Positions 1 through 64,000 of a DNA stretch of 64,000 nt are shown here, piece after piece. This DNA comes from Schmidtea polychroa (Eukaryota). The DNA is taken from contig CM097885.1 in the NCBI GenBank assembly GCA_044892525.1, positions 744,001 to 808,000 on the forward strand, in the 5' to 3' direction. The position numbers and the translations under genes were made by a program. A model generated the notes under the pieces. The model was not told where the DNA came from. It searched no databases and saw nothing but the letters and a program-made list of their open reading frames with translations. Within the stretch, counting starts at the first letter, position 1, and each line of letters starts with the position of its first letter.

Positions 1-1391
1 CGCTTAAATCGAGTTATATAACAAAGACATAATAAAATTATTATTTACTACAAATATTTCACCTATCAAATACTTAACTAGAGATGATATATATTGATTG
101 TTCATAAAAGCAAACTTAATCATAAATTTCTGTATATTATTTTGTAAATTATTTCTGTAAATTAAATTTTGTATATTATTTCTGTAAATTATCAAGTAAA
201 TTTAAAGTTCTTGATAAGGTTAACTGGTTTCTTAGCTTATGTTTTTTTAAAAAAGTTCATCAATGTGTAAATATTCTTAGAAATATATTGAAAAAAATTA
301 TTTAGTCAAATGCATTACAAAGTCATCTAAAATTAAACCAATTACTTAATTATTAACCTAGCAGTCATTAAAAAATTAATTTTTATTTAAAATTTAACAA
401 ATTATCAAGAAATTCAATTAAAATCGTCATTAAAACTTTAAATTTTTAAATAAATCTACATGAAATTCTTAGAAAATATATGAAAAAAAATATTATTACA
501 AAGTCATATCCAATCACGTGATTATTAACCTAACTGTCATTAAAAATAATTTTTATTTAAAATTAAAAAACCAATCAGTGGCGTATCTAGGGTTCACGGC
601 GCCCGGGGCAAAACTTAAAATTGCGCCCCTCTCCACGTGAATTTTTTCTTTTCCTTATTATTGGTATATTATTTTTGCACTAAAGTGATATTTCTTTTTT
701 AAGAAAAAAAAATTATTATTTAAAAAAATCAAAAATTTTCACTCTTTAAAATTGATTTGCAGCAGTTTTAAAAAAAAATTAATTTAATTTTGCAACAAGT
801 TAGTTTTAAACTTTATTTATTGTAATAATTTACAAACAAATTTTTCGTGCTTTAACACTTGCGAACTTGTCAATGACATCATCAAAGTTAATTTTGTTCA
901 CAGTGTTTTTCTCAATACTTAATAATGCCAAATTATTTAAACGTTCTTCACTCATTGTTGTTTGAAGATATGACAAAATTAATTTTAATTTGCTAAAGGA
1001 ACGCTCGCATGTTGAAACAGAAATACCAATTGTCAAAAGAATTTGCAATGAAATTCTTAAATTTTGGAAAACATCTTCACCATAAGATATTAAAAATTTT
1101 AAAAGATCTATAGGTGATTTTGGAATTTCATCTTTTCGAGCATTAAGAAGCATTTTACAGTCAGTAACTTCATTGCATAGTTCGTTTTCATCAATATCTG
1201 AATTGTAAAATTTTCCCAAATTTGAACATTTTTCTTTTAATTTAGCAGGATCATGGCAATTTAGAAAATTTTCAGTGTCAATGAAATATCCAAAATTTTC
1301 GCTCAATGAATTAAGGCGAGTAAATCGAGTTTTTAATTCTTGAATTAATCTATCAACTGAGCATTTCAACACACGATCTAACTCTTGTTCA
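1..1391. repeat. Segmental duplicate of 22008-23397 (flank plus hAT 3' part)
   Basis: Near-identical sequence to 22008-23397 along its whole length; ORFs 4..195/21915..22202 and 830..1372/22836..23420 match. Confidence 0.95.
576..1391 (-). mobile_element. Truncated hAT transposon copy (one TIR plus transposase C-terminal dimerisation domain)
   Basis: CAGTGGCGTATCT terminus at 576; ORF 830..1372 with hATC motif SVSTCERSFSKLKLILSYLQTTMSEERLNNLALLSIE. Confidence 0.9.
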
Positions 1392-1403
1392 ACTCTTGTT
1401 CTT

Positions 1404-3240
1404 GTTTTGGGATTTCGTTTGTGTCCATGGATATTTTTATTCCAACAAGGGATTTAGGTTTATTACAACTACAACATTTAGAGTTGGTAGCATTATTTTT
1501 ATTTTTAGCGTTATCTGCTCCATTATCAGTTGCATTAATTATGGGTAAGTTGTCTATCAGAGCGATGGCGTTTTTGGGATCATTAGAGAATAAGGATGAG
1601 TTGGATGAAGGTTTTCGTTAAGGATAGATTTTTCGTTTAAAGGGGAGAGTTTATAAGAAATAGGGTTTTATGAAAGAATACTCAACGTCATCGGTTACAG
1701 AGTTTCTTTGTATAGAAGCCTCTATGATATCATGAGAGTCGTTATGGTTTACTGAGTCTATGGAGATGTGAGAGTTAGTTGTTTCGACGATACAAGTATC
1801 GTTTAATGGAGAAGGTTTGAAGGATATGGGATTTTTTTCCATTCATTCTGTTAATCTGGTCGTATAGATGCATCTGGCATTCATTCATTCAGGTTAGTTT
1901 ATTAGGAGAGGTAGAGCAAGTCCAACCTCTGTCTGGTGAGTATATGTTTCTGCCGGATCTCATTGAATTCTGAGGAGCCATTCCAAACAGATCGGGACAG
2001 ATTTCGCAGTTATAGTAATTGTTAGGAGAGGCAGTTAAGGCTTCTGTCTGATTAGTTTATATGCAATTATGAGCACTAACATTTTTCGTTTAAATCTATC
2101 TTAATTGGATAGAGTTTATAATAAATAGGGTTTATGAAAGAATCCTCAACGTCATCGGTTACTGAGTTTTTTTTTATAGAAGCCTCTATGATATCATGAG
2201 AGTCGTTATGGCTTACTGAGTCTATGGAGATGTGAGAGTTAGTTGTTTCGACGATAGAAGTATCGTTTAATGGAGAAGGTTTGAAGGATATGGGATTTTT
2301 CATAGAGTCATTATCCATATTAGAGTGTGAAAGGTGGTTAGAGTATTTCTTTGAGATGTTGGACTCATCTTTAATGGGAGTTGAAGTAATATTTGGGAGA
2401 TAGAGATTATCAAGATTAGTATTTGATGAGGCACTGCTCGATAGTTGGACATCATCGCAGTCTTCATCATCAAGATCACAGGTATTAGTTTTATTGGTAT
2501 GAGGGTTTAAGTAAAAAGGAGTATGATTATCCGACGAAGATTTAAGGACTGGAGTGATAGGAGTTGTAACTGAGATTGAGAGTATTGGCCTTGACAAGGT
2601 GTTTGTTGTCAAAAAGTCTCTTGATAATCGAGCAGATGAGATAACAGGTGTTTTTTTATGAATATTTCTATTATAATTAGATTTTGATAATTTAATATTA
2701 GAATTAGTGAATTTAAAAGATTTTAATATTTTATTTAGGCTTGAAGGTTTAATGGTATTCATCTTTTTAGGTGAATTGGGGATATCGCGGTTATGGTCTA
2801 TAAAGGTGGTGATTGGTTTTGAGAAGTGGGATAAAAGATTAAAGGCTTTTTAACAGTATTAACGTTGACGAAATTGTCAATATTTAGAGGAATGATAGGT
2901 TTAGAAGAGTGAGATCTTAAAGGATGGAGAACTAACGGTTTTTTGATAACGGGTTTATTTGAAGCAGTGGTGTTATAGGGCTTAATAAGGATAGAGTAAA
3001 GGCTAACTCGTAGGGTATTTTTAGTATAGTCGATAGTTGAGGTAAGGATGATATTGGATAAAGGGTCAGATTTTTCATTGTAAGAGAAAAGCGTATTAGT
3101 GTCGTTGGTTAAAGAATTATCGTAGTTGGTTTTAGGAGTGGTGAGGGCAGAGTTAGATGATACCGGGAAAGAGCTAACAGTTAAGTCTTTAAATGTAACT
3201 GTCTTAGATGATGCGAATCGGCCGCAGGTAAAAATGGGTA
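1404..3240 (-). pseudogene. Rearranged fragments of the S/N/T-rich N-terminal ORF of a NeSL/R5-like non-LTR retrotransposon
   Basis: CGRFASSKTVTF and CDLDD..DDVQLSSS match CGRLASSKTVTF and CDLDD..DDVNLSSS in the 47191-49907 ORFs, which lead into a Ulp1-like/RT region; internal duplication present; second copy at 57980-60047. Confidence 0.6.
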
Positions 3241-3431
3241 TTATATCGAGAATATTTAAACAAAGTAAAAGACTTTGAATAAATAGCCTCAATATTTGGA
3301 TTTATTAAATTAAAGATTTCATTTTTAAATTTTTTCAAATTAATTTTTGAAATATTAGGAATTAAAGATTTCCCAACTTCACCAATTCTGTTTTTGAGGA
3401 AATTGTGAAACTTTTTACTATGCTTTTTATC

Positions 3432-4730
3432 AGATCATGCTTTTTATCCAATTTTTAAATTTGTTTAAACCATATTTAAGAATATGGTGCATATCGTATC
3501 CTTTCAAGTTGTGAAATACGATAGGCAAAATTTTATTTATTTTCCTATTTATGTTACATGTGCTACAAGCTGCACCCAAGTATTTCCCCGTAAAATGATC
3601 GTGATCTCTAACAGGATCAACGATAGATTTCATACAAAGATAACAAACAGATGCACTAACAAATTGACGTTGTTCAATTTTCGTTAATTTCATCTTAGGT
3701 TTCCTACCCATTTTATAATAAAAAGGAAGAACCTTATTTAATGCTATATCCTCTATAGCACTTAAAAAACTCTCGACGCAATCTAAACCTATGAACTGTT
3801 GATAAGATTAAGATCCGTCAAAGTTATTTACAAGAAAAAGACCAGCAGATAGTGGCATGTGTCGTTTGAAATGAACATTATTGGAAGGTAAAATAGCCTC
3901 AAAATCGGCATAAACTACAAAGGGAGGAGTTACCAGTCAGTAAACTGCAATAATTTATTTTGAGGGAAAGTGTAAAGAGTTGTTCCTAATTGATTACGTT
4001 TACATAATATTTCATGTTTTTCCAGTGCGTGTTTATACCTAAACCCATTCAAACACCGATGGCACCATAATGATTGTATGCGTGTAGGACAACTAGTGGT
4101 GATACCACAATTCAGTAACCTATTTAAATTACTTATAGCAACGTAATGGAAATTGTTTCCTTTATTTAATAGTAGTAAATTAATTACAGTTCCATTTAAA
4201 ACTTTGGAACGATGTATAATATCTAAATGTGGATGTTTTAATACATAATTATCAGTTAATTGTTTGCTATTATCATATGAAAAAACATTAATTATTAAAC
4301 CCGAATTTTTAGATTCAAATTTCCTAATGTCTTTTAATTTCATAGGTAATTCTATCGGGTCGTATACTAAGTCAGATAAATTATAACTCGATGTCCTATT
4401 TCTAGCATAACTACTAACTTCATCATATTTTAAAATAGCTAAAATGCTATATAAAAAACATGAATCATCAGTGTTTTTTATATTAATTAAACGATATTTA
4501 TTTTGTAGATAAGTAGGTGTTTCAATGAAACTCCTACCACTTAATCTACTTAACATACTTATTTTTGTTATGGTGAAATGTATTTCAGTAATATTTTTTA
4601 TATTCCAACTGCTTCCTAACTCAGTAATATTAGTAATTTTCTCATTTAATTCTTTAATGCCTTCATCAAAAATTGATGCAGTTAAAGGCTTTGCATAATT
4701 TGAGATATTTCTAACCTTTATTTACCCGTC
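3432..4730 (-). pseudogene. Older Polinton pPolB gene, part downstream of the nested insertion (N-terminal/endonuclease VII-like region)
   Basis: LINIKNTDDSCFLYSILA, HYVAISNLNRLL, CHRC, PPFVVYADFE, RDHDHFTGKYLGAACSTCN and FHNLKGYDMH are homologous to the young pPolB; stops and deletions present. Confidence 0.85.
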
Positions 4731-4976
4731 AGTAGTGAGGAATCTATGCACCCCAGCACCCCCACCCTCAAAAAAAACAGCGCTATTGACCCATATTTTC
4801 CACATTTATATGCTTTTTTACCCCATATTCTTCACTTTTTTTAACTTTTAAACTTTGTCCCCTATTGCCATTAACCCTTAATTTCTTCCCTTAATAGTAA
4901 AAAAGTTCGGAATAGATGTATTTATAGATTAGTAATTCCGAGAAAAGGTAACGGGGTGCATAGATTCCTCACTACT
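4731..4976. repeat. Terminal 246-bp unit bounded by a perfect 24-bp inverted repeat of the element terminus
   Basis: AGTAGTGAGGAATCTATGCACCCC at 4731-4754 and its exact reverse complement at 4953-4976. Confidence 0.95.
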
Positions 4977-5109
4977 TGGTCTTAAGGATTTAATGTTATA
5001 AGGATTTAATGTTATAAGAATATCAGATTACCTAATTCATAATGATCTAGGTCGCCTGATCACCTTAAGGTTTTGAAAGTTTTAAAAATAAAAAATTTTA
5101 TGAAATAGT

Positions 5110-5476
5110 AAAACTGCTCTGAGAGGACAGTGGTTTTTTTTTTTTTTTTTCACTGTCCTCTCAACAGTTTTTTTTTGATCCGGATCATTTTTTTTTATTC
5201 AACCTCTTTCGTTTATCAAATCTCTTCCAATATACAAGCTGGCCAGACTCATACATCAGAATCAATTCGATAATAGCAGCACACCTTATTATTCGCTTCT
5301 CGCTCGAATACGATTTCATCGGCGTTTTAAGTGTGCTGCTCGAAAGTACAAATGAATTCGAAAGCGAATCCGAAAGAGGTCCGAAAACAACTGAGAAATA
5401 AATGTGCACATTACCGGAATCGATCCAGGGGTGTTCGAAAGACAGGTGGCGATAATTACCGGTTCGCCACCATCAC
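5110..5476 (-). ncRNA. Putative Pol III tRNA-Asp-headed structured RNA (left TIR copy)
   Basis: A-box TGGCGAACCGG, tRNA-Asp-like GGTAATTATCGCCACCTGTC and B-box GGATCGATTCC, then nested stems and a 13-bp hairpin with an oligo-A loop; expression not shown. Confidence 0.45.
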
Positions 5477-5654
5477 CCGTTTCAATATTTTTTTTTTCAT
5501 ATTTATGTTTAAAAAATAATTAATTAATAAAAAAATAAAATAAAATAAAATAAATAAAATAAAATATACAAGTACTTTATAAATATAAGATACCCACACT
5601 ATTTTCAATATTATTTTCAAATTTTTAATATTATTTTATGTTGAAAAAAAACTA

Positions 5655-5726
5655 ACCTCAGATGTGATTTGAACCACTATCCATTTGAACCACTGTGCCA
5701 GTCTATTCCCACTGCGCCATCAAGGT
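5655..5726 (-). ncRNA. tRNA-like Pol III unit (left TIR copy)
   Basis: ACCTTGA-TGGCGCAGTGG (A-box) ... GGTTCAAATC (B-box) ... GAGGT, then an oligo-T terminator; 72 nt; no proper anticodon arm. Confidence 0.6.
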
Positions 5727-5973
5727 TTGAATTTTTGTCATTTTTTAGACTATAAATAATCGATTCAAGTTCTTTAACTCTTTCCTGTAATTGTTTCATT
5801 TTCTTCAATCTTATATCAGCAACATCTACAGCCTTCATATAAAAATGTCGATACTTTTCATTATCTACCATCAACTCTTTGATGTATTCTAATGGTTCTT
5901 CTTCTCTTCTTTTCATTCTCTTATGTTTAACTTCATTCAATTCATTTCTCATTCTTTCTTTTAACTCATCCAT
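5677..5973 (-). CDS. Small coiled-coil hypothetical Polinton protein
   Basis: 98-aa E/K/R-rich helical ORF in an AAAATG context; its 3' end runs into the TIR and overlaps the tRNA-like unit. Confidence 0.55.
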   Translation of the reverse strand: MDELKERMRNELNEVKHKRMKRREEEPLEYIKELMVDNEKYRHFYMKAVDVADIRLKKMKQLQERVKELESIIYSLKNDKNSNLDGAVGIDWHSGSNG

Positions 5974-6142
5974 TTTTATAAATATTTTTTTATTGGATAT
6001 ATTAATTTTTGGTAGCTTAAGTTAAAACGTTTTTGATCTTAAATTTCCAAGAGTTGCCGTTGACCAATCTCATTAAAAATTTGTACAAGTACTAAATCGA
6101 GTATGCTGATCAATATTTCGTTAAAAAAAATTTGAAAAAAAA

Positions 6143-6215
6143 TGACCGAAATGGGATTTGAACCCATTGGTATTGGCAATGCAGTCGAGTGCTATTACCA
6201 CTAAGCTATTAGAGC
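6143..6215 (-). ncRNA. tRNA-Cys(GCA)-derived Pol III unit / pseudo-tRNA
   Basis: TAGCTTAGTGG A-box; AGCACTCGACTGCA resembles the tRNA-Cys D-arm/anticodon region; perfect T-arm ATGGG-TTCAAAT-CCCAT; T8 terminator; acceptor and anticodon stems do not pair fully. Confidence 0.65.
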
Positions 6216-6384
6216 TATACTCAATATAAAATAAGTTGTTAATGTGTGACTATTTATTGATGAAATTAATAATTAATTATTCATTTTCTCGACAACTACC
6301 AGTCAGATCCATCTGAAAATTTAAATATATACTAAAATCAGTACGCTGAATCAGACTCCGTTGAAAAAAAATATCGATAAAAAT

Positions 6385-6457
6385 TGACCAAAATCGAAAA
6401 TTGAACCCGGTACTCCCGGTGATAAAATTGAAGCCTATTCCACTCCGCTATAATGGC
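6385..6457 (-). ncRNA. Degenerate tRNA-like Pol III unit, tandem paralogue of 6143-6215
   Basis: TAGCGGAGTGG A-box, GGGTTCAA partial B-box, T-run; its downstream flank is homologous to that of the 6143-6215 unit. Confidence 0.5.
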
Positions 6458-6513
6458 TTACATAATATATTTAATTAATCCTATTTTGTGTGTGTAAATT
6501 TTAATATATAAAA

Positions 6514-7806
6514 ATGAATAACATAAATCTTAAAATTCAAGAAAAAAATAAATTAAATCTTGATTATAATAAAGAATTTACTCATGAAATTAAAAAAAAT
6601 GATATTTTAAAAATCTCTCCAACTTCAGGATCTATTGCAAACTTAAATCGTAGGGGTGATATAGTTTTTCAATCTTTTCAAACATCAAACCCAATAGATA
6701 TTTGTAATGCCAAATTATATTACAAAGTAGAATTAGAAATTGAAGCAAACAAAGATATAACCCTAGAAAATAATTTCTTTCCAAATTTATTCTCCAACAT
6801 GAGATTAAAACTAAGATCATCAGAAATTGAAACTGTTTTGCATCCGGGAGTATATTCTACAATGTTAAATTTTATTTTGACTGGTTGTGATTATAAAAAC
6901 GAATATGGTGAATTAACAGGTTGGATTCCTGATGTTAATAAAGGAGATTTAGATAAAGATGGTTTAGATGTAAACCATGGTTACCATAAAAGAGCTGAAC
7001 TTTATAAATCTAAAAAATTTGAAGGTTATTTTGAATTAAAACACTTGTTTGGATTCCTTCAAAACTATAATCGCATACTTCATAATGTTTTTATAGAATT
7101 CATCTGTAATAGAGTAGAAGGTGATAAAAGATTGTTCTATGGAGCTGTAGATACAAAAGCTAAATTAAAATTATCAACACTTGAATTACATATACCTGAA
7201 TGGACATTAAACCCACATTCTGAGATTAAACTCCTTGAAAGATTAAATTCCAACAAGTCTATAAATGTAAATTATTTAAATAGAATCTGTAGTGAATTTA
7301 GTATGACAGAGGGTTCAACATATTCTATAAAGGTAGCAAATTTAGCATACCGACCAAGATATATCTTGATTGGATTCAAGGAAGTAGATTCATCTTTCCA
7401 AAAAAATAACAACTTGTTTATTCAAAAGATTGGAGTTGATAATTTAAAAACAATACAAATTCAATTAAATAGTTCTTATTATCCAATAAATAGAATGGAA
7501 TTTAATATTGAAAATAATGAAAACATATTCCCATATCTAAATTATATTGAAACATGTTATGATTTCAAAGTTGAACCGCAATTAAGTTTAGAAGATTTCA
7601 AAAATTTATATTCTATATTTTGTATAAATGTTTCAGACCAAGATGATTGCCTAGCCATAAATAATGTTGATGTTACACTTCATGTAACAAAGGATTCTAA
7701 TTTTAAAGCTAAAGTATATACATTAATATTAGAAGAAAAGAAAATAGAAATGAAATTATATGGTGGAAAGATTTCAATAATCGAAAATGTTAGGGGAGAT
7801 TCTTGA
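6514..7806 (+). CDS. Major capsid protein (double jelly-roll, hexon-like)
   Basis: 430 aa; Polinton MCP-type motifs ITLENNFFPNLFSNMRL, EIETVLHPGVYSTM, LFGFLQNYNRIL, RPRYILIGF, YSIFCINVS; element context. Confidence 0.85.
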   Translation: MNNINLKIQEKNKLNLDYNKEFTHEIKKNDILKISPTSGSIANLNRRGDIVFQSFQTSNPIDICNAKLYYKVELEIEANKDITLENNFFPNLFSNMRLKLRSSEIETVLHPGVYSTMLNFILTGCDYKNEYGELTGWIPDVNKGDLDKDGLDVNHGYHKRAELYKSKKFEGYFELKHLFGFLQNYNRILHNVFIEFICNRVEGDKRLFYGAVDTKAKLKLSTLELHIPEWTLNPHSEIKLLERLNSNKSINVNYLNRICSEFSMTEGSTYSIKVANLAYRPRYILIGFKEVDSSFQKNNNLFIQKIGVDNLKTIQIQLNSSYYPINRMEFNIENNENIFPYLNYIETCYDFKVEPQLSLEDFKNLYSIFCINVSDQDDCLAINNVDVTLHVTKDSNFKAKVYTLILEEKKIEMKLYGGKISIIENVRGDS

Positions 7807-7835
7807 TATAATCCCTGATATTTTAACATTTTAAA

Positions 7836-9218
7836 ATGTCTCTAAATAAATATTGGAGATGTGAAAGTTGTAATTGTCAAGTTACAAGACATCATAAAGC
7901 AAGTCATTTAAAAACTAAAAAACATACAGGAGGCGATCTACAATCTTCAAAAACAACATCTTCAATATTACAACCTTTTAGTACAGAAAAATATCCAGGT
8001 GAAAGACATTTATTTAAACACAACTACACCGGACCAGGAACAAGATTAGATATTAGATTAGATGAAAATAATAATCCCAAACAAGGAGAAGAACCAATAA
8101 ATAGAATTGATCAAGCAGCTTTAAAACATGACATTGCATACAATTCAACAAATCTTAGAGATAGACATGTTGCAGATGTGAATTTAATACATGATTTAAA
8201 TAGTATCCAAAATCCATCAACCCAAGAAAAGATTCAAAGAGCTCTAGTTAAATTAGCAATGAAAGGTAAGATTTTCATAGGCTTAGGACACAGTCCGATC
8301 ACCATGGGTGCAAGACTTCCTAGAATAGCAAAAGATGTTGCTTATAAAAAGATTATCGAACAAGCAGACATTGAAAGATCCCTTGAGAATATATCCAAGA
8401 CTAGTTTACAAACCCCAACAGAATCAGAAATAAAATATGCAAAGGAATTACACCATGAATTTAGAAAAAATAAAAAATATTTAAAAGTTCAAGTACATGA
8501 AAAAGATCAAACATGGTCTGCAGATTTAGTCTTTATGCCCAAATCATCAGACCCTGAAAAATATAAAATAATTTTAACTGTAATAGATTTATATACAAGA
8601 TTTGCTTTTGCAAGGTGTTTAGAAAATAAAACAGGATATTCTATTACAGAAGCATTTGAAAATATATTTGAAGAAAATCAAAGAATCCCAAAATATTTAT
8701 GGTGTGATAAAGGAACAGAATTTTATAACAAAGTTTTTACAAAGTTTTTAAATGAAAATGATATTAAATTATATTCAACAGAAAACGAAGGAAAAGCAGT
8801 CGTAGTTGAAAGATTAAATAGAACATTAAAAAATAAAATGTGGAAATATTTTACTGCTATTGGAAAACAAAAATGGAACAATGAATTGTTACAAAAGATT
8901 GTAAATGAATATAATAATGATGTACATAGTTCTATAAAATCAACACCTTTAAATGCTTCCTTGAATCCTTTGGAACTCATAAATCCTGTTGAAAATGATG
9001 TTATTGAAAAACCAAAGTTTAAAATTGGTGACCGAGTAAGAATATTTAAATATAAAAATAAATTTGAAAAAGGATTCACAGCAAAATGGACAAATGAAAT
9101 TTTTATTATAAATAAAATAAATTATACAACTCCAATAACATATAGCATCATTGATTTAAATAATGAAAAAATATTAGGTAGATTTTATAATAATGAGTTA
9201 CAGAAAACAGATTTCTAA
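7836..9218 (+). CDS. Zinc finger - parvovirus-type PLA2 - retroviral-like (rve) integrase fusion
   Basis: CESC...H...H zinc finger; HNYTGPGT ... PINRIDQAALKHDIAY (PLA2 Ca loop and HD dyad); integrase DDE in WSADL, CDKGTEF, VVERLNRTLK; PKFKIGDRVRI. Confidence 0.92.
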   Translation: MSLNKYWRCESCNCQVTRHHKASHLKTKKHTGGDLQSSKTTSSILQPFSTEKYPGERHLFKHNYTGPGTRLDIRLDENNNPKQGEEPINRIDQAALKHDIAYNSTNLRDRHVADVNLIHDLNSIQNPSTQEKIQRALVKLAMKGKIFIGLGHSPITMGARLPRIAKDVAYKKIIEQADIERSLENISKTSLQTPTESEIKYAKELHHEFRKNKKYLKVQVHEKDQTWSADLVFMPKSSDPEKYKIILTVIDLYTRFAFARCLENKTGYSITEAFENIFEENQRIPKYLWCDKGTEFYNKVFTKFLNENDIKLYSTENEGKAVVVERLNRTLKNKMWKYFTAIGKQKWNNELLQKIVNEYNNDVHSSIKSTPLNASLNPLELINPVENDVIEKPKFKIGDRVRIFKYKNKFEKGFTAKWTNEIFIINKINYTTPITYSIIDLNNEKILGRFYNNELQKTDF

Positions 9219-10006
9219 AACAAACTTTTCCATATTTCAGCTTCTTTTCTATCCAAATAAATATAATTATATTTTTCTTTCCAATGATTATCAACAAACA
9301 TATCAAACATATTCTTATCAGGTTCAACATTTGAAAATAAATCATTATAAATCATATTCTTATCACGGCGATCTAATTTAAAAAATATAAAACAATTGGA
9401 ATTATTTCTTATAGAGTTTTTATCTAAAGCATAATAAGTTTGAGATATATAAATAACATTACAATTATTATGTCTTCCTCTTGTAAAGTAACTCTTTTGA
9501 ATCTCTTGATTTTTCATGTTGACAACATCATCAAATATAACTAGATTCTTTTTATCTTTAGGAAGTAAATCACAATGTAAAACATCTTCAGGTTTATTAG
9601 AGAATAAAACTTGAATTGCCTCCTGCCCTTCTTCACAAATATAATCATTTTTATTACTAATATCTGATTCTAAAATCTTTTCCTTATACCAATCAACCAT
9701 ATCACAAGGTTGAAAAACTTCTTCAGGACACCTATGTTGATTTTTAAAAATATCAATTATTGCTTTTTTAGTTAATTTATTTTCAAATCCACATTTCAAA
9801 AGTTGTAATTCTGGTTGATTTATGGTTGTAGAATAAAAGATTAAATTATTATAATCTAAAAAATCATCTTCAAGTAACATTCTCAAAACAAGTACATTCT
9901 TTCCACATCCAGAAGAACCAACAATTAATAATCTAAAATTATCAGGAAATACTTTATTATTGAATTTACTCTTATGTCTATTTAAAATTGGTTTCCAAGT
10001 ATCCAT
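9215..10006 (-). CDS. A32/FtsK-like DNA packaging ATPase
   Basis: Walker A GSSGCGKN (atypical N), Walker B LVIFDD, FTRGRHNNCNVIYISQ, IRNN. Confidence 0.92.
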   Translation of the reverse strand: MDTWKPILNRHKSKFNNKVFPDNFRLLIVGSSGCGKNVLVLRMLLEDDFLDYNNLIFYSTTINQPELQLLKCGFENKLTKKAIIDIFKNQHRCPEEVFQPCDMVDWYKEKILESDISNKNDYICEEGQEAIQVLFSNKPEDVLHCDLLPKDKKNLVIFDDVVNMKNQEIQKSYFTRGRHNNCNVIYISQTYYALDKNSIRNNSNCFIFFKLDRRDKNMIYNDLFSNVEPDKNMFDMFVDNHWKEKYNYIYLDRKEAEIWKSLF

Positions 10007-10022
10007 TTTTATTTATTATAAA

Positions 10023-10601
10023 ATGACAACTGAAGAATCTTTGCAAGAATTAATATATTCAAATAAAAATAAATCAGTAGTAATTGATGGTAAAAAATAT
10101 TTTATTGGAAAACATGTAAAAGAACAAGTTAGAGCGAAGCTCCACGAAGCTAAAGAAGGTGGCATTCTTCCATTAGCTGCTTTAATACCTGCAATCATTG
10201 CTGGTTTATCAGGTGCTGCTGGAATAGCTGGAGGAATTGCAACTACAGTTCAAAAAGCTAAAGAATCTCAAAAGACAGACCTAGAAAAAGAAAAACTACA
10301 AACTGAAATCGATTCAATGAAGAAGGTAGGGCAAGCTAAAGGGGGAGTGTCCGTTGGAAAGGGTCTCTATCTTAATCCATATGAGGGGAGTCGGCAAAAG
10401 TCTCAGGGCAAAGGTCTCTATCTTGATCCTTATAAAGGTAGAGGTTTAAATGATTTTTTAAAAAATCAAATTTCTACATCTGAATCTTTATCTTCAAAAG
10501 ATAAAGAAGATTTAAAAAAAATATGTAAATCTTTAAAGAATGGATGCCTTTGTAAAACTAAAAATGGTAAAGGATTATACTTGAAGCCCTTCGAACTATG
10601 A
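10023..10601 (+). CDS. pX/cupiennin-like virion core or membrane-active protein
   Basis: GGILPLAALIPAIIAGLSGAAGIAGGIA amphipathic segment and three GKGLYL repeats; likely start is the AAAATG at 10023. Confidence 0.7.
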   Translation: MTTEESLQELIYSNKNKSVVIDGKKYFIGKHVKEQVRAKLHEAKEGGILPLAALIPAIIAGLSGAAGIAGGIATTVQKAKESQKTDLEKEKLQTEIDSMKKVGQAKGGVSVGKGLYLNPYEGSRQKSQGKGLYLDPYKGRGLNDFLKNQISTSESLSSKDKEDLKKICKSLKNGCLCKTKNGKGLYLKPFEL

Positions 10602-10623
10602 TACCATTTTTGATACCATTAAA

Positions 10624-11517
10624 ATGGTATATGAAGAAAGATTAGCACTTTTAAAAAAATTACAATCAGAACAAGATAAATATAATAAAAAAGATACAAC
10701 TCAACATGCTGAATCTATAATATTAAATGAGGTAATAACACAACAACAGGGGCCAACAATTAAAGCTATAAAAGAGTTGGAAGATTTCAATGAGCAAGCA
10801 AAATTTAAAGAGTTAGAAGATAAAAAACAAAAAATAAAAGAACTAGAGTGGCAGGAAAAAGAAAAAGAATCCACTGAAAATCATCCTGAAAGTCATTCTG
10901 AAAGAAATCAAAGAAAACGCAGAAGAATTTCTAATGTGGAAGAAGAAGAAATGTTTTTTAAAACAAAACCTCTTAAAGTTGATCCTAAAATTAGAGATGA
11001 TTTACCTCCTTCAATTAGACCCACATTTAATACTAATACTGAAGGATATCAAATAATAACAATTTATAAACAAAACTTTACTTTATATTCAAATTCAGAA
11101 AATAAATCACGTATTCATTCACAAAATGTTTATAATAATGAATATTTAGACTTTGAATTTACAGATGATTTTTATAGATTACTTTGTGGATATTCTTCAG
11201 GTGATGTTGAAGAAATTAAAAAATATTTAAATTTAATAAGATTAATAAGAGCTAGTTCTAAAGCAAAATATATTCAAGATTTAAAGAATTATTTAAATAA
11301 AAATGAAAAGGGTTATGTTGTTACAGAGGGAGAGGGATTAATTAGTGAAGGTGGTAAACCAAATCCCATCAATCTTTTTATTGAATTAAGAAAACTATTA
11401 GCTGCAAGGAAAGCAGGACATAATAATTTAGATTCTGATATTTTAAAGATTTCTAAAGATTTGTTAAAACAAGGAATAATTTCAAAAGATAAATTTAATA
11501 AGTATACGAAGTTATAA
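10624..11517 (+). CDS. Conserved Polinton hypothetical protein (GEG ... LLAARKAGHNN C-terminal motif)
   Basis: 297-aa ORF with an AAAATG start; C-terminal motif of a type seen in Polinton core proteins; function unknown. Confidence 0.65.
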   Translation: MVYEERLALLKKLQSEQDKYNKKDTTQHAESIILNEVITQQQGPTIKAIKELEDFNEQAKFKELEDKKQKIKELEWQEKEKESTENHPESHSERNQRKRRRISNVEEEEMFFKTKPLKVDPKIRDDLPPSIRPTFNTNTEGYQIITIYKQNFTLYSNSENKSRIHSQNVYNNEYLDFEFTDDFYRLLCGYSSGDVEEIKKYLNLIRLIRASSKAKYIQDLKNYLNKNEKGYVVTEGEGLISEGGKPNPINLFIELRKLLAARKAGHNNLDSDILKISKDLLKQGIISKDKFNKYTKL

Positions 11518-11539
11518 ATACGAAGTTTTAAAATACAAA

Positions 11540-12004
11540 ATGACTCCTTCAATATTAGATTTTTTAAAAACATTTGGAATAAATGCAAAAACAAATTTTG
11601 ATTTAAAAGATTATGCAAATTATTTAAATTTAAAAATTAAAATATTAATGAATGATGAATTATCAAGTCTGGAGAGTCCCCTGAATATAATAATCAATTA
11701 TCAAAATTCAAATGAAAAAGGATCTCATTGGGTTTGTATATATAAGAAATCTATCTACTTTGATTCTTTTGGGATTAAACCTACTAAAGAAGTTGAAGAT
11801 TATCTCTTGAGGGGTTCTCCGATTGATTCCCCAAATGGTTATACTTTTAACTCTTTACAAGTTCAACCTTTGAATACTAAAATATGTGGTATTTTAAGTT
11901 TATATGTTTTGTATAGATTGAATAAGGGAGAGGGAAAGGGGCATACGCAGGATTTTGAATCTATAATTCAAGAAATTTATAATGATCTAGAATCTCTACT
12001 ATAA
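11540..12004 (+). CDS. Adenain-like maturation cysteine protease
   Basis: GSHWVC (His), YFDSFG (Asp), QVQPLNTKICG (Gln/Cys). Confidence 0.92.
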   Translation: MTPSILDFLKTFGINAKTNFDLKDYANYLNLKIKILMNDELSSLESPLNIIINYQNSNEKGSHWVCIYKKSIYFDSFGIKPTKEVEDYLLRGSPIDSPNGYTFNSLQVQPLNTKICGILSLYVLYRLNKGEGKGHTQDFESIIQEIYNDLESLL

Positions 12005-12073
12005 GGATTTTTACTATAAGGATTTTTACTATAAAGATTTTTACTATAAGGATTTTTACTATATGAATTTACT
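11998..12073. repeat. 15-bp tandem repeat (ATAAGGATTTTTACT) x~5
   Basis: Directly visible between the protease and penton genes. Confidence 0.9.
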
Positions 12074-12121
12074 ACTAAAGAAATGGAGCTTCACAACCCT
12101 CCGGAAGATAATTTAAAAAAA

Positions 12122-12847
12122 ATGGTAAACATAATGTAAGATAAATATTCAAGAACTTTATCTATAAATTCAAAAGAATCAGAGTTTACTATAAACTTTC
12201 AAGATTCAATTAAATTAGATCAAAATTTAAATTATGAATTGGGGCTATTATGGTTTTGTGCTTATAATACTATTTTTAATATAACTAAAGATAATAATAA
12301 ATTTACTATTCAAACTCGTGATGGGCATAAACCAGAAATTATAACAATAGAACCTGGGGCATATGAGATAAAAGATTTAAATGATATACTTTCTAAAAAA
12401 ACAAATGAAGGTATTAAAATTAAAATGGATATACCAACTTCAAAATGTGTAATGACTTTGAAGAATTTAAAAATTAGTTTTTTAGATAATTGTTTCTTTC
12501 ACACAGTTTTAGGATTTAAACCTATGGATATAACAATAAAAGAAGATAAAGTAATAACATCAGAAAATATTATAAAAATAATAAATACAAACCCAATAAA
12601 TATTCATTGTGATTGTATAACAGGTTCTTATAATAATGGTAAACAAACAAATGTTTTATATTCCTTTCCCTCAAACACAGTTCCTATGGGATATAAAATA
12701 GTTGAAAGAATGAATCCTCCAAATTATTTACCTTTATGTAGAAAATATATAATGGATATTAATTTTAAAATTCTTAATCAAGAAGGAGAATTGATTGATT
12801 TTAATGGAGAAGAGATTTCAATGTATTTACATTTGAAACAGGTTTGA
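12122..12847 (+). pseudogene. Minor capsid protein (penton) with an in-frame TAA at codon 6
   Basis: ATG at 12122 is in frame: MVNIM*DKYSRTLSINSKESEFTINFQDSIKLDQNLNYELGL...IHCDCITGSY...YLPL...NQEGELIDFNGE; stop at 12137-12139. Confidence 0.8.
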
Positions 12848-12871
12848 AGATTCATTTTAAATTATTAATAA

Positions 12872-13882
12872 ATGAGTTCTTATATTCCTTGTAATAGAGG
12901 TGGTGGAACAATAAAAACAGGGTTTAATACAGAAGAAATATTAACTTTAACAGAAAATAAATATATTAATGAAAGAGGTGATTCAATGAAGGGTGATTTA
13001 ATTTTAAATGGACACAAGATAAAAGAATTATCTTTTCCAACTGATGAAGCTGATGCAGTTAATAAGAAATATGTAGATGGTGTTAAAAAATATACTGATT
13101 TAACAACAACAAGAATTGAAAGTTCATTAACAACAAAAATTGATTCAATGGTATCAAAGCTTAATAATATCGAACAACGATTTAATGATAAATTTGACAA
13201 GTTACAAAGTCTGTTAACTGAACAAGTTGTAAAGTTAAATACTGCTATATTAAATTCTAAAGATAAACAAATTATGAATACTAAATTTAATACAATATAT
13301 AATATAATAAATGAGATGATTACATCATTTAATAAAAGAATTTCAAATTTAGAGTCTCATGGAACACACATTAACACCACACATAGTATTAGAAAAAGAG
13401 CTGCTGAATTAGAACAGAATAAAACATTATTACCCCATACATATAAACATTTTATAGAACCAAGTTTAATAACAACAAACAGTAAAGAATGGGGTGTTTT
13501 TATGGTTTTAAAAATTATTGATCCTTATTTCTTTTTGTTTGATGATGATAATGAAAGAATGAAATGGTTTGTGAAATGTGATTATAATAGTAAGCTTGAA
13601 AAGGGTGATGTTATAATGACTAGTTATGATTTACCACACGGAGATTGGTATGTTAATACTCATTCACATGGACTACATAAAGTTAAAAGTAAGAATATTC
13701 ATTTTTCTAGTTCACTTGTACAATATATAGATTTAATATTTTATGTAAAAAAGGTTGATGTTGATGAAGTTCGTAAAGCATTGAGAGAATTGTATAAAGA
13801 TATCCTCTCAACAAGAGTTTCTTTTGATATCCGAGCATTGGTGCCAGATGGTGCTCAGAAGAATAAAGTCTTATTTTTTTAA
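12872..13882 (+). CDS. Fibre/adhesin-like virion protein
   Basis: GDSMKGDLILNGHKIKEL..P....DAVNKKYVD tail-fibre/YadA-stalk-like motif, followed by a coiled coil and a globular C-terminus. Confidence 0.6.
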   Translation: MSSYIPCNRGGGTIKTGFNTEEILTLTENKYINERGDSMKGDLILNGHKIKELSFPTDEADAVNKKYVDGVKKYTDLTTTRIESSLTTKIDSMVSKLNNIEQRFNDKFDKLQSLLTEQVVKLNTAILNSKDKQIMNTKFNTIYNIINEMITSFNKRISNLESHGTHINTTHSIRKRAAELEQNKTLLPHTYKHFIEPSLITTNSKEWGVFMVLKIIDPYFFLFDDDNERMKWFVKCDYNSKLEKGDVIMTSYDLPHGDWYVNTHSHGLHKVKSKNIHFSSSLVQYIDLIFYVKKVDVDEVRKALRELYKDILSTRVSFDIRALVPDGAQKNKVLFF

Positions 13883-13890
13883 TTATTAAA

Positions 13891-14502
13891 ATGGAAGAAG
13901 TAAGAGAAGAAAAAATTTACCCCGAATTGAGATCATCAGGATATTATTCCGAAGGTCACAAAGGTTCCAAGGCCTCGGCTCCCACAGAACTTGAAATTAT
14001 GAGAGTAAAAGAATTTAAATCAGAAACCTTACATTTACAAGATTTATTAAAGCATTATAAAAAAATTAAAAATAGATGGAAGAAAGGGAATACAGTTTTA
14101 AAAGTTATAGGTTATTCTTTAGGATTTGCATCTGCAATATTAACAGTTATTTTACCCATAACTTTACCAGTTGTTACTCTTGCACCTGTAATACTTGGAA
14201 GTATTTCTGTGGCTGATGGTTTCTTAACTGAAATAGTTTCATTATCTTATACTTCTAAAAAGAAAAATTTATATAGAGAAGTTTGTTTATCAATAGAATT
14301 AGGAATCTCTAAATTATTTTTATTTCAATTAAAAGCTTTGGAAGATGGAATCCTGACAGACGAAGAAATAATGAAATCAAATCAAATAATACAAGATATA
14401 AAGAATGAGGTTATAAGATTAAAAAGGGAGGACATGGTGGCTAATGTTATAAGTAATAAAAAAACATCTCGAGAAAAATGGTTAAAGAATTCTTACTTAT
14501 AA
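13891..14502 (+). CDS. Membrane protein (possibly the adintovirus GasderminX-like family)
   Basis: Central hydrophobic hairpin and KALEDGILTDEE motif; family assignment from recall, not from a search. Confidence 0.55.
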   Translation: MEEVREEKIYPELRSSGYYSEGHKGSKASAPTELEIMRVKEFKSETLHLQDLLKHYKKIKNRWKKGNTVLKVIGYSLGFASAILTVILPITLPVVTLAPVILGSISVADGFLTEIVSLSYTSKKKNLYREVCLSIELGISKLFLFQLKALEDGILTDEEIMKSNQIIQDIKNEVIRLKREDMVANVISNKKTSREKWLKNSYL

Positions 14503-15298
14503 AATGGGTGTATTTTTAAAAAAGTAGATCAGGTTGCTATAGTTGCTTAAATTAATTGTCGACATTTTATTATTAAAAAATTAAATATCGTTGGTTTCAG
14601 TTATGGTTGAAAGTCAACCTATGAATCATTAATTTATGATCTTTAAATTCTTTATCACTTAGACCTTTTATATATTTAAGTTCTAAACATATAGGATTAA
14701 AAACTTGAGAATATAAAGGTTTCCCGATTTCTCTCTCGGGATAAATAATTTCAACATTATAAATATCAAGATCAGTAATCTTTGTATCATATAACTTATT
14801 CAACTTTTCTAGATTTTTTATTATAGGGACGAAGAAATAATGAAATCAAATCAAATAATACAAGATATAAAGAATGAGGTTATAAGATTAAAAAGGGAGG
14901 ACATGGTGGCTAATGTTATAAGTAATAAAAAAACATCTCGAGAAAAATGGTTAAAGAATTCTTACTTATAAAATGGGTGTATTTTTAAAAAAGTAGATCA
15001 GGTTGCTATAGTTGCTTAAATTAATTGTCGACATTTTATTATTAAAAAATTAAATATCGTTGGTTTCAGTTATGGTTGAAAGTCAACCTATGAATCATTA
15101 ATTTATGATCTTTAAATTCTTTATCACTTAGACCTTTTATATATTTAAGTTCTAAACATATAGGATTAAAAACTTGAGAATATAAAGGTTTCCCGATTTC
15201 TCTCTCGGGATAAATAATTTCAACATTATAAATATCAAGATCAGTAATCTTTGTATCATATAACTTATTCAACTTTTCTAGATTTTTTATTATAGGGA
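14359..15298. repeat. 469-bp tandem duplication spanning the convergent gene ends
   Basis: 14359-14829 repeated at 14828-15298 with a GA microhomology; explains the spurious ORF 14597..14803. Confidence 0.93.
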
Positions 15299-18200
15299 TT
15301 AAATTATTTCCAATAGGTAGAGTTGTCTTTAAATCACTTAGTATGAATCTTTTATCATCATAATTTGATAATGATACTTTTTGAGATTCTATCAAGTGAA
15401 TATCATGGTTTTCACTTTTAAGTTGATGTATTTCATCAATTTTATCTTTATGATTTGGATTCAATGTATCTATATAATCTTGATGAGAAAGATTCTTTGC
15501 CACCACTCTCTGTATTCCTTTACATCTGTTATCCTTTACAGGTTTTTCTTCTTTAGGAAATATAGGATATCTATGTGTAATGGTTTCTTCTGTTTCTGGA
15601 GTTTTAAATATAAATGATCTAGTTATAAATTCAGGGTTTCTAAATGTTTCGTATGAATATTGTTTAGCACGAATAAATATTCCATTTTCTATAGGAGTAA
15701 AAGGTTTTTCATCTTTAAACGAAAATAGTTCTCCAGATGAATTTATTAAATTTGAAAGTATAGGATTTTCTTTCATATCTTTTTGTAAATCATGAGTTCT
15801 TATTGTTAAAAACATTGAATCTGTATCCATTGCATGCATTGATATATTTGCTCCGTATATAGGTTGTAAGATGTTATAATATGTTTCATACATTTGTAAT
15901 TTTGAAAGTTCTAAAATTGTAAACCCTATAAATATTGGTTTGTTATATGTTTTCTCATAATTTTTTAATTCTACTGCAGTAAGATTTTCAGAAAATACTT
16001 GTGCGTTTTTAAATGTAGGCTTTCCTTGCATGCGATTATAACGCTTAATATCTTTGGTAGTATTTGTTAGGAGTTCAATATGAGTATATTTATCAACATT
16101 CTCCATTGTTTTCCCAAAGACTGAATTGTTTAAAATTTTATAATTATTATCTTTAAAAAGGTTACCTTCTCTTTTTGCAATGTTTCGACACCTAATGTTC
16201 TCCTCGATAAAAGCTTTCATGAATGGAGCTTGTTTAAATCTTATGACACTATGAACTTTTTTTAATATCATTCCTCGTGAGAGATAAAATTGGAGGAGTC
16301 TATAGTGACAAAGATAAAACCTTCGATCTGTTTGATCACAAAGAAGTTTCATTGTTGGAGGTTTATCTTGTGAGATTTGCCATTCAGAAAGTTCGTTGAT
16401 ATCAATCTTTCTTCTTATGGGAGCTAAAGGAAAATATCTTGTTCCTGATTTTATATCATCTGGATAGTCGAGGTCACATTCTATAAAGTAACCTATTGGA
16501 GAATCTTTCGATGTTGAAAGTATTTCTTTCATAAGGTTATCTGTTGGGTTCTCTATTTCAGTGAAATCACTCATTGGTAAATATTGAGTCATAATTCCTG
16601 AATATAAAGCTGTTGCATCTATATAAAGTATAAATATAGGATTTTTCATTGTTTCTAATAATTCTTTTAATTCCTCATTGTTAATTTTCATATATGGATC
16701 ATCAGGGTGTTTAGATAGTCTTCGGCTAGTAGTTATTGCATTTCTAGCTTTTATTTCTCTATTCCCCATTACTGAAGAGACTCCTCCTCTAATGTTTGTT
16801 TTAATTTGGTTAAACATATCGAGGTTAGTTAAAAGATCTATAATTTTATCAGCATCTTCTATATTTGAAGTCCAAATGGTATATAACATAGTATCCCAAG
16901 CTAAAGAGGGTGCAGTTATATAATTATAGGGTTTAAGAACAAAAGATTTTGTAAATTCTTCAAAGCAATCTGCTAGAATATAAACATCCAAGGATAAATA
17001 CATACTTGTATATTCTCCTAAAGTTTTACACTTGAATAATTCCCACATTTTATTTGCTCGAGAATATTCTTGATTTGTAATATGATTTTTTTGAAGTTGT
17101 GAATAGAAATCTTCTAGGCTAGGAAGACTTGTTTCATTATATCTTTCAAACGAGTCAACATAGTCATAAGGATATATTCCTTTTGCTAAACATGTAGGAT
17201 ATTCTTCTAGAGGAATATTATTTTTTTCCAAGAATTCTCCAGTGATTTTAAAATTTTCTGCTTTCATTGTTTTTGCTACTGCATCTAAAGACATTTGGAG
17301 AAAGTTTAACGAGTCTATAAATTTTAATTTTCCATATTCAATTGATTTATATTTTTCCTTTGTTAAGCCGATAACTTTGAAAGAGTTTTTAGCATTTGCT
17401 GCGAGGTGTTTAATAAATAGATGTATGTCATATCCAAAAAGATTATGAAATATAACAGGTATAAATTTAGGAGTATGGCAATTAAGATTGCAATTTTTAT
17501 GAGCTGCTCCTTGATAATTATTTTCCTTTTTTAAATGATCATGATCTATAACTTTTTCATCAGGAAGAATATTCTGTTTACACATCCAACAGTTGGAAGT
17601 ATTTTCATATTCTTGTTGTTGTTGATTAGAAATATTTTGAGGATACTTTGTTTTTAATATTTTAAATATTTCATGTTCTAGATCATTTATATTTTTAGTA
17701 AAATGATTCAAGACTTCTTCAGGGGTACCTCCTAGAATTGAATATTCTCTAGATTCTATGAGTTCAGGATAATTACTTTTAAATAATAATTTATAAGCAG
17801 ATGATAATTGATTAGTTTTTTTAACACTATTAGGTTTATTTCTTTTTCTTAGAAAGGCTTTCATCCTCTCTGGTTTCATCTTCTCTCCTGAGGAGTTCCA
17901 TGAATCCATGAGTTTATTTTTTTCTATTATTTTTAAATATTGATAAACCAAATCTTGTTTATGGTTTATAGATTCAAAGTCACCATAAAGAACTCCAACT
18001 GTTTGTAGTAAATTTGAAAAGTTTTTAAAATACATCTTGGGATTATTAGGCATTTTAATTAAAGCTGGATCATCTTTTTCACAAAATCTTGTATGTTTAA
18101 TCATAGAGTTTTTAGTTGTTGAATAATGAAGACATCTTTTACATGTTCCTCCTCCACTAGTTGGATTCTCTGGAGATGTAAAAGCTTGAAAGTTTTTTAT

Positions 18201-19346
18201 TAAAACATAATGTTGATTATTTTCTTGTTCCAAGATTAAAAGATATATCTCGTTGTCCTGTGCTCCGTTATCCTTGGTTCCACTATCTGAAATATAAATT
18301 GGAATAATTTCTTTCCCTATAACATGTTCATAAATATTAAGTTTAAGATTATTTAAACTTTCAAATTCTGGAATGTCTTCTAGTTTCATTGAGTGTTTGA
18401 ATCCTTTGGGAAATATTAATTCATTTTCATATTGTTTGTATTTTGAAACTCTTTGGGGATTTGTTGCTTGAGGATGTAAATGTGCAAGTATTGACCAGAT
18501 GAAACATTTGTTATCATTATTCTGTACATTTATAACATTTTTATATTTAAAGGGTGTAGGAATATAAGATTTAGGATTGGGTGGTAATCCTCTCCAATAA
18601 TCAATCACTAAAGTTTGGAAAGAGTTGAATACTAAGTTTGAATCTCCTAATTCATTTTCTACTTCCTCTTGTTTTGCTTCTGCTGCTTTAATTATTTCTT
18701 TGATGGTTTTATCAAATCCTTTAATTGAAAATAAATATTTAAAAGGTATTCCAATTTCAACATCTAAGGGTGTTGTCTTTTCTTCTGCTCCTCGCCAGTA
18801 TTTTGCTTTGATTATAATTTTATATTTTATAACATTATACCTTGTCGGTTTATAATTTTTTAAAGCTTCAGTGAAAGAATTTTTAATATTTTTTTTATTT
18901 TTATTTATATATTCTCCAGGAGTTGCAGGCCCATTAATTTTTAATTGAAATTCATCTATATGATTAAAATTATCCCAGTTATATTTTTCTCTTTCAACAT
19001 GATCAGGTTCTCCTTCTGAATGACATTCCTCATCGTCAGAATTTTGTTTTTTATTTTTACATTCTTTTATATGTTCTAAATAATAGAAATTTAGTTTTGT
19101 TGAAAAGTTACAATGAGGACATGTAAATATTTCTCTATTTTTCCCGATACAATTTTCAAAATGTTTATTATATCCAGAATGTAGAAATCTTCCTTGACAT
19201 TTAGGACAAAGTTTTGAATTTGTATCATTAAGATTATTTTCTTTTAATAAATGAGCTTTCGATTTTAAGTGAGAAATTAATCCAGTTTTATTTTTAAAAA
19301 CTTCATTTTTAGAAAAAAATTTTTTATTGGATACCCTGTTTTCATT
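15066..19346 (-). CDS. Protein-primed family B DNA polymerase with N-terminal zinc fingers and an endonuclease VII-like region
   Basis: YGDFE, FHNLFGYD, KGIYPYDY, YIDATALY, KILNNSVFGKT, MDTDS, KGI; my translation shows the frame stays open from 19346 (CPKC, CPHC fingers) with no in-frame ATG upstream of 18608. Confidence 0.93.
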   Translation of the reverse strand, partial: NENRVSNKKFFSKNEVFKNKTGLISHLKSKAHLLKENNLNDTNSKLCPKCQGRFLHSGYNKHFENCIGKNREIFTCPHCNFSTKLNFYYLEHIKECKNKKQNSDDEECHSEGEPDHVEREKYNWDNFNHIDEFQLKINGPATPGEYINKNKKNIKNSFTEALKNYKPTRYNVIKYKIIIKAKYWRGAEEKTTPLDVEIGIPFKYLFSIKGFDKTIKEIIKAAEAKQEEVENELGDSNLVFNSFQTLVIDYWRGLPPNPKSYIPTPFKYKNVINVQNNDNKCFIWSILAHLHPQATNPQRVSKYKQYENELIFPKGFKHSMKLEDIPEFESLNNLKLNIYEHVIGKEIIPIYISDSGTKDNGAQDNEIYLLILEQENNQHYVLIKNFQAFTSPENPTSGGGTCKRCLHYSTTKNSMIKHTRFCEKDDPALIKMPNNPKMYFKNFSNLLQTVGVLYGDFESINHKQDLVYQYLKIIEKNKLMDSWNSSGEKMKPERMKAFLRKRNKPNSVKKTNQLSSAYKLLFKSNYPELIESREYSILGGTPEEVLNHFTKNINDLEHEIFKILKTKYPQNISNQQQQEYENTSNCWMCKQNILPDEKVIDHDHLKKENNYQGAAHKNCNLNCHTPKFIPVIFHNLFGYDIHLFIKHLAANAKNSFKVIGLTKEKYKSIEYGKLKFIDSLNFLQMSLDAVAKTMKAENFKITGEFLEKNNIPLEEYPTCLAKGIYPYDYVDSFERYNETSLPSLEDFYSQLQKNHITNQEYSRANKMWELFKCKTLGEYTSMYLSLDVYILADCFEEFTKSFVLKPYNYITAPSLAWDTMLYTIWTSNIEDADKIIDLLTNLDMFNQIKTNIRGGVSSVMGNREIKARNAITTSRRLSKHPDDPYMKINNEELKELLETMKNPIFILYIDATALYSGIMTQYLPMSDFTEIENPTDNLMKEILSTSKDSPIGYFIECDLDYPDDIKSGTRYFPLAPIRRKIDINELSEWQISQDKPPTMKLLCDQTDRRFYLCHYRLLQFYLSRGMILKKVHSVIRFKQAPFMKAFIEENIRCRNIAKREGNLFKDNNYKILNNSVFGKTMENVDKYTHIELLTNTTKDIKRYNRMQGKPTFKNAQVFSENLTAVELKNYEKTYNKPIFIGFTILELSKLQMYETYYNILQPIYGANISMHAMDTDSMFLTIRTHDLQKDMKENPILSNLINSSGELFSFKDEKPFTPIENGIFIRAKQYSYETFRNPEFITRSFIFKTPETEETITHRYPIFPKEEKPVKDNRCKGIQRVVAKNLSHQDYIDTLNPNHKDKIDEIHQLKSENHDIHLIESQKVSLSNYDDKRFILSDLKTTLPIGNNLIPIIKNLEKLNKLYDTKITDLDIYNVEIIYPEREIGKPLYSQVFNPICLELKYIKGLSDKEFKDHKLMIHRLTFNHN

Positions 19347-19412
19347 TTATTTTTTAAGATTTATATTATTCATTTTTTATAATAAAAATTTAAAAAATGA
19401 CAAAAAATCCAA

Positions 19413-19484
19413 ACCTTGATGGCGCAGTGGGAATAAACTGACACAGTGGTTCAAAATGCTAGCGGTTCAAATCACATCTGAGGT
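19413..19484 (+). ncRNA. tRNA-like Pol III unit, diverged tandem copy just inside the right TIR
   Basis: TGGCGCAGTGG A-box, GGTTCAAATC B-box, T9 terminator; part of a ~215-bp tandem duplication with the 19627 unit. Confidence 0.6.
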
Positions 19485-19626
19485 TAGTTTTTTTTTCAAC
19501 ATAAAATAATATTGAAAATTGTGTGGGTATCTTATATTTATAAAGTACTTGTATATTTTATTTTATTTATTTTATTTTATTTTATTTTTTTATAAATTAA
19601 AAATTAAAAAAATGACAAAAATTCAA

Positions 19627-19698
19627 ACCTTGATGGCGCAGTGGGAATAGACTGGCACAGTGGTTCAAATGGATAGTGGTTCAAATCACATCTGAGGT
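19627..19698 (+). ncRNA. tRNA-like Pol III unit (right TIR copy)
   Basis: Identical to 5655-5726; A-box, B-box, oligo-T. Confidence 0.6.
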
Positions 19699-19876
19699 TA
19701 GTTTTTTTTCAACATAAAATAATATTAAAAATTTGAAAATAATATTGAAAATAGTGTGGGTATCTTATATTTATAAAGTACTTGTATATTTTATTTTATT
19801 TATTTTATTTTATTTTATTTTTTTATTAATTAATGATTTTTTAAACATAAATATGAAAAAAAAAATATTGAAACGG

Positions 19877-20246
19877 GTGATGGTGGCGAACCGGTAATTA
19901 TCGCCACCTGTCTTTCGAACACCCCCGGAACGATTCCGGTAATGTGCACATTTATTTCTCAGTTGTTTTCGGACCTCTTTCGGATTCGCTTTCGAATTCA
20001 TTTGTACTTTCGAGCAGCACACTTAAAACGCCGATGAAATCGTATTCGAGCGAGAAGCGAATAATAAGGTGTGCTGCTATTATCGAATTGATTCTGATGT
20101 ATGAGTCTGGCCAGCTTGTATATTGGAAGAGATTTGATAAACGAAAGAGGTTGAATAAAAAAAAAATGATCCGGATCAAAAAAAAACTGTTGAGAGGACA
20201 GTGAAAAAAAAAAAAAAAAAAACCACTGTCCTCTCAGAGCAGTTTT
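19877..20246 (+). ncRNA. Putative Pol III tRNA-Asp-headed structured RNA (right TIR copy)
   Basis: A-box 19884-19894; B-box variant GGAACGATTCC 19927-19937; stems 19973-19982/20142-20151, 20013-20022/20069-20078, 20043-20048/20058-20063, 20191-20203/20224-20236. Confidence 0.45.
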
Positions 20247-20625
20247 ACTATTTCATAAAATTTTTTATTTTTAAAACTTTCAAAACCTTAAGGTGATCAG
20301 GCGACCTAGATCATTATGAATTAGGTAATCTGATATTCTTATAATATTAAATCCTTATAACATTAAATCCTTAAGACCAAGTAGTGAGGAATCTATGCAC
20401 CCCGTTACCTTTTCTCGGAATTACTAATCTATAAATACATCTATTCCGAACTTTTTTACTTTTAAGGGAAGAAATTAAGGGTTAATGGCAATAGGGGACA
20501 AAGTTTAAAAGTTAAAAAAAGTGAAGAATATGGGGTAAAAAAGCATATAAATGTGGAAAATATGGGTCAATAGCGCTGTTTTTTTTTAGGGTGGGGGTGC
20601 TGGGGTGCATAGATTCCTCACTACT

Positions 20626-21330
20626 CGCGTCTTTTTCAAATTCGATTGTTATTCCGAATTGAATTTTGACGGAGCCTAATTCGTTAATAATATCTCGTAA
20701 TTTTATTATTAGTTGTTCAGGAAATATTATTTCTTTTATATTTAAGTTGCTTGTATTTAAGCCTAATATTTGATGGGTACCTCTTAAATCTCTTTGTACT
20801 GTCGGTACATTTCCACCTATTTGTATTATATTTAATCCATCCCAAGAATCAAAAGAAGTGAATAATCCATCATTGGATTCAACAACCAATCCGACCTGGC
20901 ATTCAACAAAAGGCAATCCGACCTGGGATTCAACAAAAGGCAATCCGACCTGGGATTCAACAAAAGACAATCCGTCCTGGGATTCAACAACCAATCCATC
21001 ATTGGATTCAACAAAAGACAATCCGACCTGGAATTCAACAAAAGACAATCCAGCCTGGGATTCAAAATCTAATCCGACCTGGGATTCAAAAGAAGAAGTA
21101 TCTAATTTAATTTTTTAATTGTATTATTTTTTTCTATAGTTGAGGGTCTTTTAAAAACACTATCTTTTTTAAAATTAAACCTATCTAAATGATTTTTATG
21201 TTTATTATAAAAAACGCTATATGTTACAGGGTCACTAGTCTTACATACAGGACATATAAAATAAGTTTTATTATAATATTTTTTCGTGTAATAATTCTCC
21301 ATTATAGAATGGCAATTATTATCATGTTCT
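20626..21330 (-). pseudogene. Older Polinton pPolB gene, 5' part upstream of the nested insertion
   Basis: Reads ...KIQFGITIEFEKD, continuous with 4730 downward as shown by the uninterrupted copy at 60650-61158; N-terminal CPVC finger (21102..21302). Confidence 0.75.
20860..21090. repeat. 24/27-bp minisatellite (VESQVGLPF-type repeat in the old pPolB frame)
   Basis: About nine units of AATCCGACCTGGGATTCAACAAAAG(G/A)C and shorter variants. Confidence 0.9.
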
Positions 21331-22582
21331 TTCGATGAACAATAATTTGGATAAAGTATACCTATAAAATAAAAATTTAATAAAAATATATAATTTAAAT
21401 GAAAGATTTTAATAAATGTTTACGCAAAATTTTGCAAATTATTATTATTTTACAAATTTTATTTACTAAAAAATAAAAATTTACTAAATTAAAAATATTA
21501 ACATTTACTTAAATAAAAAATTATATAAAATTTCCTTTAAATTATAAAAAGTAATCAATACTTACATTGTAAATTTTCATTTCGATTTATTGACACATTG
21601 ACATATTTTTTCTCTTTATTCGTATTACCTAAATTATTAATTAATTAAATAAATAAATTAAAAATTATGTTTACTTTTTCTTTTCAAATTTCCTTTAATC
21701 TTTAATCGATTTTAAATTGTCTTCATTAATATTATCTAAATTAATTAATAAATTAATTAATAAATAAATTAAATTTTACCAAATTCCTGAATTTTTTCTC
21801 GAACATTCATAACGTTTTCTATTGAAGAATTCATTTTTAAAGGTTAATTATTTGTTAAATGTGACTAATGATTGATTATTGTTTATAGATTATTATTGTT
21901 TATAGGAACAAATTCTAACCAATCAAAATCAATGAAGGGTAGGAAAAAATTAATATATTACATTGCGGTATTTTAAAATTAAAATTTATTTTAAAAACAC
22001 ATTTTGACGCTAAAATCGAGTTATGTAACAAAGACATAATAAACTTATTATTTACTACAAATATTTCACCTATCAAATACTTAACTAGAGATGATATATA
22101 TTGATTGTTCATAAAAGCAAACTTAATCATAAATTTCTGTATATTATTTTGTAAATTATTTCTGTAAATTAAATTTTGTATATTATTTCTGTAAATTATC
22201 AAGTAAATTTAAAGTTCTTGATAAGGTTAACTGGTTTCTTAGCTTATGTTTTTTTAAAAAAGTTCATCAATGTGTAAATATTCTTAGAAATATATTGAAA
22301 AAAATTATTTAGTCAAATGCATTACAAAGTCATCTAAAATTAAACCAATTACTTAATTATTAACCTAGCAGTCATTAAAAAATTAATTTTTATTTAAAAT
22401 TTAACAAATTATCAAGAAATTCAATTAAAATCGTCATTAAAACTTTAAATTTTTAAATAAATCTACATGAAATTCTTAGAAAATATATGAAAAAAAAAAT
22501 TATTACAAAGTCATATCCAATCACGTGATTATTAACCTAACTGTCATTAAAAATAATTTTTATTTAAAATTAAAAAACCAAT

Positions 22583-25500
22583 CAGTGGCGTATCTAGGGT
22601 TCACGGCGCCCGGGGCAAAACTTAAAATTGCGCCCCTCTCCACGTGAATTTTTTCTTTTCCTTATTATTGGTATATTATTTTTGCACTAAAGTGATATTT
22701 CTTTTTTAAGAAAAAAAAATTATTATTTAAAAAAATCAAAAATTTTCACTCTTTAAAATTGATTTGCAGCAGTTTTAAAAAAAATTAATTTAATTTTGCA
22801 ACAAGTTAGTTTTAAACTTTATTTATTGTAATAATTTACAAACAAATTTTTCGTGCTTTAACACTTACGAACTTGTCAATGACATCATCAAAGTTAATTT
22901 TGTTCACAGTGTTTTTCTCAATACTTAATAATGCCAAATTATTTAAACGTTCTTCACTCATTGTTGCTCGAAGATATGACAAAATTAATTTTAATTTGCT
23001 AAAGGAACGCTCGCATGTTGAAACAGAAATACCAATTGTCAAAAGAATTTGCAATGAAATTCTTAAATTTTGGAAAACATCTTCACCATAAGATATTAAA
23101 AATTTTAAAAGATCTATAGGTGATTTTGGAATTTCATCTTTTCGAGCATTAAGAAGCATTTTACAGTCAGTAACTTCATTGCATAGTTCGTTTTCATCAA
23201 TATCTGAATTGTAAAATTTTCCCAAATTTAAACATTTTTCTTTTAATTTAGCAGGATCATGGCAATTTAGAAAATTTTCAGTGTCAATGAAATATCCAAA
23301 ATTTTCGTTCAATGAATTAAGGCGAGTAAATCGAGTTTTTAATTCTTGAATTAATCTATCAACTGAGCATTTCAACACACGATCTAACTCTTGTTCAGCA
23401 GTCAAACCAGAATCAGTCATTTTTTCACCTAATCTAATTTATATACGTCGCACTCTTTTCTTTATTTCAGCGCCCCATTCAAAACACTTTTTTTTACCGG
23501 CTTCAATTGATTGAATGCATAGATCTTCAAGAAATTGCTGCATATGTATGCTTAGTCTTTGTAATTCATCGGAGGCATCTTTAAAATTAATTTTTGGATC
23601 TTGCATTCGTTTTTGTACACGATCAATTTTCTCGAGAACGTGATGCCAAAAATTGTTCAAAACCAGAAAATTAAAATTCAATATATTTTGCAATAAATTG
23701 TATGATTCGCTTCTTGTGTCAGATGTTTGATTGAAATCATCAGAAAGATCTTCAATTAATTTCACAAGATTATCGATTCCAATAAAAATTGCTTTTACAG
23801 CTTCTGCTCGTGCACTCCATCGTGTTGTTGATTCACGTTTTACAGTCAAAGGAATGACATCGGTTAATTTTTGCCAACGATTGGTTGATCTTGAAAAAAA
23901 TAAATAAATTTGTTCAATTACACCAAAAAAAGTTAGCATTATGGGATTAGTTTGAACAGAATGTAATCCTGCAAGATTTAAACTATGATTATCGCAGTTA
24001 ATAAACACTGCGCGAGGGTTCAATTTGGTAATTCTTTGTTGCAATCCAGAAACATGACCAGCCATAACTGCCGCATTATCATAACATTGCGATCGACAGT
24101 CCGAGAGTTGTAATCCATCAGTTTGTAATAATTTGAGTATAGTATTTTTAAGAGCTTCGGCATCTTTTTCAGCTAGCTCAATAAATCCCAGAAATGATTC
24201 CTTAATTTCCACTGTTTTGTTATCAAAATCTATTTCAACGTGACGAATAACTTCTGAAAATTGTTCACGATGTTGTAAATCTGGAGTAGAATCAAATATC
24301 ATGCCAAAGTATTTGCTTTTTTTAATATTTTCAATCAAAACATTTCGAACTATTGAAGCTAAAAGGTGAATAAACTCATTTTGTATGCCTGGTGATAAAT
24401 AAGATGTTGTTCCTGGATGTAAACGAGAATGTTCCATGTGACTTGCCAAAAGTGGATCATATTGCGCAATCAATTGTAAGAGACCCAGAAAATTACCTGG
24501 ATTGCCTTATGTATTCAACAAATTTTCATTATAACCACGTAATGCTAAATTATGAAATGCTAAGAATTTTATGCATGAAAGAAATCTTTTTAAAATTTCT
24601 CTCCATCGATCTTTTTCCAACAATATTTGAGCTTGAACTTCCATATCGATTCCAGCACCTTGAGACAATCTTCGTTCAGTTTCTTTCCATGTTGTAAAAT
24701 TCTGACGGTGTATAATATTATTTTCATGATCATTTACTCTTTCTGAATGCTTAAAATCTCTAAAACCAGCCGGTGAAGAAAATGCAGTTTTACAAAAATC
24801 ATTATAAAATAACAAACAACAAAAGCAGAAAAGTGTTTCTTTATGAGGCGAATAAATTAACCAAGATCGATTAACATATATACCGTTTGCCAACTTCTTC
24901 TTAAACCATGATGATGTAATTGAACGTCCATTATGCACTGCAAAGCTTCCTTTATTATTTTGAAATAAACTCGGGCCACGTAAAATGACTTCAGTTCTTA
25001 GTTTTTGTGAAACTATTGGACTGAATGAATGAAAACTTTCTTGAAATTCCAAATAACCAAAATCATTGAACGAAAGCAGATTCGGAATATTTTCTGAAAT
25101 TGTTGAAAGACATGATCTATTGTTGGATTCAGTCATTTCATAATCAAAATCCGACTCTTCATTGTTTTGTGAGGCATCAAAATCAAAAAATTCATAATCT
25201 GACTGCGGCATATGTTTGTCTTCTTTAATATCCTCTATCTGGTCATTTTCTTCAACTTTTTCTTTTTTTAAATAATTTTGCAACATTTGACTTGACATTT
25301 TAGCTTCATTTCGGAATATTCTGGCCTTTTTACGATTTTGTGCGCCACTTAATTTCGGTTTCGGCATCTTTGATATTCTAAAGTTTGAAAGTTTTTTCAA
25401 ATAATTTTGAGCTTAACAAATAATTCTATAAATCTTACGATTGAGTTCTGGATATAACTCAAATTTCATGTATTTTGGAAAGGCTTTGAAATATATAAAC

Positions 25501-25698
25501 AAAGTTCACCATAAAATTTAAATTTAATTTAAATAGTACTAAAATTATATTACAAAAGGAATTAGTTATCGTCTGCTTTCAAATTTCAAAATCGAAAATC
25601 TTTAAATAAAGTTTAGGTTTCAAAAATCAATTTGGCGCCCCTAAAATCGTGGCGCCCGGGGCAAATGCCCCGCTTGCCCGGCCCAAGATACGCTACTG
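22583..25698 (-). mobile_element. Full-length hAT DNA transposon (TTF-type zinc finger / DUF4371 transposase class)
   Basis: 13-bp TIRs CAGTGGCGTATCT / AGATACGCTACTG; subterminal GGCGCCCGGGGCAAA at both ends; degenerate 8-bp TSD AAACCAAT/CATCCAAT. Confidence 0.9.
22836..25367 (-). pseudogene. hAT transposase interrupted by two in-frame TAA codons
   Basis: Three ORFs in the same frame; RSWLIYS...FCFCCLLF, LALRG, FDSTPD, QCYDNAAVMAG, CDNHSLNL, TRWSAR, CERSFSKL; stops at 24507-24509 and 23439-23441. Confidence 0.9.
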
Positions 25699-26029
25699 CA
25701 TCCAATTATCAAGAAATTAATTAAATTTATCTTAGAACTAACTTAAAATTTTTAAATATTCATTCTATCCACATGAAATTCATGAAAATGATAAAAATTC
25801 ACAAAAACCATCAACTCTAAAAAAGTAATTACTAAGGAATACCTTAAACACAAATATTTATCTAAATAATCTTTCAAATTAATTCATTAAAATTGAAGAC
25901 AACACGCTCTATTTCGTCATTACATTCAATTAAAATTAAATAAATCAAGATAAGAACTTTGATAAAAAATATTATTCCAAAATGGTAAGAATTAACACTG
26001 TAGTGTTAAATGAAAAGGTAATTATTCTT

Positions 26030-26890
26030 TAAATCTAATTATAATTATAATCAAAATTTTCTTTAATTTAACCCTTTATTTACTTAATTTAGTCCTTGTT
26101 TACCGAATATAGAAGTTTAAAATATAGACCATTGATTACTTTAATTTATAAATGTATCCCTCAATTTAAATAATTTCCATCTAAAATTATTTCAAAAAAA
26201 TTTTTTTTCTAAAATTGTCATTGAAAAATATTTCATAAAAATTTTCATTAAAAATTATCTTAAAAATTATTCCATAAAATTTCCATCTAAAATTACTTAA
26301 AAAATATTTTCATACAAATTTTCATTAAAAAATTTCAATTCTCAAACACCTTCTATTATTTTGTTAATAAATTTAAAATCTTACTTTAATTTGCTTATTA
26401 CATTACTTATTTAAAAATTATTACTTTAATTTACTTATTTAAAATATTTGACCATTGATTACTTAATTTTAAAATTTGACCCTTAATTAACTTTAATTCA
26501 AAATTTGGACCTTAATTTACTTTAATTGAAAATTTTAGACCTTAATTTACGTAATTGAAATTTTAGACCTTAATTTACTTAAGTTTAAAAATATATACCA
26601 TAATTTACTTTACTTTTAAATTTTAGACCATAATTTACTTAATTGAAAATTTTAGACCTAATTTAATTTAATTGAAAATTTTAGACCATAATTTACTTAA
26701 TTGAAAATTTTAGACCTTAATTTACTTATTTGAAATTTTAGACCTTAATTTACTTAATTGAAAATTTTAAACCTTAATTTACTTAAGTTTAAAAATATAT
26801 ACCATAATTTACTGTAATTGAAAAATTTGGACCATAATTTACTGTAATTTAATTTTTTAGAACCATAATTTACTGTAATTGAAAAATTCG
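26030..26890 (+). repeat. AT-rich modular satellite (~28-bp units, AATTGAAAATTTTAGACCTTAATTTACTT-like)
   Basis: Tandem units visible; direct copy at 35866-36500 and inverted copies at 28880-29700 and 36735-37388. Confidence 0.8.
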
Positions 26891-27595
26891 AGCGACTAAT
26901 TTATTGGGTTACTTTGCAGTCATTTAAAGCAAAACTTAATTTATTCATCTAATGTTCGTTACAATAGTTAATAATATGAGAAAAATATGGTCATTATTCA
27001 TTGATAATTTTAAATTCTTTATCATTTGGAGTAAATTTGTTTGAGGCAAAAATAATTAAAGGAGTCATAATAGAAATATGGTTATCATTTAACCAATTAA
27101 GGGGCTTATTAGTTAGAAATATATATATTATAAAGTAACAATTATTTTCTAATTTAATTAGATGATCATTAGACGTAATATATCTTTGCGAGAAATTTAA
27201 AATGTTTGAGTAACCAAAACATGGATATTTTGTGCGATAAATTTATGAATATTGGTTAATTTTGTTATTTTTAGTCATTTAAAATAATATTTAGCAAAGG
27301 TAATTTAGCAAAATATCGTTGTAAGATTTATCCACCCGATAACAATATTCCTTCAATAGATTAACTGATATTAAACCTATTTAATTTCTGGAAATATAAT
27401 TAAAATCATAAGTTTCCTTCAATAAAGTTAAATCAAAAACGCAAGAGACGCTCAAGCAAATCAAGAATTAAAAAATAAACACATTGCAGAAACAGAATTT
27501 ATATAAAGTCAAACCCTGACTCCTCCAACAGATTCAAGTCTAAATAAAATTCAATCAAAAGCAATAACACTAGTAAGTAGGACTCCAACCCACTT

Positions 27596-27821
27596 TCAAG
27601 GTCATGAAATATGTCCAGATCAAATATAGGTCAATTGAATCATTTATTTTTAAATTAACATTTTATTTATTTACTTCTTTTTAATTTTTTCTTTTTAATT
27701 ATATTAATTAATTATTTTATTTTGTTTTATTTTAATTACTTACTTTAGTTAATTTTTAATTTATTATATTAATTAATTTCTTAGTTTATTAATATTTTAT
27801 TTTAATTACTTACGCTATTAA

Positions 27822-27881
<60 letters not shown>

Positions 27882-28402
27882 TATTTTATTTATTTCTTTA
27901 TTTTTTCTTCAATTTTACATTTACATTATATTCTAAAAAGAGAGTTAATTATAACAATAATATTTTAATTTGTATAAAATTTTAATTAGTAATTATTCAA
28001 TTTGAATAAAATATTTATTAGAAATTATTTAATTTATTATAAAATAAAACGCTGTGTTAATTTTAAATAAACTGGATATTAATTTTTTGGAAAAAATAAA
28101 TAAATAAAATAGTCTAAAAGGTTAAATTATGGTCTAAAATTTAAAATTTAAAAATTGAAAATTGAAAATTAAAAACTAAACTAATCAAACTAAATCAAAC
28201 GCTATAACCTTAATTCAAGAATTCACTAAAGTAGATCAGAAGATATTAATTATCAAAATGTAACAAAGACTCTGAAATTCATCAATTTCATCTAATGACC
28301 TGGTGATATTCAATACCATTCTCAAGAATGCTAAAGTCGGGAATTCTTTGAATTTAACAATTTCATCTAACTATCCGGCGATATTCGATTCGATTCTATA
28401 AA
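27596..28402. repeat. Dispersed AT-rich repeat with an (ATT)n tract; direct copy at 33964-34762, partial inverted copies at ~35480-35855 and ~62170-62790
   Basis: Shared TTCAAGGTCATGAAATATGTCCAGATCAAATATAGGTC start and matching body. Confidence 0.85.
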
Positions 28403-28879
28403 AGTAGGTAGTTAGTAGCCTACGGCAGCAATAGGGGGGGGGTGGGGTAAAAATGGTGCAAACTTTTGATTGCATAATTTTTGCCGTAGACATTTTTTGA
28501 TTACATAATTGTTGCCGCATGCTCCAATGATTTTTTTCTGGGATTTTAAATACAAAATTTTTTTTAATAAACAAGCCAAGGATAAGTATTATTTGGGTGG
28601 GTTTCCTTGGTCCTGGGATTTTCAATACAAAATCTGATTATCACTAAAAAAGCCATGGTTATTTAAGGTCTCAGGATATTTTCAATAGACAAAGGTAGTC
28701 TCCAATAAAAAAGCATGGATTTTTCACACTATAGTGAGGGGGGGTCTCCATAGTCCTAGGATTTTCAATACAAAAAGACGGTTTACACTAAAAAAGTATG
28801 GTAATTCAAGGTCTTAGGTTATTTTCAATACAAAAAGGTGGTCTACACTAAAAAACATGGTAAATTTTTTAATATAAAG

Positions 28880-30170
28880 CAAATTATGGGTCTAAAAATA
28901 GGATTACAGTAAATTATGGACTAAGATTTTTAAATTAAAGTAAATTATGGTCCAAATTTTTGAATTACATTAAATAATGGGTCTAAAAATTGAATTACAG
29001 TAATCAATGGTCAATAATTTTAATTTAAAGTTAAATAAGTAAATTAAAGGTTAAATTATGAAATTAAAGTAAATCAAGGTCCAAAATTTTAAACTAAAGT
29101 AAATGATGGGTCTAATAATTGAAATAAAGTAATCAATGGGCTGAAATAAGTAAATGAAGGTTCAAATTAGTAAATTAAGATCCAAAAAAAAAAAAAAAAT
29201 TAAAGTAATCAATGGGTTCAAATGAGTTAATTAAGGTTCTAAAAAAAAATTAAATTAAAGTAATCAATGGGTTCAAATAAGTTAATTAAGGTTCTAAAAA
29301 AAAATTAAATTAAATTAATCAACGGGTTCAAATAAGTTAATTAAGGTCTAAAATTTAAAATTAAAGCAATCAATGAGCTCAAATAACTAAATTAAGGTTC
29401 TAAAAAATAAAATTAAAGTTAATTAAGTAAATTTAAGTAATGTAATAAGTAAAAAAAGTTAAAGTTAGATTTTAAAATTTATTTAAGTTGGAATAATAGT
29501 TGGTGATTGAGAATTGAAAATTTTAAATGAAAATTTTTAACGTATATTTTTTTAAGATAATTTTTAATAGACATTTTTTATGAAATATTTTTCAATGTTA
29601 ATTTCAGATGAAAATTTATATGAAATATTTTTCAATGTTAATTTTAGATGGAAAGTTTTATGTATTATTTTTCAATAGTAATTAAAGATGCAAATCATTG
29701 TCAATTAATCATTCACTACATGAAATTATTGGTTAAATATGAAAATAAGGGCTATATTTGGTTGTAAATTATGGTAAAAAAATTTAAATAAAGTAATACA
29801 AGGATAAATAGGTAAATTAATGTTTTATTTTTAAATTATAGGTTCAAAACTTTAAATTAAAATTTATAAACAAAAGTTGGAATAACCAACCGCTTCTGAG
29901 AAATAAAAATTTAAAATAAAATTTTTAAGAAATAATTTTTTAAAGTCAAATTTTAATAGAAACTTTTATGGAATAATTTTTTTAAATTAATTTTTATTGA
30001 AAATATTTATGAAATATATTTTAAGTTAAATTTGAATAGAAATTTTTATGGAATAATTTTTGAAGCTAATTTTAAATAGAAATTTTAATGAATTAATAAT
30101 TGTCAAAGACAAATTTAAATGGAAATTTTAATGAAATAATTTTCAAAGGCAAATTTAGATGCAAATTTCA
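28880..30170 (-). repeat. Inverted, diverged copy of the AT-rich modular satellite
   Basis: AGTAAATTA(T/A)GGTC units, the reverse complement of those at 26030-26890. Confidence 0.7.
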
Positions 30171-30318
30171 ATGATAATAAAAATTAATAATAAAAATAAT
30201 AATAAAAAATAATAAAAATATTAATAATAATTATAATAATAAAAAATAATGAAAATCATAATAAAAAATAAAAATAAAAATAATAATAATATTGATAAAA
30301 ATAATAATAATTATAATC

Positions 30319-30381
<63 letters not shown>

Positions 30382-30392
30382 TTCATAATAAT

Positions 30393-30435
<43 letters not shown>
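30170..30435. repeat. (AAT)n microsatellite
   Basis: Direct; generates spurious poly-I/N/Y ORFs. Confidence 0.95.
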
Positions 30436-30438
<3 letters not shown>

Positions 30439-30880
30439 CAATCGGATACCAACAACTATCAGGTACAACTAGATACCAAGTACATACAACCAACTACTAA
30501 GTACCTACAACTATGTACTAACAACCAACCAAGTATTCTTTATTGTATTTTATCAAATGACCTTTAAATTAATTTTTTTATCTGTCTTCAAAAATATGTT
30601 TAATTACAATCAGTAGAAAAAATCTTTTCAAAATGTCTAAATTTAACAAAAATGTTGATTTTCATCAAAAATGAATAATTGTCAACTCATCACTACTTGG
30701 AATTCAAAATAATTTAAATTACAATGAAATACTAATGAATTCTAATTTACAAAACATTCTTCTTTTAATTGATAACTACTGACTTATTATTGTAAAGTAA
30801 AAATCACATTCAATAACTACTTATTGTTGATCAGTTTTATTATATATACTGAGTTTATCCGACAGGATGTTTTGACCCCC

Positions 30881-30955
30881 TAAGGGTACAGGTCGTAATG
30901 GTACTGGTCGTAAGGGTATTAGTCGTAAAGGTACTAGTCGTAGGGGTATTGGTAA
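30881..30955. repeat. 15-bp tandem repeat (TAAGGGTACTGGTCG-like) x5 within an A/C-skewed degenerate repeat region (30440-31640)
   Basis: Directly visible. Confidence 0.8.
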
Positions 30956-32809
30956 CACTCAACCACCACCTACCAAGTACTCACAACCAACATCAACCAG
31001 CTAACAACTAAATACCAAGTACATACAACCAACATCAACCTGGTACTAAGTATTATCAACCTACAACTATATAACAATCAGTAAACAATACTGTACCAAC
31101 TACCAAATACAAGATACCAACAACTTAGTACCAACAACCAGTAGCTTCCGAACATGTACTAACAACCAAGTAAAAACAATCAAGTAATAACAAATATATC
31201 TTTAAAAGAAAATCCTCTTCACTTGCAATATTGGTAACACTCAACTGCCACCTACTCATTAATTAGCTACCACTAGGTTTCAAACAACAAAATACTAAAC
31301 ACTTACAACCATGTACTAACAACCACCATCAAAACCTATCGAGAAATTAACAAATATATACAACTATATGACAACAATCAGTAAACAACACTGTACCAAC
31401 TACTAAATACAAGATACCAAGTACCAACAATCAACTAACAACACATAAAAATAATAGCAATTAAATACAAAATATTCTTCATCACATGCAATATATTCTT
31501 GTCATCATCTACAACTAAACTCTATCAATCAGATACCAAATATTAACAACCAGATACTTACAACCAACAACTATGTAATAAAAAATTGATCTTTAAAAGA
31601 AAATACTCTTCACTTGAAAAATTGGATGAAAAATTAATAAAAAAAAATGCAATTCATTAATTAACTGATTACCAGTACTTGTATGATTTTCCAATAACTA
31701 GATAAAAATTAAATAAATCATTGTAAAAATTTAAATTATTCAAAACATAATAAATAACAAAATGTAATGGACGAAAGAACTTTAAATTCTAGTCATTAAT
31801 CATCCAGTAAATAAAAAAAAATACTGATCATTTAAGTTAATCAACTAAGATAATAAAGATAATAAGATCTACTAGATAATTTATTTTGATTGAATAAATT
31901 AACTGAAATAAATTAATTCAGTATGAATTTATTACCATTATCAAAGTCAACAATCTACAATAAAAAAAATTATCATTAAATTCTAAAAGAGACTAGATAA
32001 CTAATGATGACATCTAATAAACCAGTAAATTCATTTAAATGTCAATAATTGGTATATCCAAGTAAATTTTCTACTAAAATCATCTAGAAAGCATCAAATT
32101 TCCATGAAATATCAATGTCTTTAAAGATAAGTATTTTATCGATAAATACCCTTAAAAGGCTATATATTTCCCTCAGACTAATAAGATTGCTTAAAATCCC
32201 GTTTAAATGACTATAATTATATCTTTAATTCCTATTATCACGAATATTTCCCTATAAAACATGTAAAATCATTAACTCTAAAATAATTTATAAAGTCTAA
32301 TGACAAAAAATAGTTATGATTAAATTTTTGTTCTAAAAATAAATCACTGTAATCGAAATTTAAAATAAATATTGCTTGAAACTTGACTGTACAATATAAC
32401 TGAGTAGTTGCATAGAAAGATTAAATTTATCCATATTTCTTCAAATGATCATTTTTACCGATATTCAACCGATTTAATTACTAATTAAAATCACCCGATA
32501 GATTTCTCCCAATAAAGATCAATTTTCTTTAGTCGACGTTTTAAATCAATATTTCCAACTTTTGTCGTTATCCTTCTAAATAAAGATAAAAATAATTTAA
32601 AGTTGATATCAATCCCAATTATCTGTAAAGATTTCATTGTCAAAACCAAGTAAATCGATCATTATCCCTACTTAATAAAACAATGTTCTAAATTAATTTA
32701 CTGTGCATTAATCACAACCTAATAAAACGATATAATTTCACATTATTATTGATTCATAACTGACTAATTACCATTTCCCTTAAAACATTGATATTTTACC
32801 AACATCTCC

Positions 32810-33080
32810 CATACAATGATATATTCCCATCTTAACCCATCCTTCATTAAATTCAATCGACTATATCTCCTTTACAATGATATATTCCCATTTTAACCCA
32901 TCCCTCATTAAATTTAACCGACTACATCCCCTCAAAAGATCATATTTTCCCATCTTAACCGATCTCTCATTAAATCCCACCAACTATATCCCCCTTAAAA
33001 GATCATATATTCCCACCTTATCCGATCTCTCATTAAATCTCACCGACAATATCCCAGCTTAACCGATCTCTCACCAAATA
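32810..33080. repeat. ~60-bp tandem repeat x~4
   Basis: ATATTCCCATCTTAACC...TCATTAAAT...GACTATATC units. Confidence 0.75.
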
Positions 33081-34189
33081 TTTCTACCCCTTTAAACATC
33101 TATCCGACTATATCCATTAATTCTACCCACTTGAATCCTCATTTAATTCAATCAATCCTCTTAAAATTCTTAGAGAATTTTTCAAAAATATGAATTTTTA
33201 TTAACTGTTATCGACATCCAAAATACATCTATGAAATAATTTAGTATCTAAATTAAAACTTTAATTAGCATGCATCCAATCAAAATGAAAATATTTAATT
33301 ATCTAAATTTAAAAAATGTCTAATATAAATAGAAAATAGTATATCTGTTATTGGTATGACATGTTAACCTCCTGTTCATTACCTTCAATATAATATGTAA
33401 TATTTGAAATATCCTATTACTTATTCTTTTAAGGTATTTATATTTCATTATCTATATTATTGATTTTTGGTAGGAACAAGTTAATTTAAAAGTCTATCAA
33501 TTCAGTATTCAAATTAATATTATTGGGGATGAAAATAGAAAATATCTTGGAGAAATTCTTCGATTAATTAATAAAGACAAGTATTTTTACCAAAAACTTT
33601 CATTTATCAACTGCGAAAAAGATTGTAAAATTAAGATAGTTGAAGGTAAAAAATCTAAAATTCAGATACTTATTCAAGGACTCAAGATAAATGGAGTTAT
33701 AATTAAACCAATTTGGAAAATTAAAAATGTCTATGAATAAATTTATGAATAAAATTTGAGTTTTTTATTGTTATTTAAAATATATTTTAAAGAAATCTAT
33801 AATTTGGTTTATAAAATTATTAGTTGTCTGTAAAGTTAATATTTGACTATAAAATTAAGATTTTTAATTTGTCTATCAAAGTTTAATGTGGACAATATAT
33901 AATTAAAATACTCTAAAATTATTATTATTATTATTATTATTACTCTAAAAAAATTATTATTATTCAAGGTCATGAAATATGTCCAGATCAAATATAGGTC
34001 AATTGAATCATTTATTTTTAAATTAACATTTTATTTATTTACTTCTTTTTAATTTTTTCTTTTTAATTATATTAATTAATTATTTTATTTTGTTTTATTT
34101 TAATTACTTACTTTAGTTAATTTTTAATTTATTATATTAATTAATTTCTTAGTTTATTAATATTTTATTTTAATTACTTACGCTATTTA

Positions 34190-34234
<45 letters not shown>

Positions 34235-34850
34235 TATTTTATTTATTTCTTTATTTTTTCTTAAATTTTACATTTACATTATATTCTAACAAGAGAGTTA
34301 ATTATAACAATAATATTTCAATTTGTATAAAATTTTAATTAGTAATTATTCAATTTGAATAAAATATTTATTAGAAATTATTTAATTTATTATAAAATAA
34401 AACGCTATGTTAATTTTAAATAAACTGGATATTAACTTTTTGGAAAAAATAAATAAATAAAATAGTCTAAAAGGTTAAATTATGGTCTAAAATTTCAAAT
34501 TTAAAAATTGAAAATTGAAAATTGAAAATTAAAAACTAAACTAATCAAACTAAATCAAACGCTATAACCTTAATTCAAGAATTCACTAAAGTAGATCAGA
34601 AGATATTAATTATCAAAATGTAACAAAGACTCTGAAATTCATCAATTTCATCTAATGACCTGGTGATATTCAATACCATTCTCAAGAATGCTAAAGTCGG
34701 GAATTCTTTGAATTTAACAATTTCATCTAACTATCTGGGGATATTCGATCCGATTCTATAAAGTATTTATCTTTGTAGTTGAATAAAAGTTTATTGTTGA
34801 TTATAGTTTATCATTAATTATTTTTTTGTTAGGGGTGTTAAATAAAATAC

Positions 34851-35273
34851 TTGACTGATTCATTTTTCTCAGATAAAATTTGTTCTGTAATCGGGAAATT
34901 CATGGATGAGAATAAAGGAAATCAATATAAAGAATGGGTGTTTCTTCGACCCAAGTGCTACTCACTCCAAGGCGATAAAAACACTCTAAAAGCCAAAGGA
35001 ATAAGACTTACAAACTCTAATCTTACACATGAAGCCTATAAAAAAGTGTATACTGATGGTGGAACAGTGAGCAACCCACAAAAAAGAATAGGAAGTGTCA
35101 ATCATCAGTTGTATACTTTCATGACAGAAAAACGAGCTCTCCAATGTTTGGACGATAAAAGGTATTGGTACAATTGTAATGAAAGCTATGCCTACGGTCA
35201 CTATAAGATTCGTCAAATGCATATTGCAACTGCTATGTCTAGAAATGAATGCAAATCGAAACAAGGACTTTAA
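34851..35273 (+). pseudogene. Polinton pPolB C-terminal fragment (older family)
   Basis: IGKFMDE, FLRPKCYS, KAKGI, LDDKRYW, YAYGHY; duplicate of 61577-62000. Confidence 0.85.
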
Positions 35274-35865
35274 CAATTAAATTTATGTGAATAATAAAAT
35301 ATATATTGTGAATTATTTGACTTCGTTAATTAAAATATGTTTTATCATTTAATAATTCATTTGTCCAATTAATTTAGATAATTAGTTTTAAGTAAGAATT
35401 ATTATTTATCATGAAAAACTTTGCTTTGTTTTGAAAAATTAATGCCCATTTTATTTTAAATTACCACAGCTTTATTTTATGATTATTACTAATTAAAATT
35501 TTATTCAAATTGAAATATTATTGTTACAATTTACACTCTTGTTAGAATATATTAAATGTAAATGTAAAATAATAACAATAAAAAAAAATAATAATAATAA
35601 TAAATAAATAAAAATTAAATTAAAAAAAAAATTAATTAAATAACGTAAGTAATTAAAATAAAATATTAATAAATAATTAATTAATTAAATGTAATAAATT
35701 GAAAATTAACTAAAGTAATTAATTAAAACAAAAAACATAATAAAATAATTAATTAATAAATTTAAAAAAAAAATTAAATAGAAGTAATTAAATAAATTTA
35801 AAAAAAAAAATAAATGGAAATGATTCTATTGACCTATATTTGATCTGGACATTGGGATATACTAC

Positions 35866-37388
35866 TAATTATAATCATAATTTTCTTTAATTTAACCCTT
35901 TATTTACTTAATTTAGCCCTTGTTTACCGAATATAGAAGTTTAAAATATAGACCATTGATTACTTTAATTTAAAAATGTATCCCTTAATTTACATAATTT
36001 CCATCTAAAATTATTTCAAAAAAATTTTTTTTCTAAAATTGTCATTGAAAAATATTTCATAAAAGTTTTCATTTAAAATTTTCATTGAAAAATATTTCAT
36101 AAAAATTTTTTTTAAAAATTATCTTAAAGATTATTCCATAAAAATTTCCATCTAAAATTACTTAAAAAATTATTTCATAAAAATTTTCATTAAAAAATTT
36201 CAATTCTCAAACACCTTCTATTATTTTGTTAATAAATTTAAAATCTTACTTTAATTTGCTTATTACATTACTTATTTAAAAATTATTACTTTAATTTACT
36301 TATTTAAAATATTTGACCATTGATTACTTAATTTAAAAATTTGGACCTTAATTAACTTTATTTTAATTTTTTAGAACCTTAATTTACTTTAATTTTAAAT
36401 TTTGACCCTTAATTAACTTTAATTCAAAATTTGGACCTTAATTTACTTTAATTGAAAATTTTAGACCATAATTTTCATGTAAAATTGTCATTGAAAAAAA
36501 TTTCATTTCTCAGGCGCCGTTTAGTAGGTGGTTAGGTGCCCGCTTCAAATGCATGCCTTTTTTTTTGCTGCAACATTTGATTGCGCAATTGTTGCAACTT
36601 GTTTTTTTTTCTATTGAAAATTCTAGAAAAAAAAATAATCGTAGCTTACTGTACAGCAAAAAAAATGAGTTGCAACAATTGCGTAATCAAAATTTGCAGC
36701 AAAAAAAAAGTTGCCGCAGACCCCTCCCCCCCTAAAATTTTCAATTAAGGTCTAAAATTTTCAATTAAGTAATTAAGGTCCAAATTTTTTTAATTACAGT
36801 AAATTATGGTTCTAAAAAATTAAATTACAGTAAACTATGGTCCAAATTTTACAATTACAGTAAATTATTGTATATATTTTTAAACTTCAGTAAATGAAGG
36901 TCTAAAATTTCAATTAAGTAAATTAAGGTCTAAAATTTTCAATTAAGTAAATTAAGGTCTAAAATTTTCAATTAAATTAAATTAGGTCTAAAATTTTCAA
37001 TTAAGTAAATTATGGTCTAAAATTTAAAAGTAAAGTAAATTATGGTATATATTTTTAAACTTAAGTAAATTAAAGTCTAAATTTCAATTAAGTAAAGTAA
37101 GGTAAAAAATTTTCAATTAAGGTCTTAAATTTTCAATTAAAGTAAATTAAGGTCCAAATTTTGAATTAAAGTTAATTAAGGGTCAAAATTTAAAATTAAA
37201 GTAAATAAAGGTTCTAAAAAATTAAATTAAAGTTAATTAAGGTCCAAATTTTTAAATTAAGTAATCAATGGTCAAATATTTTAAATAAGTAAATTAAAGT
37301 AATAATTTTTAAATAAGTAATGTAATAAGCAAATTAAAGTAAGATTTTAAATTTATTAACAAAATAATAGAAGGTGTTTGAGAATTGA
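35866..37388. repeat. Foldback-like arrangement: satellite arm, GC-richer core (36510-36733), inverted satellite arm
   Basis: 36201-36468 is the near-perfect reverse complement of 37121-37388. Confidence 0.75.
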
Positions 37389-38065
37389 GTCTGTATCACC
37401 TGTAACCATATTAATTTTATTAACAAATTGATAAGAATCAATGAATCTTAAGCTTATTTTGTCTAAATGCGCAATCAAAGAAATAAATTTTTCAGTTGTG
37501 ATTGGGATGCAACCTGGAGTTTGTTTAAACCATATTTAAGAATACGGTGCATATCGTATCTCTTCAAGTTGTGAAATACGATAGGCAAAATTTTATTTAT
37601 TTTCCTATTTATGTTGCATGTGCTACAAGCTGCACCCAAGTATTTCCCAGTAAAATGATCGTGATCTCTAACAGGATCGACGATACATTTCAAACAAAGG
37701 TAACAAACAGATGCACTAACAAATTGACGTTGTTCAATTTTTGTTAATTTCATCATAGGTTTGCTTCCCATTTTATAATAAAAAGGAAGAACCTTATTTA
37801 ATGCTATATCCTCTATAGCACTTAAAAATCTCTCGACGCAATCTAAACCTATGAACTGTTGATAAGATTTAGATCCATCAAAGTCATTTACATGTAAAAG
37901 ACCAGAAGATATTGGAATGTGTCGTTTGAAATGAACATTATCGGAAGGTAAAATAGCCTCAAAATCGGCATCAGCTACAAAAGGAGGAGTTACTGTTTTC
38001 GACCAGTCAGTAAACTGTAATAATTTATTTTGAGGGAAGGTGTAAAGAATTGTTCCTAACTGATT
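37389..38065 (-). pseudogene. Older Polinton pPolB fragment
   Basis: Copy of 3460-3990 (RDHDHFTGKYLGAACSTCN; FHNL), extended to the FIDSYQF motif. Confidence 0.85.
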
Positions 38066-39199
38066 TTTTATGTGTTTAGTTAATGTTTATATGTTTTGTT
38101 ATGTGTCTAGTTATTTTTATGTGTTTAGTTAATTTTTATGTGTTGTATAGTATTTGGTTGAAATAATAATATTATTATTAATCTATAAAAAAAAATTTCA
38201 TTAAAAAAATTTACTTAAAAAATTAATCCACTAAAATTTTCGTTGAAAATTATCCCAAAAAATTTTTATTAAAGATTTTCATTAAAAAATTTCAATTCTT
38301 AATTACTGACTATTATTCCAACTTTTTGTTAATAAATTTAAAAATCTTACTTTAATTTACTTATTACTTTAATTAAAAAATTTGAAACTTAATTTACTTA
38401 TTTCAGCCCACTGATTACCAAATATATCTATTAATTTACTTTAATTCAAAAATCTTAGCCCATAATTTACTATATTTCAATTTTTAGACCCTTAATTTAC
38501 TGTAATTCAATTTTTGAACCATCATTTACTTTAATTTTAAATTTAAGAACCATAATTTACTTTAGTTTAAAAATTTGAACCTTAATTAACTAATAAAAGT
38601 TAAATTATCATTTTCAATTAATATTTTACAAACATAAAATTACAATATTTGAAATTCTAAATATCTCTATTAACATGTTTGCAAAAATTATTTTTCAAGA
38701 CGTCTAAAAGCTCTAGGACAAGAAGAAAATATAGTTTAGAAAGGTAGTGAGTGAATTTCCTAATGAATTACAGAAGGGTATAGGACAAAGTTCCAGTTCT
38801 CTATTCTCAATTTATCATCAATCAGCAGCGACATTGACAAAGTTTTTCTTAAACAAGCTGCAAATTTATATATAAAATTACATAAAAATTGTTGATAAAT
38901 TGTTAAAGTTTTAATAATATATTTCGAATAATAAAAATTTCCCTTGATAAAATTCTGAATATGAAATAAATATTAAAAATTATATTAAAATTTAAAACTG
39001 TAAAAATTTTAAATTTTATTTATAAATTTCATTTTTAAATTGTTTTATTAATCAATTTATTAGAAAATAATCTTAATGAAGCATTTTAAGTATTATTTTA
39101 GTTTTAACTAATTTTTCTAAATTTTATTTAAATTTATTTTTGTAGTCGTTTATGATATGGAGGCCTTTAAGCAGTTAGTCTTAGTTAACGTAGCTCTCT

Positions 39200-40140
39200 T
39201 ACAAATTACCTTTTACCTTGACTGCATTGATGGAGGTGCTACTCGTCAAGAACCTACCTCATGCAGTTATCCATTTGTATGCCGAATGTCCTTTACCGTC
39301 GAACTTCCTGTGGCTTCGTCATAATCGTTCTTATTGGTCTAACAATGTACCGCACTACGTCGATCCCTCTTATAAGGTTTCTGAATTTCAACATTTTGCT
39401 CTTATCATAGCCCATTTTTGACTACTTTGGTGACAACATCAGAGTGCCTTCTTTTATTTTTTACCTTTTTAGGATCTGACCTTCACAGTGGATACATAAA
39501 GATTTTCAGCAAAAGCCTCAGCGATATGTAATTTCATTTATTTCCATTTTCAGCGTAGATTAGACTAGTAATGTCATGTAATTCTGAACACTTCTCATGC
39601 TTTCTTTCTTTATTTTCAATTTCTAGTTTATTATTTACATCCATCATTTTTATTTTTATTTTTATTCTGATATTGCATTTATTATTTCTATGTAGATAAT
39701 TTAATACCTAAATCGGTATTCCTTACTAAATCGAAAGGTTTAAGCGGTCCTTATACATGCATCCTACTGATCCCAGTTGGTGTATAAAATAAACTGTATT
39801 GATGAAGGTTCGAACCGTCATCGTTTTCTCTCTTGCAGCCAGTCATTTGTGTGGACCTTTTCTTTGTCTTTTTTGCCAGATCCTCTATCTCAGTGGTAGA
39901 TAGGCCAATAATCCTTAGTATTGTGTATATTTATCCCAATACCCTAAGGTACCTATTACAAGGACATGTAACGTGTGTGGTCGTTTATAGAGGTGTCCGA
40001 TTTCCACTTGTTGTTCCACCGATTGTTCCACTTTACCAACTGTGCTTTAACAGCTTCGTACTCGGCCAGTGAGCTTATCCTTTCATCCCTGCACTCTTCA
40101 ATTCGTCAATTCGCCTATCACGCTTCGCAAGTAGAACTTC
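39200..40140 (-). pseudogene. Degenerate R2-like fragments (thumb/linker region)
   Basis: Nucleotide similarity of 39755-39822 and 40070-40130 to 43237-43320 and 43520-43580. Confidence 0.55.
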
Positions 40141-41529
40141 TGCTACTTGTTTGAATCCTTTCTGTGCATTCGGACCCCAACGGCAACTACTTACTCTTGC
40201 CGCTAGTATCTTTTTAAGTGTCCCAGTTAAAACTGAGCACGGTCTTCCTCTATTTTTGAAGGCTTTCTTAAATCGTCATCCAAGCTAGTTCGCTGGTCAT
40301 GTTTTCGGTTATTGGGAGTCATTTCCTAATATTTTTGATTTCAAGCTTTGGCTGGGTGCTTTGTTTTGCCTGTGTTTTAATAGAATGGGAATAGGTACCT
40401 TTTAGGCGAAGTTCGGAAGTTTTTTGTAATTATTGGCGTGTTTACGAGGAGCAAATGTGGATTTTCTAAGGGATCTTTCTTTAAATTTTAAAATTAGAAA
40501 AAAGTCTTTGATGATATATAGGTTAGTAGGAATGTTTTTTATAATTTTATGGATATCTATAAAAAAACTTTTACTTAAGTTGTAGAGTTGACAATGGTTA
40601 GTAGGTTTGTAAAGTTTGGTATTATTAGGAAAAGGAGAAGGTATGGGTTCGCTAGAAGGGTTAGCGCTTTGACATTTTCTGGGAGTCGGCCGAAGGCCGA
40701 TGAGCTGTGATTGGATATTTCGGTTTCAGGGCTTACATTTGCTGTTTAATGTTGGTTTAAGTAAAAAGGAGTATTATTATCCATAGTGTCCGACGAAGCT
40801 TTAAGGACTGGAGTGATAGGAGTTGTAGCTGGACTCCTTCTCCTGGTAGTATTCCTTACTATATCTGCGTATGTTTTTGATGTAGCTTCTTTTGCATTCA
40901 TTTTGTTTTCGTCTAAGTACCTAATGATATAGATAAATATTGGAACTGGGGCATAATTTATTCATAATCCGAAGGCTTCAATGGTTATACGTCAGCTGCC
41001 TCCTGGCTTCTCTGATAAAATTCTCTTTTTCTCCTTGGAATTGCCGCCCATTTCTGCGCAGTGCTAGGAATCTTATATTGGAGTGATTCTCCGAAGCACT
41101 GGTAAACGGCGGGAGTTATAATGTACGATTGTTTTTGGAATCTTGCATGTAATATTTTTACGGAAAAGAGGTGCTAGGAAGTGATTCTCCTAAGCGCTGG
41201 GAAACGGCGGGAGTAATCTGGTAATAAATTGAGTTTCTGAATAACATTAAAGAAATATTTTCACGGTAAAAAAGGGGACCTCCATCCGGCATTTGATCAT
41301 CCTCCTGCAGCAGAATTATCTTTTTCATTTTCCTTAACTTTTAATTTTTCTATTTCTTTAACCTTTTTATAGAAAACTTTATTATCCTTTTCTATATTTG
41401 AAAATTTTACATTATTAAAAGCGAAAATATCATTAATACCGCAATTTTGATTATTAATTACCGTTATTTTAGCTTTCGGATAATTTTGAAATAATAAATA
41501 TGGCATTTTCATGCTTTTCCTTGTCATCG

Positions 41530-42500
41530 GGCGAGATTTTTTTCCAATCGGCCAGTGTTATTCCATCAAGTCCTGGAGCAGTGTTTTGGAGTTGTGAGAA
41601 GATTTATTATTTAGGATCTTCGTTATCTCCTCTTTAGGTTTTGTTTTATATTTGGATCTTTTTATACAAAGCAGTTCATTTTTAGTCCAGGTTTGTTTAT
41701 GGACAATGTCTGCTGATTTTTTAATTTTCTTTTTTTTCCATTTCATTAAGGGCTGTTTCACGGTCCATATTGTCGTTATTTAAATTAGTTATTAAACCTT
41801 TAATAAGTGGGAGGTATTTTTTAATATTATCGTCAGGTATTTTTTAGGTAAAATAGTTCTCCTCAACAGTTCTGATATTTTTTTGCATAATAGTAATTTT
41901 AGGAATGGTTAGTTTAGTATTCTTTATCAGGCATTGGATGAGGTGGCACACCAAAAAGGCAACTGGGATATTCATATTTTGTGAGTGTAATTGCGAGTGG
42001 TGAAACGATATTTTGCAGATCAAGAATGGTATTCAGTATGCTATTAGCGAGAGATAAGTGTATGGAGTGGCTATCGTCAAGTAAAGAATCTATTATAACA
42101 GCTAATTGTCTCCGCTTATCAAGATAAAAGAAAAACCAGTTGTCTTTGCCATTTGACATTGGCATAATAATTTCGTTCCACTCTGCGAAGTCTTTGAAGG
42201 GGAAGGAGGAGAAGAAGATTTTGTAATTATGCTGGATTAGAAAGTTATCAACATAAGGGTCAACAAAGATGGTCGATTTTTTCATGGCGAAAGAGTAAAC
42301 GAATGCCTTTATTGTGTCCTGGGACCATCAAGCTGATTCCTTATCCACGTTATTATAAGCAATCATTTGGTATTTCTCTACTATAGTTAACATCAAAACC
42401 ATTTAGACATTCTTCATCTGATGAAATTTGTTTCGCTTGCTTTGTGTTTCAAGGTTATCTGCAATCACCTCCTGTGTGTTTAATACATTATTCATAATAT
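41530..42500 (-). pseudogene. NeSL/R5-like retrotransposon fragment, subfamily B (Ulp1-like domain to RT start)
   Basis: WNEIIMPMSNGKDNWFFFYLD...AVIID; homologous to 46105..47148; frameshifted. Confidence 0.7.
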
Positions 42501-45348
42501 ATATATTGCCTAACCCTACGGCGAGGCATCCTAAATAACTACCAGATAAAGGGACTTTTATTCCCTACTACAAGAGACTTTTATTCCCTACAACAAGGGA
42601 CTTTTATTCCCTACTACAAGGGACTTTTATTCCCTACTACAAGGGACTTGGGATGTAGACCAGTCGTCCACCGTAAACACTACGTTAACCACTGGAACAA
42701 TCATGTGAGTCATATCAAATGTCTTAAGTGAATAAGGAAGTTTGGAATTAGAGTCGACACCACGCACTATATAGTCGCGAAGTCCAGCTAAGTGTTTTTA
42801 GGGATAAAATCATCACATCATGCTTGCCGAGATTGATTCTCAACAAGCTCTCAAAGGAGGGCATAGCCATAAGACCTCGCCAGTTTAGAGTGACTGCTCC
42901 AAAACCCACCTCATATGCTCCTTTATTTTTAATCCATTGTTTGACTTCATCCACTTGATACTTACCTGCATTCTCAGTATTTCTAGTATAAAGATTCTCG
43001 TTGTCGTTGATGATCTGGACGTCCAGAACCATCGCTTGGTTGTCTTTAAGAAGAATAAGATCCGGTTTGCGGTAGCTCTCCTTGTAGGGAGTAATCGGTT
43101 CTATTAATGCCTCCCACCCTTTGCTCCGTGCCGCAGACACTATATAATTAACTAACTTATTGTGCCTTTTTACTCTCAGACCATGCAAGCCTGGGCACTT
43201 CTGAGCAACCGACTTTACATATAAGAGGTCCTTTTGCATGCATTCTACTGATCCTAGTGGGTGTATACATTAAACTACCTCTCACTTTTACTGCATTGAT
43301 GAAAGTTCGACCAGTCATCAATTTCCCTCGTGCAGTTAACAATTTGTGTGCACACTGCACTTCTTTGGCTTCATAAAGCCCTTTACCGTCTAACTTACTA
43401 TAAAGAGTCATAGCAGTGGCTTCGTAGTATTGTTTCTTGGTGGCTATTGGCGTCTCTTGTAGGAACAACGATTTATTCCATTTTGCAAATTGTGACCTGA
43501 CCGCTTCGTTCTCGGCCAATAAGCTTATCTTCTCATCCCTGCACTCTTCAATACGTCTAAGCCTATCACGCTTCGCAAATGGTACCTCTGTCAACAGGGC
43601 TGGCACACCCAGCCCCCCATTTTTAATTTTACTATTTATAAATGATGAACAAGTATCGGTTGGCAGGTGTAACCATTTGCGAACCGCGCCTCTAGTCATT
43701 TTATCCAATACCCCTAATTCGGTGGTATCGGTTTCCCCCAGCACAGCCTCATGTAAGATACCTGGTATCAAAAAGTCACTAAGCACCTCTAACTTTTGTT
43801 GCGGCTTAATAGGTGCCCTCGTAATATACTCAAGACGCTTAGTATAAAGATTGGATAGCTTTTTAGTAGTGCGACCAAGGGCTCCAAATTGGATCCCAAA
43901 TTACTTATAGTAGTCGTCAGCTGACATGGCAGGGAACTCTTCCCCATCAGCACTTACCTTTTTGCTAGTAACCATCCATTTTTTCTGCTTACCGTCCCCT
44001 CGCGCTATAATGGAGGCACCTTAAAAGCAATTCGGGATAACCCGCTTATTTCGCCGCTCTCATGATACTATCATGATTCACAGAATCGAAGGCCTTTTTC
44101 ATATCGACAAAGGCAATTGCTACATTCCTAAATTTAGTTCGCGCATCAGAAAGGATGCAATCCAGCAAAGTGGTGTTTTCAAGGCACCCATCCACTGGCT
44201 AGCTTGAAGAGCGCAGCATGCGGTATAGTTCTCAAGGCCTTCGCGCTAATGCCGTCAGGACCACTAGCCGTTTTCAATTTCATCTTTTTCACAGCAGCTG
44301 CGATCTCCTCCAATGAGATGTGTGCAGCTACTGACTTATCCTCAGTTGTCCTCTGGACAGGCCGGGTATCGGGTTCAGACTCTTTTTCGAAAACCTGTTT
44401 CCAATAGTCCCCTCTACCCGGCATTGGATCATCCTCCAACAGCAGACTATCCAGCTTACCTTCAAGGATAGTGCTAGCGGCCGCACTTCGATCCTTCTGG
44501 AATAATCTCTGCAAATCCCCATAAATAGCTCTCTTCTTAGCTACCTTTATGTGCTTTTTAACCTTTGTACCATCCACGGGGACCTGGTACGTTTGGTTAA
44601 ACTTGTTTTTCCTCTTTTTGAGTTTTACTTGAAACTGCTTAGTTACTGATAAGCAATATTCATCAAGCAAAACTCGTTGAGAATTTTCATCTTCAGTAAG
44701 GATGATCCTATCCAGTTGGTCCTCATGCCAAATGCTATGACCCTTGCTTCGAGGGAATTTCCTTAAAATAGTCATGATGTCTGGAGATGGACTCGGGGCT
44801 TGTGGGTTCTCCATCGCCTGCTCCATGCCCATCCCCTTCATCTTGTCTTCTAACTCTTTAAACACTGCTTTATATTTATTACTATCTAAGTGTTTGCGAA
44901 TGGATTCCTTTGAACGTTTGAAGGCTGAACATCCAAGGTGAAGTATATCAAGAAGGTGAGATTGAGGTCTATAACGATTTTCAAGGTGAGTTTGAGCCAT
45001 GAGGAGCTCTTCTTCATTACTCCAGTAATAAGCAGGTTTATTGGAAAGTTTCCTCAAGATGGCCTCATCACGTTAGGTGCGATGGGATTTAGATATTTTA
45101 CTTGAAACTGCTTAGTTACTGATAAGCAATATTCATCAAGCAAAACTCGTTGAGAATTTTCATCTTCAGTAAGGATGATCCTATCCAGTTGGTCCTCATG
45201 CCAAATGCTATGACCCTTGCTTCGAGGGAATTTCCTTAAAATAGTCATGATGTCTGGAGATGGACTCGGGGCTTGTGGGTTCTCCATCGCCTGCTCCATG
45301 CCCATCCCCTTCATCTTGTCTTCTAACTCTTTAAACACTGCTTTATAT
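42501..45348 (-). mobile_element. R2 non-LTR retrotransposon, internally deleted copy 1 (Myb, partial RT, RLE, 3' UTR)
   Basis: WSNEEELLMA (Myb), ASGPDGI, DGCLEN...DMKKAFDSVNH, GGLGVP, RHNKLV...KPDLILL...LDVQI..KY; 3' UTR 23-bp repeats at 42549-42648. Confidence 0.88.
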
Positions 45349-46112
45349 TAAAAAAAAAAAAAAAAAAATCAAATTTTATTTTAATCAAAACGCGGGCCCC
45401 AAGGCCAGGAAGGGGAGATCGATTTTCACCCTTAAGAATTCTGCATCTTTTAATCAAATAATCGAAGGATATCAGAACGTGTTCATTTCGGTTATCATGT
45501 CATCAGGAGTAAGGATTTTTGGAGAGGCAGTGATGATCGGATTATCATTGTTGTCGAGGTCGGTATTGGAATTGAAGTTGATGAATTAGCATGGATATTT
45601 GATCTAGATGCTCAGTCGTAAGGGGTTCGGATAGGTCTTGATAGTTTGAGTTGATGGAGTTTATGAGTTCCGATATGGAAGTTGGATGGTCTTCATTAAG
45701 TTGATCATTTTCTTGGTTATTTTGGTGGATAAGTCTGGGTATTTGATTCAGATCTTCAGTAGCAAGGCGTTCGGAGAGGTCTGGATTTTGGTTAGTAGGA
45801 TCATCAGGAGGCTTTTATAGCTAGTCTCTGAGTATTGGAGGTCAGCCATTTGCAGGGAGGGCATGATCTAAATAAATAAGTTTCGGGGCAGGAAGGATCC
45901 CATGCGAAGTTTATAGCGAGAAATAAGTACTTATTATAATATATATTATAAGGAGTTAGTGAAGGTTGAGGTAAGTATATTAGTATTAATAGTTAATAGA
46001 GGTGTTGATTATAGTATCAATAGTATAATAATAATGATTATAGTATTAATAAAAACAACTAAAAAGACCACCAAATAGGCAGAACCCCTACAAGGATTCC
46101 TACATTAACCCA

Positions 46113-49100
46113 TTCGGGAACGAAAGGATTTCCAGCATATTGGTGATCTGGAATTACGAAGGATGTTGTTACATAAGGCAAGGATGAGCTCAAAGTTAGG
46201 AGATATCTTTCTCCAATCGCTTAGGGAGATTTTATCGGTACCAGGGGCAGTATTGTCGAGTTGGCAGAAGATACTTTTAATGTCATCAATGTCAAAGGGA
46301 ATGATGGTTAATGATTCAGAGAGTGCTGGGTACTGATAGTTAAGGTTAAATGTGCAATCGGAGGTTTTGCTAGCAAAAAGTTTTAAAATATGATCCATAT
46401 TTGGTGTATGTGTTTTCATTTGATTATTTAAGATTTTTGAAATTTCCTCTTTAGGAGCAAATTTATATTTTTGTCTCTTGGTAAATACCAGCTCTTTACT
46501 AACCTTATAATTTTTGTGAATAATGTCCGATGCTTTCTTTGTGATGTATTTATGAGGATTAATGCTTCCATTAATTCTCTCAATCTCACTTAAGGCAGCA
46601 TCGCATTCAATTAGATTGTTATTTAGATTAATAATTAGACAATTGATAAATGGTCGGAATTTCCGCACATCATCATTTGGCAATTTGCAATAATTATAAT
46701 TATTTATAGTAGTTTTAATATCATTAATCATATTAGTTACATTAGGGCAAGTTAATTTTTTACGTTTAATAAGGCATTCGATAAAGTGGCATATATAGAA
46801 AGCAGAGTCTGTAGGTACGAAGCAACGAGGGTATGCAGGATTTTGAAGTACAATTTGGACAGGGCTTACAATTTTTTGGAGATCAAGAATGGTTTCGAGG
46901 ATATTCTGAGCTAATAAGAGGTGAGTAGAGAGGCTATCGTCAAGAAGCGTGTCAATGAGTACAGCAAGTTTACGATGTTTGTCAAGTAGAAAGAAGAACC
47001 AGTTGTCTTTACCATCAGACATGGGCATGATAATCTCATTCCAGTGAGCAAATTCAGAGAAAGGAAAGGTGGCAAAGAAGGTTACATAGTTATGCTGAAT
47101 AAGTGCATTTCCTATGAATGGGTCTACAAAAATAGAAGAGTTTTTCAAGGCATTTGAAAAGATATATGCCTTGATTGCATGTTGTGACCATCATGTCGAC
47201 TCCTTCTCAACATTATTACCGAAGATAAGGGTATCAGGAAGGGGACGTTTGACAATTTCGCTTTCAGAGAAGGTAGCCTCAAATTCTTGCGACTCAAGAA
47301 TTGGGCGCAAGTTGTTCACATTTTCAAGGGGGCTATCCTGTATCTGGGAGATCACAAGCGGAGTGGGGATATTGCCTGGATACACATAAGGTTCTGGGTG
47401 ATATTCGAGGATATGTTGTCGAATAAGGTGATGGGAGATCCATGATCCACAGAAGCAGTATATTTCCTCGTCAGGGTAAAAGATAAGTTTTTTATGTTTG
47501 ACCTTTATGTGGTTAATAATGGTCATAAGGGGGGTGTCGATGTCAAAGATGGTTTTACATTTATTGCGATTTTTACTATAGTTGAAGCATATGAGGTTAT
47601 TGGAGGGTGAAATCCGGATTTCAGCGCGGCTCATATATTCCAGGTCGCATTGGTCTATGTGTTGAAAGTGGGTGATGTGATTATAAATTTGTTTGAAAGT
47701 TATTGGATTTGGCGCAAATTTATTCTCACCAGGAGTTCTACATTGAATGCAATCGATAAGAGTATTTTCGTCAATTTTTAATCTATGAAAGTCCCACGCG
47801 TGCTTAAAGATTTTTTTGCGATTATGGACAGAAACAGGACTGCAAAGTGTTGTCCTGCATTTGGACCTGCATTCGATTTTGCCCCTACCATTAAGTTTGA
47901 GAAGTATTTTGTTATCAAGTTCACTCTCATCTGCTGTTTTTGGGACGAAGGTATTGTGTGTGTGTTTGGCCAATGTTATGGGTGTGAGGTATTTAGGAGG
48001 TGGGGCAGGGATATTATTCGCAATCACTTGTATTTTTTTATTAAATACTTCCATTTGTGATTGTATTCTTAATGCCTTTTGGATTTCGTTGCATTCAGAT
48101 TCAGAAGGAGTAGGTGCGGTGACTTTAGGTGTACTGCTAAGCTCATTAGCGTTGGTAGTTTTAGATTGGATAAATTCAGGCGTATTATGAAGACAGGCAG
48201 TTGTCATAGGGTTGTCAGTGTTGTTGTTGGAAGAGGAAGAGGCTGTGGGCTGGAGAGGTGGTTCTTGGTCGATAGAGGCTACACTGCTGCTCGATAGATT
48301 CACATCATCTATGTCCGAGTTAAAAAGATCATTATTTGGCTGGGGATTTACAAGAGATTGAGAAGGGTTTTGAGGAGTTTGAGAATTAGACTCATCTATT
48401 GGAAGGGGGTCAATGGTGTCATCAAGGTCACAGCTGTAGTGTGAAGTGTCAAGAATGTATTCAGAGCAAGAGAGGACGAGGGGTTAGGAGAGAGATCAGA
48501 GTCATTGTCAATAGTATCCTTTAATGGAGAGCGTTTAACATGGGGAAGGGCAATGAGGGAATCATCAGTATTGTTCTCATAATTATTAATTTTATTTTTA
48601 TTTTTATAAATAGAGTAGAGGGTTGTGTATTTACCCTTACGTATGATTTTTTTAACCAAACAAGATTTTATTACTTTACTATTGTTATCGTTAAAAATTG
48701 GAGGAAGGTTTTTAAGATCCTTGGGCTTATGGATGAAATCATTCGGGATAGGCTCAGAATAATGACGTTTCAAGGAAGTTCCAAGGTTTTTATTAGAAAG
48801 AGTTTGAGGTATAGTGTAAGTATTTCGATTGTCAGGTACATAATTAGCCATATTCACAGGAGAAAGAAAGGTATCAGTTGTTTGTGAGTTTGGAGTTTGA
48901 TTATAAACTAAGTTGTTTAAGGTAGGTTCAGAACTAACGAGCTTTTCGCTGAAGGTGACAGTCTTTGAAGAGGCGAGTCGGCCGCAGGCCGGCGAGCTGC
49001 GTGTTTTCTCATGTTCCGAAGGAACACGAGAAAAATTTTTTTGAGAAAGAGTGTGGTTAAATAAGTGATATTTAAACAAAGAAAAGTCTTTATTTAAAAT

Positions 49101-62000: not shown

Positions 62001-63734
62001 TTAAATTTATGTGAATAATAAAATATATATTGTGAATTGTTTGACTTAGTTAATTAAAATGTGTTTTATCATTTAATTATTCATTTGTCCAATTAATTTA
62101 GATAATTAGTTTCAAGTAAGAAATATTATTTTTGTGTTTATTTTATTTATTTATTTATTTTTTCCGAAATATTAATATCCAGTTTATCTAAAATTAACTC
62201 AGCGTTTTATTTTATAATAAATTAAATAATTTCTAATTAAAATATATTCAAATTGAATAATTACTAATTAAAATTTTATTCAAATTGAAATATTATCGTT
62301 ATAATTTACCTCTTGTTAGAATATAATGTAAATGTAAAATTAAAAAAAAAAATAAAATAAAAAATAAAAAATAAAAAATAAAAAAAAAATAAAAAAATAA
62401 TAATAATAAATAAAATAATAAAATAATAAAATAATACTAAAATAAAAGCATAATAAAATAATTAATTAAGAAAATTAAAAAGAAAAAAAAATAAATAGAA
62501 GTAATTAAATAAAATTAAAAAATAAATAAATTAATTAAAAAAAAAAAATAATAATAATAATAATAATAATTAAATAGCGTAAGTAATTAAAATAAAATAT
62601 TAATAAACTAATAAATTAATTAAATGTAATAAATTAAAATAAAACATAATAAAATAAGTTATTAATAAAATTAAAATGAAAAAAAAAAAAAAAAAAAAAA
62701 TTAAAAAGAAGTAATTAAATAAAATGTTAATTAAAAAAAAATGATTCGATTGACCTATATTTGATCTGGACATTGGGATGACCTTGAAAGTGTCCTGGAG
62801 TCCTTACTATTCACTACTGTAGATATCACTGATGTTTTAAGTCATTACCTTTCAATGTTACTCCTTTTGCTTTTTAATTTCATCTTCACCTAACAAACTA
62901 TAATATTATGGCATAAGAAAACCACATTCTTTATATTTAAGACCTTTATTCATATCTTTGAATTTTCAAATGACAGAATCAAGGTTCTTACTGTATAAGG
63001 GATGATTTGGGTTATAATTTCAAGTGTCTGGAAGGTTATCCCTAATCATCATACATTATTTAATAGTAAATTGTTCCTATAGTAATCAAAACTATTCATA
63101 AAATTGTTGTTGCTAAATCTTATTCAAATTTTACTTATAGGTTTCCTACCCATTTTTTAATAATAAATGTAAGGTTAAATCCTCTACAGCACCTAACAGT
63201 ATTACAAAATTACAAACTAAAATTTAATAAAACTTTTTAATAAATTTAATAAATTAAAACTTTGATTAGCATGCATCCAATCAAAATTTAATAAATGAAA
63301 GTATTTAATTATCTAAATTTAAAAAATGTCTAATAAAAATAGCACTAATATAAATAGAAAATAGTACATCTGTTATTGGAATGTCATGTAAACCTCCTGT
63401 TCATTACCTTCAATATAATATGTAATATTCGAAATATCCTATTGCTTATTCTTTTAAGGTATTTATTTTTAATTATCTCTATTGATTTTTGGTTGGAACA
63501 AGTTAATTTAAAAGCCTAATCAAAAGTCTATCAATATTGCTATGTTCAACAATGTCCTTGAATAAATTTACTGTATAAGGAATGATTTGGGTCATAATTT
63601 GAAGTGTCTAGTAGGTTATCTCTAATCATCACAGGTGAAAGAATATCAAGAGAAAAAATTTTAATTTCCAAGATTAATTGATATCAATGTCCCCCAGCAA
63701 CGATATTAATTATATTACAATATATTTTTGTAAC

Positions 63735-63920
63735 TCTTCATGATGCAGCTGATATATTCTAAGTATCGATAGATCAAGTGCAGATTGTCCAATGTAACTT
63801 GGTCTATTTAAACATATAGAATCAGGATTTAACAATGCTGCTATTAAATTATCATCGATTTTTATTGATTTTTAAATGTAGGTTTTGATGTACACGAGAC
63901 TATAAAACTTCTTCCGCTTA
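63735..63920 (-). pseudogene. Short degraded pPolB fragment
   Basis: Translates as IDDNLIAALLNPDSICLNRPSYIGQSALDLSILRIYQ. Confidence 0.6.
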
Positions 63921-64000
63921 ACCTACTTATTTAATTATTTCAGTGATAGTGAAATGAATTTCTGTTATTTTATTAATTAACAAGCTACTTCCTTGTGATT

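Follow-up and report, generated by a model that had tools for sequence, protein, structure and literature searches.

Intact Mavericks are described, in the available part of the source, as elements with TIRs of 46-1,447 bp, ends of the type (AGT)2 or (AG)3 and a 6-bp TSD (PMC8097293). The excision of Polintons and the restoration of their ends are so far only modelled: the element is taken to loop out of the chromosome, and a panhandle to serve as origin, as far as the accessible text of that work states (PMC4046053). Panhandles are also discussed, in a source available in excerpt, as a model for the restoration of homology between ends, for which even PRD1 and adenovirus have yielded no direct evidence (PMC11886824). 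According to the accessible part of a recent preprint, the TIRs of butterfly Polintons have taken in whole genes (bioRxiv 10.1101/2025.02.07.637071). For the ITR of AAV, the text available to us describes rolling-hairpin replication, where the folded 3' end primes synthesis and flip/flop ends arise (PMC11575299).

In the window, by which we mean the whole 64-kb stretch of DNA that was analysed, we found an apparently intact Polinton/Maverick of 15.9 kb (4731-20625). It carries a pPolB, an rve integrase and a DJR capsid with a packaging ATPase, and has long TIRs with AGTAGT ends and a 6-bp TSD. The two TIRs (4731-5746 and 19607-20625) are 1,016 bp long and 99.1% identical, differing by six substitutions and three bases in T runs. 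In size, TIR length, (AGT)2 ends and 6-bp TSD the element fits the Mavericks described in the available part of PMC8097293. What sets it apart from the Mavericks described there is that each TIR contains, 223-246 bp inward, a further copy of the 24-bp terminus, exact and inverted (Table 1).

Table 1. Positions of the ends, target site copies and main genes of the Polinton (window coordinates).
Feature	Position	Strand	Remarks
Left TSD copy	4725..4730	+	CCCGTC
Outer left terminus (T), 24 bp	4731..4754	+	begins (AGT)2; exact match
Spacer (u), 198 bp	4755..4952	+	non-coding, weakly structured
Inner left terminus (T')	4953..4976	-	exact inverted copy, points outward
Rest of left TIR (R), 770 bp	4977..5746	+	begins TGGTCT; short tandem repeats
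tRNA-like stretch	6143..6215	-	Rfam RF00005, 32.4 bits (gathering 29)
Double-jelly-roll major capsid protein, 430 aa	6514..7806	+	PF21738, E 4.3e-26
rve integrase with N-terminal PLA2-like domain, 460 aa	7836..9218	+	PF00665, E 5.8e-12; PF08398, E 4e-9
A32-like packaging ATPase, 263 aa	9215..10006	-	PF04665, E 9.9e-9
Probable adenain-like protease, 154 aa	11540..12004	+	matches ORF of Polinton L008, E 1e-12
Protein-primed family B polymerase	15066..19346	-	PF03175, E 8.5e-12
Rest of right TIR (R')	19607..20379	-	
Inner right terminus	20380..20403	+	points outward
Right spacer	20404..20601	-	oriented to its end as left spacer
Outer right terminus	20602..20625	-	
Right TSD copy	20626..20631	+	CGCGTC, 5/6

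A sequence-only reading of this DNA had claimed four perfect copies of the terminus, and all four were recovered without mismatch at the places given in Table 1. No fifth copy with up to three mismatches is present in the 64-kb window, and none of 100 shuffles reached four matches of the 24-mer, which starts AGTAGT. Outer and inner arms are identical through base 24, after which the likeness drops abruptly to chance; the regions behind the two arms are unrelated, their best local alignment covering 26 low-complexity columns. Both ends are laid out as T-u-T'-R, that is terminus, spacer, inverted inner terminus and remainder, where T' is complete to its last base and ends flush against R. The resulting 246-bp unit makes up the outer quarter of the 1,016-bp TIR. 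It contains no ATG ORF of at least 80 aa, and differs between the left and the right end at two of 246 positions (4769 and 4895). The spacer is pyrimidine-rich over its first two thirds and is without look-alike elsewhere in the window. Within it, matches of 12-13/20 to the terminus were rejected as chance, since they lie at the same level as in control ends. The same reading had held that the left and the right spacer are oriented alike with respect to their ends and that the unit, lacking a TSD, is integral to the TIR. We can confirm the former (2/2) as well as the latter, the unit being flanked by CCCGTC on its outside and TGGTCT on its inside. A GTC common to the inner flank and the TSD was dismissed as chance, being at control level.

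The outer termini behave as ordinary Polinton ends. The TSD of the whole element is identical at five of six positions (CCCGTC / CGCGTC), and the target has a paralog without interruption at 60245-61179. This second copy, 96-97% alike to the interrupted polymerase gene of an older Polinton, has a single CCCGTC at 61027-61032 and no insert. The presence of the TSD together with the empty paralog implies that the outer termini made a clean, integrase-type insertion. The element moved as one 15.9-kb piece via its outer termini.

The surroundings are rich in mobile DNA. The insertion lies within the polymerase gene of an older and different Polinton, whose family left several broken copies in the window (3430-4730, 20626-20780, 37520-38065 and 60050-61179) and is also deep in reads. 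A further Polinton family is represented by right ends at 34852-35866 and 61576-62818, where C-terminal pieces of the polymerase precede an AT-rich TIR that terminates in ACTACT. Either side of the nested Polintons lie pieces duplicated at 99.3% (1-1391 and 22008-25367), which we take, from motifs judged by eye, to be parts of a hAT-like transposase. The stretch 41648-55724 holds nested, fragmented non-LTR retroelements with duplicated blocks of 100% identity; judged in the same way, these are presumably of the R2/NeSL type.

Several details of the element's interior are recorded here. The 154-aa ORF gave no significant match in Pfam and PDB searches, and its assignment as an adenain-like protease draws on catalytic motifs that we believe to recognise by eye. 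The polymerase frame is open from stop to stop over 1,426 codons, with its first ATG only at 18389; the 319 open codons upstream (18390-19346, minus strand) contain C2H2-like motifs. Since the frame is open upstream of the first ATG, a non-ATG start or splicing is implied. A perfect 469-bp tandem duplication at 14359-15296 covers the 3' ends of a 203-aa ORF and of the polymerase, both of which retain one whole copy; it may be a very recent event or an assembly slip. In the left R we noted a hairpin with a poly-T loop near 5105-5175 and Pol III-like A and B boxes at 5719-5666 (minus strand). Pol III-type stretches were seen at 6143-6215 (-), 5666-5719 (-), 19420-19473 (+) and 19634-19687 (+). 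Only the first of these was reported above the Rfam tRNA gathering score, and it was not called by ARAGORN; the others show T runs after their A and B boxes and lie within the TIR. Next to the right TIR, at 19340-19600, there is another tandem copy, which has diverged (84%). It is possible that these stretches give VA-RNA-like small RNAs of a Polinton. Rfam matches to miRNAs and snoRNAs in the TIR all fell far under the gathering scores. A 180-bp non-coding interior piece (6009-6186), which includes the 3' part of the tRNA-like stretch, recurs alone at 55936-56115 with 96.7% identity, and several read sets have loose contig ends at 6009; this piece may be SINE-like or otherwise mobile.

In order to see how common the layout is, contigs of four of the 19 listed read sets were aligned to 4400-6200, the summed contig depth being no copy number. 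Two of these sets, X16 and X17, are samples of one study and possibly the source of the assembly. Their median bin depths were 1.0e6 and 3.7e5, respectively, for the 246-bp unit, 7.7e5 and 2.2e5 for the inner junction, 7.8e5 and 2.8e5 for the next TIR bin, 1.7e6 and 5.6e5 for the inner TIR and 1.0e6 and 3.4e5 for the element core. The rarest contigs, by comparison, reached tens to hundreds. Taken roughly, these summed depths suggest an abundant family with hundreds of copies or more. The junction bin stands at 0.96 (X16) and 0.84 (X17) of its neighbours and thus without a dip, while it would be expected to fall to about half, as far as overlapping short contigs can tell, if unit and R were unjoined in most copies. 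No loose end at 4976/4977 occurs among 24 of the 491 listed, and no variant in either 24-mer among 40 of 60 listed rows. The sequence-only reading had asked whether the inner terminus might be unique to this insertion or unsupported by reads. Unit, junction and TIR were found at similar, very high depth in both X16 and X17, which speaks against both; the inner terminus seems not to be private to this insertion but apparently family-wide, as far as summed contig depth indicates. From the same depths, T-u-T'-R would be the common form of the TIR in samples containing the unit.

Two further sets look different. In X1, which has the same organism label and comes from another study, the bins at 4766-4948 had depths of 32, 0 and 0, missing contig cover being no evidence of absence, while 5071-5741 was deep (median 2.9e5). 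The metagenome X3 likewise had next to no depth in the spacer bins 4766-4948 and a deep inner TIR. Other populations may carry the TIR with a different tip, which would fit a capture of the terminus and is uncounted for it here. By summed depth, the inner TIR of X1 lies at about seven times the core (2.9e5 vs 4.3e4, over 5071-6200), compared to 1.6-1.7 times in X16 and X17, as if a part of the TIR were common to another abundant family there.

Relatives were found in viral_contigs. A profile of 36 integrases (35 of 120 listed matches plus the query) led to seven loci, of which L008 (IMG/VR, 1-15597) is the only one with both ends; the other six were left out as controls. L008 is a complete related Polinton with a 123-bp TIR and a gene set of capsid, integrase (44%), ATPase, protease and polymerase. 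Its TIRs begin CCCAGCCC and not AG/AGT, and its integrase region lies in two ORFs. Three ends of another family in the window (35866, 62818 and the degenerate 27571) served as further controls. An inner copy of their own terminus is absent from L008 and from these three ends, where the best matches reach 11-13/20 compared to 20/20 here; within the limits of four controls, Polintons therefore do not need an inner terminus. The integrase has 654 relatives at E<=1e-30. Single-protein queries with integrase, polymerase and capsid returned no relatives in viral_contigs. Patterns of the terminus had no matches (22-mer in viral_contigs, 24-mer in genome_contigs), and five matches to an 18-mer of it in metagenome_contigs were all rejected as chance, the likeness stopping after 18-21 bases.

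The possibility of a local fold was raised in the sequence-only reading, which proposed that each end could form a duplex origin or integrase substrate. In the predicted fold, the 246-bp unit has a 24-bp stem and a mostly unpaired 198-nt loop (-34.5 kcal/mol), with pair probabilities of 0.93-1.0 in the stem at the 3' end of the plus strand; none of 200 shuffles was as stable (z -6.9). On either strand, the 3'-terminal base is predicted to pair with the base that opens the inner copy; beyond the inner arm, the rest of the element genome would stay a single-stranded template. According to this model, a folded 3' end is a recessed 3'-OH on template, hence a self-priming hairpin, and a folded 5' end is a 3'-tailed stem. 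The proposal thus holds with regard to a stable hairpin, but what forms would be a primer-template junction and not the flush duplex end of a panhandle. The panhandle of both TIRs is far more stable (-352 kcal/mol over 300 bp, compared to -30 for the 24-bp duplex), while the local fold should be the faster to form.

These data allow several explanations of the inner terminus to be weighed. By analogy with the ITR of AAV, the layout might be a functional terminal hairpin, in which a 3' T' pairs back with the inner T and primes the second strand without terminal protein or long-range panhandle; the integrase would then cut the hairpin-ended duplex or an inverted dimer at the termini, so that the spacer flips. 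The strength of the predicted stem, the recessed 3' end on template at both ends, the z-score and the apparently family-wide occurrence of the layout at both ends agree with such a role, yet the two spacers share one orientation, the long panhandle would be much the more stable structure and relatives lack the inner terminus. Moreover, no Rep/HUH nuclease family was detected by Pfam in the ten element ORFs scanned, five of which are without credible family. No strand-changing joint, such as the spacer flip suggested in the sequence-only reading would leave, was found among 15 of 29 listed either, which is a weak test, since a flipped junction amounts to a contig of about 36 letters and, with 31-letter words and about six letters of its own on each side of the shared 24, may escape listing. 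We consider this explanation unlikely. It is distinctly unlikely, in our opinion, that T' serves instead as a second recognition site, meaning a subterminal binding site of integrase or of terminal protein and polymerase that is left uncut and assists the assembly of an end complex. The inner and outer repeats of IR/DR Tc1 elements and the multiple end sites of Mu and Tn7 are analogues. A spacing of about 200 bp, the exact conservation at both ends and the abundance of the subfamily would suit such a site; it is missing, however, from L008 and the three other ends, the analogues are mostly direct repeats, and binding would not require the very last bases of the terminus, with which T' is nevertheless complete and flush.

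The 246-bp unit had also been suggested to move independently, as a mini-element, and one may imagine a composite transposon in which the Polinton integrase still mobilises T-u-T' alone. Each unit does end in two complete termini oriented as an integrase requires, and in X16 and X17 the bin medians place it about 1.3-fold over the adjoining TIR bin, leaving room for some solos. Against this, neither unit has a TSD, the single-position depth of the unit (4895) to that of R (5048) is 1.00 in X16 and 0.68 in X17 and shows no excess, no solo unit was found elsewhere in the 64-kb window, and the inverted identity extends 770 bp beyond the module, unlike in a plain composite. Because unit to R depth is not well above 1, a large excess of free 246-bp minis is not present, and solo units would be at most a minority; the suggestion of independent movement is thus unsupported, and we regard a still active mini-element as very doubtful. 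That the inner terminus arose in the assembly, or by a rearrangement confined to this copy, might be argued from the 469-bp duplication, perhaps an assembly slip, and from the fact that X16 and X17 may be the source of the assembly. This explanation is almost certainly wrong: the two units differ at two positions, the inner junction has no dip in two samples, and nearly all depth at position 4895 has the base found in the right-hand TIR, which makes the left base a change private to that copy and means that the assembler did not duplicate one end from the other.

To the explanation we prefer, the one-off capture of an inverted end that was copied to both TIRs and amplified as a passenger, we give about an even chance of being correct. 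It is favoured because the outer ends carry the TSD, the identity of the arms stops at 24 bp, the depths of unit and TIR are alike and the relatives are without T'. The junction between T' and R looks like an integration junction, in which a complete terminus is joined to unrelated sequence. Since this junction is flush, as an integrase leaves it, the likeliest event is a single past insertion of a mini-module or a lone end into the TIR tip of an ancestor. A non-coding unit of 246 bp whose perfect 24-bp arms equal a Polinton terminus fits a short non-autonomous element with an autonomous partner. In such a history, the integrase would once have joined a T-u-T' mini-Polinton, or a single terminus, into the tip of the ancestor's TIR, and the outer T of the module would then have become the working end. 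Panhandle or copy-back correction during protein-primed replication could have copied the new tip to the opposite end. The inner terminus, embedded and pointing outward, would since have been amplified mainly as a passenger. Initiation at it or fold-back on it might give 246-nt minis and palindromic copy-back molecules at low frequency only.

Four termini permit three kinds of end pairs, namely outer-outer for the whole element, outer-inner for the 246-bp mini and inner-inner for an inside-out product, and only outer-outer pairing has evidence of use here. In support of the passenger reading we also list a rare variant found in both X16 and X17 that skips 4927-4983, inner terminus included, by joining 4926 to 4984 (one contig each; 0.05% and 0.02% of the local depth, respectively). 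As a remnant of the state before T' was acquired, the variant was rejected: given its great rarity and its end points in tandem repeats, loss of the segment from a single copy is the simpler account. We take the element for a member of a young, high-copy Polinton subfamily. Against capture, neither an ancestor lacking the module nor a solo module with a TSD turned up in the window or the aligned read sets. Also, a perfect inner copy in both TIRs fits selection as well as it fits youth, and the abundance of the subfamily bearing the module could mean a benefit.

The feature is real and unusual, and more likely a passenger than a separate mini-element. With four termini in competition and a high copy number, the family offers a natural experiment on which end pairs get used, and counts of end pairs and of spacer flips bear on nearest-end excision, on the firing of embedded origins and on the copy-correction of ends. 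If the passenger reading is correct, a nearest pair, 246 bp apart, that is almost never used would disfavour simple cut-and-paste or local loop-out excision. It seems rather improbable that the lineage evolved parvovirus-like ends, where the displaced strand primes its own second strand locally and the integrase resolves the duplicated termini. If it had, protein-primed and rolling-hairpin replication would be combined in one element. Flip/flop spacers, 246-bp mini-replicons and palindromic copy-back satellites would then be by-products that can be traced, and the model of Polinton replication and excision would become readable from genome sequence alone.

Among known systems, the A-loop-A'-D order of the AAV ITR, in the description available to us, resembles T-u-T'-R, as both consist of a terminal arm, a loop, an inverted arm and a segment common to both ends. 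Compared to that description, the end studied here has a 24-bp stem with a mostly unpaired loop of 198 nt and no T-shaped inner palindromes. Moreover, no Rep nuclease was found and no flip/flop was seen here, and the element has a protein-primed polymerase of its own. In the composites Tn5 and Tn10, as well as in composites flanked by MITEs, each of the two inverted modules has an outside and an inside end, near-identical to each other, and the entire composite transposes by the outer pair. The element is similar in that its core lies between two such modules and that the outer ends moved it; unlike in Tn5 and Tn10, its module is non-coding, the integrase lies in the core and inverted identity continues for 770 bp past the modules. 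Haj-Ahmad and Graham in 1986 and Wang et al. in 1991 reportedly described adenovirus mutants that carry embedded ITRs and the repair of minichromosome ends through panhandles. In these mutants an added terminal segment is said to have been copied to the other end, enlarging the inverted repeat, as we propose here; the embedded adenovirus ITR is, by the same accounts, an unstable direct repeat, whereas the inner terminus here is inverted and apparently fixed in the family. The minimum reported for adenovirus panhandles is 31 bp, which exceeds the 24-bp stem found here.

Casposons, which are self-synthesising and for which loop-out excision and a panhandle origin have been modelled, have TIRs with internal palindromes; they are prokaryotic and use a Cas1 integrase, and the accessible part of that source does not state that the palindromes repeat the terminus (PMC4046053). 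In the available text on adintoviruses, a PLA2-like domain marks the virion module of the 'Alpha' type, while here this domain is fused to the integrase (PMC8502044). Searches of the open literature found no earlier description of an inverted inner terminus. Overall, the element resembles Polintons/Mavericks in its pPolB, rve integrase, DJR capsid and A32 ATPase, perhaps also in its candidate protease, as well as in its length of 15.9 kb. It is an ordinary Polinton/Maverick, and the layout of its TIRs is an apparently undescribed variant in the open literature.

Follow-up and report, generated by a model that had tools for sequence, protein, structure and literature searches.

A candidate Pol III non-coding RNA gene beside tDNA-like shells at the ends of a planarian Polinton

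The element and its genes

The window, which is the whole stretch of 64,000 nucleotides of Schmidtea polychroa DNA analysed here, holds a 15.9-kb element with long terminal inverted repeats (Table 1). Its gene content is that of a Polinton/Maverick of the adintovirus type: DNA polymerase B and an rve integrase are accompanied by a double-jelly-roll capsid protein and a packaging ATPase. Long terminal inverted repeats, AGT-type ends and a 6-bp target duplication are hallmarks of Polintons, and the element has a 1-kb repeat, ends of this type and a duplication that agrees at 5 of 6 positions here and at 6 of 6 in the sister element L098/L101. A PLA2 domain is fused to the integrase, and matches to pX-like and adenain-like protease domains are weak (E = 0.04 and 0.057, respectively); the combination called PLA2X consists of PLA2 plus a pX domain (PMC8502044, in part).

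Table 1 Features of the element and of the orphan rDNA piece in the same window
Feature	Position in window	Strand	Remarks
Polinton/adintovirus-type element	4731–20625		AGTAGT termini; 6-bp target duplication with one mismatch
Left terminal inverted repeat	4731–5746		Mirror at 19607–20625; arms of 1,016 and 1,019 bp bound the element, 99% identity over 1,019 bp; holds U1 and U2
Terminal module	4731–4974		Own inverted repeat at its bounds; sister subfamilies carry unrelated 209–307-bp modules instead
U1	5110–5476	−	A box 5469–5459, B box 5426–5416; tRNA-Asp-like head; long multi-helix body
U1, 3′ features	5110–5476	−	Three oligo-A tracts, 21-bp 3′ hairpin, T4 stop at 5113–5110, internal T4 at +90
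U2	5644–5726	−	Short A/B-box unit, T8 terminator; internal 15-bp repeat duplicates B-box core
98-aa charged ORF	5677–5973	−	Reads outward into U2; in several subfamilies only; no Pfam match over cut-off
Block common to host 45S rDNA intergenic spacer	6010–6496	−	93–95% identity; bounded by short AT-rich direct repeat; missing in sister subfamilies
U3	6135–6215	−	Cys/Lys-like degenerate tDNA; perfect A and B boxes, paired T stem, broken anticodon stem, T8
U4	6376–6457	−	Degenerate tDNA; B box with two mismatches; related to U3
Double-jelly-roll major capsid protein	6514–7806	+	PF21738, E = 4e-26; start 57 bp from U4, pointing away
PLA2-like domain fused to rve integrase	7836–9218	+	Domain match; PF00665 over cut-off
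A32-like packaging ATPase	9215–10006	−	PF04665
Protein-primed DNA polymerase B, main ORF	15066–18389	−	PF03175 over cut-off
U2′, tandem paralogue of U2	19413–19495	+	85% identity to U2; just outside right inverted repeat
U2 mirror	19627–19709	+	Inside right inverted repeat
U1 mirror	19877–20246	+	Inside right inverted repeat; one extra B-box mismatch
Orphan rDNA piece	55936–58027		28S 3′ end (57378–58027, minus) plus spacer; ends in 3′ half of a U3 copy, cut by non-LTR retroelement

Copies are very numerous and of recent origin. Each of the 40 left-end matches that were scored (at least 40 in the genome) is 97–100% identical, the 20-nt flanks differ in all 29 other copies examined, and the capsid motif occurs 2,212 times in the host genome searched (781 Mb, four large contigs and many small ones), with at least 98 intact capsid ORFs. 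Within one capsid clade we found at least nine unrelated terminal module sequences (209–307 bp, each with its own inverted repeat), resembling swappable origins. In the copy in the window, the polymerase gene ends 3′ in a tandem duplication of 471 bp that is perfect (14359–15298), and this copy is itself inserted in the polymerase gene of a second Polinton family (3430–4730 and 20626 onward), many copies of which lie as inverted pairs around 4–6 kb apart.

Seven sites and four types of unit

A scan with A-box and B-box consensus sequences returned six matches in the 15.9-kb element. The remaining 48 kb of the window gave none, and 20 shuffles of the element gave one in all. A seventh unit (19877) fell below the scan cut-off because of an extra B-box mismatch. 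The preliminary description of this locus had listed seven such units pointing towards the element ends, and its coordinates, strands and orientations are right; all seven sites are present. They represent only four unit types, U1–U4, because the right-end sites at 19627 and 19877 are inverted-repeat mirrors and that at 19413 is a paralogue of U2. The units have the layout of type-2 Pol III genes, with A and B boxes 43–44 nt apart and a T-run downstream. Each U1 box departs from consensus at one position, and two mismatches are found in the B boxes of U4 and of the right-hand U1.

None of this amounts to a tRNA cloverleaf: anticodon stems pair at 2–3 of 5 positions and the T stem of U2 at 2 of 5. 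ARAGORN found no tRNA gene in the units, and only U3 passes the Rfam tRNA model (32.4 bits, cut-off 29). ARAGORN serves as the control here; our stem-count script, with its fixed A-box pattern, failed to match two host tRNA controls. The preliminary description had both acceptor and anticodon stems unpaired, which is borne out for the anticodon stems only, as acceptor stems pair at 6 of 7 positions in the window's U2 copies and at 5 of 7 in U3 and U4. Its suggestion of Cys-like and Asp-like parents needs similar revision. Of the four host tRNAs compared (Cys, Asp, Lys and Arg), Cys (43/72, GCA loop) and Lys (41/73) are about equally good fits to U3. U4 is closest to U3 rather than Asp-like (34/72 to Asp, p = 0.07); it is the U1 head that resembles Asp (39/72; p = 0.002, boxes kept constant). 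The host genes for tRNA-Lys, tRNA-Arg, tRNA-Cys, tRNA-Asp and 7SL lie in long tandem arrays with periods of 424, 278, 281, 398 and 593 bp, respectively, and motif counts give around 1,000 copies for tRNA-Cys and around 1,700 for tRNA-Asp.

In 18 copies of U2 anchored on its middle part, the boxes and the T-run are nearly invariant; acceptor positions vary freely and their pairing is not kept. The middle part is likewise conserved in this set, which was anchored on it. Preferential conservation of A and B boxes among copies, proposed earlier as a check, holds for U2, and so does the earlier statement that the short units keep boxes and T-runs; in U4 the B box has decayed, as that statement allowed. 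U2 resembles U3 beyond the boxes (p = 0.001–0.003) and may be an older relative of it, captured earlier. Judged from the sequence, short units that keep their boxes and lose their RNA shape fit a role as TFIIIC sites, or simple relics, better than a VA-like RNA.

Copy number and spread of the cassette

The exact U1 promoter pattern has 2,820 copies in the genome, compared with 2,212 capsid motifs, and the untranscribed upstream flank is retained in at least 2,202 of these 2,820, the gap range used leaving out one common variant. Among the first 100 matches, 56 adjoin the start of a capsid gene, 20 lie at the opposite end of an element that carries one, 11 form outward-facing pairs and 13 are unassigned. 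The two capsid-linked classes together hold 76 matches where 3 are expected by chance, and overall 87 of the 100 are at element ends, so that U1 is not a SINE; the abundant host SINE with target duplications that the preliminary description had named as a point against itself is, for these units, largely refuted. Conversely, the same stretch has 71 capsid motifs, and 56 of them adjoin U1. A host-resident ancestor of U1 may be among the 13 unassigned matches.

To call the units one built-in array, as was done at the outset, overstates their constancy. Among 20 left ends hand-picked for divergence, U1 occurs with one or two copies of U2 in 14 (of these, one has a truncated U1, and in two U1 extends past the end of the sequence analysed). 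The other 6 have no unit at all; the absence from other family copies raised earlier as an objection applies to these six. Sister element L098/L101, delimited as a whole by its 6/6 target duplication, has no units at either end. Both ends of L100/L102 lack them too, but there the flanks form no target duplication; L103 reached no end. Together, the missing units in 6 of 20 left ends and at both ends of two sisters make the cassette dispensable, accessory cargo. Sisters without any unit have multiplied too.

At least five unrelated terminal modules stand in front of the cassette, and one type of module is found both with it (L096 and L111) and without it (L098 and L116). By eye, the cassette of L096 is flanked by an AT-rich repeat that is single in L098, which indicates recombination. 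In copy L110, U1 is interrupted and truncated by a second, independent rDNA-spacer fragment (positions 481–522 of L110; 42 bp, 98% identity).

Near 34 distant capsid relatives on metagenome contigs (99 kb; short, most of them without element ends), a strict scan found no box unit, and a relaxed scan of the same loci gave four poor matches against 0–1 in shuffles. A scan of viral contigs gave 56 pattern matches and no relatives, and searching the host genome with capsid relatives of 72% and 50% identity returned only this clade.

Two units shared with the host rDNA spacer

U3 and U4 have close counterparts in the host. A repeat in the 45S rDNA intergenic spacer carries U4 and two or three tandem copies of U3, 93–95% identical to the element, and one more box unit lies upstream of these; in the window's own orphan rDNA piece, box units stand 1.3 kb beyond the 28S 3′ end. 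The spacer-type junction has 741 copies and, on unplaced contigs, recurs with a period of around 13 kb, interleaved with the 18S motif (896 copies). For 40 of 44 listed junctions on unplaced contigs, an 18S motif on the opposite strand lies 2.5–6.5 kb away. The units thus hold a fixed place between the 28S end and the 18S start in tandem units of around 13 kb. The Polinton-type U3–U4 junction has 546 copies, and the U3–U4 block occurs in only 2 of the 14 cassette-bearing diverged ends. The simpler direction, and the most likely one, is that a single sublineage took up U3 and U4 from the rDNA spacer of its host.

The spacer array (L104–L107; 55936–58027 in the window) consists of one further unit, U4 and two or three U3 that repeat every 243 bp, and it runs antisense to the rRNA; by motif counts it is present in roughly 741 of 896 rDNA units. 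The spacer junction motif is missing from a second rDNA array, with a period of around 11.6 kb, which would agree with two rDNA types, and a 2.3-kb piece of the spacer of this second array (L125) has no box unit and nothing resembling U1 or U2. A 180-bp piece of the element recurs at 55936–56115, within a high-copy repeat. R2/NeSL-like non-LTR retroelements lie at 55200–55935 and 42700–52200 in the window, and one 5′-truncated copy ends inside the orphan-spacer U3. A search of the literature on flatworm rDNA spacers, outside subscription journals, Repbase Reports and supplements, found no mention of tDNA-like units.

Fold and conservation of U1

Over the span that starts 7 nt ahead of the A box and ends with the T4 at 5110, the 367-nt U1 (about 370 nt, of which some 300 nt lie past the tRNA-Asp-like head) folds at −128 kcal/mol (z = −7.7), and none of 100 shuffles folds as well. 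In the predicted structure, a hairpin at the 5′ end is followed by a multibranched body, whose helices measure 9, 7, 12 and 10+15 bp, and then by the 21-bp 3′ hairpin with its A-rich loop. The sense strand folds better than the antisense strand (−128 versus −104 kcal/mol; antisense z = −4.6) and uses 16 G–U pairs versus 5. No Rfam family matches U1 at E ≤ 10, the VA, 7SL, 7SK, vault and Y RNA models included, and U1 shows no likeness to the host 7SL gene (p = 0.45), the one host gene compared among 7SL, 7SK, vault and Y RNA. A 12-nt antisense match of U1 to the element core was sought and none was found.

Substitutions shared by at least 2 of 13 diverged U1 copies number 17, with 3 at the 164 paired sites and 14 at the 199 sites that are unpaired (p = 0.018). 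This count is without L110 and L119, in which U1 is partial, and without the window's private change at 5427; the joint fold is also without L117. All three paired-site changes retain pairing where the partner is present (p = 0.04), one of them as a series A–U, G–U, G–C. Once indel-adjacent columns are removed, the stem-versus-loop count becomes 3 versus 6 (p = 0.36), and the helices contain only one two-sided change, in one copy. Among young copies, singletons keep pairing at the chance rate (2 of 10, null 2.0; 27 copies, after omission of 2 of 29 that lack the anchor), and a selection test on 30 young copies has no power at a diversity of 0.3–1%, nearly all of it singletons. Because of the p value of 0.36 after column removal and because the copies are related, support for selection on the U1 fold is modest. 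Across 11 subfamily copies, whose terminal modules are of at least five unrelated kinds, U1 is 96–98% identical; this identity may reflect recent spread rather than selection.

Sequencing-run contigs

Contigs from four of four runs (four studies, three organism labels; their classification as RNA is the tool's guess) cover the body of U1, and one 294-nt contig, from a run guessed to be RNA, bridges 5160–5413 and so spans the internal T4. Among the runs with a matching stretch, none is recorded as RNA. This cover is a weak hint, because the runs were found by a stretch that includes U1. Diverged U1 relatives exist in run contigs under another organism label, and U1 copies below 90% identity occur in run X6.

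The outer repeat (4731–5042) has no cover in the four guessed-RNA runs, and repeats at 5126–5159 and 5486–5572 are skipped. In run X1, summed depth is 3,600–7,300 over U1 and mostly 220–530 over the capsid gene (one bin, 1,117), although contig depth cannot rank genes. We count neither the gap in cover nor the X1 depth, because of this property of contig depth, the skipped repeats and run variants that resemble the L099 type with a different terminus. A read-through mRNA from the 98-aa ORF could also cover the cassette, and the T4 at +90 could, by its sequence, stop Pol III early.

Discussion

Our main reading, to which we assign a probability of roughly 0.55 on sequence evidence, is that U1 is a candidate Pol III non-coding RNA gene carried as accessory cargo, beside promoter-only tDNA shells. 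The element-encoded, non-tRNA Pol III RNA of the preliminary description survives here for U1, with its strand-biased fold, own terminator, position at element ends and non-SINE character; the short units fit that description poorly. Elements of this Polinton clade would have, at their ends, a Pol III cassette that can be exchanged and that lies between the terminal module and the first gene. U1 would be a type-2 gene with A and B boxes, probably built on a tRNA-Asp-like head, and its predicted product is an RNA of around 370 nt with long helices and oligo-A loops. TFIIIC and TFIIIB would load onto its boxes, and Pol III would pass the T4 at +90 and terminate at the T4 that follows the 3′ hairpin; from so many templates, abundant double-stranded-like RNA would result. 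U2–U4 would be promoter-plus-terminator shells of one degenerate tDNA family, most likely extra TFIIIC sites holding the end region open or simple passengers. The cassette would move between subfamilies by recombination at AT-rich homologies and be copied to the opposite end by inverted-repeat extension.

VA, EBER and BC1-type RNAs tie up defence or poly(A)-binding proteins; VA RNA blocks PKR and competes for Exportin-5 and Dicer. Adenovirus VA RNA I and II are the family that we take to be Rfam RF00102. VA RNA has an intragenic box A/box B promoter and a U4 terminator, is highly base-paired and has a proposed tRNA origin (PMC7589676, in part). U1 shares with it the A/B-box promoter, the T4 stop, the heavy base pairing and a lineage of protein-primed linear dsDNA viruses (PMC7589676, in part). 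Unlike VA RNA, which is around 160 nt and has a terminal stem that joins its two ends and a central GGGU–ACCC stem, U1 is more than twice as long, its ends fold separately without a terminal stem, and it matches no Rfam model; its GGGU/ACCC is in the 5′ domain only, and it sits in terminal repeats, is optional and has oligo-A loops. As a member of the VA family U1 fails on size, terminal stem and model match. It is best read as VA-type in promoter and build, outside the VA family, with a function suggested by analogy.

Bocavirus BocaSR is a viral Pol III non-coding RNA. So are EBER1 and EBER2 of EBV, the TMERs of MHV68 and the hairpins of BLV and foamy viruses, all of which U1 would resemble in this respect (PMC4378190, in part). 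That source describes non-tRNA Pol III RNAs for viruses of vertebrates; in TMERs a tRNA-like head is followed by hairpins with a poly-U end, and foamy-virus Pol III units sit in terminal repeats (PMC4378190). Unlike U1, all of these RNAs, BocaSR included, come from vertebrate viruses. In contrast to TMERs, the head of U1 forms its own hairpin with no cloverleaf, which makes release by RNase Z doubtful.

Rodent BC1 is a single host gene of around 150 nt with a tRNA-derived head, an A-rich segment, a unique 3′ hairpin and its own terminator; in description U1 is similar, with a tRNA-like head, an A-rich part and a 3′ hairpin with terminator, although BC1 is one short gene. For the short units, the comparison is with tDNA and extra-TFIIIC (ETC, COC) chromatin barriers, B-box-centred sites that keep their boxes without needing a tRNA product. 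U2–U4 likewise keep boxes without a tRNA product, but ETC and COC sites are known from host chromosomes and the present units lie in a mobile element and an rDNA spacer, where binding is putative. Among Polinton relatives, polinton-like viruses and virophages carry Pol III cargo in the form of tRNAs, with 558 matches among 8,300 genomes (PMC12220804, in part) and tRNA flags in a figure legend (PMC8502044, in part). Those tRNAs are intact, identified by Rfam or ARAGORN and read as codon support (PMC12220804, in part), whereas the units described here are not tRNAs and would mostly be missed by such scans. A search of the literature on Polintons, Mavericks, adintoviruses and planarians, outside subscription journals, Repbase Reports and supplements, found no mention of non-tRNA Pol III genes in Polintons.

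What the U1 RNA would do is a more tentative matter, and the odds are somewhat against even the function that we think likeliest. We favour, by analogy, a decoy for dsRNA or small-RNA defence (Dicer, Argonaute/PIWI loading, Exportin-5) or for poly(A)-binding protein, because VA and EBER RNAs are described as decoys (PMC7589676 and PMC4378190, each in part) and because Polintons are PIWI and H3K9me3 targets in a planarian (PMC8532177, in part).

The same heterochromatin could be countered at the level of DNA, with clustered A and B boxes binding TFIIIC as a tDNA-type barrier or nucleosome-free seed that shields the capsid and polymerase promoters, RNA being a by-product. U2 keeps only boxes and terminator, as such a barrier would, and the units are multiplied in tandem (one or two U2 per end, plus U3 and U4), adjoin the divergent capsid and polymerase starts at both ends and have relatives with a fixed place in the rDNA spacer. 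We nevertheless consider a barrier unlikely as the whole account, since it has no need of the 300-nt strand-biased fold of U1, the B box of U4 has decayed and sisters without units have multiplied as well. Quite unlikely, too, is that the cassette is neutral cargo, element ends picking up host repeats such as rDNA spacer and Pol III genes by template switching, with U1 a captured host RNA gene or relic that hitch-hikes without benefit. The capture of U3 and U4 is direct evidence that pick-up happens, as is the 42-bp spacer fragment in L110; the cassette is dispensable, and the conservative selection test is non-significant. Neutrality sits poorly, however, with the persistence of U1 and U2 behind at least five unrelated termini and beside 56 of 71 capsid motifs, with boxes spared while neighbouring positions drift, and with a U1 that has neither an Rfam match nor likeness to host 7SL.

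Two further accounts fare worse. That the helices of U1 act as single-stranded DNA in strand-displacement replication or packaging draws on the antisense strand folding well too and on element ends made of self-inverted modules, but the fold spans A box to T-run on one strand, is rich in G–U on that strand and is missing in sister elements; we regard this as very improbable. Insertion of the units as SINEs is largely refuted. A tRNA-like head, an unrelated body and an A-rich 3′ part give U1 the outline of a SINE, yet the dispersed copies starting at +1 and the target duplications of a tRNA-derived SINE were not found: 87 of 100 copies are at element ends and at least 2,202 of 2,820 keep the upstream flank that is not transcribed, every unit has its own terminator, and single units lack a flanking target duplication.

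Returning to U1 as a candidate Pol III RNA gene, a bolder version, speculative and in our judgement somewhat unlikely, is that animal Polintons repeatedly built Pol III ‘virus-associated’ RNAs from captured tRNA-type promoters. U1 would then be an abundant anti-silencing RNA with around 2,800 templates, carried on a terminal cassette traded between subfamilies and helping to explain why cassette-bearing elements are the majority despite PIWI control, and members of the same degenerate tDNA family would make up a Pol III array, antisense and so far undescribed, in the rDNA spacer of the host.

A gene such as U1 in a high-copy, integrated Polinton of an invertebrate would carry the VA-RNA strategy into the broader lineage related to adenoviruses, and U1 would be a first candidate counter-defence RNA for elements thought to be repressed by piRNAs. 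Sisters with and without the cassette, even behind the same terminal module, offer a natural comparison within one genome, and the units common to the rDNA spacer and the Polinton ends show one route by which such cassettes may arise.

Follow-up and report, generated by a model that had tools for sequence, protein, structure and literature searches.

What kind of unit is the strongly structured stretch of about 370 nt that lies, once in each terminal inverted repeat (TIR), in a mobile element of Schmidtea polychroa? We examined it within a 64,000-nucleotide stretch of contig CM097885.1 (hereafter the window), in which the unit occupies positions 19877-20246. A first-pass annotation had likened its architecture to adenoviral VA RNA or EBER and to the tRNA-miRNA transcripts of gammaherpesviruses, with a captured SINE or a single-stranded DNA replication signal as alternatives. 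From sequence and predicted folding, we describe the unit as a candidate for a real, selected, tRNA-headed structured RNA gene within an array of Pol III-type cassettes belonging to a Polinton.

The carrier element

The element that holds the unit is 15.9 kb long and has long TIRs, AG-type termini and a 6-bp target duplication, and Pfam searches returned the gene set of a Polinton, i.e., a protein-primed PolB, an rve integrase, a packaging ATPase and a double-jelly-roll (DJR) capsid. Its main features are as follows.

4731-20625, plus strand: Polinton/Maverick element carrying the cassettes (termini AGTAGT; 6-bp flanks match at 5/6 positions)
4731-5746, minus strand: left TIR, partner of 19607-20625
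19607-20625, plus strand: right TIR, 1019 bp, 99.1% identical to 4731-5746
6514-7806, plus strand: DJR major capsid protein gene (Pfam PF21738, E 4e-26)
7836-9218, plus strand: integrase gene with an rve domain (Pfam PF00665) and, in the same ORF, a phospholipase A2-like (PLA2-like) domain (Pfam PF08398)
9215-10006, minus strand: A32-like packaging ATPase gene (Pfam PF04665)
15066-18389, minus strand: protein-primed DNA polymerase B ORF (DNA_pol_B_2, Pfam PF03175)

Several further observations concern the element itself. The terminal 24 bp recur in inverted orientation at the inner edge of the outer 245 bp of each TIR (4731-4978 and 20380-20625), which allows each end to fold back on itself. 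In older copies of this Polinton, the match to the window ends at about 5059/20297 and the outer ends differ. An exact 470-bp tandem duplication (14359-15298) lies at the junction between the last rightward ORF and the 3' end of the polymerase, and is single-copy in another element (L061). The insertion site is a repeat with a PolB-like N-terminal ORF fragment (3930-4730, 20628-20779 and 60245-61179), a repeat with at least 40 copies, many of them clustered at this contig end. Capsid relatives at 72-74% were found, and when two of these were used to search the genome, all matches belonged to the window's own Polinton family; the viral contigs searched yielded no capsid relative, and the exact head motif of the cassette was not found in the metagenome contigs searched.

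The long cassette

The unit, which we call the long cassette, and its parts are located as follows.

19877-20246, plus strand: long Pol III cassette, right copy, with a predicted RNA of 370-390 nt ending at T4 (20243-20246) or T6 (20261-20266)
5110-5476, minus strand: long Pol III cassette, left copy, inside the left TIR
19877-19950, plus strand: tRNA-Asp-like head (A box 19884-19894, B box 19927-19937), not a cloverleaf
19973-20151, plus strand: multibranch body, with a closing stem (19973-19982/20142-20151) followed by three arms
19982-19999, plus strand: arm 1 of the body
20013-20024/20067-20078, plus strand: arm 2 stem, with a variable apex
20081-20139, plus strand: arm 3, a 25-bp G-U-rich hairpin and the best conserved part (57/59 identical in the diverged lineage L090)
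20167-20178, no strand assigned: 12-bp palindrome between the A10 and A9 tracts, kept in L090
20184-20246, plus strand: terminal hairpin with an oligo-A loop and T4 (at least 12 A in the loop in 58/67 copies)

Every motif that had been named for the right TIR is present there, and the second copy proposed for the other TIR lies on the minus strand at 5110-5476, within the 1019-bp, 99.1% identical repeats. In the body, ACCTCTTTCG (19973-19982) pairs with CGAAAGAGGT (20142-20151) to form the closing stem, and AGCAGCACAC (20013-20022) pairs with GTGTGCTGCT (20069-20078) in arm 2. A 13-bp terminal hairpin with a 19-A loop follows at 20187-20236, and the RNA strand of the cassette carries A10, A9 and A19 tracts. 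The cassette is indeed a CpG-rich island in an AT-rich element, with a GC content of 40% vs 27% and a CpG observed/expected ratio of 1.42 vs 0.52 (cassette vs element). The word TTTCG occurs five times within 100 nt (19913-20012), compared with 21 times in the whole element on both strands. A second 12-bp palindrome (19941-19952) stands directly after the B box, and a 17-nt deletion runs across it in two copies (L042 and L045). A search for 12-nt matches between the cassette and the coding interior of the element gave none except one A-rich word, and thus there is no sign of an antisense self-target.

The tRNA-like head

The resemblance of the head to tRNA-Asp held up: the head aligns without gaps to the host tRNA-Asp(GTC) with a score of 47-50, whereas none of 300 shuffles exceeded 37-41. 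The two have in common the GG of the D loop, the T loop, and GTC together with the 5' side of the anticodon arm. The A and B boxes stand at tRNA spacing, with a gap of 43. Because the comparison covered tRNA-Asp(GTC) as the one isotype, using a host gene from a 398-bp tandem array, and because short cassettes of the same element (see below) reach scores of 35-45 against it, with gaps, we regard "Asp" as likely rather than proven. The host tRNA-Asp(GTC) genes themselves lie in long 398-bp tandem arrays (C1:157.87-157.94 Mb, L087), with 1727 motif matches genome-wide.

Nevertheless, the head is not a cloverleaf. ARAGORN called 0 genes in it, folding did not predict a cloverleaf (head z -1.4), and the Rfam tRNA model (RF00005) gave no hit in the cassette at E up to 10, whereas the host tRNA-Asp scores 58 bits. 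Relaxing the ARAGORN threshold to 70% yields 54 gene calls across the element, an uninformative result. The Rfam search of the cassette returned only chance hits far below gathering, and no family. SRP covariance models likewise gave no hit to the cassette at E up to 10; as a detection control, a partial 7SL head elsewhere in the genome (L089) hits RF00017 at E 1.3e-5. Two candidate identities were rejected, i.e., a 7SL Alu domain for the head, for which there was no SRP hit, and a miR-15 seed for arm 2, for which mir-15 gave E 2-7. VA RNA has paired GGGU/ACCC tetranucleotides in its central domain. Two folds (that of the head segment and that of L090) show a GGGU/ACCC pairing at the head's base and not in a central domain; four-letter matches of this sort are common.

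An array of seven Pol III-type cassettes

A scan of the element for paired A and B boxes gave seven matches with a gap of 43-44, each facing the nearest terminus: three on the plus strand at the right end (A boxes at 19420, 19634 and 19884) and four on the minus strand at the left end (A boxes at about 6450, 6208, 5719 and 5469). The box patterns were tuned after the sequence had been seen; with them, shuffled elements gave a mean of 0.05 matches and a maximum of 1 (60 shuffles), and the part of the window outside the element gave 0 matches with a gap of 43-44. In addition to the two long copies, the array consists of the following short cassettes.

19413-19496, plus strand: short tRNA-like cassette (A box 19420, gap 44, T9)
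19627-19709, plus strand: short tRNA-like cassette in the right TIR (A box 19634, gap 44, T8)
5644-5726, minus strand: short tRNA-like cassette in the left TIR (A box 5719, gap 44, T8)
6135-6215, minus strand: short tRNA-like cassette with a perfect 5-bp T arm, in a region 83% identical to a host macrosatellite unit
6380-6457, minus strand: short tRNA-like cassette directly upstream of the capsid gene

Between the A box and the B box, the alignment of the five distinct cassettes is gap-free. About 13 nt past the B box, the short cassettes have a run of T8-9, whereas in the long cassette the run at this place is interrupted, which makes read-through likely. An internal T4 of the long cassette (19966-19969), present in 69/72 copies and equal in length to the terminal T4, could stop most long-cassette transcripts early. 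Genome-wide, the short-cassette pattern has 4383 matches.

The cassette at 6135-6215, which may resemble tRNA-Cys, sits in a region (6009-6299) that is 83% identical to a 1245-bp macrosatellite unit (L088) and is probably captured host DNA. The same unit also matches window positions 55939-56281, close to fragments (about 57640-57970) that are presumably 28S-like rDNA.

Folding and strand

Compared with dinucleotide shuffles, the cassette folds better than 100 of 100 on each strand (z -7.8 plus, -6.5 minus), and it is the lowest-energy 375-nt tile among 42 across the element. The high minus-strand score is largely due to the perfect terminal hairpin, which inflates both strands; with this hairpin removed, the rod has z -5.4 on the plus strand vs -2.4 on the minus strand, and the core has z -4.9 vs -1.4 (60 shuffles each). 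The first-pass annotation had also pointed to extra pairings that need G-U in the plus orientation, and such pairs make up 18/117 of the plus fold vs 7/110 of the minus fold, and 10/72 of the confident pairs. The assignment of the strand rests on this folding and on promoter direction, not on the variant-pairing test described below.

The shape of the fold had been described as a long rod of nested stems. The stems are there, but instead of a simple rod the body has three arms that meet in a multibranch junction, and the third arm (20081-20139) had been overlooked. In the predicted fold, the head and the tail of the cassette RNA fold separately from each other.

Copies, variants and conservation of the fold

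The exact head motif is found at 2731 places in the 781-Mb genome, and its reversed control at 0. Fetched copies were counted with the window itself (L001) left out, together with two loci that are the same places as others (L031 = L016 and L069 = L014); L040 contained no match. A B-box-like motif is recognisable in 70/72 fetched copies, and the terminal hairpin with T4 is present in 69/72; at one position of the B box, the right copy of the window differs from 70/72 rows. In 68/69 copies, no internal T run exceeds 4. The absence of T5 is a weak sign of Pol III, given that 201/580 GC-matched windows lack T5 as well.

In the variant test, 73 alignments from the fetched loci were scored at the 144 positions with a pair probability of at least 0.8. 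Variants found in at least 5 copies keep pairing in 8/9 cases, vs 4/16 for private variants (Fisher P 0.003), and at a threshold of at least 2 copies pairing is kept in 10/15 (Fisher P 0.024). These P values overstate the effect because variants are inherited, and the test draws on about seven independent inherited events among sequences that are 85-100% alike. A placement null, which cannot score compensated pairs, gave a P of about 0.005. When the same variants are scored by the minus-strand rule, 7/9 keep pairing, and thus the test does not fix the strand.

At the level of single pairs, a two-sided change at 20195/20232 is present in 24/72 rows, with A-C in 4/72 rows. At 20021/20070, there is a two-sided change in 7 rows and G-U in 15 rows; counted genome-wide, this pair is G-C in 586 copies, G-U in 761 and the pair-breaking A-C in 165, the last of which looks like an amplified mismatched subfamily. 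In arm 1, 14 rows carry a variant with which the closing pair no longer forms. Common variants also disrupt pairing in the T arm, and the A and B boxes are conserved.

The deep comparison is with one diverged copy (L090, 85% identical overall). Identity is 94.5% in the rod, 96.6% in arm 3 and 96.1% in the tail, i.e., in the downstream parts, and 78.7% in the head, 85.8% in the AT spacer and 82.4% in the short cassette, i.e., in the upstream parts. L090 keeps both boxes and the A tracts, and its hairpin around the B box is changed on both sides. It folds better on the plus strand (-95.8 vs -79.7) and has two pair-breaking changes, in arms 2 and 3.

As for covariation among copies, which had been suggested as a check, changes that keep pairing are present between sub-lineages, but the independent events are few. 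That selection during Polinton propagation kept the fold is supported by these sequence comparisons, and we consider it quite probable that the cassette is a selected structured Pol III RNA gene.

Genomic context of the copies

A captured SINE had been offered as one alternative. The sample, about 2% of all copies, consisted of 58 with an upstream flank of 300 nt or longer. Of these, 0/58 lie outside Polinton sequence; the flank contains the short cassette in 54 and Polinton interior in the remaining 4. Eighteen of the 58 came from 16 loci that had been picked mostly as unpaired hits, i.e., as the best SINE candidates. The marks of a tRNA-derived SINE, namely dispersed copies with their own target duplications and an A tail, were not found among these copies.

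In its broader form, this alternative makes the unit a passenger, either a captured SINE or a host Pol III RNA gene hitch-hiking in the TIR, with a structure inherited from a host ancestor. Polintons here do capture host pieces (one short-cassette region is 83% identical to the host macrosatellite), L089 has its 7SL hit to RF00017 (E 1.3e-5), and about 2700 copies would be enough to conceal a single-copy source gene of the host. Nevertheless, we hold a passenger to be quite unlikely, given that 58/58 flanked copies lie in Polinton sequence, that the pairing-preserving changes arose among Polinton sub-lineages, and that no Rfam family was matched.

The second alternative, a replication signal, can be set against a young subfamily of the element. 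In its members (L037-L039 and L060-L063), the left 10.5 kb is about 96% identical to the window's element, the polymerase region is about 72% identical and the right TIR is short; the top 40 copies are near 100% alike. This subfamily is a module swap between Polinton lineages. Its right end is only about 375 bp long and lacks the cassette in 7/7 elements, and on the left the cassette is kept in 3/4 ends examined. A loss at one end argues against a signal needed at both ends, whereas a gene with a diffusible product can be lost in this manner. The cassette is probably not a SINE, and a replication origin is unlikely.

Similarly, the hairpins might act as DNA, either single-stranded during excision, replication or packaging, or as protein-binding sites in the duplex, with the tRNA likeness as a relic. 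Their location in the TIRs would suit such a role, as would the similar energies of the DNA folds of the two strands (-64.4 and -58.8), the two 12-bp palindromes and the five TTTCG repeats. A clean deletion of arm 2 in an old copy (L009) also indicates that the hairpins can form in DNA. Given the missing right-end cassette of the near-identical young elements (7/7), the dependence on G-U pairs (10/72 confident pairs) and the intact Pol III boxes and terminators, we judge a DNA-level role to be quite unlikely.

Comparison with known systems

The likeness to VA RNAs and to the TMERs of murine gammaherpesvirus MHV68 stands as far as Pol III promoter layout and clustering at the ends are concerned, and the six further A/B-box cassettes that flank the unit make it stronger than had been seen; in size and fold, however, the unit fits neither family. 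In the sections available of two papers, the MHV68 TMERs are described as tRNA-like Pol III genes clustered at the genome end, with a leaky stop after the head, hairpins beyond it and a T run to finish (PMC4337559, PMC4378190). The Polinton also has a tRNA-like Pol III-type cluster at its ends (four cassettes left, three right), and the long cassette is predicted to have the same order of tRNA-like head, leaky stop after it, downstream hairpins and T-run end. It differs from the TMERs in that a tail is present in only one of its five distinct cassettes, that the head lacks a cloverleaf fold, and that the tail, instead of one or two free pre-miRNA hairpins, has three arms around a junction, with A tracts; moreover, the unit is 370 nt long and lies in both TIRs of an integrating element. 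Release by RNase Z, as in TMERs, is doubtful for a head that does not form a cloverleaf. In size, arm 3 (59 nt) and the terminal hairpin resemble pre-miRNA hairpins, but arm 3 is set within the junction, and Rfam miRNA hits were far below gathering. With about 25 bp, counted from the junction, arm 3 is short for a canonical Drosha substrate.

VA RNA is described, in the accessible portion of one account, as having intragenic boxes A and B, a proposed tRNA origin, a T4 with read-through to a second terminator, and a length of about 160 nt, and VA RNAs are said there to act as a decoy or substrate for Dicer and Exportin-5 (PMC7589676). VA RNA is built of a terminal stem, an apical stem and a central domain, and as an abundant Pol III transcript it binds PKR, Exportin-5 or Dicer. 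Polintons are akin to adenoviruses according to an excerpt of another paper (PMC11161782). The unit shares with VA RNA the intragenic boxes, the T4 terminator with a second terminator beyond it, strong structure, and a carrier with protein-primed PolB and a capsid. Unlike VA RNA, it is more than twice as long, its ends do not pair into a terminal stem, it has no Rfam VA hit, and it sits in terminal repeats.

Foamy viruses and BLV have Pol III miRNA cassettes, those of simian foamy virus lying within the terminal repeats, according to the part consulted of PMC4378190. These too are Pol III hairpin genes in an integrating element, but they are short retroviral precursors of one or two hairpins, in contrast to the tRNA-length head and branched 280-nt body of the Polinton unit. 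In the same portion of that source, Pol III non-coding RNAs are rare among animal viruses, occurring in adenoviruses, gammaherpesviruses and some retroviruses (PMC4378190), and in the available text of a paper on adintoviruses tRNA comes up a single time, in connection with other viruses (PMC8502044). In the open papers searched, we found no description of a Pol III RNA in a Polinton.

Possible roles of the cassette

For the role of the long unit, we favour, at a little under an even chance, a Pol III gene that the Polinton built from a captured tRNA gene and that acts in trans as a silencing decoy or source of small RNAs. A captured tRNA gene, most like tRNA-Asp, would have given rise to the long cassette and been kept in the end-located tRNA-like array. 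TFIIIC and Pol III would recognise the internal A and B boxes, as they do in established tRNA-type promoters. The short cassettes would stop at T8-9, and the long one would probably read on to the T4/T6 at 20243-20266, yielding an RNA of 370-390 nt and perhaps an early-stop form of ~90 nt that ends at the internal T4. The RNA would fold into the three-armed junction and the oligo-A-loop terminal hairpin, a fold that selection appears to have kept. It may act in trans, since one copy per element suffices, and by analogy it could be an abundant double-stranded decoy or a small-RNA precursor. As VA RNA does, such a decoy might occupy the host Dicer/Exportin-5/Argonaute machinery and so ease silencing of the element. 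Granted a selected Pol III RNA gene, the odds of the decoy or small-RNA role, drawn from these analogies, appear evenly balanced. More tentative is the wider idea, also by analogy, that Polintons possess a VA/TMER-like system of their own, in which the tRNA-derived array and the 370-nt RNA, produced by thousands of copies in the genome, would serve as a counter-defence against silencing and help account for the spread of the Polinton family in this genome.

tRNA genes can act as chromatin barriers, and the cassettes might likewise work in cis, as TFIIIC/Pol III barriers or nucleosome-free zones against heterochromatin, with the RNA as a by-product. The clustering of seven promoter-type cassettes at both ends would agree with this, as would the conservation of the boxes despite common variants that break T-arm pairing, and the 4383 genome-wide matches to the short-cassette pattern. 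Polintons are targets of piRNA/H3K9me3 in planarians according to the passages seen of PMC8532177, and a cis effect is left open for TMERs too in the portion available of PMC4337559. For the long cassette we think this unlikely, in that it leaves unexplained the 280 nt past the promoter, which are better conserved than the head and keep their pairing. The short cassettes, however, may well serve as cis barriers.

A further reading retains the Pol III RNA and makes it a translation modulator. Rodent BC1 RNA has a tRNA-derived Pol III head, A-rich tracts and a unique 3' hairpin, and is the product of a single-copy host gene that spawned SINEs. The Polinton unit resembles it in the tRNA-derived head, the A-rich tracts and the 3' hairpin, and differs in being element-borne and in having an extra branched domain. 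In a BC1/BC200-like role, the oligo-A loop and the tracts would bind poly(A)-binding protein and favour the element. The A10, A9 and A19 tracts on the RNA strand, the loop of at least 12 A in 58/67 copies and the retention of the A tracts in L090 are consistent with such a role; however, homopolymer lengths drift without selection, and it is the G-U-rich arm 3, not the A tracts, that is best conserved. We therefore rate a translation modulator as improbable.

Should the RNA be expressed, Polintons would have a non-coding gene product, which would be evidence of virus-like handling of host RNA pathways and would parallel, or even point to, the origin from tRNA that has been proposed for VA RNA. 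With about 2700 gene copies, it could also be a major unannotated host RNA and could affect RNAi experiments in this host.

Contigs over the cassette in other runs

Among the runs that contain this stretch, none is recorded as RNA; 11 are guessed to be RNA and 4 carry no label. Four runs, chosen together with this stretch and of guessed RNA nature, were compared as contigs over 4731-6900. In one of them (X1), the summed contig depth, a measure that cannot rank parts, is 3000-11000 over 5169-5460, 0 over 4731-5022, 3-80 over most of 5753-6482 and 240-1136 over the capsid gene. At the first A tract, three X1 contigs terminate in a run of A. The shape of this depth is what a discrete transcript would give; given the limits of contig depth, the way the runs were chosen and the guessed RNA nature of X1, we do not count it as evidence.

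Contigs under three other organism labels (X4, X5 and X9), in runs likewise selected with this stretch, cover the cassette, and some are less than 90% alike. At a loose end in X5 (window 5341), two contigs appear by eye to have a shorter hairpin in place of arm 2 (agreement 0.72), and the stem of this replacement hairpin, again judged by eye, is kept largely by G-U pairs.

Follow-up and report, generated by a model that had tools for sequence, protein, structure and literature searches.

Does the in-frame UGA in the middle of a Schmidtea polychroa retrotransposon simply terminate translation, or is it a stop that ribosomes are meant to read through? The question is raised by element A, which lies on the minus strand of the 64,000-nucleotide stretch of DNA analysed here (the window), and by two further copies, B1 and B2, on the same strand. 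As the original prediction had it, in-frame TGA triplets stand at 47191..47193 in A (context ACA TGA TGG), at 42328..42330 in B1 and at 54681..54683 in B2 (GCT TGA TGG in both), each with the predicted peptides on its two sides. The stop is a real and old feature, as indicated by its constant frame and column, its conservation over deep divergence, and the selection on protein on both sides of it.

The window is AT-rich eukaryotic repeat DNA (29% GC) containing a Polinton-like element, pieces of hAT transposase, satellites, R2-like elements and a fragment of 28S rRNA. Elements A and B appear to be RLE-type, NeSL-clade-like non-LTR retrotransposons; their membership in R5/LIN is suggested by architecture rather than by comparison with R5 or LIN sequences. 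They resemble R5 (Girardia tigrina) and LIN of planarians in being RLE-type elements of a flatworm-like genome situated near pieces of 28S rDNA. R5 itself is said to have two ORFs. Neither of two LIN 3′ end motifs occurs in the window. With regard to the insertion target, A starts inside an R2-like element and lacks its 3′ end, and R5/LIN is described as a supported lineage with varied targets (PMC4640811, in excerpt).

The 5′ end of A (49995..50233) abuts the RT region of the R2-like element at 50234, where a self-alignment of 43506-44023 to 50234-50752 stops. The 5′ part of ORF1 (48399..49994), Asn/Ser-rich and of low complexity, is an open frame of 532 codons with its first ATG at 49676; the 3′ part (47194..48483) consists of 430 open codons that lead up to the TGA. 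The two parts are in different frames in the window copy, the change falling near 48471. Contigs of four runs from the host species were aligned on 46000-48600 at 80% likeness (465, 525, 33 and 1 placed), and one contig in each of the runs X1 and X5 has one extra base behind 48471; by arithmetic, this base would join ORF1 into a single frame of about 828 codons. The 3′ part gave no Pfam match at E 0.01, and pattern matching finds in it four zinc-finger-like Cys/His motifs (47785-47871, 47659-47751, 47494-47589 and 47398-47457), the last two of which are kept in B2.

Past the TGA, the same frame continues for 361 open codons, in agreement with what had been proposed. It encodes an Ulp1/SENP-like (CE clan) domain (46690..47190; family profile and alignment), followed by a linker and the start of the RT (46108..46689, by alignment to relatives), with an APG motif at 46228-46248. 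The linker can be aligned with the related sequences P0001, P0003 and L001 without interruption as far as the RT start. Element A ends near 46114, some 45 codons into the RT, where loose ends of host contigs aligned on A are also found (46114-46117); a full RT is absent from the window. Thus, of the earlier description of this region as a protease-RT ORF, the shared frame stands, but the protease of A has lost its catalytic His and Cys, and the window copies are truncated at the RT start.

Both B copies are decayed, with a further stop and frameshifts close by. B1 occupies about 41526-42505 and B2 about 53953-55174, with further zinc-finger pieces as far as 55915; an R2-like 3′ piece (55369-55724) interrupts ORF1 of B2. 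Because B1 and B2 are 97.9% identical, they are counted once, and the window holds two lineages, A and B, which are about 69% identical around the stop.

Comparison of A with B2 bears out the expected pattern of flanking conservation, with saturated synonymous sites and a conserved protein on either side of the stop. In the 53 codons between the stop and the first common Met, 13 codons are identical, 21 differ synonymously and 19 non-synonymously (codons +1 to +53: pS 0.96, pN 0.20), and fourfold sites are identical in 9 of 27 cases. Immediately after the stop (+1 to +7), codon positions 1 and 2 are identical at 13 of 14 sites (binomial p about 6e-5 against 0.4). Immediately before it (-8 to -1; 47194..47217 in A), they are identical at 15 of 16 (p about 1e-5 against 0.4, the -8 border having been picked by eye), while third positions agree in 2 of 8 codons. 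Further upstream, where B2 is decayed, first and second positions agree at 15 of 56. The eight conserved codons end in [DE]-x-E-S-[AT], and 4 of 5 residues at -5 to -1 are identical between B2 and L001. A has no early ATG, as had been noted: counted from the stop, the first in-frame ATG comes at codon 55 in A, at codon 15 in B and at codon 48 in L001. The stretch that precedes any common AUG is, by this codon comparison, under selection as protein. Given the deep divergence of A and B with ORF2 under selection, ORF2 must have been expressed with the stop present, unless the stop arose twice. It should be noted that TAA predominates among the stop triplets of the window (57-59%, versus 24-27% for TGA), whereas the junction stop is always TGA.

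Among 40 of the 583 variant rows of the host contigs, none falls on 47191-47193, and one synonymous change is found at 47200. A loose end at 47195 in X7, translated by hand, reads N-I-D-N-E-S-A ahead of the stop position, a third version of the pre-stop motif; in X1 and X5, contigs with some 80% identity likewise break off there.

An independent relative is L001, one of three loci recovered from metagenome contigs that were scanned with the RT motif only, and the only one of the three that spans the junction. This contig (1573 bp, 45% GC) reads D-V-E-S-A, TGA, L-S-G-N-A-I-E-A-Y-L in one frame, which runs past the TGA through a protease with intact His, Gln and Cys into the RT. Aligned to A by tblastn (25% identity, E 8e-23), it pairs residue +2 with residue +2, and the spacer at the stop is zero and the frame the same in A, B and L001. 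L001 holds one stop in 463 codons and a frameshift further on; the chance that a single decay stop would be a TGA on the Ulp1 Trp column is 0.006-0.018. On the upstream side, no more than 36 open codons fit between the contig end and its stop. As for the other two loci, L002 has the RT motif and no alignable upstream sequence, and L003 was rejected as an unrelated endonuclease-RT frame. A scan of genome contigs yielded one locus, L004, with the RT motif and no protease upstream, and a scan of viral contigs yielded no relatives.

Among protein sequences, 5 of 42 relatives carry the Ulp1 Pfam domain, and all five have their Met start 6-34 columns after the stop column. These late starts, seen in protein sequences alone, are consistent with a stop at that place. 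A, L001, P0001, P0003, P0004 and P0008 form one group in the tree (support 95/98, 263 columns, A on a long branch). CCHC and PD..D.K motifs, as expected of a C-terminal zinc knuckle and a restriction-like endonuclease, can be recognized by eye in P0003 and P0004; the window copies are truncated before that region. Other searches were less productive: ORF2 of A gave three weak matches in a library of representative proteins and nothing among longer proteins, the nine-row family alignment found nothing among proteins of 2548-5000 residues, and residues 1-420 of P0004 had no usable match in the protein atlas.

Where in the Ulp1-like domain does the stop fall? Its placement on the Ulp1 Trp in the original prediction is upheld by the register of NeSL-1 in a published alignment and by structural alignments that start one residue past the stop. 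In that alignment of NeSL, Utopia and cellular sequences, Trp occupies column 1 in 17 of 22 rows; of the 11 NeSL rows, 10 have Trp there and one has Tyr (PMC4640811 S5 Fig). A, read from its stop, reproduces the NeSL-1 residues Ala, Ile, Tyr and Ile at columns 6, 7, 10 and 11. Utopia-1_TSP has Cys and Trp at columns 1 and 2 (PMC4640811 S5 Fig), and A and B resemble it in having Trp at column 2. The alternative register, in which the TGG after the stop supplies the motif Trp, was rejected, since Lys would then fall on the conserved Ile column and L001 has Leu in place of this Trp.

A profile of nine family members that include A and B matches SENP2 (6e-11) and Ulp1 (2e-10); a three-sequence profile of the junction matched no solved structure. 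Pfam Peptidase_C48 is detected in L001, P0001, P0003, P0004, P0006 and P0007, and not in A alone. The L001 domain, modelled with the stop read as Trp (pLDDT 67, pTM 0.63), matches SENP3 (Z 13.3) and Ulp1 (Z 12.6, rmsd 3.4, 157 aligned residues). Fifteen of the best 20 structural alignments begin one residue past the stop; a few show a shift of two. The first residue past the stop is paired with Ulp1 449, SENP1 466 and SENP2 411; Ulp1 448, SENP1 465 and SENP2 410 are what we take to be the substrate-tunnel Trp. The model has one helix across the stop, but the part ahead of the stop is modelled with low confidence and for the most part not aligned, and the model is therefore no proof of a fold that spans the stop; a model of 463 residues (pLDDT 59.5) is uninformative at the junction.

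The catalytic residues set the lineages apart. In A, Asn replaces the catalytic His (46993-47010) and Ser the catalytic Cys (46798-46815); B shares the Asn in place of His, and in P0001 the Cys is replaced by Ser. The A protease is, to judge from these replacements, catalytically dead, and for this reason the Trp is not needed in A. His, Cys and the oxyanion Gln are kept in L001, P0003, P0004, P0006 and P0007; where they are intact, as in L001, the Trp is expected to matter for an Ulp1 protease. The Ulp1-like domain also multiplies within the clade, with two Pfam stretches in P0006 and repeats visible by eye in P0007.

Since the UGA is fixed at the Trp column both in the host and in a very distant relative, ribosomes probably read through it at times. 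We propose that an ancestral single frame with zinc fingers, an Ulp1-like domain, RT and endonuclease would have been split by one leaky UGA placed where the Ulp1-like domain has its first conserved Trp. At this codon the majority of ribosomes would stop and release the zinc-finger ORF1 protein; the others would accept a near-cognate tRNA (for Trp, Cys or Arg) at the UGA and go on to complete the ORF1-protease-RT fusion. Programmed UGA readthrough would thus probably supply an abundant ORF1 and a rare fusion, keep RT scarce, as in gammaretroviral gag-pol, and restore the usual one-protein layout of the clade; in single-ORF Utopia and NeSL elements, zinc fingers, protease and RT are united in one protein (PMC4640811, in excerpt). 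It would also account for the whole pattern, namely the shared frame, the missing spacer, the invariable TGA, the selection on both sides and the restored domain order. Already favored by the original prediction, readthrough gains from the TGA of L001 in the same column; its occurrence, its rate, the residue inserted and the signal that promotes it are still what we infer.

The sequence context agrees with known readthrough sites in part. UGA-CUA, the context in L001, is the type II consensus, and UGA-UGG is found in sorghum chlorotic spot virus, a divergent furovirus (PMC3159437, in excerpt). In A and B, the base after UGA is U rather than C, and their UGA-UGG is thus a described variant and not the CUA/CGG consensus. 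An A just before the stop, common at readthrough sites (PMC3159437, in excerpt), is present in A and L001 and not in B. The [DE]-x-E-S-[AT] peptide (window 47194-47208, L001 1466-1480) is kept with changing third positions and has DxE in common with the 2A motif; several viral type II sites likewise carry acidic residues just upstream (PMC13517186, in excerpt). Beyond viral readthrough contexts, the excerpts of PMC8226300 and PMC13517186 have no bearing on the case. RNA folding, suggested earlier as a check for a stimulatory 3′ structure, did not bring one to light: no structure is common to A, B1/B2 and L001, a type II stem-loop being expected to be conserved and to lie 7-12 nt 3′ of the stop. 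Relative to shuffled sequences, folding z reaches about -3.5 in A (first 60 nt) and -3.9 in L001, each the best of four windows tried, with none in B1/B2, and the A/B consensus is weak, with few sequences. A hairpin 17 nt past the stop (47145..47174) is predicted in A only.

The alternative that keeps most of its force, although we consider it unlikely, is that the UGA is a true terminator and that ORF2 is made separately, by AUG-independent termination-reinitiation or an IRES-type start just past the stop. Published accounts of termination-reinitiation concern SART1 and LINE-1, and in caliciviruses the restart works even with altered start codons (PMC5972666, in excerpt). The stop also occupies the opening column of the published Ulp1 alignment, which would leave nearly the whole domain to ORF2 alone, and the structural matches mostly begin directly past it. 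A near-cognate in-frame Ile codon is present at +6 in A, B and L001, where P0001 has Met; a restart at +6 comes too late, however, because codons +1 to +5 are conserved as protein. Nor does a restart account for a constant TGA, frame and zero spacer at saturated divergence or for the conserved residues before the stop, and ORF2 alone would lack the zinc fingers. The AUG of UGAUG is out of frame, closes after 33 codons in A and 22 in B, and is absent in L001; on these grounds, coupling of the SART1 type was rejected. 2A StopGo (DxExNPG-P) was rejected as well, given that only DxE is in common and the stop comes two residues later.

Compared with readthrough, it is very improbable that A-to-I editing converts the stop to UGI, read as Trp, in part of the RNA. 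A single A-to-G change would restore the ancestral Trp codon, and the A is predicted to be paired in B and L001 (pair probability 0.8-0.95), but the copies are not paired alike, and the probability in A is low (0.28). L1 RT is known for its cis preference for its own RNA. An edited, RT-making RNA would be likeliest to be copied back, so that TGG would replace TGA within a few rounds.

A short in-frame intron that removes the stop seems no more credible. GT at -18 or -12 and AG at +21 do form pairs in all three lineages (giving 42 nt for A and B and 36 nt for L001), and the 22 nt from the A of the TGA to the AG resemble the spacing of a branch point. Yet donors (GTTGAG, GTGGAT, GTGGAA) and acceptors (AAG, AAG, GAG) are poor, the 21 nt past the stop would never be translated although their codons are conserved and agree with the Ulp1 motif, and retrotransposition would be expected to fix the spliced form.

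Equally remote, and largely refuted, is the idea of an inactivating stop mutation, either carried over into dead copies or produced by independent hits on a Trp codon. All window copies are truncated or decayed, L001 is frameshifted, and TGG to TGA takes a single transition; however, synonymous saturation between A and B under purifying selection on ORF2 needs an expressed ORF2, and independent hits on the same column in three lineages are improbable. The least plausible proposal is that UGA, the codon used in both cases, is read as selenocysteine (Utopia-1_TSP having Cys at the stop column) or as Trp throughout under a variant code: the stop column is not the catalytic Cys, Rfam matches in the window are limited to 28S rRNA and a tRNA, with the 3′ UTR of the copies missing, and a variant code is excluded because the other Trp codons are all TGG (9/9 in L001, 5/5 in ORF2 of A, and 10/10 in a 1426-codon polymerase frame that itself ends in TGA).

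How does readthrough at this UGA compare with known systems? NeSL-1 (Caenorhabditis) and Utopia-1_TSP (Trichinella) share the Ulp1-like domain upstream of RT and the register of its first helix. They differ in having a single ORF, with a sense codon at the stop column, and an intact catalytic His and Cys, both of which are lost in A. Gammaretroviral gag-pol (MuLV) and the type II UGA sites of alpha-, tobra- and furoviruses have an in-frame stop between an abundant upstream product and the polymerase, and readthrough between structural product and polymerase is documented in gammaretroviruses (PMC5009743, in excerpt). Unlike these sites, the present one belongs to a non-LTR element, lies at the start of a protease-like domain and follows a conserved peptide, and no conserved 3′ pseudoknot or stem-loop was found at it. 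Stop readthrough also occurs in some LTR elements. SART1 with its UAAUG, LINE-1 with reinitiation and APE-type elements with 2A StopGo likewise keep RT scarcer than the upstream protein (PMC3894237, PMC5972666, both in excerpt); in contrast to these, the junction described here has no in-frame overlapping AUG, no spacer and no NPGP.

Translation of the second ORF of non-LTR retrotransposons is regarded as an open question in a review (PMC3894237, in excerpt), and the excerpts of PMC3894237 and PMC5972666 list stop-start coupling, reinitiation, IRES and 2A as solutions, and not stop readthrough. Our search of accessible literature listings found no report of stop readthrough in non-LTR elements and no indication that a UGA at the Ulp1 Trp links the two R5 ORFs in one frame; such an in-frame stop may already be mentioned in the R5 paper or in Repbase. 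With a conserved in-frame UGA, the non-LTR repertoire would gain stop readthrough, the solution of the gammaretroviruses, and a concrete route from a one-ORF to a two-product element would become visible. The UGA also means that ORF-based annotation cuts the N-terminus off the proteins of these elements. More speculatively, and with considerable doubt, an old RLE non-LTR lineage in unrelated hosts may have made its ORF1 by way of a leaky UGA on the tunnel Trp of a SUMO-protease-like domain, with the [DE]-x-E-S-[AT] nascent peptide, rather than a 3′ RNA structure, mainly setting readthrough. An intact protease would then be complete only in the read-through product, and the dose of protease and RT would be tied to recoding.

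The neighborhood of these elements deserves a brief description. The R2-like elements form a near-identical pair (50234-52169 and about 42500-45349) with zinc finger, myb-like stretch, RT and endonuclease; internal duplications occur in them, and a 23-bp tandem marks the 3′ end. A diverged 28S rRNA fragment (57378-58027), not at the ends of A or B, includes the sequence beside the published LIN9_SM target, with the junction here a few bases off. A third ORF1-like family is represented by pieces at 2079-3301, 57982-60047 and 40749-40961 without an attached ORF2, and has a short motif in common with ORF1 of A (match at 3152-3229). In-frame TAA stops interrupt a hAT-type transposase (DUF4371; 22836-25412), of which another, partial copy lies at 830-1453, and 29/58-bp satellite arrays occur in both orientations (26402-26885, 28862-29422, 36274-37320 and 38432-38591). 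Finally, a Polinton/Maverick-like element spans 4731-20625 between 1-kb terminal inverted repeats (4731-5746 and 19607-20625) that are 99% alike. It encodes a protein-primed polymerase (15066-19346), a double jelly-roll capsid protein (6505-7806) and an integrase joined to a phospholipase A2-like domain (7827-9218), and also contains a tRNA-like piece (6143-6215) and an exact 469-bp duplication (14359-15298).
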